The position numbers and the translations under genes were made by a program. Positions 1 to 64,000 of a stretch of DNA of 64,000 nt are shown here, piece after piece. This stretch comes from Macrostomum lignano. Its lineage: Eukaryota. Position 1 is the stretch's first letter. Each line of letters starts with the position of its first letter. The notes below the pieces were generated by a model that was not told the origin of the DNA, searched no databases, and saw only the letters and a list, made by a program, of their open reading frames with translations. The stretch spans positions 1 through 64,000 of the forward strand of contig NIVC01001827.1 of assembly GCA_002269645.1 (NCBI GenBank), read 5' to 3'.

Positions 1-211
1 ACAATAACTGAGCGAGGATTAGCCGCGATGGGGATGCTCTATTTCTGATAAATTGCATTTTGAATCGATTATCAGGGATTTTCGTGTCGGTAGGAATTTG
101 ATACATTGGCAGCTGGGACTTGAGTTAATCTGATTGGGGATGCATTGAGCTGTTGATTTGAGCTGCGCTTGCTGGGATTAAGAATTTCGACACCGACGAT
201 TAACGATGAAA

Positions 212-447
212 TCATGGTGATGATACCGATGATGATGCTGATGATGAAGACAATGATGGTGATGATGATGGTGATGATGCCGATGATGATGCTGATGATG
301 AAGACAATGATGGTGATGATGATGGTGATGATGCCGATGATGATGCCGATGATGATGCCGATGATGATGCCGATGATGATGCCGATGATGATGGTGATGA
401 TGATTGATGAAGATGATGATGATGCTGATGATGATGATGATGATGAT

Positions 448-497
<50 letters not shown>

Positions 498-803
498 AGT
501 GATGATGATGATGATGATAGTGATGATGATGATAGTGATGATGATAGTGATGATGATGATAGATGATGATGCTGATGATGAAGACAATGATGGTGATGAT
601 GATGGTGATGATGCGATGATGATGCGATGATGATGCCGATGATGATGCCGATGATGATGGTGATGATGATTAAGATGAAGATGATGATGATGCTGATGAT
701 GATGATGATGATGATGCTGATGATGATGGTAATGATGATGATGATGATAATGATGATGATGATAATGATGATGATGATGAAAGTGATGATGATGGTGTGA
801 TAG

Positions 804-897
<94 letters not shown>

Positions 898-1003
898 AGT
901 GATAATGATGGTGGTGATAGTGATGATGATGATGATAGTGATGATGATGATGATAGTGATGATGATAGTGATGATGATGATGGTGATGATGGTGATGATA
1001 ACG
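212..1003. repeat. Degenerate (GAT)n microsatellite with internal higher-order duplications
   Basis: Near-continuous GAT/GGT/GCT triplets; produces the poly-M, poly-D and poly-I ORFs in the track. Confidence 0.95.
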
Positions 1004-1601
1004 ATAGCGGCTGGCTCTAATGCTAATGCAATATATTGGCTCGTATTAACTCATATTCAGTGCAAAGCTTTTAAAAAGCTAGACACAGACCGCAGTTCAC
1101 TAGTTATAAACAAACCAGGTTTCCAGGCGCACTAACCACCCAGTCAGTTGGATTCGAACCCCAAACCCCTTGAGGCGCTCGGTAGGTCATCAATTAATTC
1201 TCGGCAACAACCGAGCGATGTGACTCGAAATAAAATGTCATCTCGGACAAAGGCTTGGAGAGCCACAGTTGTTGAGCTCGCAGAACGGAAGCATTCGCTG
1301 TCGAGCGCTAATGAGATGCCTCTCGGCAATGAGGGAATCCCCAGACTCCTTGATGCGGTGATGAAATTTGCTTTCACCTGCTTTTTATAGGGGACTTGAG
1401 GCGGCCCCTGGCTTTGGCGGAATCTCAACCTACTACGAGCGCACGAGCCAGGATTCTTGTCTGTCAGCAGTTTCTGCTCGGAAGTATGAGCTGTCAATTA
1501 AAGTCGTATTTGAGAAAGTTTTGAGTAAACAGCATTGAAAACAGCTTGGAGTATAAGGAGATGTTATAGCAAAACTTAGTCTTTAATGAGCCCTTTCACT
1601 T

Positions 1602-1723
1602 GGTGATGATGATGATGTTGGTCATGATGGTGATGGTGATAATTGAGATGGGTGACGATGGTAACGATGATGATGGTGATGATGGTGATGATGGTGATAA
1701 TTGAGATGGGTGACGATGGTAAC

Positions 1724-1772
<49 letters not shown>

Positions 1773-1858
1773 ATGATGATGATGGTGATGGTGATGATGA
1801 TGGGTGATGGTGATAATGATGAAGATAGTGATAGTGATTATGATGATGATGATGATGA
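1602..1858. repeat. Degenerate (GAT)n microsatellite
   Basis: GAT/GGT triplet run. Confidence 0.9.
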
Positions 1859-3227
1859 CCGCTCGGAACATTGACATTGACACCTCAAAAGATTTCAAAT
1901 TCTGTTGGAGAAACAAATTTCAGCCAGCTGTTTTTGATTGCCCGAAGAAGCAGATTGCATGAAGACTTATGAGTCGAAGCTGGAAAAGCTCAGCTGCATT
2001 ATTAACCTGGCTTCCAAATCGTGTTTTTTTAATTCTATTAAATGCAAAGAAAGCCGCATTCGAACATGTAAAAGTGTAGTAAAGCGACAAATCAATTTCG
2101 CTCGAAGAACTTCGCTCAAAGTGGATGCTGGGACGGACGTGGGTTTGGGCGGAAGCCTTTCATCCTCCATCACTCCTGTCGTGTTTTCATGGCCGGCAAC
2201 CCTGATCGAGTTGAAGCGAGCGGGCGCGGCTGCTGCCCCTTCATGATGTGTGCATAGCGAGAGTCAACTCTGGGTCAATATGGAAGACGATGGGGGGAGG
2301 GAAGAAAACGAGAGATGAAGAAGGGGAGAAAAGGACTTGAGGCGGAGGATGAGACCAGAAGCATGTTTGGGGGGAGGGGAAAGTTTTGAGGCTGCTCGCT
2401 CAGTGGCGGCTTGGGAGAGGGGGAGCAGGAGAACCCCCAAAAAATCCCCTCAACGATTTATGGCGGCACCGGACACGATTATGACATGTTAATGAAGTTG
2501 GCCGCACTCCCGCGGTCCGTCTAAGTCCCCCCCCCCGGATCCTCTGCTATCCCCAGCCCAGGCTATATAGTGCTCAAGGCTGAAGCTAAACTGGGGCCAG
2601 CTCAGGGGAGCCCTCCACTTCATTACCAGCTCCAATGGGACTTTGGGGGTGCAGGGAGCTGAGCGCAGTGCACCAGCCTTACCCCCGGCCTGCTGTCTGT
2701 CTGTCTGGTTGCCAACCGCCCCCCCCCTGTGTTTTCATCTGAAGAAAATATCTGCAGGATTTCTGCGCTACAATATCCTTGCCAGAGATTTCTTGCATGC
2801 TTGCATAGCCAGGCAGGCTGGGCTATAAGTATCGAGTTGGGCCAAGCCACAAACAGACGGGACGTGAAGTCTGAATACAATGATTTCACTGTACAGGACA
2901 GATTTGTGCCTTTGGCGTATACAAGCTCAGGTAGCAGCATAAGAAATGAGCTGTCTGGGCCTTGTCAGATTGCTAATTTATTAGATTATATAGCTGTGGC
3001 TAGGATGGGAACTACATTGACAGATATTGGAGTACAGCGGGTGCTTGACTGTTTATCTCATAAAATTACGTTTTTATCTATCTCCGATATGTATCGAAAA
3101 TAATTTTACACATTACATTGAAAATCGCAACAAACTCTGACTTTTTTTCGATTTTTCAGTTTAGTTAGGGCACTTAGACTTGTCCCTTTGGCATACTGGG
3201 AGCTTGCTGCTGTCACTTGCAGCGGAG

Positions 3228-3615
3228 AGGAGATAGAGGAGAGGGGGGGGGAAGAAAGGAGAGACAGGAGGGGAAAGAAGTGAGATGAGAGGAAAGAGGG
3301 GGAGTGAGGGGAAAGGACAGAGGGAAGAGGGGGAGGAGAGAGAAGAGAGGAGAGAGGAGAGAGGAGAGAGGAGAGAGGAGAGAGGAGAGAGGAGAGAGGA
3401 GAGAGGAGAGAGGAGAGAAGGGAGAGGGGGGAGAGAGGAAAGAGAGGAGATAGGAGAGACGAGAGATGGGATGAAAAAGGAGGAGAGAGAGGAGAGGGAA
3501 AGAGAAGACAGGAGAGAGGAGAGAGAGGCAGGCAGGCAGGCGGCAGGTAGGCAGGCAGACAGGAGGGCTTTTTAGACTTGAAATTGGATTAAAAAAGTAG
3601 AGAAGATAAGAGAGA
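3228..3615. repeat. Polypurine low-complexity tract with (GGAGA)n core
   Basis: Almost exclusively G/A; GGAGA pentamer run at about 3335-3418. Confidence 0.85.
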
Positions 3616-4495
3616 GAGAGAAAGCAGGCCTGGAGCCAGCGGTCAGATGTTGAGCGGATATCAAGTGCGGGGGAGACAAGGCGGATGGATATCGGCTTAT
3701 AGTGAAGCGGCCGGCAGGATTCCGTGGTGGTCATGCCAGAGACTGCATGCAATTGGCAAAAACAGCAAAACTGGCCGGATCGCTGGAATTCGGGAGGGGG
3801 GTGGGCAAGCACGCCTCCCACCTACTACACTATGGCCGCTGCTGCAGGATGTTTGTGCTGCTGCGGTGCAGCATTGGGGTGGGCAGATTAAAAAATCCCA
3901 CCACCCACCCCCCCTCGCATGCCCCGCTCAGATTGGAAAAGATCCATCGCTCGTAATTGCCAGGGAAATAATAAGTGGCCAGGCTGGGGGGCGGCCAGGT
4001 TCCAGGCGGCCGGGCGAATTAAATCTTCATCCCTTCTCCTCGGCCAGCCTGGCAGCCCGGATACGAATCCCTAAGGCTGATCCCGCACCTACTGCAGTCC
4101 TTGCCCCTTCACTTGATCCCCCTCACTTCGCAGCTGGGAGAAAATGGCGGCTGCCCAACCCAAGCGGTGGGTGGATTAGGAAGAGAACAAGGATAGATAG
4201 AGAATGCTGCAGTACGTGTGCTCTTGAGAAACAGATATATGGCCCCAGCTGACCCAGGGTCGGCTCTATAAAAAAAACTGGTTCACAACTGCAGTCGTAC
4301 ACAGAAGTCAAAGTTATCGAACAAAGAGTAGCCGAGCTAACATAGGGAGCCAATATGATAATAAGATAGCTAAAGCTGAAACCAAAATCCCAAATCCTCG
4401 GATTCCTACTGTTCGACCATATAGACAAAAGTCTGCAACTGGAACTGAATTGCATGGTACTCTTTGGTTATCGGATCAATAATGAACATATAAAG

Positions 4496-4545
4496 CAGGG
4501 GTTGGCCAACTCCGGCCCGCGAAGCCTCTCTATCCGGCCCTCGGA
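4496..4545 (+). mobile_element. Possible solitary hAT (Charlie/Tip100-like) terminus
   Basis: CAGGGGTTGGCCAACTCCGGCCCGCG...ATCCGGCCC resembles hAT 5' ends; no matching opposite TIR found by eye. Confidence 0.35.
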
Positions 4546-6559
4546 TCCTTTGAAACTTCTCCATGGCAATACGGCCTGCTCAAGGTTTGTGTCTCTTCTC
4601 AGCTCTACTCTCTCTAATCTCCTCTCTCCCGAAAAGGTTGCCTGGAGGTTTTGACTTTTAAACAAAAATATATGTCCTATCGAATGCCGTTTATATGGGT
4701 GAATTTTTTTCGGCGAGGTTTCTGCCATAGACTCGAGCAATAGTCATTAAGTATACTATATCTTCTGTATGTGCTAAGTCAGATAACGGATATCCAAATC
4801 TGAGAGCCTACAGAACAAGACAGGTTGGGCCAGAAACAAAACGCAACTTTGCCGTTTATCCTGGAATCAGCGACCTAGAATACAATATTCAATACATTTA
4901 TTCATAACATTCCACTTCCTCTAGTTAAGTGCATAACAATAAATAATCGGTGATTGAAACTGTTCACGCAATTCAGTTACCTGTTGAAGTGAAGACATTG
5001 CTTCAGATAGACGATTATTGACAATTTCTGTGTAATGAAGTTAGCGCAATTCGATTTGTTCGGTTTTGTGAGTGCTGCTGCTGGCTGGATGATGAAGTTT
5101 CGCTCGATTGCCGTCCTTGAGTTTGCCAACTGACAGACCAACTGTTTTATTGCTAATTTCTGCCCTGCAGGCAAAGTTCCACGTTTAGCGACCCCGGGGG
5201 AGCAGTTAAAGGATTCTAATAAAGCGATGACCTGCTCAGCCGTCTCCTATTGGCTGACAGGTTCGCTTTGCTGCCGGCCAATCAGAAGCGCCGCTGCTGA
5301 GTTCATTTACGAGCGTATCTATAAGCACCAATTCGTTTAAAAGTGAGACATGGGGCATTGGGACATGTCTCTGACAAGGTTTGAAAAAAAGAATGAAAAT
5401 TGTTACGCGTATGCAGTCCATTTGACAGACGGCCACTGTAATAAAAAACTGTTAATAAAGACTGAAGGTGATGACTTGACAGTGGCGCCAGAGTCAGAGG
5501 CGTTGACGGCTCGCCATCATTCTCTTCCATTGTGTCCTCGATTTCGGTCAAAGAATCATTTTCCCCATGCTGGCATGCTTGCCAATTAGAATGCAGCTTC
5601 TTTCTCTAAGCTACAGCTTGAATACGAATAAATACGTCATAGCGGAAATCCCCCCCCCCGGTTCCGTTCCGCTTGGCAGCCGAGAGGTGCTGGCTAGGCA
5701 GAGAGTTTTGACCAGAGCTCGGCCAACAGACCCATTTACTGTATGAAGCTCAGGCACTCGATAAATACGGACTACAACACACACAGAGAGAAAATGCAGA
5801 CAGCCCGGGATGACGCGGCGGCAGATGCTGCGGTCCCAGGCTAGGGCGGGACTGAGTAGACTCAGTAGAGGATGGGATCAAGGGACTCGAGTGGTAGAGC
5901 TAATTCTGTCGCCTTGGTGAGAAAATGAATGCGAAGACAAGCTTATGGCACAAACATTAGAGGTCAGAGAGCACTGCTGACTCAAACGCGGAGGGGCGGG
6001 ATGGCAAGTATTCGATTTGAATGGGGAAAATAGCATGCAGCTTTACATTATCCCAAACTGCGTACATCTGGGATTTGAGTGCCTCTCAACACTACAGTCA
6101 GCAGACGACAGCCACCTTCGAAAACAACTCGAAGGCTTAAAGGAATCTGCGAGGAAGCCGGAGTAAGGGCGAGAAAAAGTTGGCGGGCTTTCCCGATTAA
6201 AACAGCAAGGCAGCGCGGGCTGAGCAAACCGAGTGTTGAATAATTGATTGATTTGCCAGAGTCGGAGCGTGTTTCGATGGGATCAATAATACATATTATA
6301 TTATAAAGTTAAGCGCTGCAACCTCCACGCCGAGGTGAGGAAGGCAAAACACTGCAGAGAATGATTGGCGGCAATTTTGGCCGCTCGCGGATCCCGTCGT
6401 CCAGGGATGGAAAAATATCCCTTCCAACTTTCTCGTACTCGAGACGCCTGGCTTAATTGGATGCTTATGGGAGCTGTAGGAAAAGCAGTTGAGTAGCACC
6501 ATTGTGTGACATCGTCCCACAGCACACGGTTGGGCTACCCAAAAATCTACATGTAAGAA

Positions 6560-7030
6560 GCTCAGATTCCATGACTATCTCTCAGATCCCAAGTCCATCA
6601 CTCAGATCCCAAGCCCATCTCTCAGATCCCAAGTCCATCTCTCAGATCCCAAGACCATCTCTCAGATCCGATCACCATCTCTCAGATCCCAAGTCCATCT
6701 CTCAGATCCCAAGACAATCTCTCAGATCCCACGACCATCTCTCAGATCCCAAGTCCATCACTCAGATCCCAAGACCATTTCTCAGATCCGATGATAATCT
6801 CTCAGATCCCAAGACCATCTCTCAGATCCCAAGACCATCTCTCAGATCCTATGACCATCTCTCAGATCCGATGATCATCTCTCAGATCCCAAGTTCATCT
6901 CTCAGATCCGATGACCATTTCTTAGATTACAAGTCCATTTCTCAGATCCCATGACAATCTCTCAGATCCCATGACCATCTCTCAGATCCCAAGGCAATAT
7001 TTCAGATCATAAGGTCATCTCACAGACCCT
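6560..7030. repeat. 20-bp minisatellite (CTCAGATCCCAAGACCATCT)n
   Basis: About 23 tandem copies with variable middle bases. Confidence 0.92.
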
Positions 7031-7539
7031 AGGATATTCTCACCGATACCAAAATAGATCCTAGATTTCAAGACAATCGTAAAGATCTTGAGAGACCACC
7101 CTTCCCAGATCTTAAAGTTCATTACTCAGATCGAAGCACGCTTTCAGATTCGTATAGCATATTAAGAGAGCTCAAGTCAGGTGCTCAGGAAACTGCGACT
7201 TTAAGGCAGGAAGAGACTTCGTCACGATCCGGCCTGAAGCACCGAGTGCAGTACTAAATTAATTTCCCTGCAAGGCTGCAGAGACGCCTTGCTCTTAGAT
7301 TTCACCGTTGCCGAACACCAGGTGAAATCGTGCGTGATCCGCGCTGGTAAATTCAAGAAAAAGCCAGTGAAAGCCAGGCTACGCGCAGTTAGTTTGGGCG
7401 GCAGGCAGCAAGACTACTTTTTAAGGTTAGTAGTCGGTCAAATTCTAGTCAGCATCCTGGATTGAAAAATGCACAATCTATTCGACTGCAACCTGCTGTG
7501 ACATTCGAAGTCAACACGAGTATTCGAAGCCAAAGCTAA

Positions 7540-7885
7540 GCAACTGAGGATCTGGGGGTGACGGCATAGCAACTGAGGATCTGGGGGTGACGGCATAGCA
7601 ACTGAGGATCTGGGGGTGACGGCATAGCAACTGAGGATCTGGGGGTGACGGCATAACAACTGAGGATCGGGGGTGACGCATAGCAACTGAGGATCTGGGG
7701 GTGACGGCATAGCCGCATAGCAAATGAGCATTTGGGGGTGACGGCATAGCAACTGAGGATCTGGGGGTGACGGCATAGCAACTGAGGATCTGGGGGTGAC
7801 GGCACAGCAACTGAGGATCTGGGGGGGACGGCACAGTAACTGAGGATCTGGGAGGGGCCTGACGGCACAGCAACTGAGGATCTGA
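7540..7885. repeat. 29-bp minisatellite (GCAACTGAGGATCTGGGGGTGACGGCATA)n
   Basis: About 11-12 tandem copies. Confidence 0.92.
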
Positions 7886-8583
7886 GATCGCCGGCAAGGT
7901 TTGGTTTATTACACACGAGTTATTTCGAATAAAAAATGCTAGCCTTACTACTCCTAAAAGTAGCAAGATGCGAAAAATCCAACAGTTTAAGCGTAAAGTT
8001 TACTATTCGAAAGTGATGCAAGAAAAAAGCAACATAAAAGACTATCAAAAATGTTTTGTAATAAGAAAGTCGTTTTAAATGTTCTTTTATACGATTCTGT
8101 ACGTTTTTTATTTACTGAAATATTTTGCAATGGCGAATCTTAGTTAACTGCTAGATCGATATTGAAAAAAAACGAATTCATGGCCCTAATATGCTACTCT
8201 TCGAGTACTTAACAAGTAATATAAGAAATTCCAAAGCTTTGAATATAAATATTTTGTAATTTTTAGACGGCGCCTTAATCCTCTGAACTGGTAAAGCTAT
8301 TTTTTAAAAACTATAAATCTTTGCATAATATAATAGTGCCATATTTCAAGGCTTATTCACTACCTGTCTGCGTGCCAGATCGAATTCATTATTGCTATTT
8401 TAACTAGAACACGGAAGGCAAAGCGTGGATGGAGCGAATTCGCAGACGAACAACTGATGGCAGAGAAACAGAACAATATTATCTACTCAATATGGACCAG
8501 CTTTTAAATTCAGAGCATCAACCATATATCATTAGGTCCAATAGGTGACACCAGCCAGACAGACTGTGGCTTAGCCTAATTCC

Positions 8584-8814
8584 CTAGCTGAGAGCCGACA
8601 CGGCCTTCTTAGCCGCGTCCTCAAGGTTATCGGCGCTTAATATTGGCAGTCCGGAGTCCGCCAGCAGCCGCTTGGCCTCTTCAACGTTGGTGCCTTCAAG
8701 GCGGACAACCAGCGGCACGCGAAGGCTGATCTTCTTGGCCGCCTCGGTGATGCCCTTGGCGATGGTGGCGCAGTTCACGATGCCGCCGAATATGTTCACC
8801 AGGATGCAGCGCAC
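8584..8814 (-). CDS. SUCLG2: Succinyl-CoA ligase [GDP-forming] beta subunit, exon 4 of 4 (terminal)
   Basis: cccgcag|GTG acceptor; [22 protein letters not shown]...[16 protein letters not shown]...[10 protein letters not shown]; TAG at 8586-8584. Confidence 0.95.
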
Positions 8815-8869
8815 CTGCGGGACGGTGGGTTGCTTAGACTTATGAAGACTAACCGTCAGGGTATAGGGA

Positions 8870-9455
8870 GACAGACACCTGTGCACAGCTACAGCCTACA
8901 GGACCACAGGTACACAGCAGCCTACACTGAGAGACCTGTGCACAGGTACAGGTACACAGCAGCCTACACTGAGACACCTGTGCACAGCTACAGGTACACA
9001 GCAGCCTACACTGAGACACCTGTGCACAGCTACAGGTACACAGCAGCCTACATTGAGACACCTGTGCACAGCTACAGGTACACAGCAGCCTGAGACACCT
9101 GTGCACAGCTACAGGTACACAGCAGCCTGAGAAACCTGTGCACAGCTACAGGTACACAGCAGCCTGAGACACCTGTGCACAGCTACAGGTACACAGCAGC
9201 CTGAGAAACCTGTGCACAGCTACAGGTACACAGCAGCCTGAGACACCTGTGCACAGCTACAGGTACACAGCAGCCTGAGACACCTGTGCACAGCTACAGG
9301 TACACAGCAGCCTACACTGAGACACCTGTGCACAGCTACAGGTACACAGCAGCCTGAGACACCTGTGCACAGCTACAGGTACACAGCAGCCTACACTGAG
9401 ACACCTGTGTACAGCTACAGGTACACAGCAGCCTACACTGAGACACCTGTGTACT
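8870..9455. repeat. 42/37-bp minisatellite in SUCLG2 intron 3
   Basis: Unit GAGACACCTGTGCACAGCTACAGGTACACAGCAGCCT(ACACT), about 14-15 copies. Confidence 0.92.
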
Positions 9456-9520
9456 TAACTACAGGTACCCTGACACAACGGTAGAGATAAACCCAAAACA
9501 AGAATGTCTCAATGGTTCAC

Positions 9521-9865
9521 CTGCTGGTCAGACGTGAGGATGCGGAACGCGTGGTAAACCTGCTTCTCAGTGACTCCGCCGCCAACGTCAAGAAAGTTGG
9601 CTGGTCGGCCGCCGCACAGCTGCACAATGTCCATAGTGGCCATGGCCAGGCCAGCGCCGTTCACGAGGCAGCCAATGTTGCCGTCCATGCCGATGTAGTT
9701 CAAATTGTGCTGGCTGGCGTCCACCTCGCGCGGGTCGGACTCGGCGTGATCGTCCAGCTCGAAGATCGACTTCTGACGGAAGCTGGCGTTGTCGTCGAAG
9801 TTCAGCTTGGCGTCGAAGCAGACAACGCGACCGTCTGGCGTCTCGCCGAACGGGTTAATCTCCAC
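9521..9865 (-). CDS. SUCLG2: SUCLG2 exon 3 of 4
   Basis: cgccag|GTG acceptor, CAG|gtgaac donor, 345 nt, phase 0; [12 protein letters not shown]...[11 protein letters not shown]...[18 protein letters not shown]...[10 protein letters not shown]. Confidence 0.95.
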
Positions 9866-9939
9866 CTGGCGGCGGGAGTGTCGGAGTGGAAGGGTCAGAA
9901 AATGTCAGAATAGAGGAACAAGTATCAGGGAAATCGCTG

Positions 9940-10555
9940 TGTCAGCACCATAGGGACCCCAAGTCAGCACCAGGGGGAGTCTCAGTGTCAGCACCAGGGA
10001 ATTCCTAGCGTCAGAACCAGGGGAATCCGTGTGTCAGCACCAGGAGAAATCTCAGTGTCAGCTCCTGGGGAAATCCCAGTGCAAGCACCAAGGAAAATCC
10101 ATGTCAGCAACGGAAATTTCCGGTGGCAGCACCTAGGGAAATCCCAGTGTCAGCAACAGGGGAATCCCAGTATCAGCACCAGGAGAATCCCAGTTTTGGC
10201 GTAAGGGAAATCCCAGTGTCAGCACCAGGAAAATTTCAGTGTCGGTGTAAGGAAATCCCATTGTCAGCACCAGGGGAATCCGTGTGTCAGCACCAGGGGA
10301 ATCCGTGTGTCAGCACCAGGGGAATCCGTGTGTCAGCACCAGGAGAAATCTGTGTCAGCTCCTGGGGAAATCCCAGTGCAAGCACCCACCAAGGAAAATC
10401 CATGTCAGCAACGGAAATTTCCGGTGTCAGCACCTAGGGAAATCCCAGTGTCGCGTAAGGGAAATCCCAGTGTCAGCAACAGGGGAATCCCAGTGTCAGC
10501 ACCAGGGGAATCCCAGTGTCGTCGTAAGGAAAATCCCAGTGTCAGCACCAGGAGG
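9940..10555. repeat. Degenerate ~23-bp minisatellite (CAGCACCAGGGGAATCCCAGTGT)n in SUCLG2 intron 2
   Basis: Many diverged tandem units, with a longer block duplicated inside the array. Confidence 0.85.
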
Positions 10556-10972
10556 AGAACTCAAAATCATGTCCTGGACTATGCATGGCCAGTTCGAATC
10601 TTATTTTTAAGACACATTTTGTATTTTAAAAGCTCGAACTAGAGGTCTTGTTAACTCAAGAAAATAGTTGGTTGTGTACATAGTGCCCAAAAATGATTAG
10701 TTAAGTAAGCACAGTACCTGTATTGAACACATTTTCATTGATCTTTTTATTAGGGCATTTTCCTAATATTTAAACTATTAGTAGAGCATCAAATAACAGC
10801 TTAGCATAACTATGGCAAGTATTTTAATTGTATTCGTATAATTTATCGATTTGTCAGGTTTTGCCCTGGATATTACGCTATTGAATTTGATCGAGTCACC
10901 CTTCAAGGCAACCGCCGTGAGCGACACACATTGAGAGGCTTAAAAGTGCAAAACAAACGCATTTAAACGCAC

Positions 10973-11272
10973 CTGCGTACAGTCGACGGCCTGAAACAGG
11001 CTGTAGAGTTTCAGAATCTGTTCGGCGGCTTCCGCGCGACGCGGCCCAGAGAATCCCAGACAGTCGGCCATGCGATCAGCCTGCTCCCTAGTCAGGCCCT
11101 TGTTGATGTCCACAACCTCTTTGAAAATGGCGTCCGGACTTTTCGCGGCCACCTCTTCGATGTCCATGCCGCCCTGGGGACTGCCGACAACTACTGGGCC
11201 GCCGGACTCGCGGTCCATGAGGATGGCCAGGTAGGTCTCCCGGCTGATGTCCAGCGCTTCGGCTACCATCAC
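10973..11272 (-). CDS. SUCLG2: SUCLG2 exon 2 of 4
   Basis: caccag|GTG acceptor, CAG|gtgcgt donor, 300 nt; VMVAEALDISRETYLAILMDR...GSPQGGMDIEEVAA. Confidence 0.95.
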
Positions 11273-11414
11273 CTGGTGATTGCGGTGGCAATCATTAGCT
11301 CTGACCAAAATTAACCGTTAGGTAAACAGTCAATAATCTCAGTTTTATCTTAAAGTGTCAGGAGACTAATTTCCGTCCATCGACTAAGTGAAACATAGTA
11401 AAAACTCTCGCATC

Positions 11415-12025
11415 AGAGGAGGAAAGGGCGGATTGACATCAGGCATCAAAGGAGGGAAAGGGCGGATTGACATCAGGCATCAAAGGAGGGAAAGGGCAGA
11501 TTGACATCAGGCATCAAAGGAGGGAAAGGGCGGATTGACATCAGGCATCAAAGGAGGGAAAGGGCGGATTGACATCAGGCATCAAAGGAGGGAAAGGGCG
11601 GATTGACATCAGGCATCAAAGGAGGGAAAGGGCAGATTGACATCAGGCATCAAAGGAGGGAAAGGGCGGATTGACATCAGGCATCAAAGGAGGGAAAGGG
11701 CGGATTGACATCAGGCATCAAAGGAGGGAAAGGGCAGATTGACATCAGGCATCTTGATGCATCTTAGATTGACATCAGGCATCAAAGGAGGGAAAGGGCG
11801 GATTGACATCAGGCATCAAAGGAGGGAAAGGGCAGATTGACATCAGGCATCAAAGGAGGAAAAGGGCAGATTGATATCAGGCATCAAAGGAGGGAAAGGG
11901 CGGATTGACATCAGGCATCAAATGAGGGAAAGGGCAGATTGACATCAGGCATCAAAGGAGGAAAAGGGCAGATTGATATCAGGCATCAAAGGAGGGAAAG
12001 GGCGGATTGACATCAGACATTAAAG
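11415..12025. repeat. 34-bp minisatellite (GGAGGGAAAGGGCGGATTGACATCAGGCATCAAA)n in SUCLG2 intron 1
   Basis: About 18 near-identical copies. Confidence 0.93.
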
Positions 12026-12114
12026 AAGGGAAAGTGCTTTCAAGCCTTAAAACCGAAGGGTCGAGGAATAAGAGTTAGACGTAAACCTAGTACGACAAAT
12101 AACTGAGCGGTTAC

Positions 12115-12498
12115 CTTGGACACCATGACGCCTTCCTTTCCAGTCTGCTTAGTAACCAGCTTGTGCCCAAGCATGCTCTGAACCAGGCCAGCCACCTTAG
12201 CTGGCTCCTTAGTGAGATGGACGCCGCCTTTGAATCCGGTGTCAAAGACGCCTTTGCCCCGGCCGCCGGCCAATATCTGAGCTTTAATAACGTACTCGGC
12301 CGGTTTGAACGAGTCGGCCAATTTACTAGCCGACTGTGCATTGTCGGCAACTACAAAGCTTTGCACATTCACTCCGTAATCTTGCATCAGCTTCTTGCTC
12401 TGATATTCTTGCAGGTTCAACCAGCGCCGGCAGCAGCGGAACAGACCGCTGGCAGAGGCCGCCGATTGTCGGCGAGATGAAAGGCTTCGAGTAAGCAT
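12115..12498 (-). CDS. SUCLG2: SUCLG2 exon 1 of 4 (mitochondrial presequence plus ATP-grasp N-terminus); joined protein 419 aa
   Basis: ATG at 12498; Arg/Ser-rich leader; WLNLQEYQSKKLM (GDP-type) and KAQILAGGRGKG motifs; AAG|gtaacc donor. Exons 384+300+345+231 nt join in frame. Confidence 0.95.
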
Positions 12499-12911
12499 GG
12501 CGGTGCTTTGGTTTTGTTTATTTGTTAGTTAAACTGCAAATTATCAGCCGGGCGGCGCGCTTTGATGTTTACTTGTTTACTTTGACAATAAAACACAAAT
12601 AGATATCTATATAACTAGCTGATCAAATTTCTATGCATTAATAACATTCTACACTCACATGTATCATATCAAATCAGGAATTAGACACGTACGACTGTGT
12701 ATTAAATGGAAGCCTTAAAAATATTAAGGAAACGATGTGTGCTTTATTGTTTGACTGTGGCAGTAGCGGATATAAGATCGGCGAAATATTTCAATGATTG
12801 CAATTAAATTCACTCACTTAAAAATGCATCGCATTTAAACGCGTAACAAATCCTATTGTAGAAAACTCGCATTTACTAATCCGTAGAATGAGACTTAACA
12901 TTATAAGGGAC

Positions 12912-13592
12912 TCTGATTCTGAATGATGGGATTCTGTTTCTAAATGATGGGATTCTGATTCTGAATGATGGGATTCTGATTCTAAATGATGGGATTCTGA
13001 TTCTGAATGATGGGATTCTGATTCTGAATGATGGGATTCTGATTCTGAATGATGGGATTCTGATTCTGAATGATGGGATTCTGATTCTGATCTGAATGAT
13101 GGGATTCTGATTCTGATCTGAATGATGGGATTCTGATTCTGATCTGAATGATGGGATTCTGATTCTGATCTGAATGATGGGATTCTGATTCTGATCTGAA
13201 TGATGGGATTCTGATTCTGATCTGAATGATGGGATTCTGATTCTGATCTGGATTCTGAATGATGGGATTCTGATTCTGATCTGGATTCTGAATGATGGGA
13301 TTCTGATTCTGATCTGGATTCTGAATGATGGGATTCTGATTCTGATCTGGATTCTGAATGATGGGATTCTGATTCTAAATGATGGGATTCTGATTCTGAT
13401 CTGAATGATGGGATTCTGATTCTGATCTGAATGATGGGATTCTGATTCTGATCTGAATGATGGGATTCTGATTCTGATCTGAATGATGGGATTCTGATTC
13501 TGATCTGAATGATGGGATTCTGATCCTGATCTGAATGATGGGATTCTGATTGTGATCTGAATGATGGGATTCTGATTCTGAATGATGGGATT
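12912..13592. repeat. Modular 21/26/33-bp minisatellite built from TCTGAT and TCTGAATGATGGGAT
   Basis: Blocks of 21-, 26- and 33-bp units in sequence. Confidence 0.92.
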
Positions 13593-13661
13593 CCCGTAAT
13601 TGGCTATGAAAATGTAAGGTGTCTCGATTCTAAAGTTATACATGGGCGCTCGATACAGAAT

Positions 13662-14642
13662 TCAGCCAATAGTCACGGAACCACTAAGCAAGTCTTTCAC
13701 AAGCACCAAATTCAGGCCGGACAGAACGTGAACGCCAACCGGAAAAGTTACGCCGCTAGGAATCAGCCGGAGCTCCTGGCCAGCTGGCAGAGGCCTGGTT
13801 GGCGGCCAGACCGGCACCACATAAGTCCAATTAAGCAGCCAAACGAAGGCATTTTTAATAAAGTCGTCCAGAATCTGCTGGCCGGCGCCGCCGCGCAATG
13901 CCGGATATTTTGATGCCGGCGGCGGCTGAAGCACGTTCCGCAGACTGGACTGCGTCAGCTCGTTGCAATGGACAAGTTTCTGGCCGAGATGGCACACCGG
14001 CCGCAGATGGCAGCTCCGGATGTTCTCGAAGCTGCACTGGCACTGCCGTTTGCGGAATACTTTAGGGGCGCGAGGATTCAATCGGAAGCCGACAATTTTG
14101 TCGCTATAGTCGAATCGGACGCATTTGCCGCCCCAGCCAGACTGGGCAGTGACAGTGTCAAAGTTCACCAGGGAAGGGTTCTCCGAGGACCGGCTGGTGT
14201 CAATAAGCATGCCGCGACAGGCGGCCACCTCGGTCAGCTGGCTAGATGAAAGGCGGGCGACGCCGCGGGCTATCTGATCAACGCATTCGGCCGACACTGG
14301 GAACGGCAAGCCGGGATCGGCGAGGCTCCGGCCAGCGGCGATTCGGTTGCTAAGCGCCGCAATGTACTCGATTTCGAATTTGTTACGCCAATGTACGCCT
14401 AGCAGGCCGAAATCTGAGACTAGAAATTTTAGCAGAGCTTTGAGCACGTTGTGCCGGCCGCGGTGACGAGTGGCTCGAGCGTCCGACAGCTGCAACGGAC
14501 GCTGCTGACGAGCTGGATGAGCCGAGGATGATGACAGGGGGGTAGGCCATTGTGACAGGCTGCGGCGGCAGCAGCAGGCGGTGACAGACCGCAGCGAGTT
14601 AAAGCCGATGCAACTGGGATACTGCTGAGGGATGGCAGACAT
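13662..14642 (-). CDS. Unidentified intronless ORF, 326 aa from the first ATG
   Basis: 981-nt non-repetitive, GC-rich open frame resembling neighbouring exons; AAA ATG T context at 14642; no family recognised. Confidence 0.55.
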   Translation of the reverse strand: MSAIPQQYPSCIGFNSLRSVTACCCRRSLSQWPTPLSSSSAHPARQQRPLQLSDARATRHRGRHNVLKALLKFLVSDFGLLGVHWRNKFEIEYIAALSNRIAAGRSLADPGLPFPVSAECVDQIARGVARLSSSQLTEVAACRGMLIDTSRSSENPSLVNFDTVTAQSGWGGKCVRFDYSDKIVGFRLNPRAPKVFRKRQCQCSFENIRSCHLRPVCHLGQKLVHCNELTQSSLRNVLQPPPASKYPALRGGAGQQILDDFIKNAFVWLLNWTYVVPVWPPTRPLPAGQELRLIPSGVTFPVGVHVLSGLNLVLVKDLLSGSVTIG

Positions 14643-14810
14643 TTTTCGATTATAATTCAAATTACTCGTAAATGCATATCTGAGGATGGGGTTTGATATC
14701 TTCGAAATTTAAACTTCCAAAAAGCAGCTTTTTTTCAAGCTACAAAACTTAATATCTCTGAAACTTTATATTTCCACTAGGGTTAGGGGGTTGCGAGGGC
14801 GGGGGCGTGC

Positions 14811-14839
14811 ATGGCCCAGTGGTCCAGCGCGGCGCTCTG
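14811..14839 (+). mobile_element. Fragment of SINE family A tRNA-like head (A-box half only)
   Basis: TGGCCCAGTGGTCCAGCGCGGCGCTCTGA is almost identical to 25101-25129. Confidence 0.65.
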
Positions 14840-15307
14840 AATACTGCACAAAAAATTTTTTTTCCAGGCACCTCAGGGCTATCAAAAGGCACATTACATG
14901 ATTGGACCCACAAAACCTATACCACATCACCAGGTCATTTGCCCTAGAGAGGGCCGGGAGGGCTGGCTATAGCCCAATGTCGAGGGTTCTATTTTGCAGC
15001 TGCACCTGGCCCCGGCATGCAGCCTAGCAGACATAAGCTGTGGCTGGCAGGCAAGACAGACGCCAGGGTAGACTTCACCACTGCCCTCAATGAGGAGAAA
15101 GTTTTGCGCTCATTTTATGTCAATCCCTGTGTGTTCTGCCACACTGGCCAGCAGTTGTGTACGCTGCTAGACTTTGCGCTCAATTGGGGCAGCACTTGGC
15201 ATTTTGACAAAAAACTTTGGAGTTAATAATAAGTTGCCTTCAATTAATTGGCTTTATAAAATTAATAAAACCCCTACTACAACTTGAAATTTGGTAATAG
15301 TAATTAG

Positions 15308-16871
15308 GATTTAAAGAGAAAGTTTAACCTAGTTTACAATTTATTTTGAATAGAATTTATATTGTAAATTGAATAGAGAAAAATTAATATGCAACTTAGA
15401 GCCACTTTCTTTTTTGTCTGGTTAAAGTGTTAACACAAGTGTTTATTTGTTTAGTGATGAATATTTTGAATTTTTAAGACCTTTTCTTGTATCCAGATTA
15501 ATTTTTTATTATAGCCATCTCATTAATGTAAGCAAAGCTCATAGAATCATGAGTATAAGATTAGACCTATACTTGCTTTAAAATATTTTTCTCATTAGGC
15601 TCATTCCATATAAGATGGACATATTTGGAAAATAGAAAAAAGTCAATATTTTTGCTTGCCATTGCCTAATTAGCCTATTTTTTTACCAAATGTTTATATT
15701 GTGCAATATATACAATCTAAGAATAAAGGAATGGTAAAATGTTGGATTAGTATGTTATCAATTGGCAAAAAGTCATTTTTGTAAAAATTTGGACATTTTT
15801 CGAAGCAAAAGACATCATTAAGATTTTGTACCTTGTAAAAACAAATAGAAAGCTTTTGAAGGTTGAAACAAACTATAGATAAAAGTATAGTACTTGCATC
15901 ATCAGATAAAAGCATTGGTGACCAAATAATCTATTATATTTTTAATGTATTAGTACCTCAAAGTTACTGAATTGACAGAAAAAAATATGTTACGACCATA
16001 ATGTTACGACCATAAGGCTGCCTTTTCTTTTGTATCTTTGTTGCCTTTTGAGTTTATATATTCTAATAAAAGAGTATGATTTCTAAAGATGTTCTTAGTC
16101 AAATTTTAAAAATGTATTGCAAAATATCAAAAATGAAAAATGTTATAAGACTTTTACCTTTTAGTTTCTATATGTCAAAAATCCTGTCGTTACGACCATA
16201 AGTGTCATTTAAGGTTTAATAGCATCTATACTAATGATGATATCTATATGAAACTCTATAAATATATTCTAGACAAAATAATCTTTCATTTAAAATATTG
16301 GTTTAGTAAATTCTATTATTAGATTTCATTTTATAAGTAAAAATAACCTGTCATGTTACGACCATGCTTATATGGAATGAGCCATTAGTCATGTTATTGT
16401 TAGCAAAAAAATTAAGTTAAAAACTGATCATTTATAAAACATAGGCCCTACTCTGGTATAATAACATAATCAAAATTTGAGTAAGATTTAAAGAGAAAGT
16501 TTAACCTAGTTTACAATTTATTTTGAATAGAATTTATATTGAATTGAATAGAGAAAAAATTAATATGCAACTTAGAGCCACTTTCTTTTTTGTCTGGTTA
16601 AAGTGTTAACACAAGTGTTTATTTGTTTAGTGATGAATATTTTGAATTTTTAAGACCTTTTCTTGTATCCAGATTAATTTTTTATTATAGCCATCTCATT
16701 AATGTAAGCAAAGCTCATAGAATCATGAGTATAAGATTAGACCTATACTTGCTTTAAAATATTTTTCTTATTAGTCATGTTATTGTTAGCAAAAAAATTA
16801 AGTTAAAAACTGATCAGTTATAAAACATAGGCCCTACTCTGGTATAATAACATAATCAAAATTTGAGTAAG
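15308..16871. repeat. Tandem duplication of a ~387-bp AT-rich unit; the first copy is split by a MITE
   Basis: 15308-15597 plus 16384-16484 matches 16485-16871. Confidence 0.85.
15598..16383. mobile_element. Non-autonomous DNA transposon (MITE), 786 bp, 17-bp TIR, 4-bp TSD ATTA
   Basis: GGCTCATTCCATATAAG at 15598-15614 and its perfect reverse complement at 16367-16383; ATTA on both flanks; empty site at 16770-16773; internal GTTACGACCAT motif occurs four times. Confidence 0.9.
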
Positions 16872-17307
16872 AATCTTTAAAGTCCTAAATATTCACTATA
16901 AAATTGATATAATTAGTAATACCAATTAATAATTTTGGCTATTATTATTGTTACAGTGATTATATAAATAGCAGGATGGTTATTTTTATGGTTACACCTA
17001 ATACTTAAAAAAATACTATCTAAATAAAGTGACAAACTTGCTATGCAAATACTAGGCCTATGATGGTTAAATTTACATTGTAATTTAATTGAAATTTCTT
17101 CCACATGACCATAAAAAATGGCCATTTTGCTTCCTAGGATTTTTATAGTAACCATAAAAAAAAACAATTTTGTTATTTATATGATTACGTTAAGTAAAGA
17201 CCATAGGCCCAGATAGTATCTTATGCAATAACCGTAAAAATAACAATTTTGTACTTAGGCCAAGGTCTTAATTGCCTAATAATTTAGAATAGGCCTATTT
17301 AACTTAT

Positions 17308-18127
17308 GGCAATCCTACACTTCCGTTCGGTAAATTATTTTAACATTTGAATTCGTACCACCAAGTCAAATGACGTTGGGCCTTTTCATATTGCTTGCTC
17401 TGGTTCCAGAACCAGAACCAATTTGTGAAGTATAACTTTTTGTCTCCATAACTAGAGGGAGATACGTGCTATAAAGTTTTTATTATTGAATGACAATCGC
17501 CAAGAAGAAAGTGAAAAATTGTGCTAAGTTAGGTTGTTAAGGCAGTCAAATATTAACAGAGTTTAATAGTTATACTGCTGTTTTTCTTGGAATTCCGAAC
17601 CGATTCTGGTTCTGGAATTGGTAATATGAAAAGGCCCGTTGATTGGCAATGTGTCTATGGCCAAAAGTTTGAGCGAACAGAGTTTAAGGGGGGTGTCAGT
17701 TTAAAGGAAGCTGTTGCTTGTGAGCTGCTTGTTTTTTGAGCTTCAATTTCTCATATCTTCCTGTCTTCAGTGCCATGGCTGGGCGACCTGCAGCACCCGG
17801 GTTCATCATCCCGTTAAACGAGGTTCGAAACACCGCCAAGCTACTCAATCTCAACATGTCACTACGGGATCTGCACATCGTCACCCAGGACACGCTGTCT
17901 GCAATGCAGTGGGGCTATTGTCCATTTGGGGCTATCCTGTACTAGATTGGACATTATTATCCATTGTAGACACCTTAATGACCTGCAGACACTCTAAGTG
18001 ACTATGCGCTCTAACAGACTGCTACCATGTTCCACTGTTTCAGTTTTGTTTGGTTACATTGTTATTTAACACGCCTGTTCAAAATTCAGTGTCAAAACAA
18101 TTTACCGAACGGAAGTGTAGGATTGCC
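17308..18127 (+). mobile_element. Internally deleted Merlin-related DNA transposon
   Basis: 38-bp TIRs GGCAATCCTACACTTCCGTTCGGTAAATT... with 2 mismatches; degenerate flank repeat AACTTA(T/C); ORF remnant from 17775 (MAGRPAAPGFIIPLNEVRNT...QW) is homologous to the N-terminus of the Merlin transposase at 20297. Confidence 0.8.
17378..17637. mobile_element. 260-bp MITE, PIF/Harbinger-like termini, nested in the Merlin-related element
   Basis: TIR GGGCCTTTTCATATT/AATATGAAAAGGCCC plus inner inverted TTCCAGAACCAGAA; 3-bp TSD GTT (17375-77 and 17638-40). Confidence 0.8.
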
Positions 18128-18161
18128 AACTTACATACTATTGTTAGGCCTATATTATGAT

Positions 18162-18581
18162 GGCAGTTATTATTTGTCCAGTGACCAGACAAATAGCTTT
18201 TTTGCTATTTGTCCGGTTAAACTGCTAGGGCCTAACACAAGTATCTGTTTGTTTTGTGTTTGTTTTGTGATTCTAGATTTTTAAGACCTTTTCTTGTATA
18301 CTGATTAATATTTTCTTGTATACTAGTGTAAGCAAAGCAGTGTATTCAATTTGGCATAATTTGGTGTATAAGACACATACTAGTATAATAACATAATAAT
18401 CAAGATACAAGTAAGAAGTCTTTGAAGTCTAGGAATATTTACCCTTGTAGTTTCTATGAAATAGATTTTTTAGCATTATTAATTTAACCAGACAAATAAC
18501 AAAATGTCTATTTGTCCAGTTTTAACCGGATGAATAGGAAAGCATGGTCATTATCCAGTAACCGGACAAATAACAACTGCC
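18162..18581. mobile_element. 420-bp MITE with 9-bp TSD (Merlin- or MULE-type)
   Basis: ~24-bp imperfect TIR GGCAGTTATTATTTGTCC; perfect TSD TATTATGAT at 18153-18161 and 18582-18590. Confidence 0.85.
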
Positions 18582-19591
18582 TATTATGATTGCTATACAT
18601 GATTAATATATTAATAATATCATGTCATGAACTCTACTAGGCCTAGTTATTAGGGCCTAATATTATATTGCATTGGGTTGAGTTGGACCATTATTTGGGA
18701 CATGGACTTCAATCAAGTTAAGTATTCAAACAAAAATTCGATTGCCCCTTTACAGTCTGAGCGGTCATTAAACATGGTAAATATTGGATATGGCCGACTT
18801 GGCCGTATAATTTATACCCCAATAGAAATTATTAAAATCCGCTTTACCCTTCAGGCGTTAGGGCCTAGCCCTAGGGAGCACGATCTTGAAGTTCAACTAG
18901 AGGCGGCGCGGCGCGGCCTAACCGAAGAACCTGATTGATTCGAAGTGTGAAAGCAAGTTAGCAGACGCAAGTGCGACAATTTAAAAAAATTGGAACTGAA
19001 AACTTAAAAAACTTATTTTTGGTACGTTTCTTTTTGGTATGTTTTTTAAAATATAGTTTTATTTTAGACGTAAGTTTGCTATAATCGAAAAGGGTATATA
19101 TACAAAATTCTTTTTTTCTACGAAAAGTACCTCTGTCAACTTAGGGCTCTGCGGGTTTTAACAGCTTGTAATAACAATGTAAACGAATTTGTCAAAATCT
19201 ATGGTAGGCCTAAGGACAAGGTAAACCGACTTCGTCAAAAGAGTTGACTCAGAGTCAAGAGAGTTCATTGACTTTTTTTCGTTCACATTCAAGATTCAAT
19301 CAAGTTTACATGTTCAATTCAACTAGGCCTATGCTTATAGTCAGATTTATATAAACTTTGCTTTTAAGTAAATATATAATATATTAGGCAAATTTCTTGT
19401 CATTTTAAGTGCAAAGTGCCCACGAAGGCTTCATTTAAAAGTTCAGACATGCTTAAAAATGCGTAGCTGATATTTATGACTCAAAGACAAAAGAAGTCAA
19501 TGACAATGTCATATTTGTAATGTATCTTTATATCTATTTTAAAAGTAATCATATTTTGTACTTATTTCACATTGTGCATTATTTGTATTTG

Positions 19592-20364
19592 GGCAATCCT
19601 GAAGATTCCCGCGTTTAATTATTTTACGGAATTTTACCAGCACATGCTGGTTGATCACTGGCAGCAGGGTGTTGGCTGAACAGTCTGGCACAGGAACAAG
19701 AACGCATTGACGAGTGCCTCTCTCCACCATGCCCAGCACCCAGTGGCCTTCACGGTACTGCCCCTGGTGGTACTTGCGATACATGAATTTGGACTCATCG
19801 ATCTCAACGTCCACTCCGGGCCCACCAAGCTGTGTTGGGTGGTCAATGAGGTACTGGGCACAGATGTCACGGATGTAGTTGAACCAATCAATCACGGAGT
19901 ATTCGCTGGCTCATGTCTCTTCAACCACAGTGGACAGGCAGCTGTTCGTTGACCAGAAGTAGATCATGTCGATCAACTGAACAAGTGACAGGTGACTGCC
20001 TTGGAAGAAAGAGCCACACCGAATCGACTGATGTCGGCGGCAAGTCTTGCAGCTCCAGCAGACACCATCCACATAGTCTCGACCAGCCCGCCTTTGGAAT
20101 GACATAGGCATGTTGGGGCAGTGCTCACAGTCCATGCTGTTTCGCAGCAGCCCATACTTGGCCAGCCACTGGATGCCTGTCTCATCAGTTAGAGCCGTCA
20201 ATTCACGATGGTTGATGTTAAGTTCAGCTAGTTCAATAGTTGGTCTAACTTCTTAAGGATCCACGATTGTCTGGGGTGCTGGAGGTCGCCCTGCCATAAT
20301 TCCGTGGCTGAAATGTGCATAAAAATGCATAAAATAATTAAATGCGGGAATCTTCAGGATTGCC
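19592..20364 (-). mobile_element. Merlin (IS1595/IS1016-like) DNA transposon, internally deleted, 773 bp
   Basis: 37-bp TIRs GGCAATCCTGAAGATTCCCGC... with 2 mismatches; perfect 8-bp TSD TGTATTTG (19584-19591 and 20365-20372). Confidence 0.93.
19638..20297 (-). pseudogene. Merlin/ISXO2-like DDE transposase pseudogene, N-terminal ~220 codons
   Basis: MAGRPPAP start, CxxC..CxxC zinc ribbon, GGPGVDVEIDESKF..RKYHQG..WVLGMVERG..LVPVPD..TLLPVINQHVL; two in-frame stops (about 20252 and 19911); C-terminal catalytic half deleted. Confidence 0.9.
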
Positions 20365-21820
20365 TGTATTTGTATTCTATTTATATTTTACTGTACTTTT
20401 TACTGTATTTATTTTTATTTATGTTTATTTTGTTGGACAGTTTAAAATGAAGCTTGTTTTAATGACTAATAATTAAATAATATAAATATGAATCATCAAT
20501 TTTTTGTAAGAGTTCGCCGCTCTGATTTGGCACTTTCAGCTGAGAGTTCAAACATGGCTCATGACAAATGACAAAAAATGACAAAATGGCAAATGACAAA
20601 TTAATTAACCAAGTTTGTCTAATCACTTTGTCATCTACCAATAAGCTATAAGAAAATTTGGGTCAATCTGTCATCTAAGATAACAAAGTGGCAAATGACA
20701 AAATGTTTAAGAACTACAAGCTATATTTATTAAGGCCTTTGATATTTCAGTGTAGACATATATACATCAAGTGCATTTTTGTCAAAAAAACATTGATTCT
20801 AATCATTTGCAATGTCAATTAAAAGCAAGGGCATATGAAAGCTTTTGATTTATTAAAATTTAACTGAAAATATTTTTAGTAGAATAGGATTTTTTTCTCA
20901 ATTTAAAATTTAAAGAATTTATATAATATAGAGTAAGCACAATATTATTTGTGACATGTTGTTGCTGCTAAGATTGTCATAAATGCATATAAGTTTATTT
21001 TCTATTCAAAAGATCTTATAAAGTTTGGAAAATTTTGTTCAAACTTAAAGCAGAATTATAACACGAAACTTTTGTGTGTATGTTGTTTTTGGGGTTTGGG
21101 GTTAGGGGTTTTTGACTTCTTGCTTTAGGTCTAATTCAACCATTTAAGCTGAAAACTTTTACATCAAAAGAAGGCTTACAAATGTGTAAAAGGATAGCTA
21201 AAATATATGTGTACATACTCTGCATTGAGCATCTTTGTTAAAAAGAACACTGTTTGTTTAAATTGTCTGTCTGAATATTTATTAACAAATCACTACATTT
21301 GATATTCCCTATTGAATTTTTTTAGAATATAGCAATTTGCTAAGATTTACAAATATATCAATTATGTCACATTTAGCTATCTTAATTAGTTCAGAATATT
21401 TGCTTGGCTTCAATGGTCATGTTTATCTATATAAGGACCTTCTTATCTTATTTTTTGTTATAGGCTGTAAGGCTACTACGCCATACCACTCTTCTTTTTG
21501 TTGCACTGTGCCATATTGCTAAAGTCTAAAAAGTGAAGAAATTAGCTGACAAGGCCTACAAACATTTCCAATAGTAAATTTTCCAATAAGGTTAATATAT
21601 TAATAATCATAGCCTTCAACAGTTTGAATGGTCTTTTAAAGCTATAACTTGCAAAGAATGTGCCCTTGGTTATTTTAGAGCTGTGCTATAAACCTAACCA
21701 AATTTATTTTACATTTTTTGTATCTATAGCTAGTTGAATTAAATTTTTTATCATTTTAACAAAATATTAATCTACTCACTTTTGATAAAAAAAACCTTTC
21801 TCTTTTCATGTCTTTGCACA

Positions 21821-21951
21821 ATGAATTTTCTACGCAACCTTGGCAAAAAGTTATCCGAGGTGTCAGAAGACATCAATCAAAATCTGAGCCAACTCAAAGT
21901 GAAAGCTAGCGCCTCATTTGACAGTTCGCTCAAACACAATGCTGATGACAA
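21821..21951 (+). CDS. DTNBP1: Dysbindin (BLOC-1 subunit), exon 1 of 4; joined protein 339 aa
   Basis: ATG at 21821, MNFLRNLGKKLSEVSEDINQNL; AA|gtgagt donor (phase 2) joins exon 2 in frame. Confidence 0.8.
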
Positions 21952-22034
21952 GTGAGTGAAGTTTTGCTTATTTTATTAGCTTGAATATCAGGCAGCACTG
22001 CTCATCCCTGATTGAGATTTCTAATATTTCCCAG

Positions 22035-22356
22035 GCAAGATCCCCAGCATCTGCGCGCCCAATCCGCTGGCTGCCTGCTGCCTGGCGCTGACCTGCTGGC
22101 CGCCTACCAGCGCCACTGGTCGGAGATTCACCGCGGCAGCGACGAAGTCGGCCGCTCCGTTGATCGAGTCGGCCGCCTGGCCGCCGTGGTGTCCGGCCGA
22201 GCGCGTTCCCGCGCCGCCGCCTGGACGGCCCTGCAGCGCGAGGCCTGCGACCTGCCGCGAACCCTGGCCAGTCTGGAGTGCATCGGAGCCCTGCTAGACA
22301 GCTTGGAGCAGAGCTGCCGCGAGGTTGAGCATGAACTGGCGCTGCTGGAGAATCAG
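22035..22356 (+). CDS. DTNBP1: Dysbindin exon 2 of 4
   Basis: cccag|G acceptor, CAG|gtaagg donor; GADLLAAYQRHWSEIHR and LPRTLASLECIGALLDSLEQSCREVEHELALLEN align with the dysbindin coiled-coil as I recall it. Confidence 0.88.
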
Positions 22357-22449
22357 GTAAGGTTGCAGTTACTCACTTACTGACGAGCGGCTCTACAGCA
22401 TTGTAATTCAAAACAGAATCGTTCCAAATTATCACTTAAAAATCTATAT

Positions 22450-22750
22450 CGGATCACCCTAATTGGCACCTTGTCACTAAAAATCACTCCAAAGATGTCA
22501 CACATGAATCAGTCCTAACTTGTCCCTCAAGAATCGCCTCAAAACTTGTCACTCAAGAATCGCCTCAAAACTTGTCACTCAAGAATCGCCTCAAAACTTG
22601 TCACTCAAGAATCACTTCAAACTTGTCACCCCAGAATCACTCCAAACTTGTCACTCGAGAATCACTTCAAACTTGTCACTCCAAAGTCACTCCAAAGTTG
22701 TCATTGTCACTCAAGAATCACTCCAAAGTTGTCACTCGAGAATCACCGCA
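22450..22750. repeat. 26-bp minisatellite (TGTCACTCAAGAATCGCCTCAAAACT)n in dysbindin intron 2
   Basis: About 10 diverged copies. Confidence 0.85.
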
Positions 22751-22879
22751 CTTAATTATCCCAGAATCTGCCACTTTATAAAAATTATTATAAACATTTG
22801 CATAAACATAACCGCATTACAAACATTGGAGTCCATGCATCAAACAATCAATTAGAATGAACACTTTGCCGTCATTCAG

Positions 22880-23068
22880 GCCGAGTGGGTGCAGCTGCGC
22901 CGGGACCAGCACGCTCACAACTACCAGCTGTTGGAGCACAGTAGGCGCCGATCAGAGGAGCTGGAACGGCGCCGGGTGCAGATGGCCCAGCGCCACGCCG
23001 GCCGGGTCAGAGCGTTGGAACAGTCTCGACAGGCCGCCCTGTTGGAAAGGCAGCGCGCTTTTGAACAG
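22880..23068 (+). CDS. DTNBP1: Dysbindin exon 3 of 4
   Basis: ttcag|GCC acceptor, CAG|gtgata donor, 189 nt; ...HAGRVRALEQSRQAALLERQRAFEQ. Confidence 0.88.
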
Positions 23069-23070
23069 GT

Positions 23071-23362
23071 GATAATAAATAATAATACTGTAATAATTTA
23101 TTACACCTGCCCTAATTGAGCCACATGTGCAACCGACAGCTCAGCCGCAGCTATTGCGCGGCGCATCTGAATGCTGCGTACGGCTGTTCAGTCCAAGGAC
23201 TGGGGGTTCGCCGCACACACCCTCTTAGCATCCATTTTACAGCTGGGTGAACTGCAGCAATGCAGAGTTAAGTGTCTTGCTTAAGGACACAGATTGTTCC
23301 AAGTAGGATTGGGAATCGAACCCCCGACCTTTCCGTCGAGAGTTCTACTAGACTAAAACCCC
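23071..23362 (-). mobile_element. tRNA-derived CORE-like SINE (family B) filling most of dysbindin intron 3
   Basis: Reverse complement matches 56681-56946 (GGGGGTTCGATT B-box, GTGTCCTTRAGCAAGACACTTAACTCTGCATTGC core, ATT-rich tail). Confidence 0.85.
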
Positions 23363-23453
23363 TGGCTATAAGCTAAATATAATTAGGCTTAAGGCTTCAC
23401 TTGGCATTTGTTCGCTGTGTCTTCATCGAACTTTTCTCCATCCAATTTCTCAG

Positions 23454-23831
23454 GAGTTCCAGCGGGACATGCAGTTCTTCAAGGAGCACGGCCACACTGA
23501 GCGGGCGCCGAGCGTCAGCAGCAGCGGCGGTGGCGGCGGAGGCGGAGCCGGCAGCGTCGGTAGCGGCGGCGGCGGTCAGGATACCCCGGCTTCTCTGGCC
23601 GACGCCGCCGATCTGCTGCCGCCGCCGCCGCTGGACGACGCCGCCGAGGCGTTGGACAAATTTCTTGAAGCGAACGACGATGACGAAGATGTCGGCGAAG
23701 ATCCTGACGATGTTGACGCCGATGCGGCTGTCGAACTCGACGACGAAGAGGATGATGACGATGACGTCAGATCGCCGGTGTTTCCTGCCGCCGACGCCGA
23801 CGACTCATCTCAGGCAGCGCCTCAGGAGTGA
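23454..23831 (+). CDS. DTNBP1: Dysbindin exon 4 of 4 (terminal, Gly-rich and acidic tail)
   Basis: tctcag|GAG acceptor; EFQRDMQFFKEHG and EALDKFLE motifs; TGA at 23829-31. Confidence 0.88.
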   Translation, partial: EFQRDMQFFKEHGHTERAPSVSSSGGGGGGGAGSVGSGGGGQDTPASLADAADLLPPPPLDDAAEALDKFLEANDDDEDVGEDPDDVDADAAVELDDEEDDDDDVRSPVFPAADADDSSQAAPQE

Positions 23832-23945
23832 CAGCTTGGACTCGCGATGGAGTTGGGTTTGAATCTGTTAGACAATTTTAACCGTCTACCGGCTGTGTGG
23901 AGTGGCTTGTCATCAATTTTATAGTGTCTTACTGCTTTGTTTACA

Positions 23946-24590
23946 TAAAGTCCCAATTAGGAACCCTACAGTCCCAATTAGGAATCCTACAGCCCCAATT
24001 AGGAACCCTACAGTCCCAATTAGGAATCCTACAGTCCCAATTAGGAATCCTACAGTCCCAATTAGGAACCCTACAGTCCCAATTAGGAATGCTACAGTCC
24101 CAATTAGGAATCCTACAGTCCCAATTAGGAATCCTACAGTCCCAATTAGGAACCCTACAGTCCCAATTAGGAATCCTACAGTCCCAATTAGGAATCCTAC
24201 AGTCCCAATTAGGAATCCTACAGTCCCAATTAGGAATCCTACAGTCCCAATTAGGAATCCTACAGTCCCAATTAGGAACCCTACAGTCCCAATTAGGAAC
24301 CCTACAGTCCCAATTAGGAACCCTACAGTCCCAATTAGGAACCCTACAGTCCCAATTAGGAACCCTACAGTCCCAATTAGGAATCCTACAGTCCCAATTA
24401 GGAACCCTACAGTCCCAATTAGGAATCCTACAGTCCCAATTAGGAATCCTACAGTCCCAATTAGGAATCCTACAGTCCCAATTAGGAATCCTACAGTCCC
24501 AATTAGGAATCCTACAGTCCCAATTAGGAACCCTACAGTCCCAATTAGGAACCCTACAGTCCCAATTAGGAACCCTACAGTCCCAATTAG
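23946..24590. repeat. 21-bp minisatellite (CCTACAGTCCCAATTAGGAAT/C)n
   Basis: About 31 near-perfect copies. Confidence 0.95.
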
Positions 24591-25091
24591 CGTCTTCCAT
24601 CAGTTTTTCAGATCTGTGTCAGTAAGAAGAATTTCTTACTCATTCTCAACATCAAATGAGACTGCGACCCAGTTGCTTTTGCATTCAATTGTTGCTAGGA
24701 ACTTGATTTATTACAATGCTGTGAATTGCATGGATTTCAGCCGCACAGAATACAGTAATATTTAATTCTACTTCAGTATTTCAAATGTACATACTTATTT
24801 TGCGTTGCGGTCATTTACAATCCGAGACAATAAAAATTATGTTTAATCATATTTCTTTATTGCCAAATAAATTCCAAAATAAGATGATTACATTATCAAA
24901 CATTCTCCATTGATTGACAGCTAAGTTAAGCAAACTGGAATTTAAATGCATTGCGGTCTTTTAATAGACATCTGGACTTGGAAGGAAAATTTTGCTGATG
25001 CACCTACTGTAAGTATTGCAATGATCATTGTTAGTAACAAGGCATAACAAGTTCAAGTTGTGATTTTACACTGACGGTCCATCCTCTTCAA

Positions 25092-25391
25092 GGGTTGCCG
25101 TAGCCCAGTGGTCCAGCGCGGCGCTCTGATGTGCTAGCGGCCCAGGTTCGATTCCAAGTGCAGTCACGTTGCTTTGGGGCTAAATTGGAATATCGGCTTG
25201 GGGGGGGGGGGCAAACCCCAAGGCACATTGAAGTGTACATGCCTAACGATATATAAAGTCAGGGCCGCTGTACACTCCTGTGTGAGTGTGTGCCTGTGTG
25301 TATGACTGTATGCGCATCCGCGCGCCTGTGTGCCTGCTCAGGGGAGTCGGTGAAATGGGCAGCAATGGCTTAAACACAGCCCCCTGCCTCT
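25092..25391 (+). mobile_element. tRNA-derived SINE (family A), near full length
   Basis: A-box TAGCCCAGTGG, B-box GGTTCGATTCC, body CCCCAAGGCACA.TGAAGTGTACATGCCTAACG shared with 63193-63560. Confidence 0.85.
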
Positions 25392-25759
25392 ACGAGCGAA
25401 ATAGGAATTCTCTTCTATTGGTTATAATAATAAATCCCTTATAGCATGTAAAATTCAATTAGTGTACTTCTTATACTACTATCCTGTGAATAGTAGTCAA
25501 CTGAGAATATCTACTATATACCAGTTAATTAACTAGTGTAACTAGTCAACTTGAGCACTGGAATACAGCCCGAAGTTCGAGCGCTGCTCCGAGTCGAACC
25601 GGCTGCAAATAAAGGGTCAGAGCAGCTCACTGGCAGACGCGGCTGACTCTCGCGCTTCACGATCCTTGATTCGATTCTGCGCGCCGACATACTCACTTTT
25701 ATGGCTTGTGGGCGAAAACTGGCCAATGGGTTGCCGTGCGATTCACAGCCACGAGGGCC

Positions 25760-25860
25760 AACCCACCCCAAGGCGCAGAGAGTGCACATACCTGACGATT
25801 GGAAAGTCATGGCAGCTGTGCACCCTGTGTGAGCGCGTGTGTACGATTGTGCGTATTGAC
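25760..25860 (+). mobile_element. Diverged relative of the SINE family A body
   Basis: CCCCAAGGCGCAGAGAGTGCACATACCTGACG...TGTGCACCCTGTGTGAG aligns with the family A core. Confidence 0.6.
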
Positions 25861-26332
25861 GATCAGATCAGCCAGTGTCCTTCCATCTGCTGTTAATTTA
25901 CTCGTAGAATTTATTTTTCAAATGGCGCAATGCTTTGATGTGTTTGGTGAATTCAATACGTGTTAAATAAAGTGAACACTTTCTGTAATGATTGCTTGTG
26001 TTTGATGTTCGCTGCAACGGGCACTGGGTTGATAAGGAGGATAATATTGTATAGCCGTTCGAGCTGCATGCAGTCTCTCGGTCTAACTGGGTTACAGGAT
26101 CTGGTAGCGCAGCTGCTCGACTGCTAATTTTCGATTATTATTCCAAGAAAGAAAATGCAATAAAATTGCTGCGATGCTAAACATTCGCGAAGGGTGCGCT
26201 TATGAATATTTAATTTTTTTCATTTCAATATTTACATTTTCCGTATTCATTAGAGGCAGTGTAATATAGTTCGAGCTAGAATGCTACTACGAGTAGTAGG
26301 GGCATTTTGGAATCGCAGCGCCCTTGAAGGTC

Positions 26333-26467
26333 AACCCCCAAGGCACAGTGAAGTGTACATGCCTAACGATTAATAAAGTTAATCGCTGTACACTCCTGTG
26401 TGAGTGTGTGCCTGTGCGTATGACTGCGTACGTATCCGCGCGCTTGTGCCTGCTCAGGGGAGTCGGC
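26333..26467 (+). mobile_element. SINE family A body fragment (headless)
   Basis: Near-identical to 63341-63470. Confidence 0.8.
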
Positions 26468-26490
26468 TCTAACTGGATTCCACTGAAATC

Positions 26491-27791
26491 TAGATTGCTG
26501 TGTCATATTATTGCAATTGATTGCTGCGCAGTCTAGATTGCTGTGTCATATTATTGCAATTGATTGCTGCGCAGTCTAGATCGCTGTGTCATATTATTGC
26601 AATTGATTTCTGCGCAGTCTAGATTGCTGTGTCATATTATTGCAATTGATTGCTGCGCAGTCTAGATTGCTGTGTCATATTATTGCAATTGATTGCTGCG
26701 CAGTCTAGATTGCTGTGTCATATTATTGCAATTGATTGCTGCGCAGTCTAGATCGCTGTGTCATATTATTGCAATTGATTTCTGCGCAGTCTAGATTGCT
26801 GTGTCATATTATTGCAATTGATTGCTGCGCAGTCTAGATTGCTGTGTCATATTATTGCAATTGATTGCTGCGCAGTCTAGATTGCTGTGTCATATTATTG
26901 CAATTGATTGCTGCGCAGTCTAGATTGCTGTGTCATATTATTGCAATTGATTTCTGCGCAGTCTAGATTGCTGTGTCATATTATTGCAATTGATTTCTGC
27001 GCAGTCTAGATTGCTGTGTCATATTATTGCAATTGATTGCTGCGCAGTCTAGATTGTTTTGTCATATTATTGCAATTGATTGCTGCGCAGTCTAGATTGC
27101 TGTGTCATTATTATTGCAATTGATTGCTGCGCAGTCTAGATTGCTGTGTCATATTATTGCAATTGATTGCTGCGCAGTCTAGATTGCTGTGTCATATTAT
27201 TGCAATTGATTGCTGCGCAGTCTAGATTGCTGTGTCATATTATTGCAATTGATTGCTGCGCAGTCTAGATTGCTGTGTCATATTATTGCAATTGATTGCT
27301 GCGCAGTCTAGATTGCTGTGTCATATTATTGCAATTGATTGCTGCGCAGTCTAGATTGCTGTGTCATATTATTGCAATTGATTGCTGCGCAGTCTAGATT
27401 GCTGTGTCATATTATTGCAATTGATTGCTGCGCAGTCTAGATTGCTGTGTCATATTATTGCAATTGATTGCTGCGCAGTCTAGATTGCTGTGTCATATTA
27501 TTGCAATTGATTGCTGCGCAGTCTAGATTGCTGTGTCATATTATTGCAATTGATTGCTGCGCAGTCTAGATTGCTGTGTCATATTATTGCAATTGATTGC
27601 TGCGCAGTCTAGATTGCTGTGTCATATTATTGCAATTGATTGCTGCGCAGTCTAGATTGCTGTGTCATATTATTGCAATTGATTGCTGCGCAGTCTAGAT
27701 TGCTGTGTCATATTATTGCAATTGATTTCTGCGCAGTCTAGATTGCTGTGTCATATTATTGCAATTGATTGCTGCGCAGTCTAGATTGCTG
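26491..27791. repeat. 43-bp minisatellite (GATTGCTGTGTCATATTATTGCAATTGATTGCTGCGCAGTCTA)n
   Basis: About 30 highly homogeneous copies. Confidence 0.96.
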
Positions 27792-29438
27792 CAGAGTTTC
27801 CATCACGGGGGGCGCCGGGAAAGAGCAGCGGCCAGCCAACATGTACACCAGCTGTGTGGTAAACTGAGAGAAGCGAGGAGATTCGCAGCAGTCATCCGAG
27901 CCAATGCACACAGACAGGCCCCATGGAGTGCCTGGCAACTGTGCCAGTCTGCAGCACTATGATGCCTCCCGGCAGCGGCAAACAAATATTTGAGTCGCCA
28001 CGCCTATTCTGGGCACTGCTGTAGCCGCACCCATGCACACACACACACACACACAATAAGCACTGCTACGAGAGAAAGGAAAGCTTCATTAATTTTAAAT
28101 CGCGCTGGTCTGCAGTGGATGGTCCTGAGTGCCTCATTTTTTCTCCAGCTCTATATATATTATATATATATAAAATCTGCTGCACTTGCCACAAGATGGA
28201 GACTTGGCTGCTTTACAAGCAGCCCTGAGAACCCATTGCGGCATTTCAACTCTCTCTCTCTCTGTCGCCTCTAACACCGCGGCCAACAATTATGGCCACC
28301 CCCTGTTGTCGGTAATTTGTCAATCTTAGATTTGCGGCAAGAAAACAGAGACCCAATGTAATTTGGCAGAAGTTTTTTTACAGCTTTACAAGAAAGTACG
28401 CTCGTAATCAACTGGCTAAGGTATGTGAAATAGCTAGCTTTAATTAGATTGCTAACACCCTTTAAGGTGTAACACGCCACCCTCGCCAAAATATTCTTCA
28501 AGCTATCATTAATAATAACTGCAGCCATTCAGCAATTGCTCAGACTTGAAATTGCTTTCTCTTGCCTTTCTCTGTGTTTGCTAAAAATAAGCAACACCTG
28601 GATGAGACTTGAAACATTATTTGGCTATAGAAGCGCGCGGTGGAGCAGCTGGAAACCATGCAGAATGCTTCATCTGGCGCGTGCAGCGATGCTGACAGGC
28701 CAGAGGGGCAGACAAAGCTTTAGAGATGCACACAGAGCATTGGGAGTTGGAAAATTCTCTCGCTCTTATGCGTCACACGCAGAAATAGGTGCCTAGCTTT
28801 CCATTAGTGCATGCAAATTTCAACCGACTGGATCCCTGTTGATGTAACAAAAAGTTAACTCACTTTGGGATTGACTATAGTTTGAAGTGGATCTGTTTCA
28901 AAAAAGGTTCGATTTTATCAATCTAGTACCTATATGCACTAGCCGTGGCCAGTCCTACTGCCTCAAGCATTTCAACTGCGGTAGACACGATTGGACGAGT
29001 CGCGTTGCACGCAATACCGTGACTGCGACAGCAAGTGAACCGCGTCTGCCGTGGCGAAGGTGAAAGCTGCAGCTTCCATCATCGTTTAGCTGGAAACTGG
29101 CAGGCAGTCAGTCTAGCCAGAGCCATCAGTGCCAATTCCGCTATCTTTCTCGGTCAATATTTATCACTTTAGGCAAAAGCATTTCAACAGCTGAACTGTG
29201 GAAAGCAAAAACTTGTTTACACTTCGCTTGGTGACGCCCTGAAGCGGTGCAGCGTCTGGTTGGAGAGCTCCGATTTAATAGTTTGAAGTCACAAAACTGT
29301 GAAAGAAAGAAACGCGCTTTCAAACTAAAATCTATCAATCAATTAGTGAGTTGTGAGCCTCTTAAACTGTGAAGATATGAAGAGAGAAACTGAGTCCAGT
29401 GATCCTGGGAGCAATATTTCTTTGACACGCAAATTAAA

Positions 29439-30650
29439 TCAGGTGCTTCTGAGGTACATTTTTAGCGGAGAAGCACCTGAGGTACATCTGTAGCGGAGAA
29501 GCACCTGAGGTACATATGTAGGGGAGAAGCAACCGAGGTACATCTGTAGCGGAGAAGCACTTGAGGTACATCTGTAGGGGAGAAGCACCTGAGGTACATC
29601 TGTAGCGGAGAAGCACCTGAGGTACATCTGTAGCGGAGAAGCACCTGAGGTACATATGTAGTGGAGAAGCACCTGAGGTTAATCTGTAGGGGAGAAGCAA
29701 CCGAGGTACATCTGTAGTGGAGAAGCACCTGAGGTACATATGTAGTGGAGAAGCACCTGAGGTTAATCTGTAGGGGAGAAGCAACCGAGGTACATCTGTA
29801 GTGGAGAAGCACCTGAGGTTAATCTGTAGGGGAGAAGCAACCGAGGTACATCTGTAGTGGAGAAGCACCTGAGGTACATCTGTAGGGGAGAAGCACCTGA
29901 GGTACATCTGTAGCGGAGAAGCACCTGAGGTACATCTGTAGCGGAGAAGCACCTGAGGTACATATGTAGTGGAGAAGCACCTGAGGTTAATCTGTAGGGG
30001 AGAAGCAACCGAGGTACATCTGTAGTGGAGAAGCACCTGAGGTACATCTGTAGTGGAGAAGCACCTGAGGTACATCTGTAGCGGAGAAGCACCTGAGGTA
30101 CATCTGTAGGGGAGAAGCACCTGAGGTTAATCTGTAGGGGAGAAGCAACCGAGGTACATCTGTAGTGGAGAAGCACCTGAGGTACATCTGTAGTGGAGAA
30201 GCACCTGAGGTTAATCTGTAGGGGAGAAGCAACCGAGGTACATCTGTAGTGGAGAAGCACCTGAGGTACATCTGTAGCGGAGAAGCACCTGAGGTACATC
30301 TGTAGGGGAGAAGCAACCGAGGTACATCTGTAGTGGAGAAGCACCTGAGGTACATCTGTAGGGGAGAAGCACCTGAGGTACATCTGTAGCGGAGAAGCAC
30401 CTGAGGTACATCTGTAGCGGAGAAGCACCTGAGGTACATCTGTAGGGGAGAAGCACCTGAGGTACATCTGTAGCGGAGAAGCACCTGAGGTTAATCTGTA
30501 GCGGAGAAGCACCTGAGGTTAATCTGTAGCGGAGAAGCACCTGAGGTTAATCTATAGCGGAGAAGCACCTGAGGTTAATCTGTAGCGGAGAAGCACCTGA
30601 GGTTAATCTGTAGCGGAGAAGCACCTGAGGTACATCTGTACCGGAGAAGC
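29439..30650. repeat. 28-bp minisatellite (GGAGAAGCACCTGAGGTACATCTGTAGC)n
   Basis: About 43 copies with interspersed variants. Confidence 0.95.
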
Positions 30651-32155
30651 CTCGCTTTATCACTCTATAACTTGGACGCGATAAAATAATACGGTATACT
30701 CGTATTTGCATAGTCCCAAACTGCAGCGTTAGCTGCACCGGCTGCAGTATTGACCAAAAATCCCTCAACTTTTATAAGGGAAACGGGGACACAGTGAGGA
30801 TATTGTAAAAAGGTGTAATCGTCGAGAGTGAGAGTTAATGCTGCTGCTGAGTCGATTTCTGCTCCAATTCCCAAACCCACGCGGTCCCCTCCCTTGTGGG
30901 ACAGTCGATAAAGCGGAGTTCTTCCCTTGTCTGTCTCCCTGCTCCCCACCGTGGGAGGTGCACTGCTGAGTCCGTGTAGCATTCAGGGGGGGGGAATTGT
31001 ATCTGTCATTGGGCGCCAAGTAGTGTGTGAATAAAACTGCGCCATGCAGTGAGAAATTTGAGCCTCCGATACGCTTGCATTCCCTACGCCTTAAATACAG
31101 TGTCTGTAATGCCGCTGTGCCGGCCTTAAAAACTTTCAATTCCAGTACCTGGGGCGGCCAACTCTCTGCAAACCTATGTCTGCGATCCCTTCCCTCTGTC
31201 TTCCCCTTCGCATGGATCAAATAGCCCGCATCTGTTATCAGAATGAAGCACGCCAGGGCTGAAACACTCTGAAAGTGGAATTGGAAGATCTTAACTGACA
31301 CACCTTGTTAAGTGGGGTGTCTAGGGTGCTCAAGCAATTGTTGAGGAGTTGATATTATCGAGATTAAAGATTAGTGGGCAGCGGAAGTGGCAAGGGGAGG
31401 ATTGGGATCGATAAAAGGTGCAGAAGGGAGAGTGAGTTGTTGATAAGCGAGACAATCTCCCATAAGATGGCCAAAAAGAGGCACAGAAAGTCGAAAAGGA
31501 TTTAAAATCATTTTCCAGAGCATAAAATATTTCAGAATCACTTAGAGACCCGCTGTATCAAAGTGCATTGGAATGGGCAATGGTGCAATGGGGCAGCTGG
31601 CTTACTCCAAATTTGGCAGGCAAATGTGTTGTAAAGTGGGGACAGTGTGCGTCAGTAAGCAGACTGTGCAGGGCCTCAGGGACCCCCAGAGGTAGTTGCA
31701 TAATTGATAGCGGCTAGTGCTTTACAAAGCTTGTATGGCCGGGAATGAACAGTAGATATACTTCACTCTTCTAATGCCCATCCCCCCTCTCTCTCAGCGT
31801 TTTCGCACGCGCAGGTGAGGTTGTACGCTCGTATACAAGTGTGGGAGCAGATGCCCAGCTGTTGGTCAGGCCATCTCCAGCCAGTCAGTCATTTTAGTCT
31901 TCAAAATTGATGATTGAGGGCCGGGAGCGGGCATGCCAAACTGATAAACAAAATGAGGACTGTGGAGAGGGGATTTGAGGCGGTCGGCCCAGCTCTGCGC
32001 CCTCCGATGCCAGCCAATGGGAATCAGTGGCCGCGGAGCTAGCAGTTGTCGGATCAGTCAAATTTCTATAAAAATGCGCTCGCGTCAACCTCTAAGCGAC
32101 AGTCTGGCGGCTTTGCGGCTATGGGAACTTAGACTGCAGGCCTCGGCTCTGAGAG

Positions 32156-34786
32156 ATGCACTGTGCGAGGGCCTCCGCACTGCTGCTGCTTCTGGCCGCT
32201 GCTCTGCTCTGCAGGAGGATCAGCGGCCTGGACGACTGCCGGCGGCTCTGTCCGGCCGCCTGTCCGGTCTGCAGCTTCCGCTACGCATTCGCCCAGCACC
32301 ATCTGGAGCTCGACTGCGCTTTTGCTGCCGACGCTGGCGCTCTGACACCTCTGACGAACTGCCTGGCTGGCGGCGACCTCAATGTGCTGATCATCCGCCG
32401 GGTGCGCTCGGCTGTCCGGCTGCTCAGCAAGCTGTCCGGCCTGCCGCGCCTCATCTACCTCAACTTGAGCCGCAACGACGTCACAGGCCTGCCAGCCGGC
32501 GCCTTCGCCGGATTCGCCGAGCTGCGCGACCTCGTCCTCGACGCCAACAGAATCGACAGCCTCGCCGACGGGTCGCTGGCGGCGCCTCGACTGCGCCGGC
32601 TCAGCTTGGCGCGCAACCGGCTGGCCAACATCTCGGCGGCGGCGTTTGGCAGCGCCGCCAATCAGCTGACGCGGATTGACCTCAGCCACAACCTGCTGGA
32701 CGAGCTGACGGACTGGCCTCTGCTGCTGGCTGAGCGGGCCGGACACCGGCCGGGCGTCAGGCGGAGCCTGCGGCTGCTGCTCGACCACAACCAGGTGCGC
32801 CAGTTCACGGCTGAGCGGCGGTGGCCGGCCTATATGCTGGGCCGTCTGGCGGATGCTGGGCTCAACATCAGCCTGGTTGGCAACGGCATCCGCCACCTCG
32901 GCGTCCTGCTCAGCGGCTGGCACCTGCTCGACAATCAGCCGCCGGCTCGGGCAGAAAACTGGCGACCACTGATCAGCAGCCTGGCCGGAAATCCCCTGCA
33001 CTGCGACTGCGAAGACTTCCGGCTTCTCTATCCCGACGGCGGGCGCACCTCCCCGCTGGCCGCACTGCTGGAAAGCTCAGCCGCGCTGCCCGAATGCGCC
33101 GAGCCCGCCGAGTTGCGCGGCCGTCGTCCACTGGTTGGCGCCAAGTTCCGGCCCGGCCTGGCGCCCGCGGAGCTCGTCTGCCAGCGCCAGCCCTGCCTTG
33201 ACTCGGCCGCCGGGCGCTGCCGCTGCACCGAAGAGCCGTGGCGCCAGGCGCTGTCTGTTGACTGTCGCGGAGTGACGCTTGACCGTCTGCCGCACTGGCG
33301 GGAGCTGCCGCCCCTCCCGGTCAGCGGCGGCTACGCCTACCGGTTCAACTTCAGCGGCGGCCGACTGGCCAGCCGCGGCCTGCCCGGCATGCCGAAGGTC
33401 TTCCGCGAGGCCGTCAGTCTCGACCTGAGCGGCACCGGACTCGAGGATCTGCCGGCCCGCTACCTGGCCAAGCTGCAGAGCCTGGAAGAGCTCATGCTGC
33501 ATCACAATCTGCTCACCCGGCTTGACCCGGAACTAGCCAGGACGTCGTTTCCTCGGCTTCGCCGGCTCCGCCTGGACAGAAACCCCTGGCACTGCGGCTG
33601 CAACTCCAGCTGGCTGCCCGGCTGGCTGCGCGCCCTGCGCCACACGCTACTGGCGCCTGACGATGTGCGCTGCGCCGAGCCGCCGCGCCTGCGCGACCGA
33701 TCGCTGCTGTCGCTGAGCTCCGCCGTCCTGTGCGACCTACCGGAGCCGCGGCCGGCAAACCGGGGCTACGACCGGCTGGCCCTCAGCTCGTCCGCCATCA
33801 GCGCCGCCCTGGCCCTGGCTACCATGGCCCTCTTGGCCGCCTTCTGCGGCCGGGTCAGCCTGTTCGCCAGCTGCGGCCTGCACCCCTTCGACAGGGACGA
33901 GTGCGCCGGCGAAGCCAAATCCTGCGACGCGTTTATCATGTTCCACCCAGACGATGCGGACTGGGTAGCCGCCGTGCTAGTAGAGAAGCTGCGCCGCCGG
34001 CCGCGGCCCTACGCCCTGTGCACCCACGACCGCACCCGGCTGCCCGGCGTCCCCGCCTACCCGGCCGTCTGGCACGCCGTGGAGTCCAGCAAGCGCGTCC
34101 TGGCGGTGGTCACCGACAGCTTCTTAGCCAGCGTGGATTCCTGCACAGACTACCAGCTGGCTGTTCACTTCCTGGCCGCGCGAGCCCGACCTCGCCGCGC
34201 CTGCCGCCTGGTGCACATCCTGTTCCCCGGTGTTCGCCGGCTCCCGCCCGGCCTGTTGGGCGTCGGCGGACGCGCCGCAGCAGCCCGCGCTGTTGCTCTG
34301 CGCTACGGCCGGCGCGGCTTCTGGCGCGAGCTGTTCTACCGGATGCCGCTGTGCGCAGCCAATGGGGTGGCCGCTGCTGCCGATGCAGCCGCCAGAGCCG
34401 TGGTGGATTCCTCGTCGCACTCGGCCTGCGCCAGCCCGCGCCGCCTGCTGTCCGCCTCCGCGGGCATCGTCGACAGCTTCAAGCAGGACGAGGACGAGAG
34501 CGGCGTCAATGAGAACCCGTGGAGTCAGTACGGTGGATTCGCAGCAAGCCGACAGCGCAGCAGCCACTGTCCGATGCACCGGCCACTACGACAGACTCTG
34601 ACGATGCCCAGACACTGCGGCAGCTTCTGTGGCGGCGTCAGCGCAGCGGCGGCGGCTGCGGCAGCGTCGGCAGCGTCTGGCGCCCAGCCCGGAGGCTCCT
34701 GCGCGACGCTCAGCACCTTTCGATCGCCGCAGCGTCGCTACGGAGATGAAGCGATGGACTTTGAGTTCAGCGAGGCCACGGTTTGA
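32156..34786 (+). CDS. Toll-like receptor, multiple-cysteine-cluster (protostome Toll-type), intronless, 876 aa
   Basis: Signal peptide; LRRNT; LRRs (LxxLxLxxN); LRRCT1 GNPLHCDC; second LRRNT CRC..VDC; LRRs; LRRCT2 RNPWHCGC; TM helix; TIR at about 33923-34348 with box1 CDAFIMF, box2 LCTHDRTRLPG and box3 FWRELFYRMP. Confidence 0.93.
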   Translation: MHCARASALLLLLAAALLCRRISGLDDCRRLCPAACPVCSFRYAFAQHHLELDCAFAADAGALTPLTNCLAGGDLNVLIIRRVRSAVRLLSKLSGLPRLIYLNLSRNDVTGLPAGAFAGFAELRDLVLDANRIDSLADGSLAAPRLRRLSLARNRLANISAAAFGSAANQLTRIDLSHNLLDELTDWPLLLAERAGHRPGVRRSLRLLLDHNQVRQFTAERRWPAYMLGRLADAGLNISLVGNGIRHLGVLLSGWHLLDNQPPARAENWRPLISSLAGNPLHCDCEDFRLLYPDGGRTSPLAALLESSAALPECAEPAELRGRRPLVGAKFRPGLAPAELVCQRQPCLDSAAGRCRCTEEPWRQALSVDCRGVTLDRLPHWRELPPLPVSGGYAYRFNFSGGRLASRGLPGMPKVFREAVSLDLSGTGLEDLPARYLAKLQSLEELMLHHNLLTRLDPELARTSFPRLRRLRLDRNPWHCGCNSSWLPGWLRALRHTLLAPDDVRCAEPPRLRDRSLLSLSSAVLCDLPEPRPANRGYDRLALSSSAISAALALATMALLAAFCGRVSLFASCGLHPFDRDECAGEAKSCDAFIMFHPDDADWVAAVLVEKLRRRPRPYALCTHDRTRLPGVPAYPAVWHAVESSKRVLAVVTDSFLASVDSCTDYQLAVHFLAARARPRRACRLVHILFPGVRRLPPGLLGVGGRAAAARAVALRYGRRGFWRELFYRMPLCAANGVAAAADAAARAVVDSSSHSACASPRRLLSASAGIVDSFKQDEDESGVNENPWSQYGGFAASRQRSSHCPMHRPLRQTLTMPRHCGSFCGGVSAAAAAAAASAASGAQPGGSCATLSTFRSPQRRYGDEAMDFEFSEATV

Positions 34787-35799
34787 TTGAGAATATGTGC
34801 GCCGAGCAGCCTAATTGTATTTAATGCTCACTTCTCTCACTAGTATTCCCAGACTTTAGCGTATCGAAGAGTTATTTGTTTTTTCTCATGCATCCTGATT
34901 TGTTAGTTTAGTCAGCCATGCCTATTGCAGCCCATGCGCTGAAAGTTAGCCCTGCCCGCCGGCTGTGGGGCAGGCGCATTTCTAAGAAACTGGAATGGGA
35001 ATCGGCCGAGTTTGCACTCGAGCGGATCAAGGGATCAGAGGGATGGGAAGCCAAATGGGCTTTTGGTGATGCCTCACTTTGCCCACCTCTGACCCATCCC
35101 TCACTGGCGGGTGGGGTGGGCCGGGGGGGCTGACAAGTGGGACATGAAAGCGCGTCTCTCCAGGCTCCCAGCGGGCCATAAAGGTCGGATGATGGGGGGG
35201 GGGTTCAGCAGCTTCCAGCCGCTCCGTAGGGCTCGGGGTGGTGCGGGACAGAGATCACGCCCCGGAGAGCATGTCAGTGGGACAGGGGAGGGGCGCGACC
35301 ATGTGGAGATAATCTGTTTGCCCATGGTCCTCTTTCCTATTCTAAATCAGCCCAAGCTATCCAAGGCTAGAGCAGTATTTCGCCTCAATTTGCATGCCGC
35401 ATGTTGAATTCCTCCGGCTGAAGGTTAGGAGCCAGCGAGAGAGCCTGAGGTCCTCTATGCAAACTGATATCTTGATACTGACTGCCTGAGCGAATGGCGA
35501 GAGAATAAGAATTATCCACTTGAATGGCATTCCAATTGACTTTGGTATGGAAGAGAAAGCGTTGATCGATGCTTCAAGTTTTAATGGCTCAATTGTGTTT
35601 TTTTGAAAGAATGCAAATATTTATTTTAAATTTAGCTTGTCGAATTAGTAAAATAGATTCAGTAGGAAAATCTAACTTACAATTGCTTGCAAATATTAAA
35701 TTAGTCTTATCAGCCTTCATTCTATCCTTCAACCATACCGACTTAGATTAGCAATCCATTCTATTCTTTCAACCACAACCATAACAAGCATAAAACAAT

Positions 35800-36614
35800 A
35801 TGGAATGCTGATCATGAGCACACCGAATATGGAATGCTGATCATGAGCACACTGAATATAGAATGCTGATCATGAGCACACTGAATATGGAATGCTGATC
35901 ATGAGCACACTGAATATGGAATGCTGATCATGAGCACACTGAATATGGAATGCTGATCATGAGCACACTGAATATGGAATGCTGATCATGAGCACACTGA
36001 ATATAGAATGCTGATCATGAGCACACTGAATATGGAATGCTGATCATGAGCACACTGAATATGGAATGCTGATCATGAGCACACTGAATATAGAATGCTG
36101 ATCATGAGCACACTGAATATAGCATGCTGATCATGAGCACACTGAATATAGAATGCTGATCATGAGCACACTGAATATGGAATGCTGATCATGAGCACAC
36201 TGAATATGGAATGCTGATCATGAGCACACTGAATATAGGATGCTGATCATGAGCACACTGAATATGGAATGCTGATCATGAGCACACTGAATATAGAATG
36301 CTGATCATGAGCACACTGAATATAGAATGCTGATCATGAGCACACTGAATATGGAATGCTGATCATGAGCACACTGAATATGGAATGCTGATCATGAGCA
36401 CACTGAATATGGAATGCTGATCATGAGCACACTGAATATAGAATGCTGATCATGAGCACACTGAATATAGAATGCTGATCATGAGCACACTGAATATAGA
36501 ATGCTGATCATGAGCACACTGAATATGGAATGCTGATCATGAGCACACTGAATATAGAATGCTGATCATGAGCACACTGAATATGGAATGCTGATCATGA
36601 GCACACTGAATATG
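35800..36614. repeat. 29-bp minisatellite (GAATGCTGATCATGAGCACACTGAATATR)n
   Basis: About 28 copies. Confidence 0.95.
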
Positions 36615-37414
36615 GGTGATCTCCGTTGATGATGAGCGGTGAGAGCAGCTCGGCTTCATCACTCCGGTCACGACACTGTTCTGAGAAGTCAGCAGAATTT
36701 TCATCCCCTTAGATACTGATTCCTGCAACTCAGACTAAACCCAGGACTTAAACCAGCGAGCATTAGACAGATTAAAGCAGGTTGGCGAGCTGGCAGAGAA
36801 GACCCTCTGGCACCGGCCGAGTCCTCAGCAAGTGCAGCCTGCATTTTCTGCTTCTGCAAAGCAGAGCTCAATTCAGAAATCCTCACGCACCCTCACCCAG
36901 TCCCCCTCCCTTACTCTCTTACGCTCTCGCTCCCGTCAGGGGACACTCGAGCAAGATGGGAAAACAATCAGGGAAAGGTTCGCGATTTCACTCCCCATCC
37001 AGCATCCCTTCCTCATCTGCTTCGATCGGCGGCTGGGAAGCCAAATTGGTTTTGCTGAGTGAGGGGGGGGGGTGCGGATTCTGAAACCTTTTATTTTTCG
37101 CTCGCGGATTTTTATTTTCGTCGCAGTCCATTAATTTCTCACTGTTGTTTTTTGGGGGGCGCTACAGTTATTGCCAAGTGCGAGAGGTACACTGATATGA
37201 GGAAATTCATCCCAATCTGCGATGAGGCAGCCCTGTGCTCCAGTTGCTCTGCAAATTGATCTTTTCACTTGAGTGTCCGAGTTCGAATATCCGATCAGGT
37301 GCACATTAGCCTGACTCTGGCTCTAAGATGGATAAGTGAGATGAGCTTGATAAGAAAGGTGAAATGGAAATAAAAGAAAATGATGAACTGAAAGAAACAG
37401 ATAGGCTTCTCTAT

Positions 37415-37900
<486 letters not shown>

Positions 37901-38139
37901 TCAATATTTTTTCTTTCTAATTGCAACTCAACTGCAGATCTTTGATGCGGCCTCAGATGGACCATCAATTATTATTACTTATAGCGTTAGTTAATTATTG
38001 TTTAGCTCCATTATTAAATAAATGACTTGCGCCGGCAATCTTCAAAAGCGTGTAAATTCATCGCTGTAATCGGGAAGTTTTGAAATTGTGCAGACTGATT
38101 GTTTTAATTACTTCTTTTGCCCGATATCACAGCCATAGG

Positions 38140-38260
38140 GGCCACAGAGAATGTACATGCCTGGCAGGATTAGATAGTCGGAGCTGTTGTACATCCTGTG
38201 TGAGCGTGTGTATGACTGCATGTGCATGTGCTCAGGAGCCAGCGGAATGGGCAGGGTGCC
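38140..38260 (+). mobile_element. Diverged relative of the SINE family A body
   Basis: CACAGAGAATGTACATGCCTGGC...TGTACATCCTGTGTGAG...GCTCAGG..GCGGAATGGGCAG aligns with family A. Confidence 0.6.
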
Positions 38261-38927
38261 CGCAGCCTCCTGTGACTACTACCACTGTTAACATTACTAG
38301 CTTTGCGATTGTACACAGCTACGCCTCTATAGTCAAGTTCCTCTTTGGGATTTCCCCAATACTCAATCCCCCCTTGAAGGTGGAAGAGCCGTAGGCGCGG
38401 GCAGCCTTAATTAACGGCGTGTCTCCTGCTCCCAGCCAAGCCGGCTGTCGCAAATTTTCGAGGCGCCAAGGTGAAGCAAAAAAGTTACTCTCCGCAATCA
38501 AACACGAGGCGCCTTATTCTCAGTTGTGAATTCTGATACATCCTACTAGCTCAGGTCAGACCAATTAGTAACAGTAGTCCGTCTCTCCTAGCACGTCCCG
38601 CAGGGACAGAGCGACTTCATTTCAAAGCGATGGACCGCTGGGAGGGGGCAGCAGTGTTTGATTAATTCGTTAATTATAAATAGCCGCCTCGCATTCGAAT
38701 AGATTGAAAAGTCAATTCTGCTGAGTGTGCCAACTGAGGCTCCCGGTCATCATTTATTGATTAGGGCGATAGATTGCTAATTATTAAGTCTCTACCACGG
38801 CTTACCTAGCTGTCCTATTGTTTCTCTCATAGGGTATTACTCTGGATGAGCCATTTTGTGCTGCGGCAATCGCGCAGTCTCAGCTATAGGCATTGTCAAC
38901 GGTAGACTGTAAATACACAGCAGCTGC

Positions 38928-39590
<663 letters not shown>

Positions 39591-40177
39591 AACTACAGAA
39601 TCTGTCATGTGAATTCCGTGTCTCTTTTTTAAGTGTTTTTTTTCAATTCCTCTTTTCCCCAGTCCCTGTCCTTTGCCTGTCAACCGCTCTGTGTCAGCCG
39701 GGGCAGCGGCGGAAGGAAGGCGGGGCGAAGAGTGGTGGGTGCCGGCAGAGGTCTCAGAAGAGGGGCACGACCCGCTGAGCACATTGATGGTCGATCAGGT
39801 GTGTAAATAAGCAGCGCCGGAGTTCCACCGCGATCTGGCGAGAGCCCCCGCTGCTACTGCTGGTGCTAATTGTTGTCCCAGAGACAGGGACAGGTTGGAC
39901 CAGAAACTGGCTGAATATGAGAGCAAAGAGTCCTTGTGCAACTATGCAAACACACAGGGGCTTAAAAAGGTAAGCCCAGAGATGGGGAGGGCGGGTTGGC
40001 AACATGCAGGGTGTCGGCAGGCGCCGCATTTGCAAAGCGCCTGGCAATACCGTTGGCGAGTCGCTGGCGTTCCTAAAAAAATCTTTCTTTTTCACCGCCT
40101 GCCTCATTTTTCTCTCCCTGTTTTGCAATTGAATTGAATTGGCGGCGGGGACAGTGCGGCCGTGTCAGCGGAAGGTG

Positions 40178-40178
<1 letters not shown>

Positions 40179-40224
<46 letters not shown>
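40179..40224. repeat. (CA)n microsatellite
   Basis: Dinucleotide run. Confidence 0.9.
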
Positions 40225-40226
<2 letters not shown>

Positions 40227-40859
40227 ATTTGTCCCCCGCTTGGCACCTGAAGTGTGCTGTTTGTGCCAGTGTGTAACCCCTCCCGTCTGCAGCCTACTGG
40301 GAGCCGGGCATTATTGCTGTGCAGCGAGCCGAAGCTCCCCTCCCCACTCTACTCTGTGATTTCTATTTTATCACCTTGCCATTTCATATTTCATAGCAGC
40401 CCTGCCACACCCAACAAAATCCCAGGCCTGGCCCCGGGGATCAATGGAGTTTTTTGATGCATTGGATTTTCGGTCTGCCTGTCAGACGAGTCCTGAGCTG
40501 TACTCCGCTCCTAATACCTGGGGGAGTGCAGTTGAAACAGATCGCTCACGGATCTTGATTGGCAGTAACAGCTCCGGCTGATCTGGCTGCTGTGTTAGAC
40601 TGAGAGGCTAAGTAATGAGATGCTAGTCATCATCGCGACTTTCTGCTCTGCATTATTTTGTCAGCCACTTTTGTTTATCCTTGGCCTCAGCTCACTCTGT
40701 AGGCAACGGATTGACTATCACTCCTGCCGCGCTCATTTTACTGACTTTTGAGCGACTTCTGTAGTTCATTATTGCACATTTAATTATCTTGATAAATCAT
40801 TGTTGATACTACTGGAAGTAGCAATGGAGTAGCCGGTTTTTTAAATTTAGTCACCGTTA

Positions 40860-41175
40860 CCCTCAGCCCCTCACCATCACCCTCAGCCCCTCACCATCAC
40901 CATCAAACCCCTCACCATCACCCTCAATCCCTCAATCCCTCACCCTCAACCCCTCACCATCACCCTCAAACCCCTCACCATCACCTTCAATCCCTCACCA
41001 TCACCCTCAACCCCTCACCATCACCCTCAAACCCCTCACCATCACCCGCAACCCCCTCACCATCACCCTCAAACCCCTCACCATCACCATCAAACCCCTC
41101 ACCATTAGCATCAAACCCCTCACCATCACCCTCAACCCCTCACCATCACCCTCAACCCCTCACCATCACCCTCAG
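40860..41175. repeat. 19/20-bp minisatellite (CCCTCACCATCACCCTCAA[A])n
   Basis: About 16 copies. Confidence 0.88.
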
Positions 41176-41682
41176 TCCTCTATCCTTTTTTCGGTCCATT
41201 TTAATCTCCATTTTTTCAATCCTATGTGTTTTATCAGCTCACGGTGACAAAAGAGCAGGATATATTCAATATAAATCAAGTAACAAGCAATGCATTCAAT
41301 TTTGCTCCTATAATTGACTGATTGTATAAATTCTACAATGTTTTAATTAAAATTTTAACCGACTCGTTGAAATTTGGATGACAAAATATTATATAGTTTG
41401 TCTTGCACTTTTATTCAAAGCTGATAGATGCGAGACACCACTGTGGCAAAATCTGTTTACGAATGCAAAGAATATTAATTTGCACGGTGCTTCTGCTGCA
41501 ACACAGAATTTTAAATAATTATAAATTAAATTAATTTGCATGTTGAAATTGCTTGAATTGAATTTTTCATCAGGCGTTGAGGCAAGATTTTCTGTTAACA
41601 GAATACAGAAACTGAGCGCATTTTGAGGCATTGAGTCCAAGTCATAATAGAGAAATCAGTGGGCTTATTGTGCAGGAGACTG

Positions 41683-42086
41683 GGTCCACTGAACGTGCAG
41701 TAGCTGCGAGTCCACTGATCGTGCAGTAGCTTCGGGTTCACTGATCGTGCAGTAGCTACGAGTCCACTGAACGTGCAGTAGCTTCGGGTTCACTGATCGT
41801 GCAGTAGCTTCGGGTTCACTGATCGTGCAGTAGCTTCGGGTCCACTGATCGTGCAGTAGCTACGGGTCCACTGAAGGTGCAGTAGCTTCGGGTCCACTGA
41901 ACGTGCAGTAGCTACGGGTCCACTGAACGTGCAGTAGCTTCGGGTCCACTGATCGTGCAGTAGCTACGGGTCCACTGAACGTGCAGTAGCTTCGGGTCCA
42001 CTGATCGTGCAGTAGCTACGGGTCCACTGAACGTGCAGTAGCTTCGGGTTCACTGATCGTGCAGTAGCTACGGGTCCACTGAACGT
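41683..42086. repeat. 26-bp minisatellite (CCACTGAWCGTGCAGTAGCTWCGGGT)n
   Basis: About 15 copies. Confidence 0.92.
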
Positions 42087-42827
42087 GAACTCAGGCAGTT
42101 TTTTGTCTTTTTCTAAATGGCTTAAATAGCAACCTGAAGTAGGAGACATTGAACAGAAAGTACCGAAGCCATTGAATAAAACACGGGAACGGTAAAGAGA
42201 AAGTGAAGTGGAATGTTATGGCCTCAGTCTGTGCAAACAACTTTTACTAGTAACGTGAATGTGGACAGAAAAAATCCACTAATTTTAGCTGATACCCAAT
42301 GAAACTTTTCTTAGCAATAAAAGCTAGCAACGATTGGTGTTTATATACAGAGATTGCAGCAGCACCGCATGACTGACAATGCTTTGCACCTGGTTGGCTA
42401 AGAGTGAGATTAAATAATTAAGGTGCTTATGCTTGTGTTAAAAATATTAGCAATTCAATTTACATCGAAGCAGATAGTATATGTAGCGGTGTAATTGAGA
42501 GAGAAATAGCGAACCTGCTCACTGGGATCATTGTGAGTAGCTTTAGAAGAAAAAAATTGAACACAACAACGTTAGCATACAACACCACAGCTCACATTTG
42601 ATTGGCTCCGCCCAGTTAACAGTTTCAACCAATCAGCGGTCGCCGAGGGGTTAGAAAAGCAGAAGCGCCAATGTACATTATTTAAGTTGGTACCGATGGA
42701 CAAGTCGACCAGAAAGATTCCGCGTGGAATGCTAAGCCAAATGTCAAAGCAAAATAAATTCCTTCCACAGCATTGGTTTCTGCAGATTATTTATTTTAAA
42801 ACTCGACCTCAAAAAGTTCCGATGCAG

Positions 42828-42989
42828 CTAAGGGGGAGCGCAGCTTCTCTGCTGCTGCAGAAACTGGCCAGGCAGATGAGGCTGTCTCCGTCCTGAGCCT
42901 CCAGGACCGCCGCCGCTGCCGCTAAAGCCGCCGCTGCCTCCGACGCCGCCGCCATCCCGAAGTAGTCGAGGCAGGGAAATCAGCTGCTG
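42828..42989 (-). CDS. KCNN: SK/KCNN channel, probable terminal exon
   Basis: cccgcag|CAG CAG CTG acceptor; QQLISLPRLL continues the post-coiled-coil region, then a Gly-rich tail and TAG at 42830-42828. Confidence 0.6.
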   Translation of the reverse strand, partial: QQLISLPRLLRDGGGVGGSGGFSGSGGGPGGSGRRQPHLPGQFLQQQRSCAPP

Positions 42990-43064
42990 CTGCGGGATGG
43001 GGAAGTGCGAGTTAAGAAACATCAGCTGCGATGCCAGGGTGGCTGCAACCCTCCCGTGGATATT

Positions 43065-43567
43065 CCCCCTTCAGACAATTGACCGTCTGAGCAATTCCCC
43101 TTCAGACAATTGACCGTCTGAGCAATTCCCCTTCAGACAATTGACCGTCTGAGCAATTCCCCTTCAGACAATTGACCGTCTGAGCAATTCTCCCTTCAGA
43201 CAATTGACCGTCTGAGCAATTCCCCTTCAGACAATTGACCGTCTGAGCAATTCCCCTTCAGACAATTGACCGTCTGAGCAATTCCCCTTCAGACAATTGA
43301 CCGTCTGAGCAATTCCCCTTCAGACAATTGACCGTCTGAGCAATTCCCCTTCAGACAATTGACCGTCTGAGCAATTCCCCTTCAGACAATTGACCGTCTG
43401 AGCAATTCCCCTTCAGACAATTGACCGTCTGAGCAATTCCCCCTTCAGACAATTGACCGTCTGAGCAATTCCCCCTTCAGACAATTGACCGTCTGAGCAA
43501 TTCTCCCTTCAGACAATTGACCGTCTGAGCAATTCCCCCTTCAGACAATTGACCGTCTGAGCAATTC
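43065..43567. repeat. 31-bp minisatellite (TTCCCCTTCAGACAATTGACCGTCTGAGCAA)n
   Basis: About 16 head-to-tail copies, no spacers. Confidence 0.95.
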
Positions 43568-44156
43568 TGAATAAGAGGAAAGATACGAGCGTAAAGGGTT
43601 AAAAAGGTTACAATTATGCCAATGTGCCCTACAAACCACACATTGAACAACAAAGTTTCAATAATTTTAGCGAGTTTAGCTTAACTTATTATGGTATAGC
43701 TAAAACTATATTATTTACAATGTTGAACCTATCAATCAAAAGTCTCCACTCAATTCTTTCCAACAACTGTGCCGTCGTCCGTCGGACCCGAAGCGCTTCT
43801 TGGAAAGTGACTTCTGCGTCAGAGCCGAGAGATAAGGTGGGAGGGTGGAGATAAGCCAAAAGCGGGAGGGGATTCGAGGGCAGCTGACACGCGGGACCCA
43901 CCGTATAAACAGCAAGCAACTGCCGCCCCCTCCGGACAGGCTGTTGTGCTTCAAGCATAGGATTATCAGTTCCAATGGGAAGCAGGAGATGTAGCAGAAT
44001 TCCTTTTCCAGCTTCTTAATGGACGGCCTTTCTGACCGCAGCAGAAAATGAAAACGCAGACTGTGCAACTATTTACCTAATAAATGCGAAATTTTCCCCC
44101 ATTTTAGTCGTTTAAAAGCAAATAAATCTGAAAGAATGGTCCCAATTCTCAGCCCA

Positions 44157-46185
44157 ATCCCATCCCGATTCCCCATCCCGATTCCCCATCCCGATTCCCC
44201 ATCCCGATTCCCCATCCCGATTCCCCATCCCGATTCCCCATCCCGATTCCCCATCTCGATTCCCCATCCCGATTCCCCATCCCGATTCCCCATCCCGATT
44301 CCCTATCTCGATTCCCCATCCCGATTCCCCATCCCGATTCCCCATCCCGATTCCCCATCCCGATTCCCCATCCCGATTCCCCATCCCGATTCCCCATCCC
44401 GATTCCCCATCCCGATTCCCCATCCCGATTCCCCATCCTGATTCCCCATCCCGATTCCCCATCCCGATTCCCCATCCCGATTCCCCATCCCGATTCCCCA
44501 TCCCGATTCCCCATCCCGATTCCCCATCCCGATTCCCTATCCCGATTCCTCATCCCGATTCCCCATCCCGATTCCTCATCCCGATTCCCCATCCCGATTC
44601 CCCATCCCGATTCCCCATCCCGATTCCCCATCCCGATTCCCCATCCCGATTCCCCATCCCGATTCCCCATCCCATCCCGATTCCCCATCCCGATTCCCTA
44701 TCCCGATTCCTCATCCCGATTCCCCATCCCGATTCCTCATCCCGATTCCCCATCCCGATTCCCCATCACGATTCCCTATCTCGATTCCCCATCCCGATTC
44801 CCCATCCCGATTCCCCATCCCGATTCCCCATCCCGATTCCTCATCCCGATTCCCTATCCCGATTCCTCATCCCGATTCCCCATCCCGATTCCTCATCCCG
44901 ATTCCCCATCCCGATTCCCCATCCCGATTCCCTATCTCGATTCCCCATCCCGATTCCCCATCCCGATTCCCCATCCCGATTCCCCATCCCGATTCCCCAT
45001 CCCGATTCCCCATCCCGATTCCCCATCCCGATTCCCCATCCCGATTCCCCATCCCGATTCCCCATCCCGATTCCCCATCCCGATTCCCCATCCCGATTCC
45101 CCATCCCGATTCCCCATCCCGATTCCCCATCCCGATTCCCCATCCCGATTCCCCATCCCGATTCCCTATCTCGATTCCCTATCCCGATTCCCAATCTCGA
45201 TTCCCCATCCCGATTCCCCATCCCGATTCCCCATCCCGATTCCCCATCCCGATTCCCCATCCCGATTCCCCATCCCGATTCCCCATCCCGATTCCCCATC
45301 CCGATTCCCCATCCCGATTCCCCATCCCGATTCCCCATCCCGATTCCCCATCCCGATTCCCCATCCCGATTCCCCATCCCGATTCCCCATCCCGATTCCT
45401 CATCCCGATTCCCTATCCCGATTCCTCATCCCGATTCCCCATCCCGATTCCCCATCCCGATTCCCCATCCCGATTCCCCATCCCGATTCCCCATCCCGAT
45501 TCCCCATCCCGATTCCCCATCCCGATTCCCCATCCCGATTCCTCATCCCGATTCCCCATCCCGATTCCCCATCCCGATTCCCCATCCCGATTCCCCATCC
45601 CGATTCCTCATCCCGATTCCCTATCCCGATTCCTCATCCCGATTCCCCATCCCGATTCCCCATCCCGATTCCCCATCCCGATTCCCTATCTCGATTCCCC
45701 ATCCCGATTCCCCATCCCGATTCCCCATCCCGATTCCCCATCCCGATTCCCCATCCCGATTCCCCATCCCGATTCCCCATCCCGATTCCTCATCCCGATT
45801 CCCTATCCCGATTCCTCATCCCGATTCCCCATCCCGATTCCTCATCCCGATTCCTCATCCCGATTCCCCATCCCGATTCCCCATCCCGATTCCCCATCCC
45901 GATTCCCCATCCCGATTCCCCATCCCGATTCCCCATCCCGATTCCCCATCCCGATTCCTCATCCCGATTCCCCATCCCGATTCCTCATCCCGATTCCTCA
46001 TCCCGATTCCCCATCCCGATTCCCCATCCCGATTCCCCATCCCGATTCCCCATCCCGATTCCCCATCCCGATTCCCCATCCCGATTCCCCATCCCGATTC
46101 CCCATCCCGATTCCCCATCCCGATTCCCCATCCCGATTCCCCATCCCGATTCCCCATCCCGATTATCCCGATTCCCCATCCCGTC
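44157..46185. repeat. 13-bp minisatellite (CCCATCCCGATTC)n
   Basis: About 155 copies, about 2 kb, in an SK intron. Confidence 0.96.
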
Positions 46186-46209
46186 CCCATGTCCCGATGG
46201 CCATAATAC

Positions 46210-46311
46210 CTGAATGGAGAGCAGGAAGTCCTCAACCTTGTCCATCCGCTGCCGGAAGCACTCCAGGTCTTGGTGGCTGGCTTGCACAATGGTGAAGATG
46301 TCGGTCTGAGT
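46210..46311 (-). CDS. KCNN: SK/KCNN exon (C-terminal coiled coil)
   Basis: tatcag|ACT acceptor, CAG|gtatta donor; TQTDIFTIVQASHQDLECFRQRMDKVEDFLLSIQ. Confidence 0.85.
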
Positions 46312-46723
46312 CTGATAATAGCGGTAGTTATTGTTGTGGGATAATGGGGATTAGTATTAGAAAAACAGGTTGCACCTTCCTGTAAGAGTCCCGATAACGA
46401 AGCTACACATGAGCTCTTATGAGAACTTATGAAAGATAACAATAAAATGTTGTGATATCTCATGAGCAACATCCACTGTCAAAACACACAACCAACTGAC
46501 TAGAAGGTTCGAAAGTAAAAACAAAAAAGTATAAAGTTTTTATGCATCAAAATGCTTGTACGTACGAATTTGAAACAGATGCAGAAATGATCAAACGGAA
46601 AAAACAAAAATTTGTTTGATTAACAACATCCGATCTCACCTGCTCGACAGACGTCCACTGAAATGACGAAAGCTAAGCAACGATAGCATGGGCTCTTATT
46701 GCGGCGGGCAGGCTTTCGCTGGT

Positions 46724-47416
46724 AAGATGTGTCGTTGAGATGTGTCGGTGAGATGTGTCGGTGAGATGTGCCGGTGAGATGTGTCGGTGAGATGTGCCGG
46801 TGAGATGTGTCGGTGAGATGTGCCGGTGAGATGTGTCGGTGAGATGTGTCGGTGAGATGTGTCGGTGAGATGTGTCGGTGAGATGTGTCAGTGAGATGTG
46901 TCGGTGAGATGTGTCGGTGAGATGTGTCGTTGAGATGTCTCGATGAGATGTGTCGTTGAGATGTGTCGGTGAGATGTGTCGGTGAGATGTGTCAGTGAGA
47001 TGTGTCGTTGAGATGTGTCGGTGAGATGTGTCGGTGAGATGTGTCGGTGAGATGTGTCGGTGAGATGTGTCGTTGAGATGTGTCGGTGAGATGTGTCGTT
47101 GAGATGTGTCGGTGAGATGTGTCGGTGAGATGTGTCGGTGAGATGTGTCGGTGAGATGTGTCGGTGAGATGTGTCGGTGAGAAGTAAAGGTGAGATGTGT
47201 CGGTGAGAAGTAAAGGTGAGATGTGTCGGTGAGAAGTAAAGGTGAGATGTGTCGGTGAGAAGTAAAGGTGAGATGTGTCGGTGAGAAGTAAAGGTGAGAT
47301 GTGTCGGTGAGAAGTAAAGGTGAGATGCGTCGGTCAGAAGTAAAGGTGAGATGTGTCGGTGAGAAGTAAAGGTGAGATGTGTCGGTGAGAAGTAAAGGTG
47401 AGATGTGTCGGTGAGA
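46724..47416. repeat. 13-bp (GTGAGATGTGTCG)n array changing to a 26-bp higher-order repeat
   Basis: Monomers to about 47175, then alternation with the variant GTGAGAAGTAAAG. Confidence 0.93.
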
Positions 47417-47621
47417 GGTGTCAGTAAAATGTTTGCAAAGAATTGGTTTTCAAGCGAATTTGCTAGTAAACAAATAAGTACATCATGCACTTCTAAATAG
47501 CGGGGTTTACAAGCAGCCGGTGCAGTCAATTAATTAGGTGAAGTTTTTTTACTAAACAGTTCTGGTAGACACCGTAAAAAAAGTAAGCAGAATGAACGGC
47601 CACTCAGAAGCGTGTGCTCAC

Positions 47622-47691
47622 CTTGGCCAGGTCCACAATGGAGTTCGCATTGTCGGTGAGTTTTCTTTGGTCTCGCTTTACTTTGCGAAGG
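47622..47691 (-). CDS. KCNN: SK/KCNN exon (end of the calmodulin-binding domain)
   Basis: ttccag|C acceptor, AAG|gtgagc donor; LRKVKRDQRKLTDNANSIVDLAK. Confidence 0.92.
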
Positions 47692-47764
47692 CTGGAAATA
47701 TGAATTATTGTGGTAGAGGTAGGCAAAATGAGAGAACTTACGCATATGGAACTGCTCAGAACAG

Positions 47765-48465
47765 GTAAAGTGAACTACTGAGGACAATGAAGGTGAACTA
47801 CTATGGAAAATGAGAGTGAACTACTATGGACAATGAGAGTGAACTACCGAGAACAATGAAGGTGAACTACTGAGGACAATGAGAGTGAACTACCGAGAAC
47901 GATGAAGGTGAACTACTATGGAAAATGAAAGTGAACTACTATGGACAATGAGAGTGAACTACTATGGACAATGAGAGTAAACTACTGCGGACAATGAGAG
48001 TGAACTACTGCAGACAATGAGAGTGAACTGCTATGGACAATGAGAGTGAACTACTATGGACAATGAGAGTGAACTACTGCAGACAATGAGAGCGAACTAC
48101 TGCGGACAGAGAGTGAACTACTATGGACAATGAGAGTGAACTACTGCGGACAGAGAGTGAACTACTGCAGACAATAAGAGCGAACTACTATGGACAATGA
48201 GAGTGAACTACCTTGGAAAATGATAGTGACCTACTATGGACAATGAGAGTGAACTACTATGGACAATGAGAGTGAACTACTGCAGACAATGAGAGTGAAC
48301 TACTATGGACAATGAGAGTGAACTACTGCAGACAATGAGAGTGAACTACTGCAGACAATGAGAGTGAACTACTGCAGACAATGAGAGTGAACTGCTATGG
48401 ACAATGAGAGTGAACTGCTATGGATAATGAGAGTGAACTACTGAGGACAATGAGCGTGAACTATG
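47765..48465. repeat. 23-bp minisatellite (GAGAGTGAACTACTATGGACAAT)n
   Basis: About 30 variant copies filling most of an SK intron. Confidence 0.92.
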
Positions 48466-48530
48466 GAAAGTGGCACACTAGCTGTCCCATATGTTAGTAC
48501 AGCAAATAAAAATAAATCAACTTCGCCCAC

Positions 48531-48658
48531 CTGTGAATAGCCTGTAAGAATTTGCGCTGGTGGGTTCGCACCTTTCCAGGGTTCACCCGTTTCACCAGTT
48601 TGGTGTACTTGTAGATCAGCCAGGTTTCGCGCAGCACATTTGCGGCGGAGTTTTTCAG
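48531..48658 (-). CDS. KCNN: SK/KCNN exon (calmodulin-binding domain)
   Basis: ttttcag|CTG acceptor, AG|gtgggc donor; [42 protein letters not shown]. Confidence 0.95.
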
Positions 48659-49116
48659 CTGAAAAAAGGAAGTATGGAAATCATTTTACAGCCCTGTGCG
48701 ACTAGTTTAAAGACCTCCAGTGAAGCTCGAGAGCGTTCGCTAGCAAAGCCCTCGTACTTGCATTCTCTGCCGGAAAATGCCCAAGCTACACTTTTATTTC
48801 CCGAGCCTCTATAGCATTCTACTTCTCCTTTGATGGCTGCCGCCCAGATCCCACTCTCTGACGCGACTCTCTCTCGGGCTCAACTCAACTCAGAATTGCC
48901 GGCCAAGCTGGGGGGGGGCAGGGGAGGGGGGGTCAAGGCCCACCCAGACAGGCCAACTGATGAGGCCTCCGTGAGTGGACAGAGTTGAGTCCTGGTGAGC
49001 GAAAAACCGGTCAAGCGTGATAGAAATCTGGCGCACAAATGCTAAAAGGAATATAGGAGACTAAAATGAAAAAAATCTAAAATGAAAGTCGTACTTTGGG
49101 TTAAAAAAGCAAAAAA

Positions 49117-49660
<544 letters not shown>

Positions 49661-50139
49661 GACCAGCTGAATTTCTTAGAAACCACATATCTCAAGCGCT
49701 GACCAGTCGCATCCCAGCTCAAGGGTGAGCTCGAAGGTCGCGAGCAGGGGACAGATCTGAGCAATCGACCTAATTTGAATTCCCCTCCCCGGGATGCTCA
49801 ATCAGATAAGCGCTGCTCCCCAACCTATCTGAGCATCAATAAAAACGCAGCCTCCAAAGATCCTGCAGTTGCTGCGGAAATTGGGTCGGTTTGTCTCATC
49901 GATGCCCAAGGAAATAGGTAAAACTCGCTCACTGTGCGCACTTTCTAAGAAAGTATGCCGCGAACATAAATTGCCAACTATCGCGGCCTCAGTTCAGCCC
50001 GCTAATACGCGATGGCCATTCATAATTCATAACGCATGACGCCTGACGTGTCCTAATTTCCTTAAATTCCGGGCAAATTTGAGACAGAATAAAGTGCGAG
50101 TAGAAAATGTTTGAGGAAAACTCTGACTAAAGCACTCAC

Positions 50140-50250
50140 CCGTTTAGTGAGCGCCGTGTCCATCATGAAGTTGTGCACGTGCTTCTCAGCTCTGGTGAGC
50201 TCCAGCTTCCTGGCGAAGACCGCAACTACCAGAGCAGTGCAGCAGGAGCC
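50140..50250 (-). CDS. KCNN: SK/KCNN exon (S6 to start of the CaM-binding domain)
   Basis: ccgcag|GGC acceptor, CGG|gtgagt donor; [37 protein letters not shown]. Confidence 0.95.
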
Positions 50251-50260
50251 CTGCGGAGCG

Positions 50261-50570
50261 ACGGAGTGAGGGATGCTGGCTCCACTCTTCCACATGGACA
50301 ATGGCGGAGTGAGGGGTGCTGGCTCCACTCTTCCACATGGACAATGGCGGAGTGAGGGGTGCTGGCTCCACACATCCATATGGGCAATGGCGGAGTGAGG
50401 GGTGCTGGCTCCACTCTTCCACATGGACAATGGCGGAGTGAGGGGTGCTGGCTCCACACATCCATATGGGCAATGGCGGAGTGAGGGGTGCTGGCTCCGC
50501 TCTTCTACATGGGCAATGGCGGAGTGAGGGGTGCTGGCTCTACTCTTCCACATGGGCAATGGCGGAGTGA
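50261..50570. repeat. 43-bp minisatellite abutting an SK splice acceptor
   Basis: Unit GGCGGAGTGAGGGGTGCTGGCTCCACTCTTCCACATGGACAAT, about 7 copies. Confidence 0.9.
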
Positions 50571-51049
50571 GACATTGAAATTCAGAAAAAGATATCGCAG
50601 GATGTCAGGTTTGCTTGATGAAATAAATTAGGATAAAATCAAAAGTTCCTGGGCTCAGACTGGACCGAACACACTGATACTCCATCAGACTGTTGGCTGC
50701 AAAGCCGTAGCACGATGAGAGCATCCTGACATGCAACCCATACAATCAGGGATGGTGAATCTTCTACAGTCCAAGAAGAGACTATACTATAAAATTTTTC
50801 TCATCAATCAAGTTTCTTAACAACTTAAGCTTTGCAGATGTTTTCTTGGGCTAAGCTTTCAATAGCGGACCAATGACCCTGAGATAAGAGATTTTCATCC
50901 GTCTTGATCCACAGGCTTAAGTGAGTACGAGACAGCAGCTGGATGATGGAGCTGAAAGGATAAATTTTGGTGCAAAAGTACGATATAGCAAACAAGAATA
51001 GCACTTTCCAGCATGTTGATGAAGCCAGTGTAAACCTGTTTAAAGTGGC

Positions 51050-51375
51050 TAAAGGAATAGAATGCATAGCTAATCCAGCCTTCATTAACAAAGGAATATA
51101 ATTCATTGCTAATCTAGCCTACATTAATGGTGGAATAGAATGGATTGCTAATCTAGCCTATATTAATGGTGGAATAGAATGGATTGCTAATCTAGCCTAC
51201 ATTAATGATGGAATAGAATGGATTGCTAATCTAGCCTATACTAATGGTGGAATAGAATGGATTGCTAATCTAGCCTATATTAATGGTGGAATAGAATGGA
51301 TTGCTAATCTAGCCTACATTAATGGTGGAATAGAATGGATTGCTAATCTAGCCTACATTAATGGTGGAATAGAAT
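51050..51375. repeat. 39-bp minisatellite (GGTGGAATAGAATGGATTGCTAATCTAGCCTACATTAAT)n
   Basis: About 8 copies. Confidence 0.9.
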
Positions 51376-52271
51376 TGGTGGCGCAACGGGACTGGAACGG
51401 GAGCAGAAATGAGAAAGACGGAAAGAATATGCAAAGTCGATGCAAATCATTTGCACTGCTCAGGCGAATTAGCAAGCCTAAAAATGTCAAATACGCGCGT
51501 AGCTACGAAGACTCGGAACCCTACAACACTGCAGTGGTGCTTGAAGGCTGCTGCATGGTCTTAGCATGATAAATTGATAAGCCAATGACCTCCGTGAGCT
51601 TTGATCATTCAAAGCCGACTTATCTTTTAAAATAATAAATTAAAGGCGATGAATGCAAGTACCTTCCGAGCGAACCGAACCCTAAACTAATTTCAATGCG
51701 TACTGTAGTTTTAATTTTACACTCGGCTTTTGACGGCAGAGGTTCATTTACTCGCCGGTCAGCAATCCAAGTTGAGCAGAGTCGGCCGCGGTTAGTACGC
51801 ATCTGAATACTGAATAAGAGCTACTGAAGTATTTAGCCACGTTGCGTTTAATAGGCCGCAGTCATAGGCCTACTTCGCTAGCATAACACACAGCAACTAG
51901 TCGTATGTTGTGAATTAATTTCGCCTTTGATCGATAATAGTTAAGCGCACTAGTATTGCGCAGGCCTATCCGCTATCCATTAAGTGGGATGGAAGACATC
52001 TGATAGCCCTCAGCGCTCGTTTGCTTTGTGAAATCTTTTGCTCTGCGCCAGATCTGACCTGGGCGAGCACCCGCCTCAACTTCACGGCGGAGACAAAGCC
52101 GGTTTATTCCCGGCCACCCACGCCGGGCGCTGGGGGGATTTTTCTCCCCTTTGTCTGTCCCAGCCTTAGATCCGGCATTCAGAGAGAGCCAGCGGTGCTT
52201 GATTACAATCTTTGCCATCTTTGCGCTGCTCAGTCAGACCGCGTTGAATAGAAATAGGCTTGTATATATAG

Positions 52272-52853
<582 letters not shown>

Positions 52854-53759
52854 CTCTAAGACAGACAGACCAGGCAGAGTCTCTATGCCAAGCACGCTCA
52901 ACAATCAGAAGTCGGTCAGTCACGAACCGTCAACAGCACTGATCCAACCCTGTAACTAGCTCGGATGAGTACCTACCATACGATCACCTCCTCACTCCCT
53001 GGGCAATGCCGGACAAGTCGTAGATCTCGGAGCTGTTAGAAAGCACAGGCAGAGACGCTGCAGTGACCTCCCTCCCTTTGCGCCACCGCCCCAGGGGCAG
53101 CTGTCCCGGCCGGCTGCCCCACCCCACGCGATGTCACGGCTCGCCGAAGCCTAATGAGCCGCCGCTGCCGCTACCTGGCATCCGAGAGACTCTCTCTGTT
53201 TTTCTAACAACGGCTAAAATTTTTCTATCGCAGTCTATCTAACCGCGAATTGGTGATGTACTTTTAATCCGGGATGTCCTCAGTCACTGATAAATGCCCC
53301 TCATCATCAATATCTACTAATACTGTAGGTCTTAGTTTCACTACTATTGAGTCTAATCCTTTGGATTATAGACCTTCTGCTAATGAGACCTGTGAGCTAC
53401 GTAAAGCGTGTGCACTTAGGAGTGTACTCAGGATCTTCAAGTTCTCCCCCATTTTTTCTTCCCCTTTTTTCTTCAAAAATTCGACTTATCGAACTAGCGC
53501 TACGTCGGCAGTACTATTAATTTAATCCCTGGTTGACTGCTCCCTCTTTGAGCGCAGGCGGTCTAGCAAAGGCAGATGACATTTTTTCTCTCGAGCAGTA
53601 CATGCTAATAGTTCTTGTGCGTCTGTCCAATTGGCTGGATTCTTGAAAAATGGGTTCTCGATTTTTTTTAAGAAATCAATTATTAATATTTCACTTCAGT
53701 CAGTTTAGATATTTCAATACAAATATTATAGACTTTCGGCATGCAGATATTCCTGATAC

Positions 53760-54622
53760 TCTCTCAGATTGTACAGTTCCCATAGATCACAACTTTCTCA
53801 GTCTCTCAGATTGTACAGTTCCCATAGATAACAACTTTCTCAGTCTCTCAGATTGTACAGTTCCCATAGATCACAAGTTGCTCAGTGTCTCAGATTGTAC
53901 AGTTCCCATAGATAACAACTTTATCAGTCTCTCAGATTATACAGTTCCCATAGATAACAACTTTATCAGTCTCTCAGATTGTACAGTTCCCATAGATAAC
54001 AACTTTCTCAGTCTCTCAGATTGTACAGTTCCCATAGATAACAACTTTCTCAGTCTCTCAGATTGTACAGTTCCCATAGATAACAACTTTATCAGTCTCT
54101 CAGATTGTACAGTTCCCATAGATAACAACTTTATCAGTCTCTCAGATTGTACAGTTCCCATAGATAACAACTTGCTCAGTCTCTCAGATTGTACAGTTCC
54201 CATAGATCACAAGTTGCTCAGTGTCTCAGATTGTACAGTTCCCATAGATAACAACTTTATCAGTCTCTCAGATTGTACAGTTCCCATAGATAACAACTTT
54301 ATCAGTCTCTCAGATTGTACAGTTCCCATAGATAACAACTTTATCAGTCTCTCAGATTGTACAGTTCCCATAGATAACAACTTTATCAGTCTCTCAGATT
54401 GTACAGTCCCCATAGATCACAACTTGCTCAGTCTCTCAGATTGTACAGTTCCCATAGATAACAACTTGCTCAGTCTCTCAGATTGTACAGTTCCCATAGA
54501 TCACAAGTTGCTCAGTCTCTCAGATTGTACAGTTCCCATAGATAACAACTTTATCAGTCTCTCAGATTGTACAGTTCCCATAGATCACAACTTGCTCAGT
54601 CTCTCAGATTGTACAGTTCCCA
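53760..54622. repeat. 42-bp minisatellite (CTCTCAGATTGTACAGTTCCCATAGATAACAACTTTATCAGT)n
   Basis: About 20 copies; explains the repetitive 361-aa ORF. Confidence 0.95.
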
Positions 54623-55224
54623 TAATGCCAGGGCATGCAAATTCAATATTCGAAGCTTTAAAATCTACACCAGAAAGGGGAAATTCTTTTCTGACTGCCC
54701 GGTGGTGCAGGACAAACGCCCCCGCCCTACTATAGAATAGATTGGCCCACCTCTATACATGCAAGTCAGAATTGCCAGGCAATTAGATAAAAAACTGGCT
54801 GCATCAAATGCCGACATGCGAGCGAAGGAGCCCAGAGGCCGGCTCTCATCCGGGGAACAATGACAAATGAAGCTATAGACCCGACCGGCCAGTCCATCAT
54901 AGGGCCACTTTCATAGCTACTTCGGCCAAGCGAGACGGCAAAGGAAGGCCTGTGCGTGCCGCTTTATTATCCAGATCGTTAATCTCCCTGTGTCCTTCTT
55001 CCCCACGTCTGTCTTGCCGGCAGTTAATTGAGCAAGTAGAGCTCTATTCGTATCAAAGACAGATGCAGCCGAGCTCCATTCCTAGCTAACCTCAGCCCAG
55101 CCTGTCGTCTGCTTTCTGTCATCTGTGGGACAATCGCTATTTGACGATTGAAGGCGGAGAGAAGCAGTCGATTACCTGATGAACGTGGGTGGTGATGAAC
55201 ATTCGACTCGCAAATGTACCAAGA

Positions 55225-55828
55225 TAGCAGCGGATTTAAGCATTTTCAAGAGGGCGGATAGCAGCGGATTTAAGCATTTTCAAGAGGGCGGATAGCAGCG
55301 GATTTAAGCATTTTCAAGAGGGCGGATAGCAGCGGATTTAAGCATTTTCAAGAGGGCGGATAGCAGCGGATTTAAGCATTTTCAAGAGGGCGGATAGCAG
55401 CGGGTTTCCGGATTTTTAAGGGGGCGGATAGCAGCGGGTTTCCTGATTTTTAAGGGGGCGGATAGCAGCGGGTTTCCTGATTTTTAAGGGGGCGGATAGC
55501 AGGGGTTTCCGGATTTTTAAGGAGTTTCCAGATTTTTAAGGGCGGATAGCAGCGAATTTCCCGAGTTTTAAGGGGCGGATAGCAGCGGATTTCCGGATTT
55601 TTAAGGGGCGGATAGCAGTGGGTCTACGGATTTTAAAGGGGGTGGATAGCAGCGGATTTCCAGATTTTTAGGGGGGTGGATAGCAGCGGATTTCCGAATT
55701 TTTAAGGGGGCGGATAGCAGCGGATTTCCGAATTTTTAAGGGGGCGGATAGCAGCGGGTTTCCAGATATTCAAGAGAGCGGATAGCAGCGGATTTCCGAA
55801 TTTTTAAGGGAGCGGATAGCAGCGGGTT
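55225..55828. repeat. 33/34-bp minisatellite with two sub-variants (AGCAGCGG...GGGCGGAT)
   Basis: Five homogeneous 34-mers followed by diverged units; ends about 20 nt from an SK donor. Confidence 0.9.
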
Positions 55829-55847
55829 TTCAGAGTCCCAGTCTCAC

Positions 55848-56401
55848 CATGACGCCAGTGGCGATGGAGATGGCGCGGCCGCAGTAAGTATTAGGCACAA
55901 TATCGCCGTAGCCAATGCTCAGAAAGGTGATGCCGATGAGCCACATTGAGTTGAGTATGTTGCCATGCAGCAGATCGTGGTAGCTCTCGCAGGCTCGCAT
56001 AAGCCAGCTGGCACTAATCCACAGGGTGAGGATGAACACCAGCAGCACGGTGCCGGGAACATCGTCATGAGGGTCTTCAACACGAAGCGCGTATTGAAGG
56101 AGATTCGATTCAGCGCGCCAATGCTGCGCGATCCGGCGTCAGTGAACATTTTCGAGTGCAGCAGCATGACCCGGAAGATCAAGTAGAGCCGCAGGAACAT
56201 CGGCAGCGTCAGGAACAGGTCGATTGGCACGTCCACCGTCTTGCTGCTGCGATCGTGCGGTACGTAAGTTGTCCAGCTGAATGTCAGCGCGTTCGGCAGC
56301 GGGTGGATGGCGCAGACGCAGACTTCGGCTACCATTTGGCCGACGCGGCGACTGCTGATGGCGACGCGCCAGTCCTCGATGCAGTTGTCAATGCTGAATA
56401 G
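55848..56401 (-). CDS. KCNN: SK/KCNN exon (S3-S5, pore, start of S6) with an apparent 1-nt deletion
   Basis: ccaacag|CTA acceptor, ATG|gtgaga donor; [14 protein letters not shown]...CAIHP...[35 protein letters not shown]...[13 protein letters not shown]; 554 nt, frame changes at about 56055. Confidence 0.93.
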
Positions 56402-56680
56402 CTGTTGGAGCGGGTTAAAGGAGGCGGTCAATGAACGCATCGATTGCAACTTGGAGAGCTGTCTGATGTATGGAAGCAACAGCGACACCTGCAATATCCC
56501 ATAACTCCCTCTGTCAGGCAGGTAAGCAATGTTCTAGCAAACTAATTAGGCAGCCCCAGGACTTCGACAACCGGGTTTTTGTGGTCTCAAATGAAATGGC
56601 CTCCAATCACAAAGAGAGATCCTAGCTATGGGAGGTGAGATACAGTGGAAAAGTCGTAGGGTCATCTTCTTCAGTATGAT

Positions 56681-56946
56681 GGGGCTGTAGCCTAGTGGTT
56701 AGAGCGTCGGAATCGCGACTGAAAGGTCGGGGGTTCGATTCTGGATCCACTCGGAACAATTTGTGTCCTTGAGCAAGACACTTAACTCTGCATTGCTTCA
56801 GTTCACCCAGCTGTAAAATAGGTGCTAGCATTAGCTGGGGTAATTGAGGGCGTGTGTGACGACCCCCCAGTCCTTGGATTGAACAGCCGTACGCAGCCTT
56901 TAGGTAGCTGCAATAGCAGGTGTAATAAATTCTTAATTATTATTAT
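56681..56946 (+). mobile_element. tRNA-derived CORE-like SINE (family B), full length
   Basis: Head GGGGCTGTAGCCTAGTGGTTAGAGCG...GGTTCGATTC; MIR/CORE-like GTGTCCTTGAGCAAGACACTTAAC...CAGCTGTAAAAT; (ATT)n tail. Confidence 0.85.
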
Positions 56947-57782
56947 CCAGTAGAAGGTAGAGAAGTTAAAATTGATAAGAAGACTATTATTTTTATTAGG
57001 GAAAACACTCATCGTTTAACTGGACAGCCAACCAGAGTTAACAGAAAGGTGGAAGCTTTAATGTACACTACACTAGTCTAGGTTAGGTTGAGCCAATCAG
57101 AGTGCTGAGAGGGGGAAGAGATTCGGGGGTGAGGTGGGCGGCTGCGTAGATTTAATTGGCCAATAGGAGTAAAGATAGGGGAAAAGCAAACATTTCTTTT
57201 CATTTTCAATTCATGACCTTTATTCGATGTGCGATTTCAAAAGTACGCTGGAGTCCTGAGCATCTCAGACAGACTCTCGTCGCGTGGCGATGGGGCGTGG
57301 CAGAGAGTGCTCGGCCCCGCCCTGAGCAGATCACTCCTGCATTTCCTACACCACTGACTGGCCCTTCATCCATTTGCTACTTCATTTCCAATGCCCGTGC
57401 ACAGAGTAAATTAGATAGCGAACCGGATTGGATATAATTTAATGATGCTGTCGGTAAATCAGTGATGTCTCTATTCGAGTATCAGTCACGGTTTATCGTG
57501 AATTAAGGGCCACAGATTTATAGCTCAATAACAAGCTCGAAGCTGTTTCTAAAAAGAACTACTCAATGCAATTATCGGCTGAGTAAATTATTGCAAAAGT
57601 AAGGCCACAGAATCGCATTCAAACCTTTCAGGGGATGTTGTAAAAAGCAATCCTCTCGCTCACTTTTATTACAGGGGCAATTGGATTGATTTACAAGCTG
57701 CTGATGTTAGTATGTCTATTCGACTATATTAACCAACAGATTGTATTGCTTCTGATAGCTGTTGATCAAGATAGCAAATGAT

Positions 57783-59412
57783 CTGGACTCAGCTACACTC
57801 TGCTTATTCCTATATCTAGACTCAGCTACACCCTGAATGCTCATTCCCTATATCTAGACTCAGCTACACCCTGCTCATTCCCTATATCTAGACTCAGCTA
57901 CACCCTGCTCATTCCCTATATCTAGACTCAGCTACACCCTGCTCATTCCCTATATCTAGACTCAGCTACACCCTGCTCATTCCCTATATCTAGACTCAGC
58001 TACACCCTGCTCATTTCTATATCTAGACTCAGCTACACCCTGCTCATTCCCTATATCTAGACTCAGCTACACCCTGCTCATTTCTATATCTAGACTCAGC
58101 TACACCCTGCTCATTCCCTATATCTAGACTCAGCTACACCCTGCTCATTCCCTATATCTAGACTCAGCTACACCCTGATCATTCCCTTTATCTAGACTCA
58201 GCTACACCCTGCTCATTTCTATATCTAGACTCAGCTACACCCTGATCATTCCCTTTATCTAGACTCAGCTACACCCTGCTCATTCCCTATATCTAGACTC
58301 AGCTACACCCTGATCATTCCCTTTATCTAGACTCAGCTACACCCTGCTCATTCCCTATATCTAGACTCAGCTACACCCTGATCATTCCCTTTATCTAGAC
58401 TCAGCTACACCCTGCTCATTTCTATATCTAGACTCAGCTACACCCTGCTCATTTCTATATCTAGACTCAGCTACACCCTGCTCATTTCTATATCTAGACT
58501 CAGCTACACCCTGCTCATTCCCTATATCTAGACTCAGCTACACCCTGCTCATTTCTATATCTAGACTCAGCTACACCCTGCTCATTCCCTATATCTAGAC
58601 TCAGCTACACCCTGATCATTCCCTTTATCTAGACTCAGCTACACCCTGATCATTCCCTATATCTAGACTCAGCTACACCCTGATCATTCCCTTTATCTAG
58701 ACTCAGCTACACCCTGCTCATTTCTATATCTAGACTCAGCTACACCCTGATCATTCCCTTTATCTAGACTCAGCTACACCCTGCTCATTTCTATATCTAG
58801 ACTCAGCTACACCCTGATCATTCCCTTTATCTAGACTCAGCTACACCCTGCTCATTTCTATATCTAGACTCAGCTACACCCTGCTCATTTCTATATCTAG
58901 ACTCAGCTACACCCTGCTCATTTCTATATCTAGACTCAGCTACACCCTGCTCATTTCTATATCTAGACTCAGCTACACCCTGCTCATTTCTATATCTAGA
59001 CTCAGCTACACCCTGCTCATTTCTATATCTAGACTCAGCTACACCCTGCTCATTCCCTATATCTAGACTCAGCTACACCCTGATCATTCCCTTTATCTAG
59101 ACTCAGCTACACCCTGCTCATTTCTATATCTAGACTCAGCTACACCCTGCTCATTCCCTATATCTAGACTCAGCTACACCCTGATCATTCCCTTTATCTA
59201 GACTCAGCTACACCCTGCTCATTTCTATATCTAGACTCAGCTACACCCTGCTCATTTCTATATCTAGACTCAGCTACACCCTGATCATTCCCTTTATCTA
59301 GACTCAGCTACACCCTGCTCATTTCTATATCTAGACTCAGCTACACCCTGCTCATTTCTATATCTAGACTCAGCTACACCCTGCTCATTCCTATATCTAA
59401 ACTCAGCTACAC
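57783..59412. repeat. 33/34-bp minisatellite (CTAGACTCAGCTACACCCTGCTCATTCCCTATAT)n
   Basis: About 48 copies with three recurring variants. Confidence 0.96.
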
Positions 59413-60224
59413 CCCACTCCAATTAGGACAGAGTGCTAAACAGACAGGCGGAGTGAAGCACCTGACAAAGCTGACTGAGTCTAAAAGTACAGCTGGTCAA
59501 AACGGCAGTGCGCAGATTGCACGGATAATCGGATAAAGCAGATGCCCGATTTCATTGGATTCCAATCGCCAATGATAGATAATAATGAAGCCAAGATGAA
59601 GTCTGGATGGAAGCTGCAGTCCCAATTATATTTACCACCCCCCCCCCCCTGCTGCAGCCGCTGAACTGCCTTCCCCAGCGGGCAAGTTTTGGAAGTTTAT
59701 TAGCCAACTGCGTTAATTAGAGCCTAGATGACAGGGGGGATTACTTTATAGGCTCAATAGTGATCCGCCAGTCGGCAGTTATGGCCCTTTATAAAGCTGA
59801 TGGACATACAAGAGTAGGGCTGGAATTTATTCCCCCACGCATCACTGACAGAGCCAGCAGTGCCGCCCCCGCCCCCTAATCGAGCAATTAGCTACCTGTA
59901 TCTCCAGAGCGTGATAGGCGAATATCAGGCCGACCAGAGCCAGGGTGGAGATGCTGATGAGCGATCGGAGCACAGTTGAGTACACGGCCGACTGAAAAAT
60001 GCAAAATTATAAAAAAATGATATGCTCTTCGCGTGTTGCTTGATTATTAGCGGCAGTCAAGACATTCCATTTCTTACTCAAATATCGCCTTTCCCGAGGA
60101 CAAATTATGTCATCTGTCCAAGTCTTATTAAGCAGTCCTTGACACGACAGTTTCAATCTTCTAATCAACTTTTATGGCTAGCTTTTATTCCGGCTACGAT
60201 TCTCCAGGCTACGGGGAAATCCTC

Positions 60225-60645
60225 AATGGGGTCACGGGGTGCTTACTGCTCGGGTGCCAAATGCTCAATGGGGGTCACGGGGTGCTTACTGCTCGGGTGC
60301 CAAATGCTCAATGGGGTCACGGGGTGCTTACTGCTCGGGTGCCAAATGCTCAATGGGGTCACAGCGTGCTTACTGCTCGGATGCCAAATGCTCAATGGGG
60401 TCACAGCGTGCTTACTGCTCGGGTGCCAAATGCTCAATGGGGTCACGAGGTGCTTACTGCTCGGGTGCCAAATGCTCAATGGGGTCACGAGGTGCTTACT
60501 GCTCGGGTGCCAAATGCTCAATGGGGTCACAGCGTGCTTACTGCTCGGATGCCAAATGCTCAATGGGGTCACAGCGTGCTTACTGCTCGGATGCCAAATG
60601 CTCAATGGGGTCACGAGGTGCTTACTGCTCGGGTGCCAAATGCTC
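60225..60645. repeat. 42-bp minisatellite (TGCTCAATGGGGTCACGAGGTGCTTACTGCTCGGGTGCCAAA)n
   Basis: About 10 copies. Confidence 0.93.
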
Positions 60646-61502
60646 AAAAAGGTTTCATAGGGAATCACATATCCCAGATGATGCTGTTGATATCAAAGTA
60701 GAAAATTTTTCCAAACTATCGTTGTGTTTGTTACCAAGTGCTTGCAACCAAGCATCGAGGCTTCCAATTTATAATTCACAAGGACTTTTTAACCATGCAG
60801 GTTGCGGAGAAAAAGTGTTGTCTGAATACAAAATTTCCGGCAAAGTCGCCAGCGGCTAATTCTCTCCGCATAATCCGCTGCAGTCAGACAGGAGTCTTCA
60901 GTTTTTCCCGGCCGTCCGCTGTCCGGTTTTTTCTATCGCATTGAATAAATTAAGCCCCAGCAAAGCCGGCTTGCGTAGAATAACAGAAGCTTACATCCAG
61001 CGGGTAAATCCCACCCATCTGCTGGGGACCGAAATCCCTATAGCAACAAAAACCGGTGCACAAATTCCAGGTGCGCCCGGTCCCGCCCACTCCCGACACA
61101 GGTTGAATCGATCTTAGTTTTATTAGTTTCTTACTTTTCTATACCTCTTTCGGTTCAAAGCTCTGCAGAGGCGCAGTCGGTGGCTTTGCACTTTTCTGGC
61201 TCTATCTAAATTCGTTTTGCTCAGCTGGCAGATAGACGGTTGCGTGTAGAAGCTTTATCTAGCCGCTAATTTAGGCTAATTTAACCGGACATACACAGCT
61301 CCTGTTGAAATGGAGCTCAGCCTTGCAAGGATAACGCAAGTAGACAACCAGCTGCGTAGTTCTAACCGAGGCCAACTCTGCTTAACTTGCAGGGGAAGGC
61401 AGCGAACGGGCTGATGTGTCTCATCGATTACTATAAAAATCGATATGCTACAATACGTTTGTATTGAGGGTCCGGCCTATAAGCCCATTGAAAATCCAAC
61501 AG

Positions 61503-62606
61503 AGGTGGAGAATCAGAAACTGATGGATCAGTAGCGGTGGGGGAATCAGAAACTGATGGATCAGTAGCTGTGGGGAATCAGAAACTGATGGATCAGTAGC
61601 GGTGGGGGAATCAGAAACTGGTGGATCAGTAGCTGTGGGGGAATCAGAAACTGATGGATCAGTAGCTGTGGGGAATCAGAAACTGGTGGATCAGTAGCTG
61701 TGGGGGAATCAGAAACTGATGGATCAGTAGCTGTGGGGGAATCAGAAACTGATGGATCAGTAGCGGTGGAGAATCAGAAACTGATGGATCAGTAGCTGTG
61801 GGGAATCAGAAACTGATGGATCAGTAGCTGTGGGGGAATCAGAAACTGATGGATCAGTAGCGGTGGAGAATCAGAAACTGATGGATCAGTAGCGGTGGGG
61901 AATCAGAAACTGATGGATCAGTAGCGGTGGGGAATCAGAAACTGATGGATCCGTAGCGGTGGGGAATCAGAAACTGATGGATCAGTAGCGGTGGAGAATC
62001 TGAAACTGGTGGATCAGTAGCGGTGGGGAATCAGAAACTGGTGGATCAGTAGCGGTGGGGAATCAGAAACTGATGGATCAGTAGCGGTGGGGAATCAGAA
62101 ACTGGTGGATCAGTAGCGGTGGGGAATCAGAAACTGGTGGATCAGTAGCGGTGGGGAATCAGAAACTGGTGGATCAGTAGCGGTGGGGAATCAGAAACTG
62201 ATGGATCAGTAGCGGTGGGGAATCAGAAACTGGTGGATCAGTAGCGGTGGGGAATCAGAAACTGGTGGATCAGTAGCGGTGGGGAATCAGAAACTGGTGG
62301 ATCAGTAGCGGTGGGGAATCAGAAACTGATGGATCAGTAGCTGTGGGGGAATCAGAAACTGATGGATCAGTAGCTGTGGGGGAATCAGAAACTGATGGAT
62401 CAGTAGCGGTGGGGAATCAGAAACTGGTGGATCAGTAGCGGTGGGGAATCAGAAACTGATGGATCTGTAGCGGTGGGGAATCAGAAACTGATGGATCAGT
62501 AGCGGTGGGGAATCAGAAACTGGTGGATCAGTAGCGGTGGGGAATCAGAAACTGGTGGATCAGTAGAGTTGGGGGAATCAGAAACTGATGGATCAGTAGA
62601 GGTGGG
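61503..62606. repeat. 33-bp minisatellite (GAATCAGAAACTGATGGATCAGTAGCGGTGGGG)n
   Basis: About 33 copies. Confidence 0.95.
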
Positions 62607-62791
62607 TGTGGCGCCGCTTGGCGGTGCTCATTAACTATCTATGTGCTAAAGCTTGAAACGGCTGCGCTCGTATTATAGGCGGCATATGGCCGTCAGTCAT
62701 TCTGATGGGCTATCGGCGAAAGGCTCGTTTTCTTTGCTCAGCTAAGAGCTCTCGTAAACAGGAGAGTCCACTTCATTGCTACGACACGACA
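62607..62791 (+). mobile_element. 185-bp LTR, copy 1
   Basis: TGT...ACA termini; differs from copy 2 at one base that I could see; flanked by GTGGG on both sides. Confidence 0.75.
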
Positions 62792-62862
62792 GTGGGGGAA
62801 TCAGAAACTGGTGGATCAGTAGAGTTGGGGGAATCAGAAACTGATGGATCAGTAGAGGTGGG

Positions 62863-63047
62863 TGTGGCGCCGCTTGGCGGTGCTCATTAACTATCTATGT
62901 GCTAAAGCTTGAAACGGCTGCGCTCGTATTATAGGCGGCATATGGCCGTCAGTCATTCTGATGGGCTATCGGCGAAATGCTCGTTTTCTTTGCTCAGCTA
63001 AGAGCTCTCGTAAACAGGAGAGTCCACTTCATTGCTACGACACGACA
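62863..63047 (+). mobile_element. 185-bp 5' LTR (copy 2) of a Ty3/Gypsy element
   Basis: TGTGGCG...CACGACA, followed after 1 nt by a PBS. Confidence 0.8.
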
Positions 63048-63048
63048 G

Positions 63049-63063
63049 TGGCGTCGCGAGCAG
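63049..63063 (+). promoter_or_regulatory. Primer-binding site, tRNA-Ser type
   Basis: TGGCGTCGCGAGCAG is the reverse complement of CTGCTCGCGACG-CCA, the pattern of a tRNA-Ser 3' end; Mag-like Gypsy elements use Ser/Leu primers. Confidence 0.65.
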
Positions 63064-64000
63064 ACGATCTGCCGCTGAACGACCCCGCAATGCTGAAACT
63101 CGAGGATGTTAAGCAGGCAACTGCGACCGACTCAGTGCTGCTGGGCATCAAACGCCGGATCCGCGACAACGTCTGGAGCAACTGCTCAGCGGAGCGAGAG
63201 GTGGCCGTAGCCCAGCGGTAGCGCAGCTGCTCTGGTGTGCCAGCGGCCCAGGCTCGATTCCAAGTGCAGCCACATTAACTTGGGGCTGAATTGGAATTTC
63301 GGCTTGGCTCTGCTCGTGCAATTAACGGCCTTGAGAGCCAACCCCCCAAGGCACAGTGAAGTGTACATGCCTAACGATAAAATAAAGTTAGGGCCGCTGT
63401 ACACTCCTGTGTGAGTGTGTGCCTGCGTACGTATCCGCGCGCTTGTATGCCTGCTCAGGGGAGTCGGCGGAATGGGCAGTAATGCCTCTCGCCGGTTGTG
63501 TGCCTATGTCGCTTAAAGTGCGCCAGGGTGCGCACAACCCCCCTGCCTCTAATAAAAAAAACTGCTCAGCGGCCGAACGTCCCTTTAAGAGCGTGCGCCA
63601 GCAGCTGTCCGTCGAGGACGGCGTCATCTGCCTGAGTGATCTGGTGGTGCCGCCAGCCGTGCTGCGACCTCAGCTGCTGCAAGCGGCACACGCCGACACC
63701 CACTGCGGAGCGCTGGCGACGCGCAACCGGCTCAAGCGAGAGGCCTGGTGGCTGGGTCACTGCGACGACGTCGAGCGATACGTCAAGCAGTGTGTGAAGT
63801 GCGCGGAGATCCGCAGGCCAACAGCCCGCACGACGCACACCTGGCCAGCGGAGACCACGGCGTGGCAGCGTGTGCACATTGACCACGCGCAAGTGCAAGG
63901 AGCCGGCTCCCTCCTCATTGCGGTGGACGCCTACTCTGGTTGGCCTGAGGCGGTGCTGGTACCCGACAGGACGGCCAGAACGACGTTGCGGGTTCTGCGG
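63064..64000 (+). mobile_element. Ty3/Gypsy pol remnant: RNaseH-integrase tether, HHCC zinc finger, start of rve; split by a SINE; runs off the window
   Basis: With the SINE removed the frame is continuous: ...QATATDSVLLGIKRRIRDNVWSNCSAAERPFKSVRQQLSVEDGVI...AAHADTHCG...EAWWLG...CVKC...WQRVHIDHA...VDAYSGWPEA. Confidence 0.9.
63193..63560 (+). mobile_element. tRNA-derived SINE (family A), full length, with TSD
   Basis: A-box TAGCCCAGCGG, B-box GGCTCGATTCC, tail AATAAAAAAA; 12-bp TSD ACTGCTCAGCGG at 63181-63192 and 63561-63572. Confidence 0.92.

Follow-up and report, generated by a model that had tools for sequence, protein, structure and literature searches.

The genome of the flatworm Macrostomum lignano, whose phylum is reported to have lost all Toll-like receptors, carries an intact and unannotated gene encoding a Toll-type receptor. 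The analysed window, a stretch of 64,000 nucleotides, corresponds to bases 1-64000 of contig NIVC01001827.1 (GCA_002269645.1) and contains an uninterrupted open reading frame of 876 codons with an ATG start. Its product has a signal peptide, two LRR blocks each closed by a cysteine cap, one TM helix, a complete TIR domain and a predicted-disordered tail. The comparison of two copies of the gene indicates purifying selection, although there is no expression evidence and the placement in a TLR subfamily is tentative. These results support the preliminary description of the locus, in which the ORF was interpreted as a Toll receptor of the Drosophila Toll type, retained in Macrostomum or a relative. 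The suggestion of an overlooked Toll pathway, made in the same description, remains an inference.

Domain architecture of the receptor

The protein fulfils the criteria of Brennan & Gilmore 2018 and Orus-Alcalde 2021 for a Toll-like receptor, i.e., a TIR domain, a TM helix and at least one LRR in one protein. The Pfam search gave LRR_8 (7.5e-25, three stretches), LRR_4 (3.1e-18, four stretches) and TIR (24.5 bits, cut-off 21.3), as well as a weak LRRCT hit. The NCBIfam scan scored only irrelevant bacterial LRR families, and the Rfam scan of the window gave no matches. The Kyte-Doolittle hydropathy analysis showed only two hydrophobic segments, one N-terminal and one internal, and all five N-glycosylation sequons lie in the ectodomain, which is consistent with a type-I topology. 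About 10 LxxLxLxxN motifs were found. Among the solved structures, TLR3 is the best relative across the LRRCT-TM-TIR part. The positions of the identified features are presented in the table.

Features of the TLR gene and its neighbourhood in the window (positions refer to the 64,000-nt window; aa, residues of the encoded protein)
Feature	Position	Strand	Details
Putative core promoter	32014..32074	+	CCAAT (32014-32018) and TATAAAAA (32067-32074), 82-89 nt upstream of the ATG; motif matches only
TLR coding sequence	32156..34786	+	Single exon, 876 codons plus stop
Signal peptide	32156..32227	+	aa 1-24; hydropathy peak at aa 1-26 followed by RRISG|LDD; N-terminal helix in the AF2 model
LRRNT cysteine cap and first LRR block	32228..32989	+	aa 25-278; Cys 28, 32, 36, 39, 54, 69; LRR motifs at aa 99, 123, 146, 171 and 231; Pfam LRR_8 and LRR_4; pLDDT above 90
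Internal LRRCT directly followed by a second LRRNT	32990..33310	+	LRRCT NPLHCDC (aa 279-285), Cys 283, 285, 314, 342; LRRNT Cys 347, 355, 357, 370
Second LRR block and membrane-proximal LRRCT	33311..33733	+	NPWHCGC (aa 476-482), Cys 480, 482, 506, 526; Pfam LRR_8, weak Pfam LRRCT hit at aa 504-522 (E=0.036); TLR3 alignment across aa 406-664
Transmembrane helix	33776..33880	+	aa 541 to about 575; AF2 helix 537-564
Juxtamembrane motif	33881..33913	+	HPFDRDECAGE (aa 576-586)
TIR domain	33917..34360	+	aa 588-735; boxes 1-3 and BB-loop Pro-Gly
Low-complexity, predicted-disordered C-terminal tail	34406..34783	+	aa 751-876; pLDDT 27-40; no homologue aligns here
SUCLG2	8584..12522	-	Four coding exons
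Hypothetical protein PAA63622.1	21815..23831	+	303 aa; synteny anchor for the second TLR copy

The cysteines form four clusters, and the internal LRRCT-LRRNT junction is the feature that makes the protein a multiple-cysteine-cluster (mcc, P-type) TLR. This assignment is supported by the cysteine positions, by their conservation in the family consensus and by the structural matches. However, Pfam did not score the first LRRCT cap and scored the second only weakly. The best Foldseek matches of the predicted ectodomain are Drosophila Toll-Spaetzle, C. elegans TOL-1 and Aedes Toll5A.

All three TIR boxes were identified in the alignment with the family: box 1 CDAFIMFH, box 2 HDRTRLPG with the Pro-Gly retained, and box 3 GFWRELFYRMP. 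It is worth noting that the TIR domain is divergent, as the Pfam score is only 3 bits above the threshold, box 1 differs from the YD.F.SYS of the family and box 2 reads DRTRLPG in place of RDF.PG. Nevertheless, the cytoplasmic region alone matches solved TIR domains by sequence (TLR15/TLR2 4.5e-9, MyD88 1.6e-5), and its AF2 model (pLDDT 87, pTM 0.83) shows a predicted fold of five strands and five helices. The top 40 Foldseek hits of this model are all animal TIRs (TM 0.63-0.79), the closest being TLR15/1/6/2, IL-1RAcP, MyD88 and Hydra TRR-2.

Genomic context and conservation of the locus

The SUCLG2 protein spliced from the window is identical in 419/419 residues to M. lignano PAA55798.1, and the window is 100% identical to NIVC01001827.1 positions 1-22522. 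The window also has the genome style noted in the preliminary description: 31 tandem-repeat arrays cover 33% of it, and exon GC3 is 56-83%. The GC3 of the TLR ORF (83%, against 56-82% in SUCLG2 exons) and its amino-acid bias match those of neighbouring host genes. The neighbour previously called dysbindin was not confirmed as such, since it has no Pfam hit and is annotated only as a hypothetical protein.

No gene is called over the ORF in the stretches of GenBank annotation examined for two contigs, and the exact product is not on record. The gene is also missing from the M. lignano protein sets in the collection searched, which would be consistent with low or conditional expression. The only polyadenylation-like signal within 1.2 kb of the stop is an ATTAAA about 900 nt downstream.

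The same ORF was found in the same synteny on a second, independently assembled contig of 498 kb, NIVC01000640.1, beside PAA79318.1. The two copies differ by 17 substitutions (0.65%) and no indels in 2.6 kb. Of these substitutions, 10 are synonymous and seven nonsynonymous, which gives a pN/pS of 0.26 (binomial p=0.0056). The flanks differ by about 2.2% and carry many indels, with seven gap openings in about 2.3 kb. However, the selection test rests on only 17 differences between very similar copies, which may be alleles or recent homeologues. A third copy of the locus is on NIVC01002706.1, although the retrieved stretch ends about 10 kb short of the TLR position.

Relationship to known receptors

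The word-indexed homologue search returned only LRR-driven hits and no close relative, while in the exhaustive search of 1.84 billion cluster representatives no protein exceeded about 32% full-length identity. Collinear alignments at 27-32% identity were obtained to TLRs of 650-1000 aa, e.g., aa 26-672 against the TLR labelled P0187. The nearest neighbours in the distance trees are compact TLRs of about 650-760 aa, such as Paralvinella palmiformis KAK2163172.1 and many unnamed environmental eukaryote contigs. They share both cysteine-cluster junctions, the ectodomain motifs (W-P, FTN...W, N.I.H..D...GW) and the juxtamembrane motif HPFDRDEC.GE, and the two members examined are also single-exon genes. 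The Macrostomum protein, however, sits on a long branch, and the bootstrap support in the NJ trees (40-63%) was too weak to assign a subfamily. Moreover, it carries a 125-aa disordered tail that the others lack and has an extreme Ala/Arg/Leu content driven by GC3. Most of the closest relatives are unnamed ENA, JGI or Logan contigs, and only one annelid and several insect Tolls carry names.

Drosophila Toll and Aedes Toll5A (PDB 4lxr/4lxs, 7b1b-d) have the same type-I topology with an internal LRRCT-LRRNT cluster, a membrane-proximal LRRCT, one TM helix and a C-terminal TIR, and they match the ectodomain model with TM about 0.4 and rmsd 6 A over 497 columns. Their ectodomain is much longer, with more than 20 LRRs in about 1,030-1,100 aa against about 12 LRRs in 876 aa, the identity is only about 25%, and insect Toll lacks the HPFDRDEC motif. 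C. elegans TOL-1 (PDB 8suf) is likewise an mcc-type TLR, in an animal with a reduced TLR set, but it is larger and acts mainly in neurons and development, and sequence similarity is confined to the generic LRR and TIR parts. The TIR domains of the vertebrate TLR1 family (TLR15, TLR1, TLR2, TLR6 and TLR10) and of MyD88 are the best matches for the cytoplasmic domain by sequence (4.5e-9 to 2e-5) and by fold (TM 0.63-0.76), with the BB-loop Pro-Gly conserved, although the identity is 17-25% and vertebrate TLRs have single-cysteine-cluster ectodomains. Within the phylum, 20 Smed-TIR proteins, Smed-MyD88 and Smed-SARM are known from planarians. They are plausible signalling partners, but none of the planarian proteins has LRRs joined to a TIR, while in the Macrostomum protein LRR, TM and TIR are encoded in one exon.

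Origin, role and significance of the gene

The most likely explanation, in which we have fairly high confidence, is that the ORF is a genuine, selectively maintained nuclear gene of M. lignano, retained from the bilaterian TLR repertoire and missed by annotation. Its mechanism can only be inferred from the family. The two capped LRR solenoids would bind an extracellular ligand, either a Spaetzle-like cystine-knot protein, as for Drosophila Toll, or a microbial molecule directly, and ligand binding would bring two receptors together. The paired TIR domains would then recruit a TIR adaptor of the MyD88 type through their BB-loop surfaces and signal through TRAF6/TAK1 to MAP kinases or a Rel factor. 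MyD88, SARM, TRAF3/6, TAK1/TAB1, p38 and JNK are reported in planarians. A role in development or the nervous system, e.g., in cell adhesion or axon and synapse guidance as for TOL-1 or Drosophila Toll-6/7/8, possibly with signalling through SARM instead of MyD88, seems less likely but possible. The structural matches include TOL-1 bound to the latrophilin lectin domain and the developmental Toll receptors, animals with a single mcc TLR such as nematodes and tardigrades are listed by Orus-Alcalde 2021, and no immune data exist for this gene. Nothing in the sequence separates the two roles, although the BB-loop Pro-Gly used in MyD88-type signalling is retained, and this alternative concerns the role of the gene, not its identity.

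It is unlikely that the ORF is a transcriptionally silent relic, recently duplicated with its locus and not yet decayed. No gene model was seen at either locus in the annotation examined, and at such low divergence the intactness of both copies is weak evidence by itself. However, the synonymous excess is significant, indels are confined to the flanks, a 2.6-kb ORF at 70% GC would not survive long without selection, all family-conserved cysteines and TIR boxes are intact, and CCAAT and TATA motifs sit upstream. A secondary, lineage-specific fusion of an LRR-only gene with a TIR-only gene appears still more doubtful. The same question was raised for the nemertodermatid TLR, the branch is long and the bootstrap support for subfamily placement is weak, but single collinear alignments run from LRRNT to TIR against many TLRs, and the internal LRRCT-LRRNT junction, the ectodomain motifs and the juxtamembrane motif are shared with the compact family, including its annelid member. 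An assembly artefact, a contaminant or a recent horizontal transfer was not supported and is very improbable. The assembly does contain small errors, such as an apparent 1-nt frameshift in the SK-channel exon, yet two independent contigs of 358 kb and 498 kb carry the ORF between the same host genes, it is flanked by the typical minisatellites of the host, its composition is host-like, and no close donor exists among the representatives searched.

The protein belongs to a thoroughly known family, and its expression and function are unproven. Full-text searches found no paper reporting a Macrostomum or flatworm TLR. Several surveys and reviews state that Platyhelminthes have no TLRs. Orus-Alcalde 2021 lists 0 TLRs for M. 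lignano and infers an early loss in flatworms, a 2021 review says the same, and this distribution was still being cited in 2026. The 2021 survey used hmmsearch, which works on protein sequences, so it would have missed an unannotated gene. An intact, constrained TLR in M. lignano contradicts that data point and moves the inferred loss to after Macrostomorpha split off. It also shows that absence calls made from predicted proteomes can be annotation artefacts, especially for single-exon, GC-rich, weakly expressed genes in repeat-rich genomes. It is somewhat more probable than not that flatworms did not lose Toll-like receptors at the base of the phylum, and that Macrostomorpha keeps a selectively maintained mcc TLR descended from an old, compact subfamily shared with annelids. 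On this reading, the loss seen in triclads, cestodes and trematodes happened later, inside Rhabditophora, and M. lignano would have a working TLR-to-TIR-adaptor axis that surveys based on gene models overlooked.

Architecture and predicted fold of the receptor

The ATG-initiated ORF of 876 codons noted in the preliminary description was recovered exactly as described, and it is the only long, non-repetitive ORF in the neighbourhood. It stands out in composition, with 70% GC and 83% GC3 against about 48-50% GC in the immediate flanks. The Pfam search showed LRR_8 (7.5e-25), LRR_4 (3.1e-18), TIR (24.5 bits, gathering score 21.3) and a weak LRRCT hit, while the best solved relative is TLR3, aligned continuously across the last LRRs, LRRCT, TM and TIR (aa 406-664). 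The hydropathy analysis revealed only two hydrophobic segments, aa 1-24 and 541-575. The 33 cysteines include four tight clusters, at 28-69, 283-342, 347-370 and 480-526, with NPLHCDC at aa 279-285 and NPWHCGC at aa 476-482, and all five N-glycosylation sequons are N-terminal to the TM helix. The preliminary description of an LRR-TM-TIR receptor was thus confirmed in every structural detail.

The AlphaFold2 model, built on 33 aligned relatives, has both LRR blocks above pLDDT 90 and shows a single helix at 537-564, a cytoplasmic domain with five strands alternating with five helices and a disordered tail from residue 751. Based on Foldseek, the whole model is closest to a TLR5 full-length model, the Drosophila Toll-Spaetzle ectodomain (TM about 0.4, rmsd 6 A over 497 columns), C. 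elegans TOL-1 and Aedes Toll5A. Apart from TLR5, these top matches are multiple-cysteine-cluster (mcc) Tolls, and the other vertebrate TLRs rank below them.

The TIR is divergent. As its Pfam score is marginal, the cytoplasmic part was analysed separately. By sequence, it matches the solved TIR domains of TLR15/TLR2 (4.5e-9), MyD88 (1.6e-5), TLR7, IL-1RAcP, TLR6 and Hydra TRR-2. The TIR-only model has a pLDDT of 87 and a pTM of 0.83, and its top 40 structural matches are all animal receptor or adaptor TIRs, with TM 0.63-0.79. In the family alignment, box 1 (CDAFIMFH), box 2 (HDRTRLPG, in which Pro-Gly is retained) and box 3 (GFWRELFYRMP) are in register. The protein therefore fulfils the published operational definition of a TLR (TIR + TM + at least one LRR) and that of the mcc subclass (at least two LRRCTs).

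Genomic context and annotation of the locus

The neighbouring SUCLG2 gene was modelled from the genomic sequence with only four coding exons and three introns, and all junctions are CAG|GTG in phase 0. The 419-aa product corresponds to PAA55798.1 / A0A1I8H5J7 of Macrostomum lignano, and two further M. lignano paralogues belong to the same 90% cluster. The GenBank model for this contig (PAA63620.1, 427 aa, 'partial') starts 8 codons upstream of the ATG used in our model. The window is 100% identical to positions 1-22522 of NIVC01001827.1 (GCA_002269645.1), a 358-kb contig, so the assignment to Macrostomum or a relative in the preliminary description was correct. The locus exists in at least three copies in the assembly, on NIVC01001827.1, NIVC01002706.1 and NIVC01000640.1, with long aligned blocks about 92-98% identical at the DNA level and SUCLG2 products within 90% of each other.

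Coordinates of the features identified at the Macrostomum lignano locus, its copies and the closest relatives of the receptor (window positions unless an accession is given)
Feature	Position	Strand	Remarks
TLR ORF	32156..34786	+	876 codons
SUCLG2	8584-12522	-	exons 12498-12115, 11272-10973, 9865-9521 and 8814-8584
Tandem-repeat arrays of the three SUCLG2 introns	8927-9434, 9926-10554, 11410-12034		one array in each intron
Hypothetical protein, single exon	13662-14618	-	318 aa
Fragment with sub-threshold ISXO2-like DDE transposase match	19539-19895	-	118-aa ORF; AT-rich stretch (31-37% GC at 16-22 kb)
Hypothetical protein PAA63622.1	21815-23831	+	303 aa
SK (KCNN-type) channel gene	47622-59994	-	frameshift near 56040-56065
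ORF with Integrase_H2C2 domain	63392-64000	+	runs off the window end
Locus copy	NIVC01002706.1:52257-77001
Locus copy	NIVC01000640.1:104896-127130
Compact TLR relative	GCA_029979725.1 JARPNT010002399.1:1077-3290		single exon, about 737 aa
Compact TLR relative	ENA ERZ25767047 ctg38470:3001-5211		single exon, about 737 aa

The two annotated hypothetical proteins have no Pfam domain, and both are conserved at the other locus copies. One of them, PAA63622.1, had been called dysbindin in the preliminary description, a label that finds no Pfam support; our four-exon model of this gene gives 335 aa and is 88% identical to the annotated product, so the two models differ. In total, 31 different tandem-repeat arrays, mostly minisatellites with units of 20-43 bp, cover 21.4 kb (33%) of the window, and array lengths differ between the locus copies. 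The ORF with the Integrase_H2C2 zinc-binding domain (6.2e-14) is probably the pol gene of an LTR retroelement and has the same high GC3 as host genes, while the ISXO2-like match (20.4 bits, cut-off 27) is likely a decayed DNA-transposon fragment.

In the annotation of NIVC01001827.1, no gene is called between the 303-aa neighbour and position 33,831, a stretch that includes the first 1.7 kb of the ORF. Likewise, NIVC01000640.1 has no gene model over its complete copy of the ORF. The exact product is not on record, and a word-indexed search returned no close relative. The exhaustive phmmer search of 1.84 billion cluster representatives found nothing better than 27-32% identity over the full length; as this collection contains GenBank and UniProt proteins of M. 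lignano, the TLR is absent from those public protein sets. Orus-Alcalde et al. 2021 listed 0 TLRs for M. lignano and used this to argue for an early loss in flatworms. However, it is worth noting that their method was hmmsearch with a TIR profile, which compares a profile with protein sequences, so the survey could only see predicted proteins. A 2021 review of planarian immunity repeats that Platyhelminthes lack TLR orthologues, and a 2026 paper still takes TLR distribution from the 2021 survey, although the same paper recovers a TLR in a nemertodermatid, in a clade previously called TLR-less. No report of a Macrostomum or flatworm TLR was found in full-text searches of open-access papers and bioRxiv preprints.

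Sequence constraint and origin of the gene

The copy of the locus on NIVC01000640.1, a 498-kb contig, carries the complete 876-codon ORF 7 kb downstream of the same 303-aa neighbour. The two ORFs differ at 17 sites with no indels, ten differences being synonymous and seven nonsynonymous (pS 1.4%, pN 0.36%, pN/pS 0.26), and the chance of at least 10 synonymous changes out of 17 under neutrality is 0.0056. In the same alignment block, the non-coding flanks carry about 2.2% mismatches and 7 gap openings, and other flanking blocks are 96-98% identical with many indels. These results show that the gene is kept under purifying selection, although the test relies on only 17 differences and is not accompanied by expression data. 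The upstream CCAAT and TATA elements are only motif matches, and no clear poly(A) signal lies near the stop, the only one being ATTAAA about 900 nt downstream.

Contamination, chimeric joining and recent transfer are effectively excluded, as the ORF is found beside the same neighbour in both contigs and its GC3 (83%) lies at the top of the range of the neighbouring host exons (56-82%). The assembly may not be free of small errors: in the SK channel gene, whose conceptual translation hits Pfam SK_channel, Ion_trans_2 and CaMBD, the S5/pore exon needs one extra base in a CCCGG run (...TLMTMFP|GTVLLVF...) to stay in frame, which is either a homopolymer assembly error or a real frameshift in this copy. 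This makes a clean 2.6-kb frame in two copies more telling. A new LRR-TIR fusion is also argued against, because the alignment with the best full-length relatives, compact TLRs of 650-1,000 aa, shares features that generic LRR similarity cannot explain: the internal LRRCT-LRRNT junction, the ectodomain motifs W-P, FTN...W and N.I.H..D...GW, and the juxtamembrane motif HPFDRDEC.GE, which insect Tolls lack. This argues for descent from an existing TLR lineage. The only named member of these relatives is from the annelid Paralvinella palmiformis, while the rest are unnamed environmental eukaryote contigs. The closest full-length relatives, from unidentified eukaryotic assemblies, are also single-exon genes and share the HPFDRDEC.GE motif, and we have not seen this compact TLR subfamily described under that signature. 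Distance trees placed the Macrostomum protein on a long branch beside this family, but the bootstrap support is only 40-63%, and the subfamily assignment is therefore tentative.

Inferred signalling and significance for flatworms

The sequence encodes a secreted-pathway type-I receptor with two capped LRR solenoids outside the cell and a complete TIR inside. Its mechanism is inferred from the family: ligand-induced dimerisation, TIR-TIR recruitment of a MyD88- or SARM-type adaptor through the BB loop, and signalling to TRAF6/TAK1 and MAP kinases or a Rel factor. MyD88, SARM, TRAF3/6, TAK1/TAB1, p38 and JNK are reported in planarians. The sequence itself does not separate an immune from a developmental role, and we regard a developmental or neuronal function as possible but rather unlikely.

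The interpretation of the ORF as a Toll receptor retained in a lineage thought to have lost them is supported. The family itself is well known, and what is new is the presence of a member in a phylum where that family is published as absent, which corrects a specific data point used to infer early TLR loss in flatworms.
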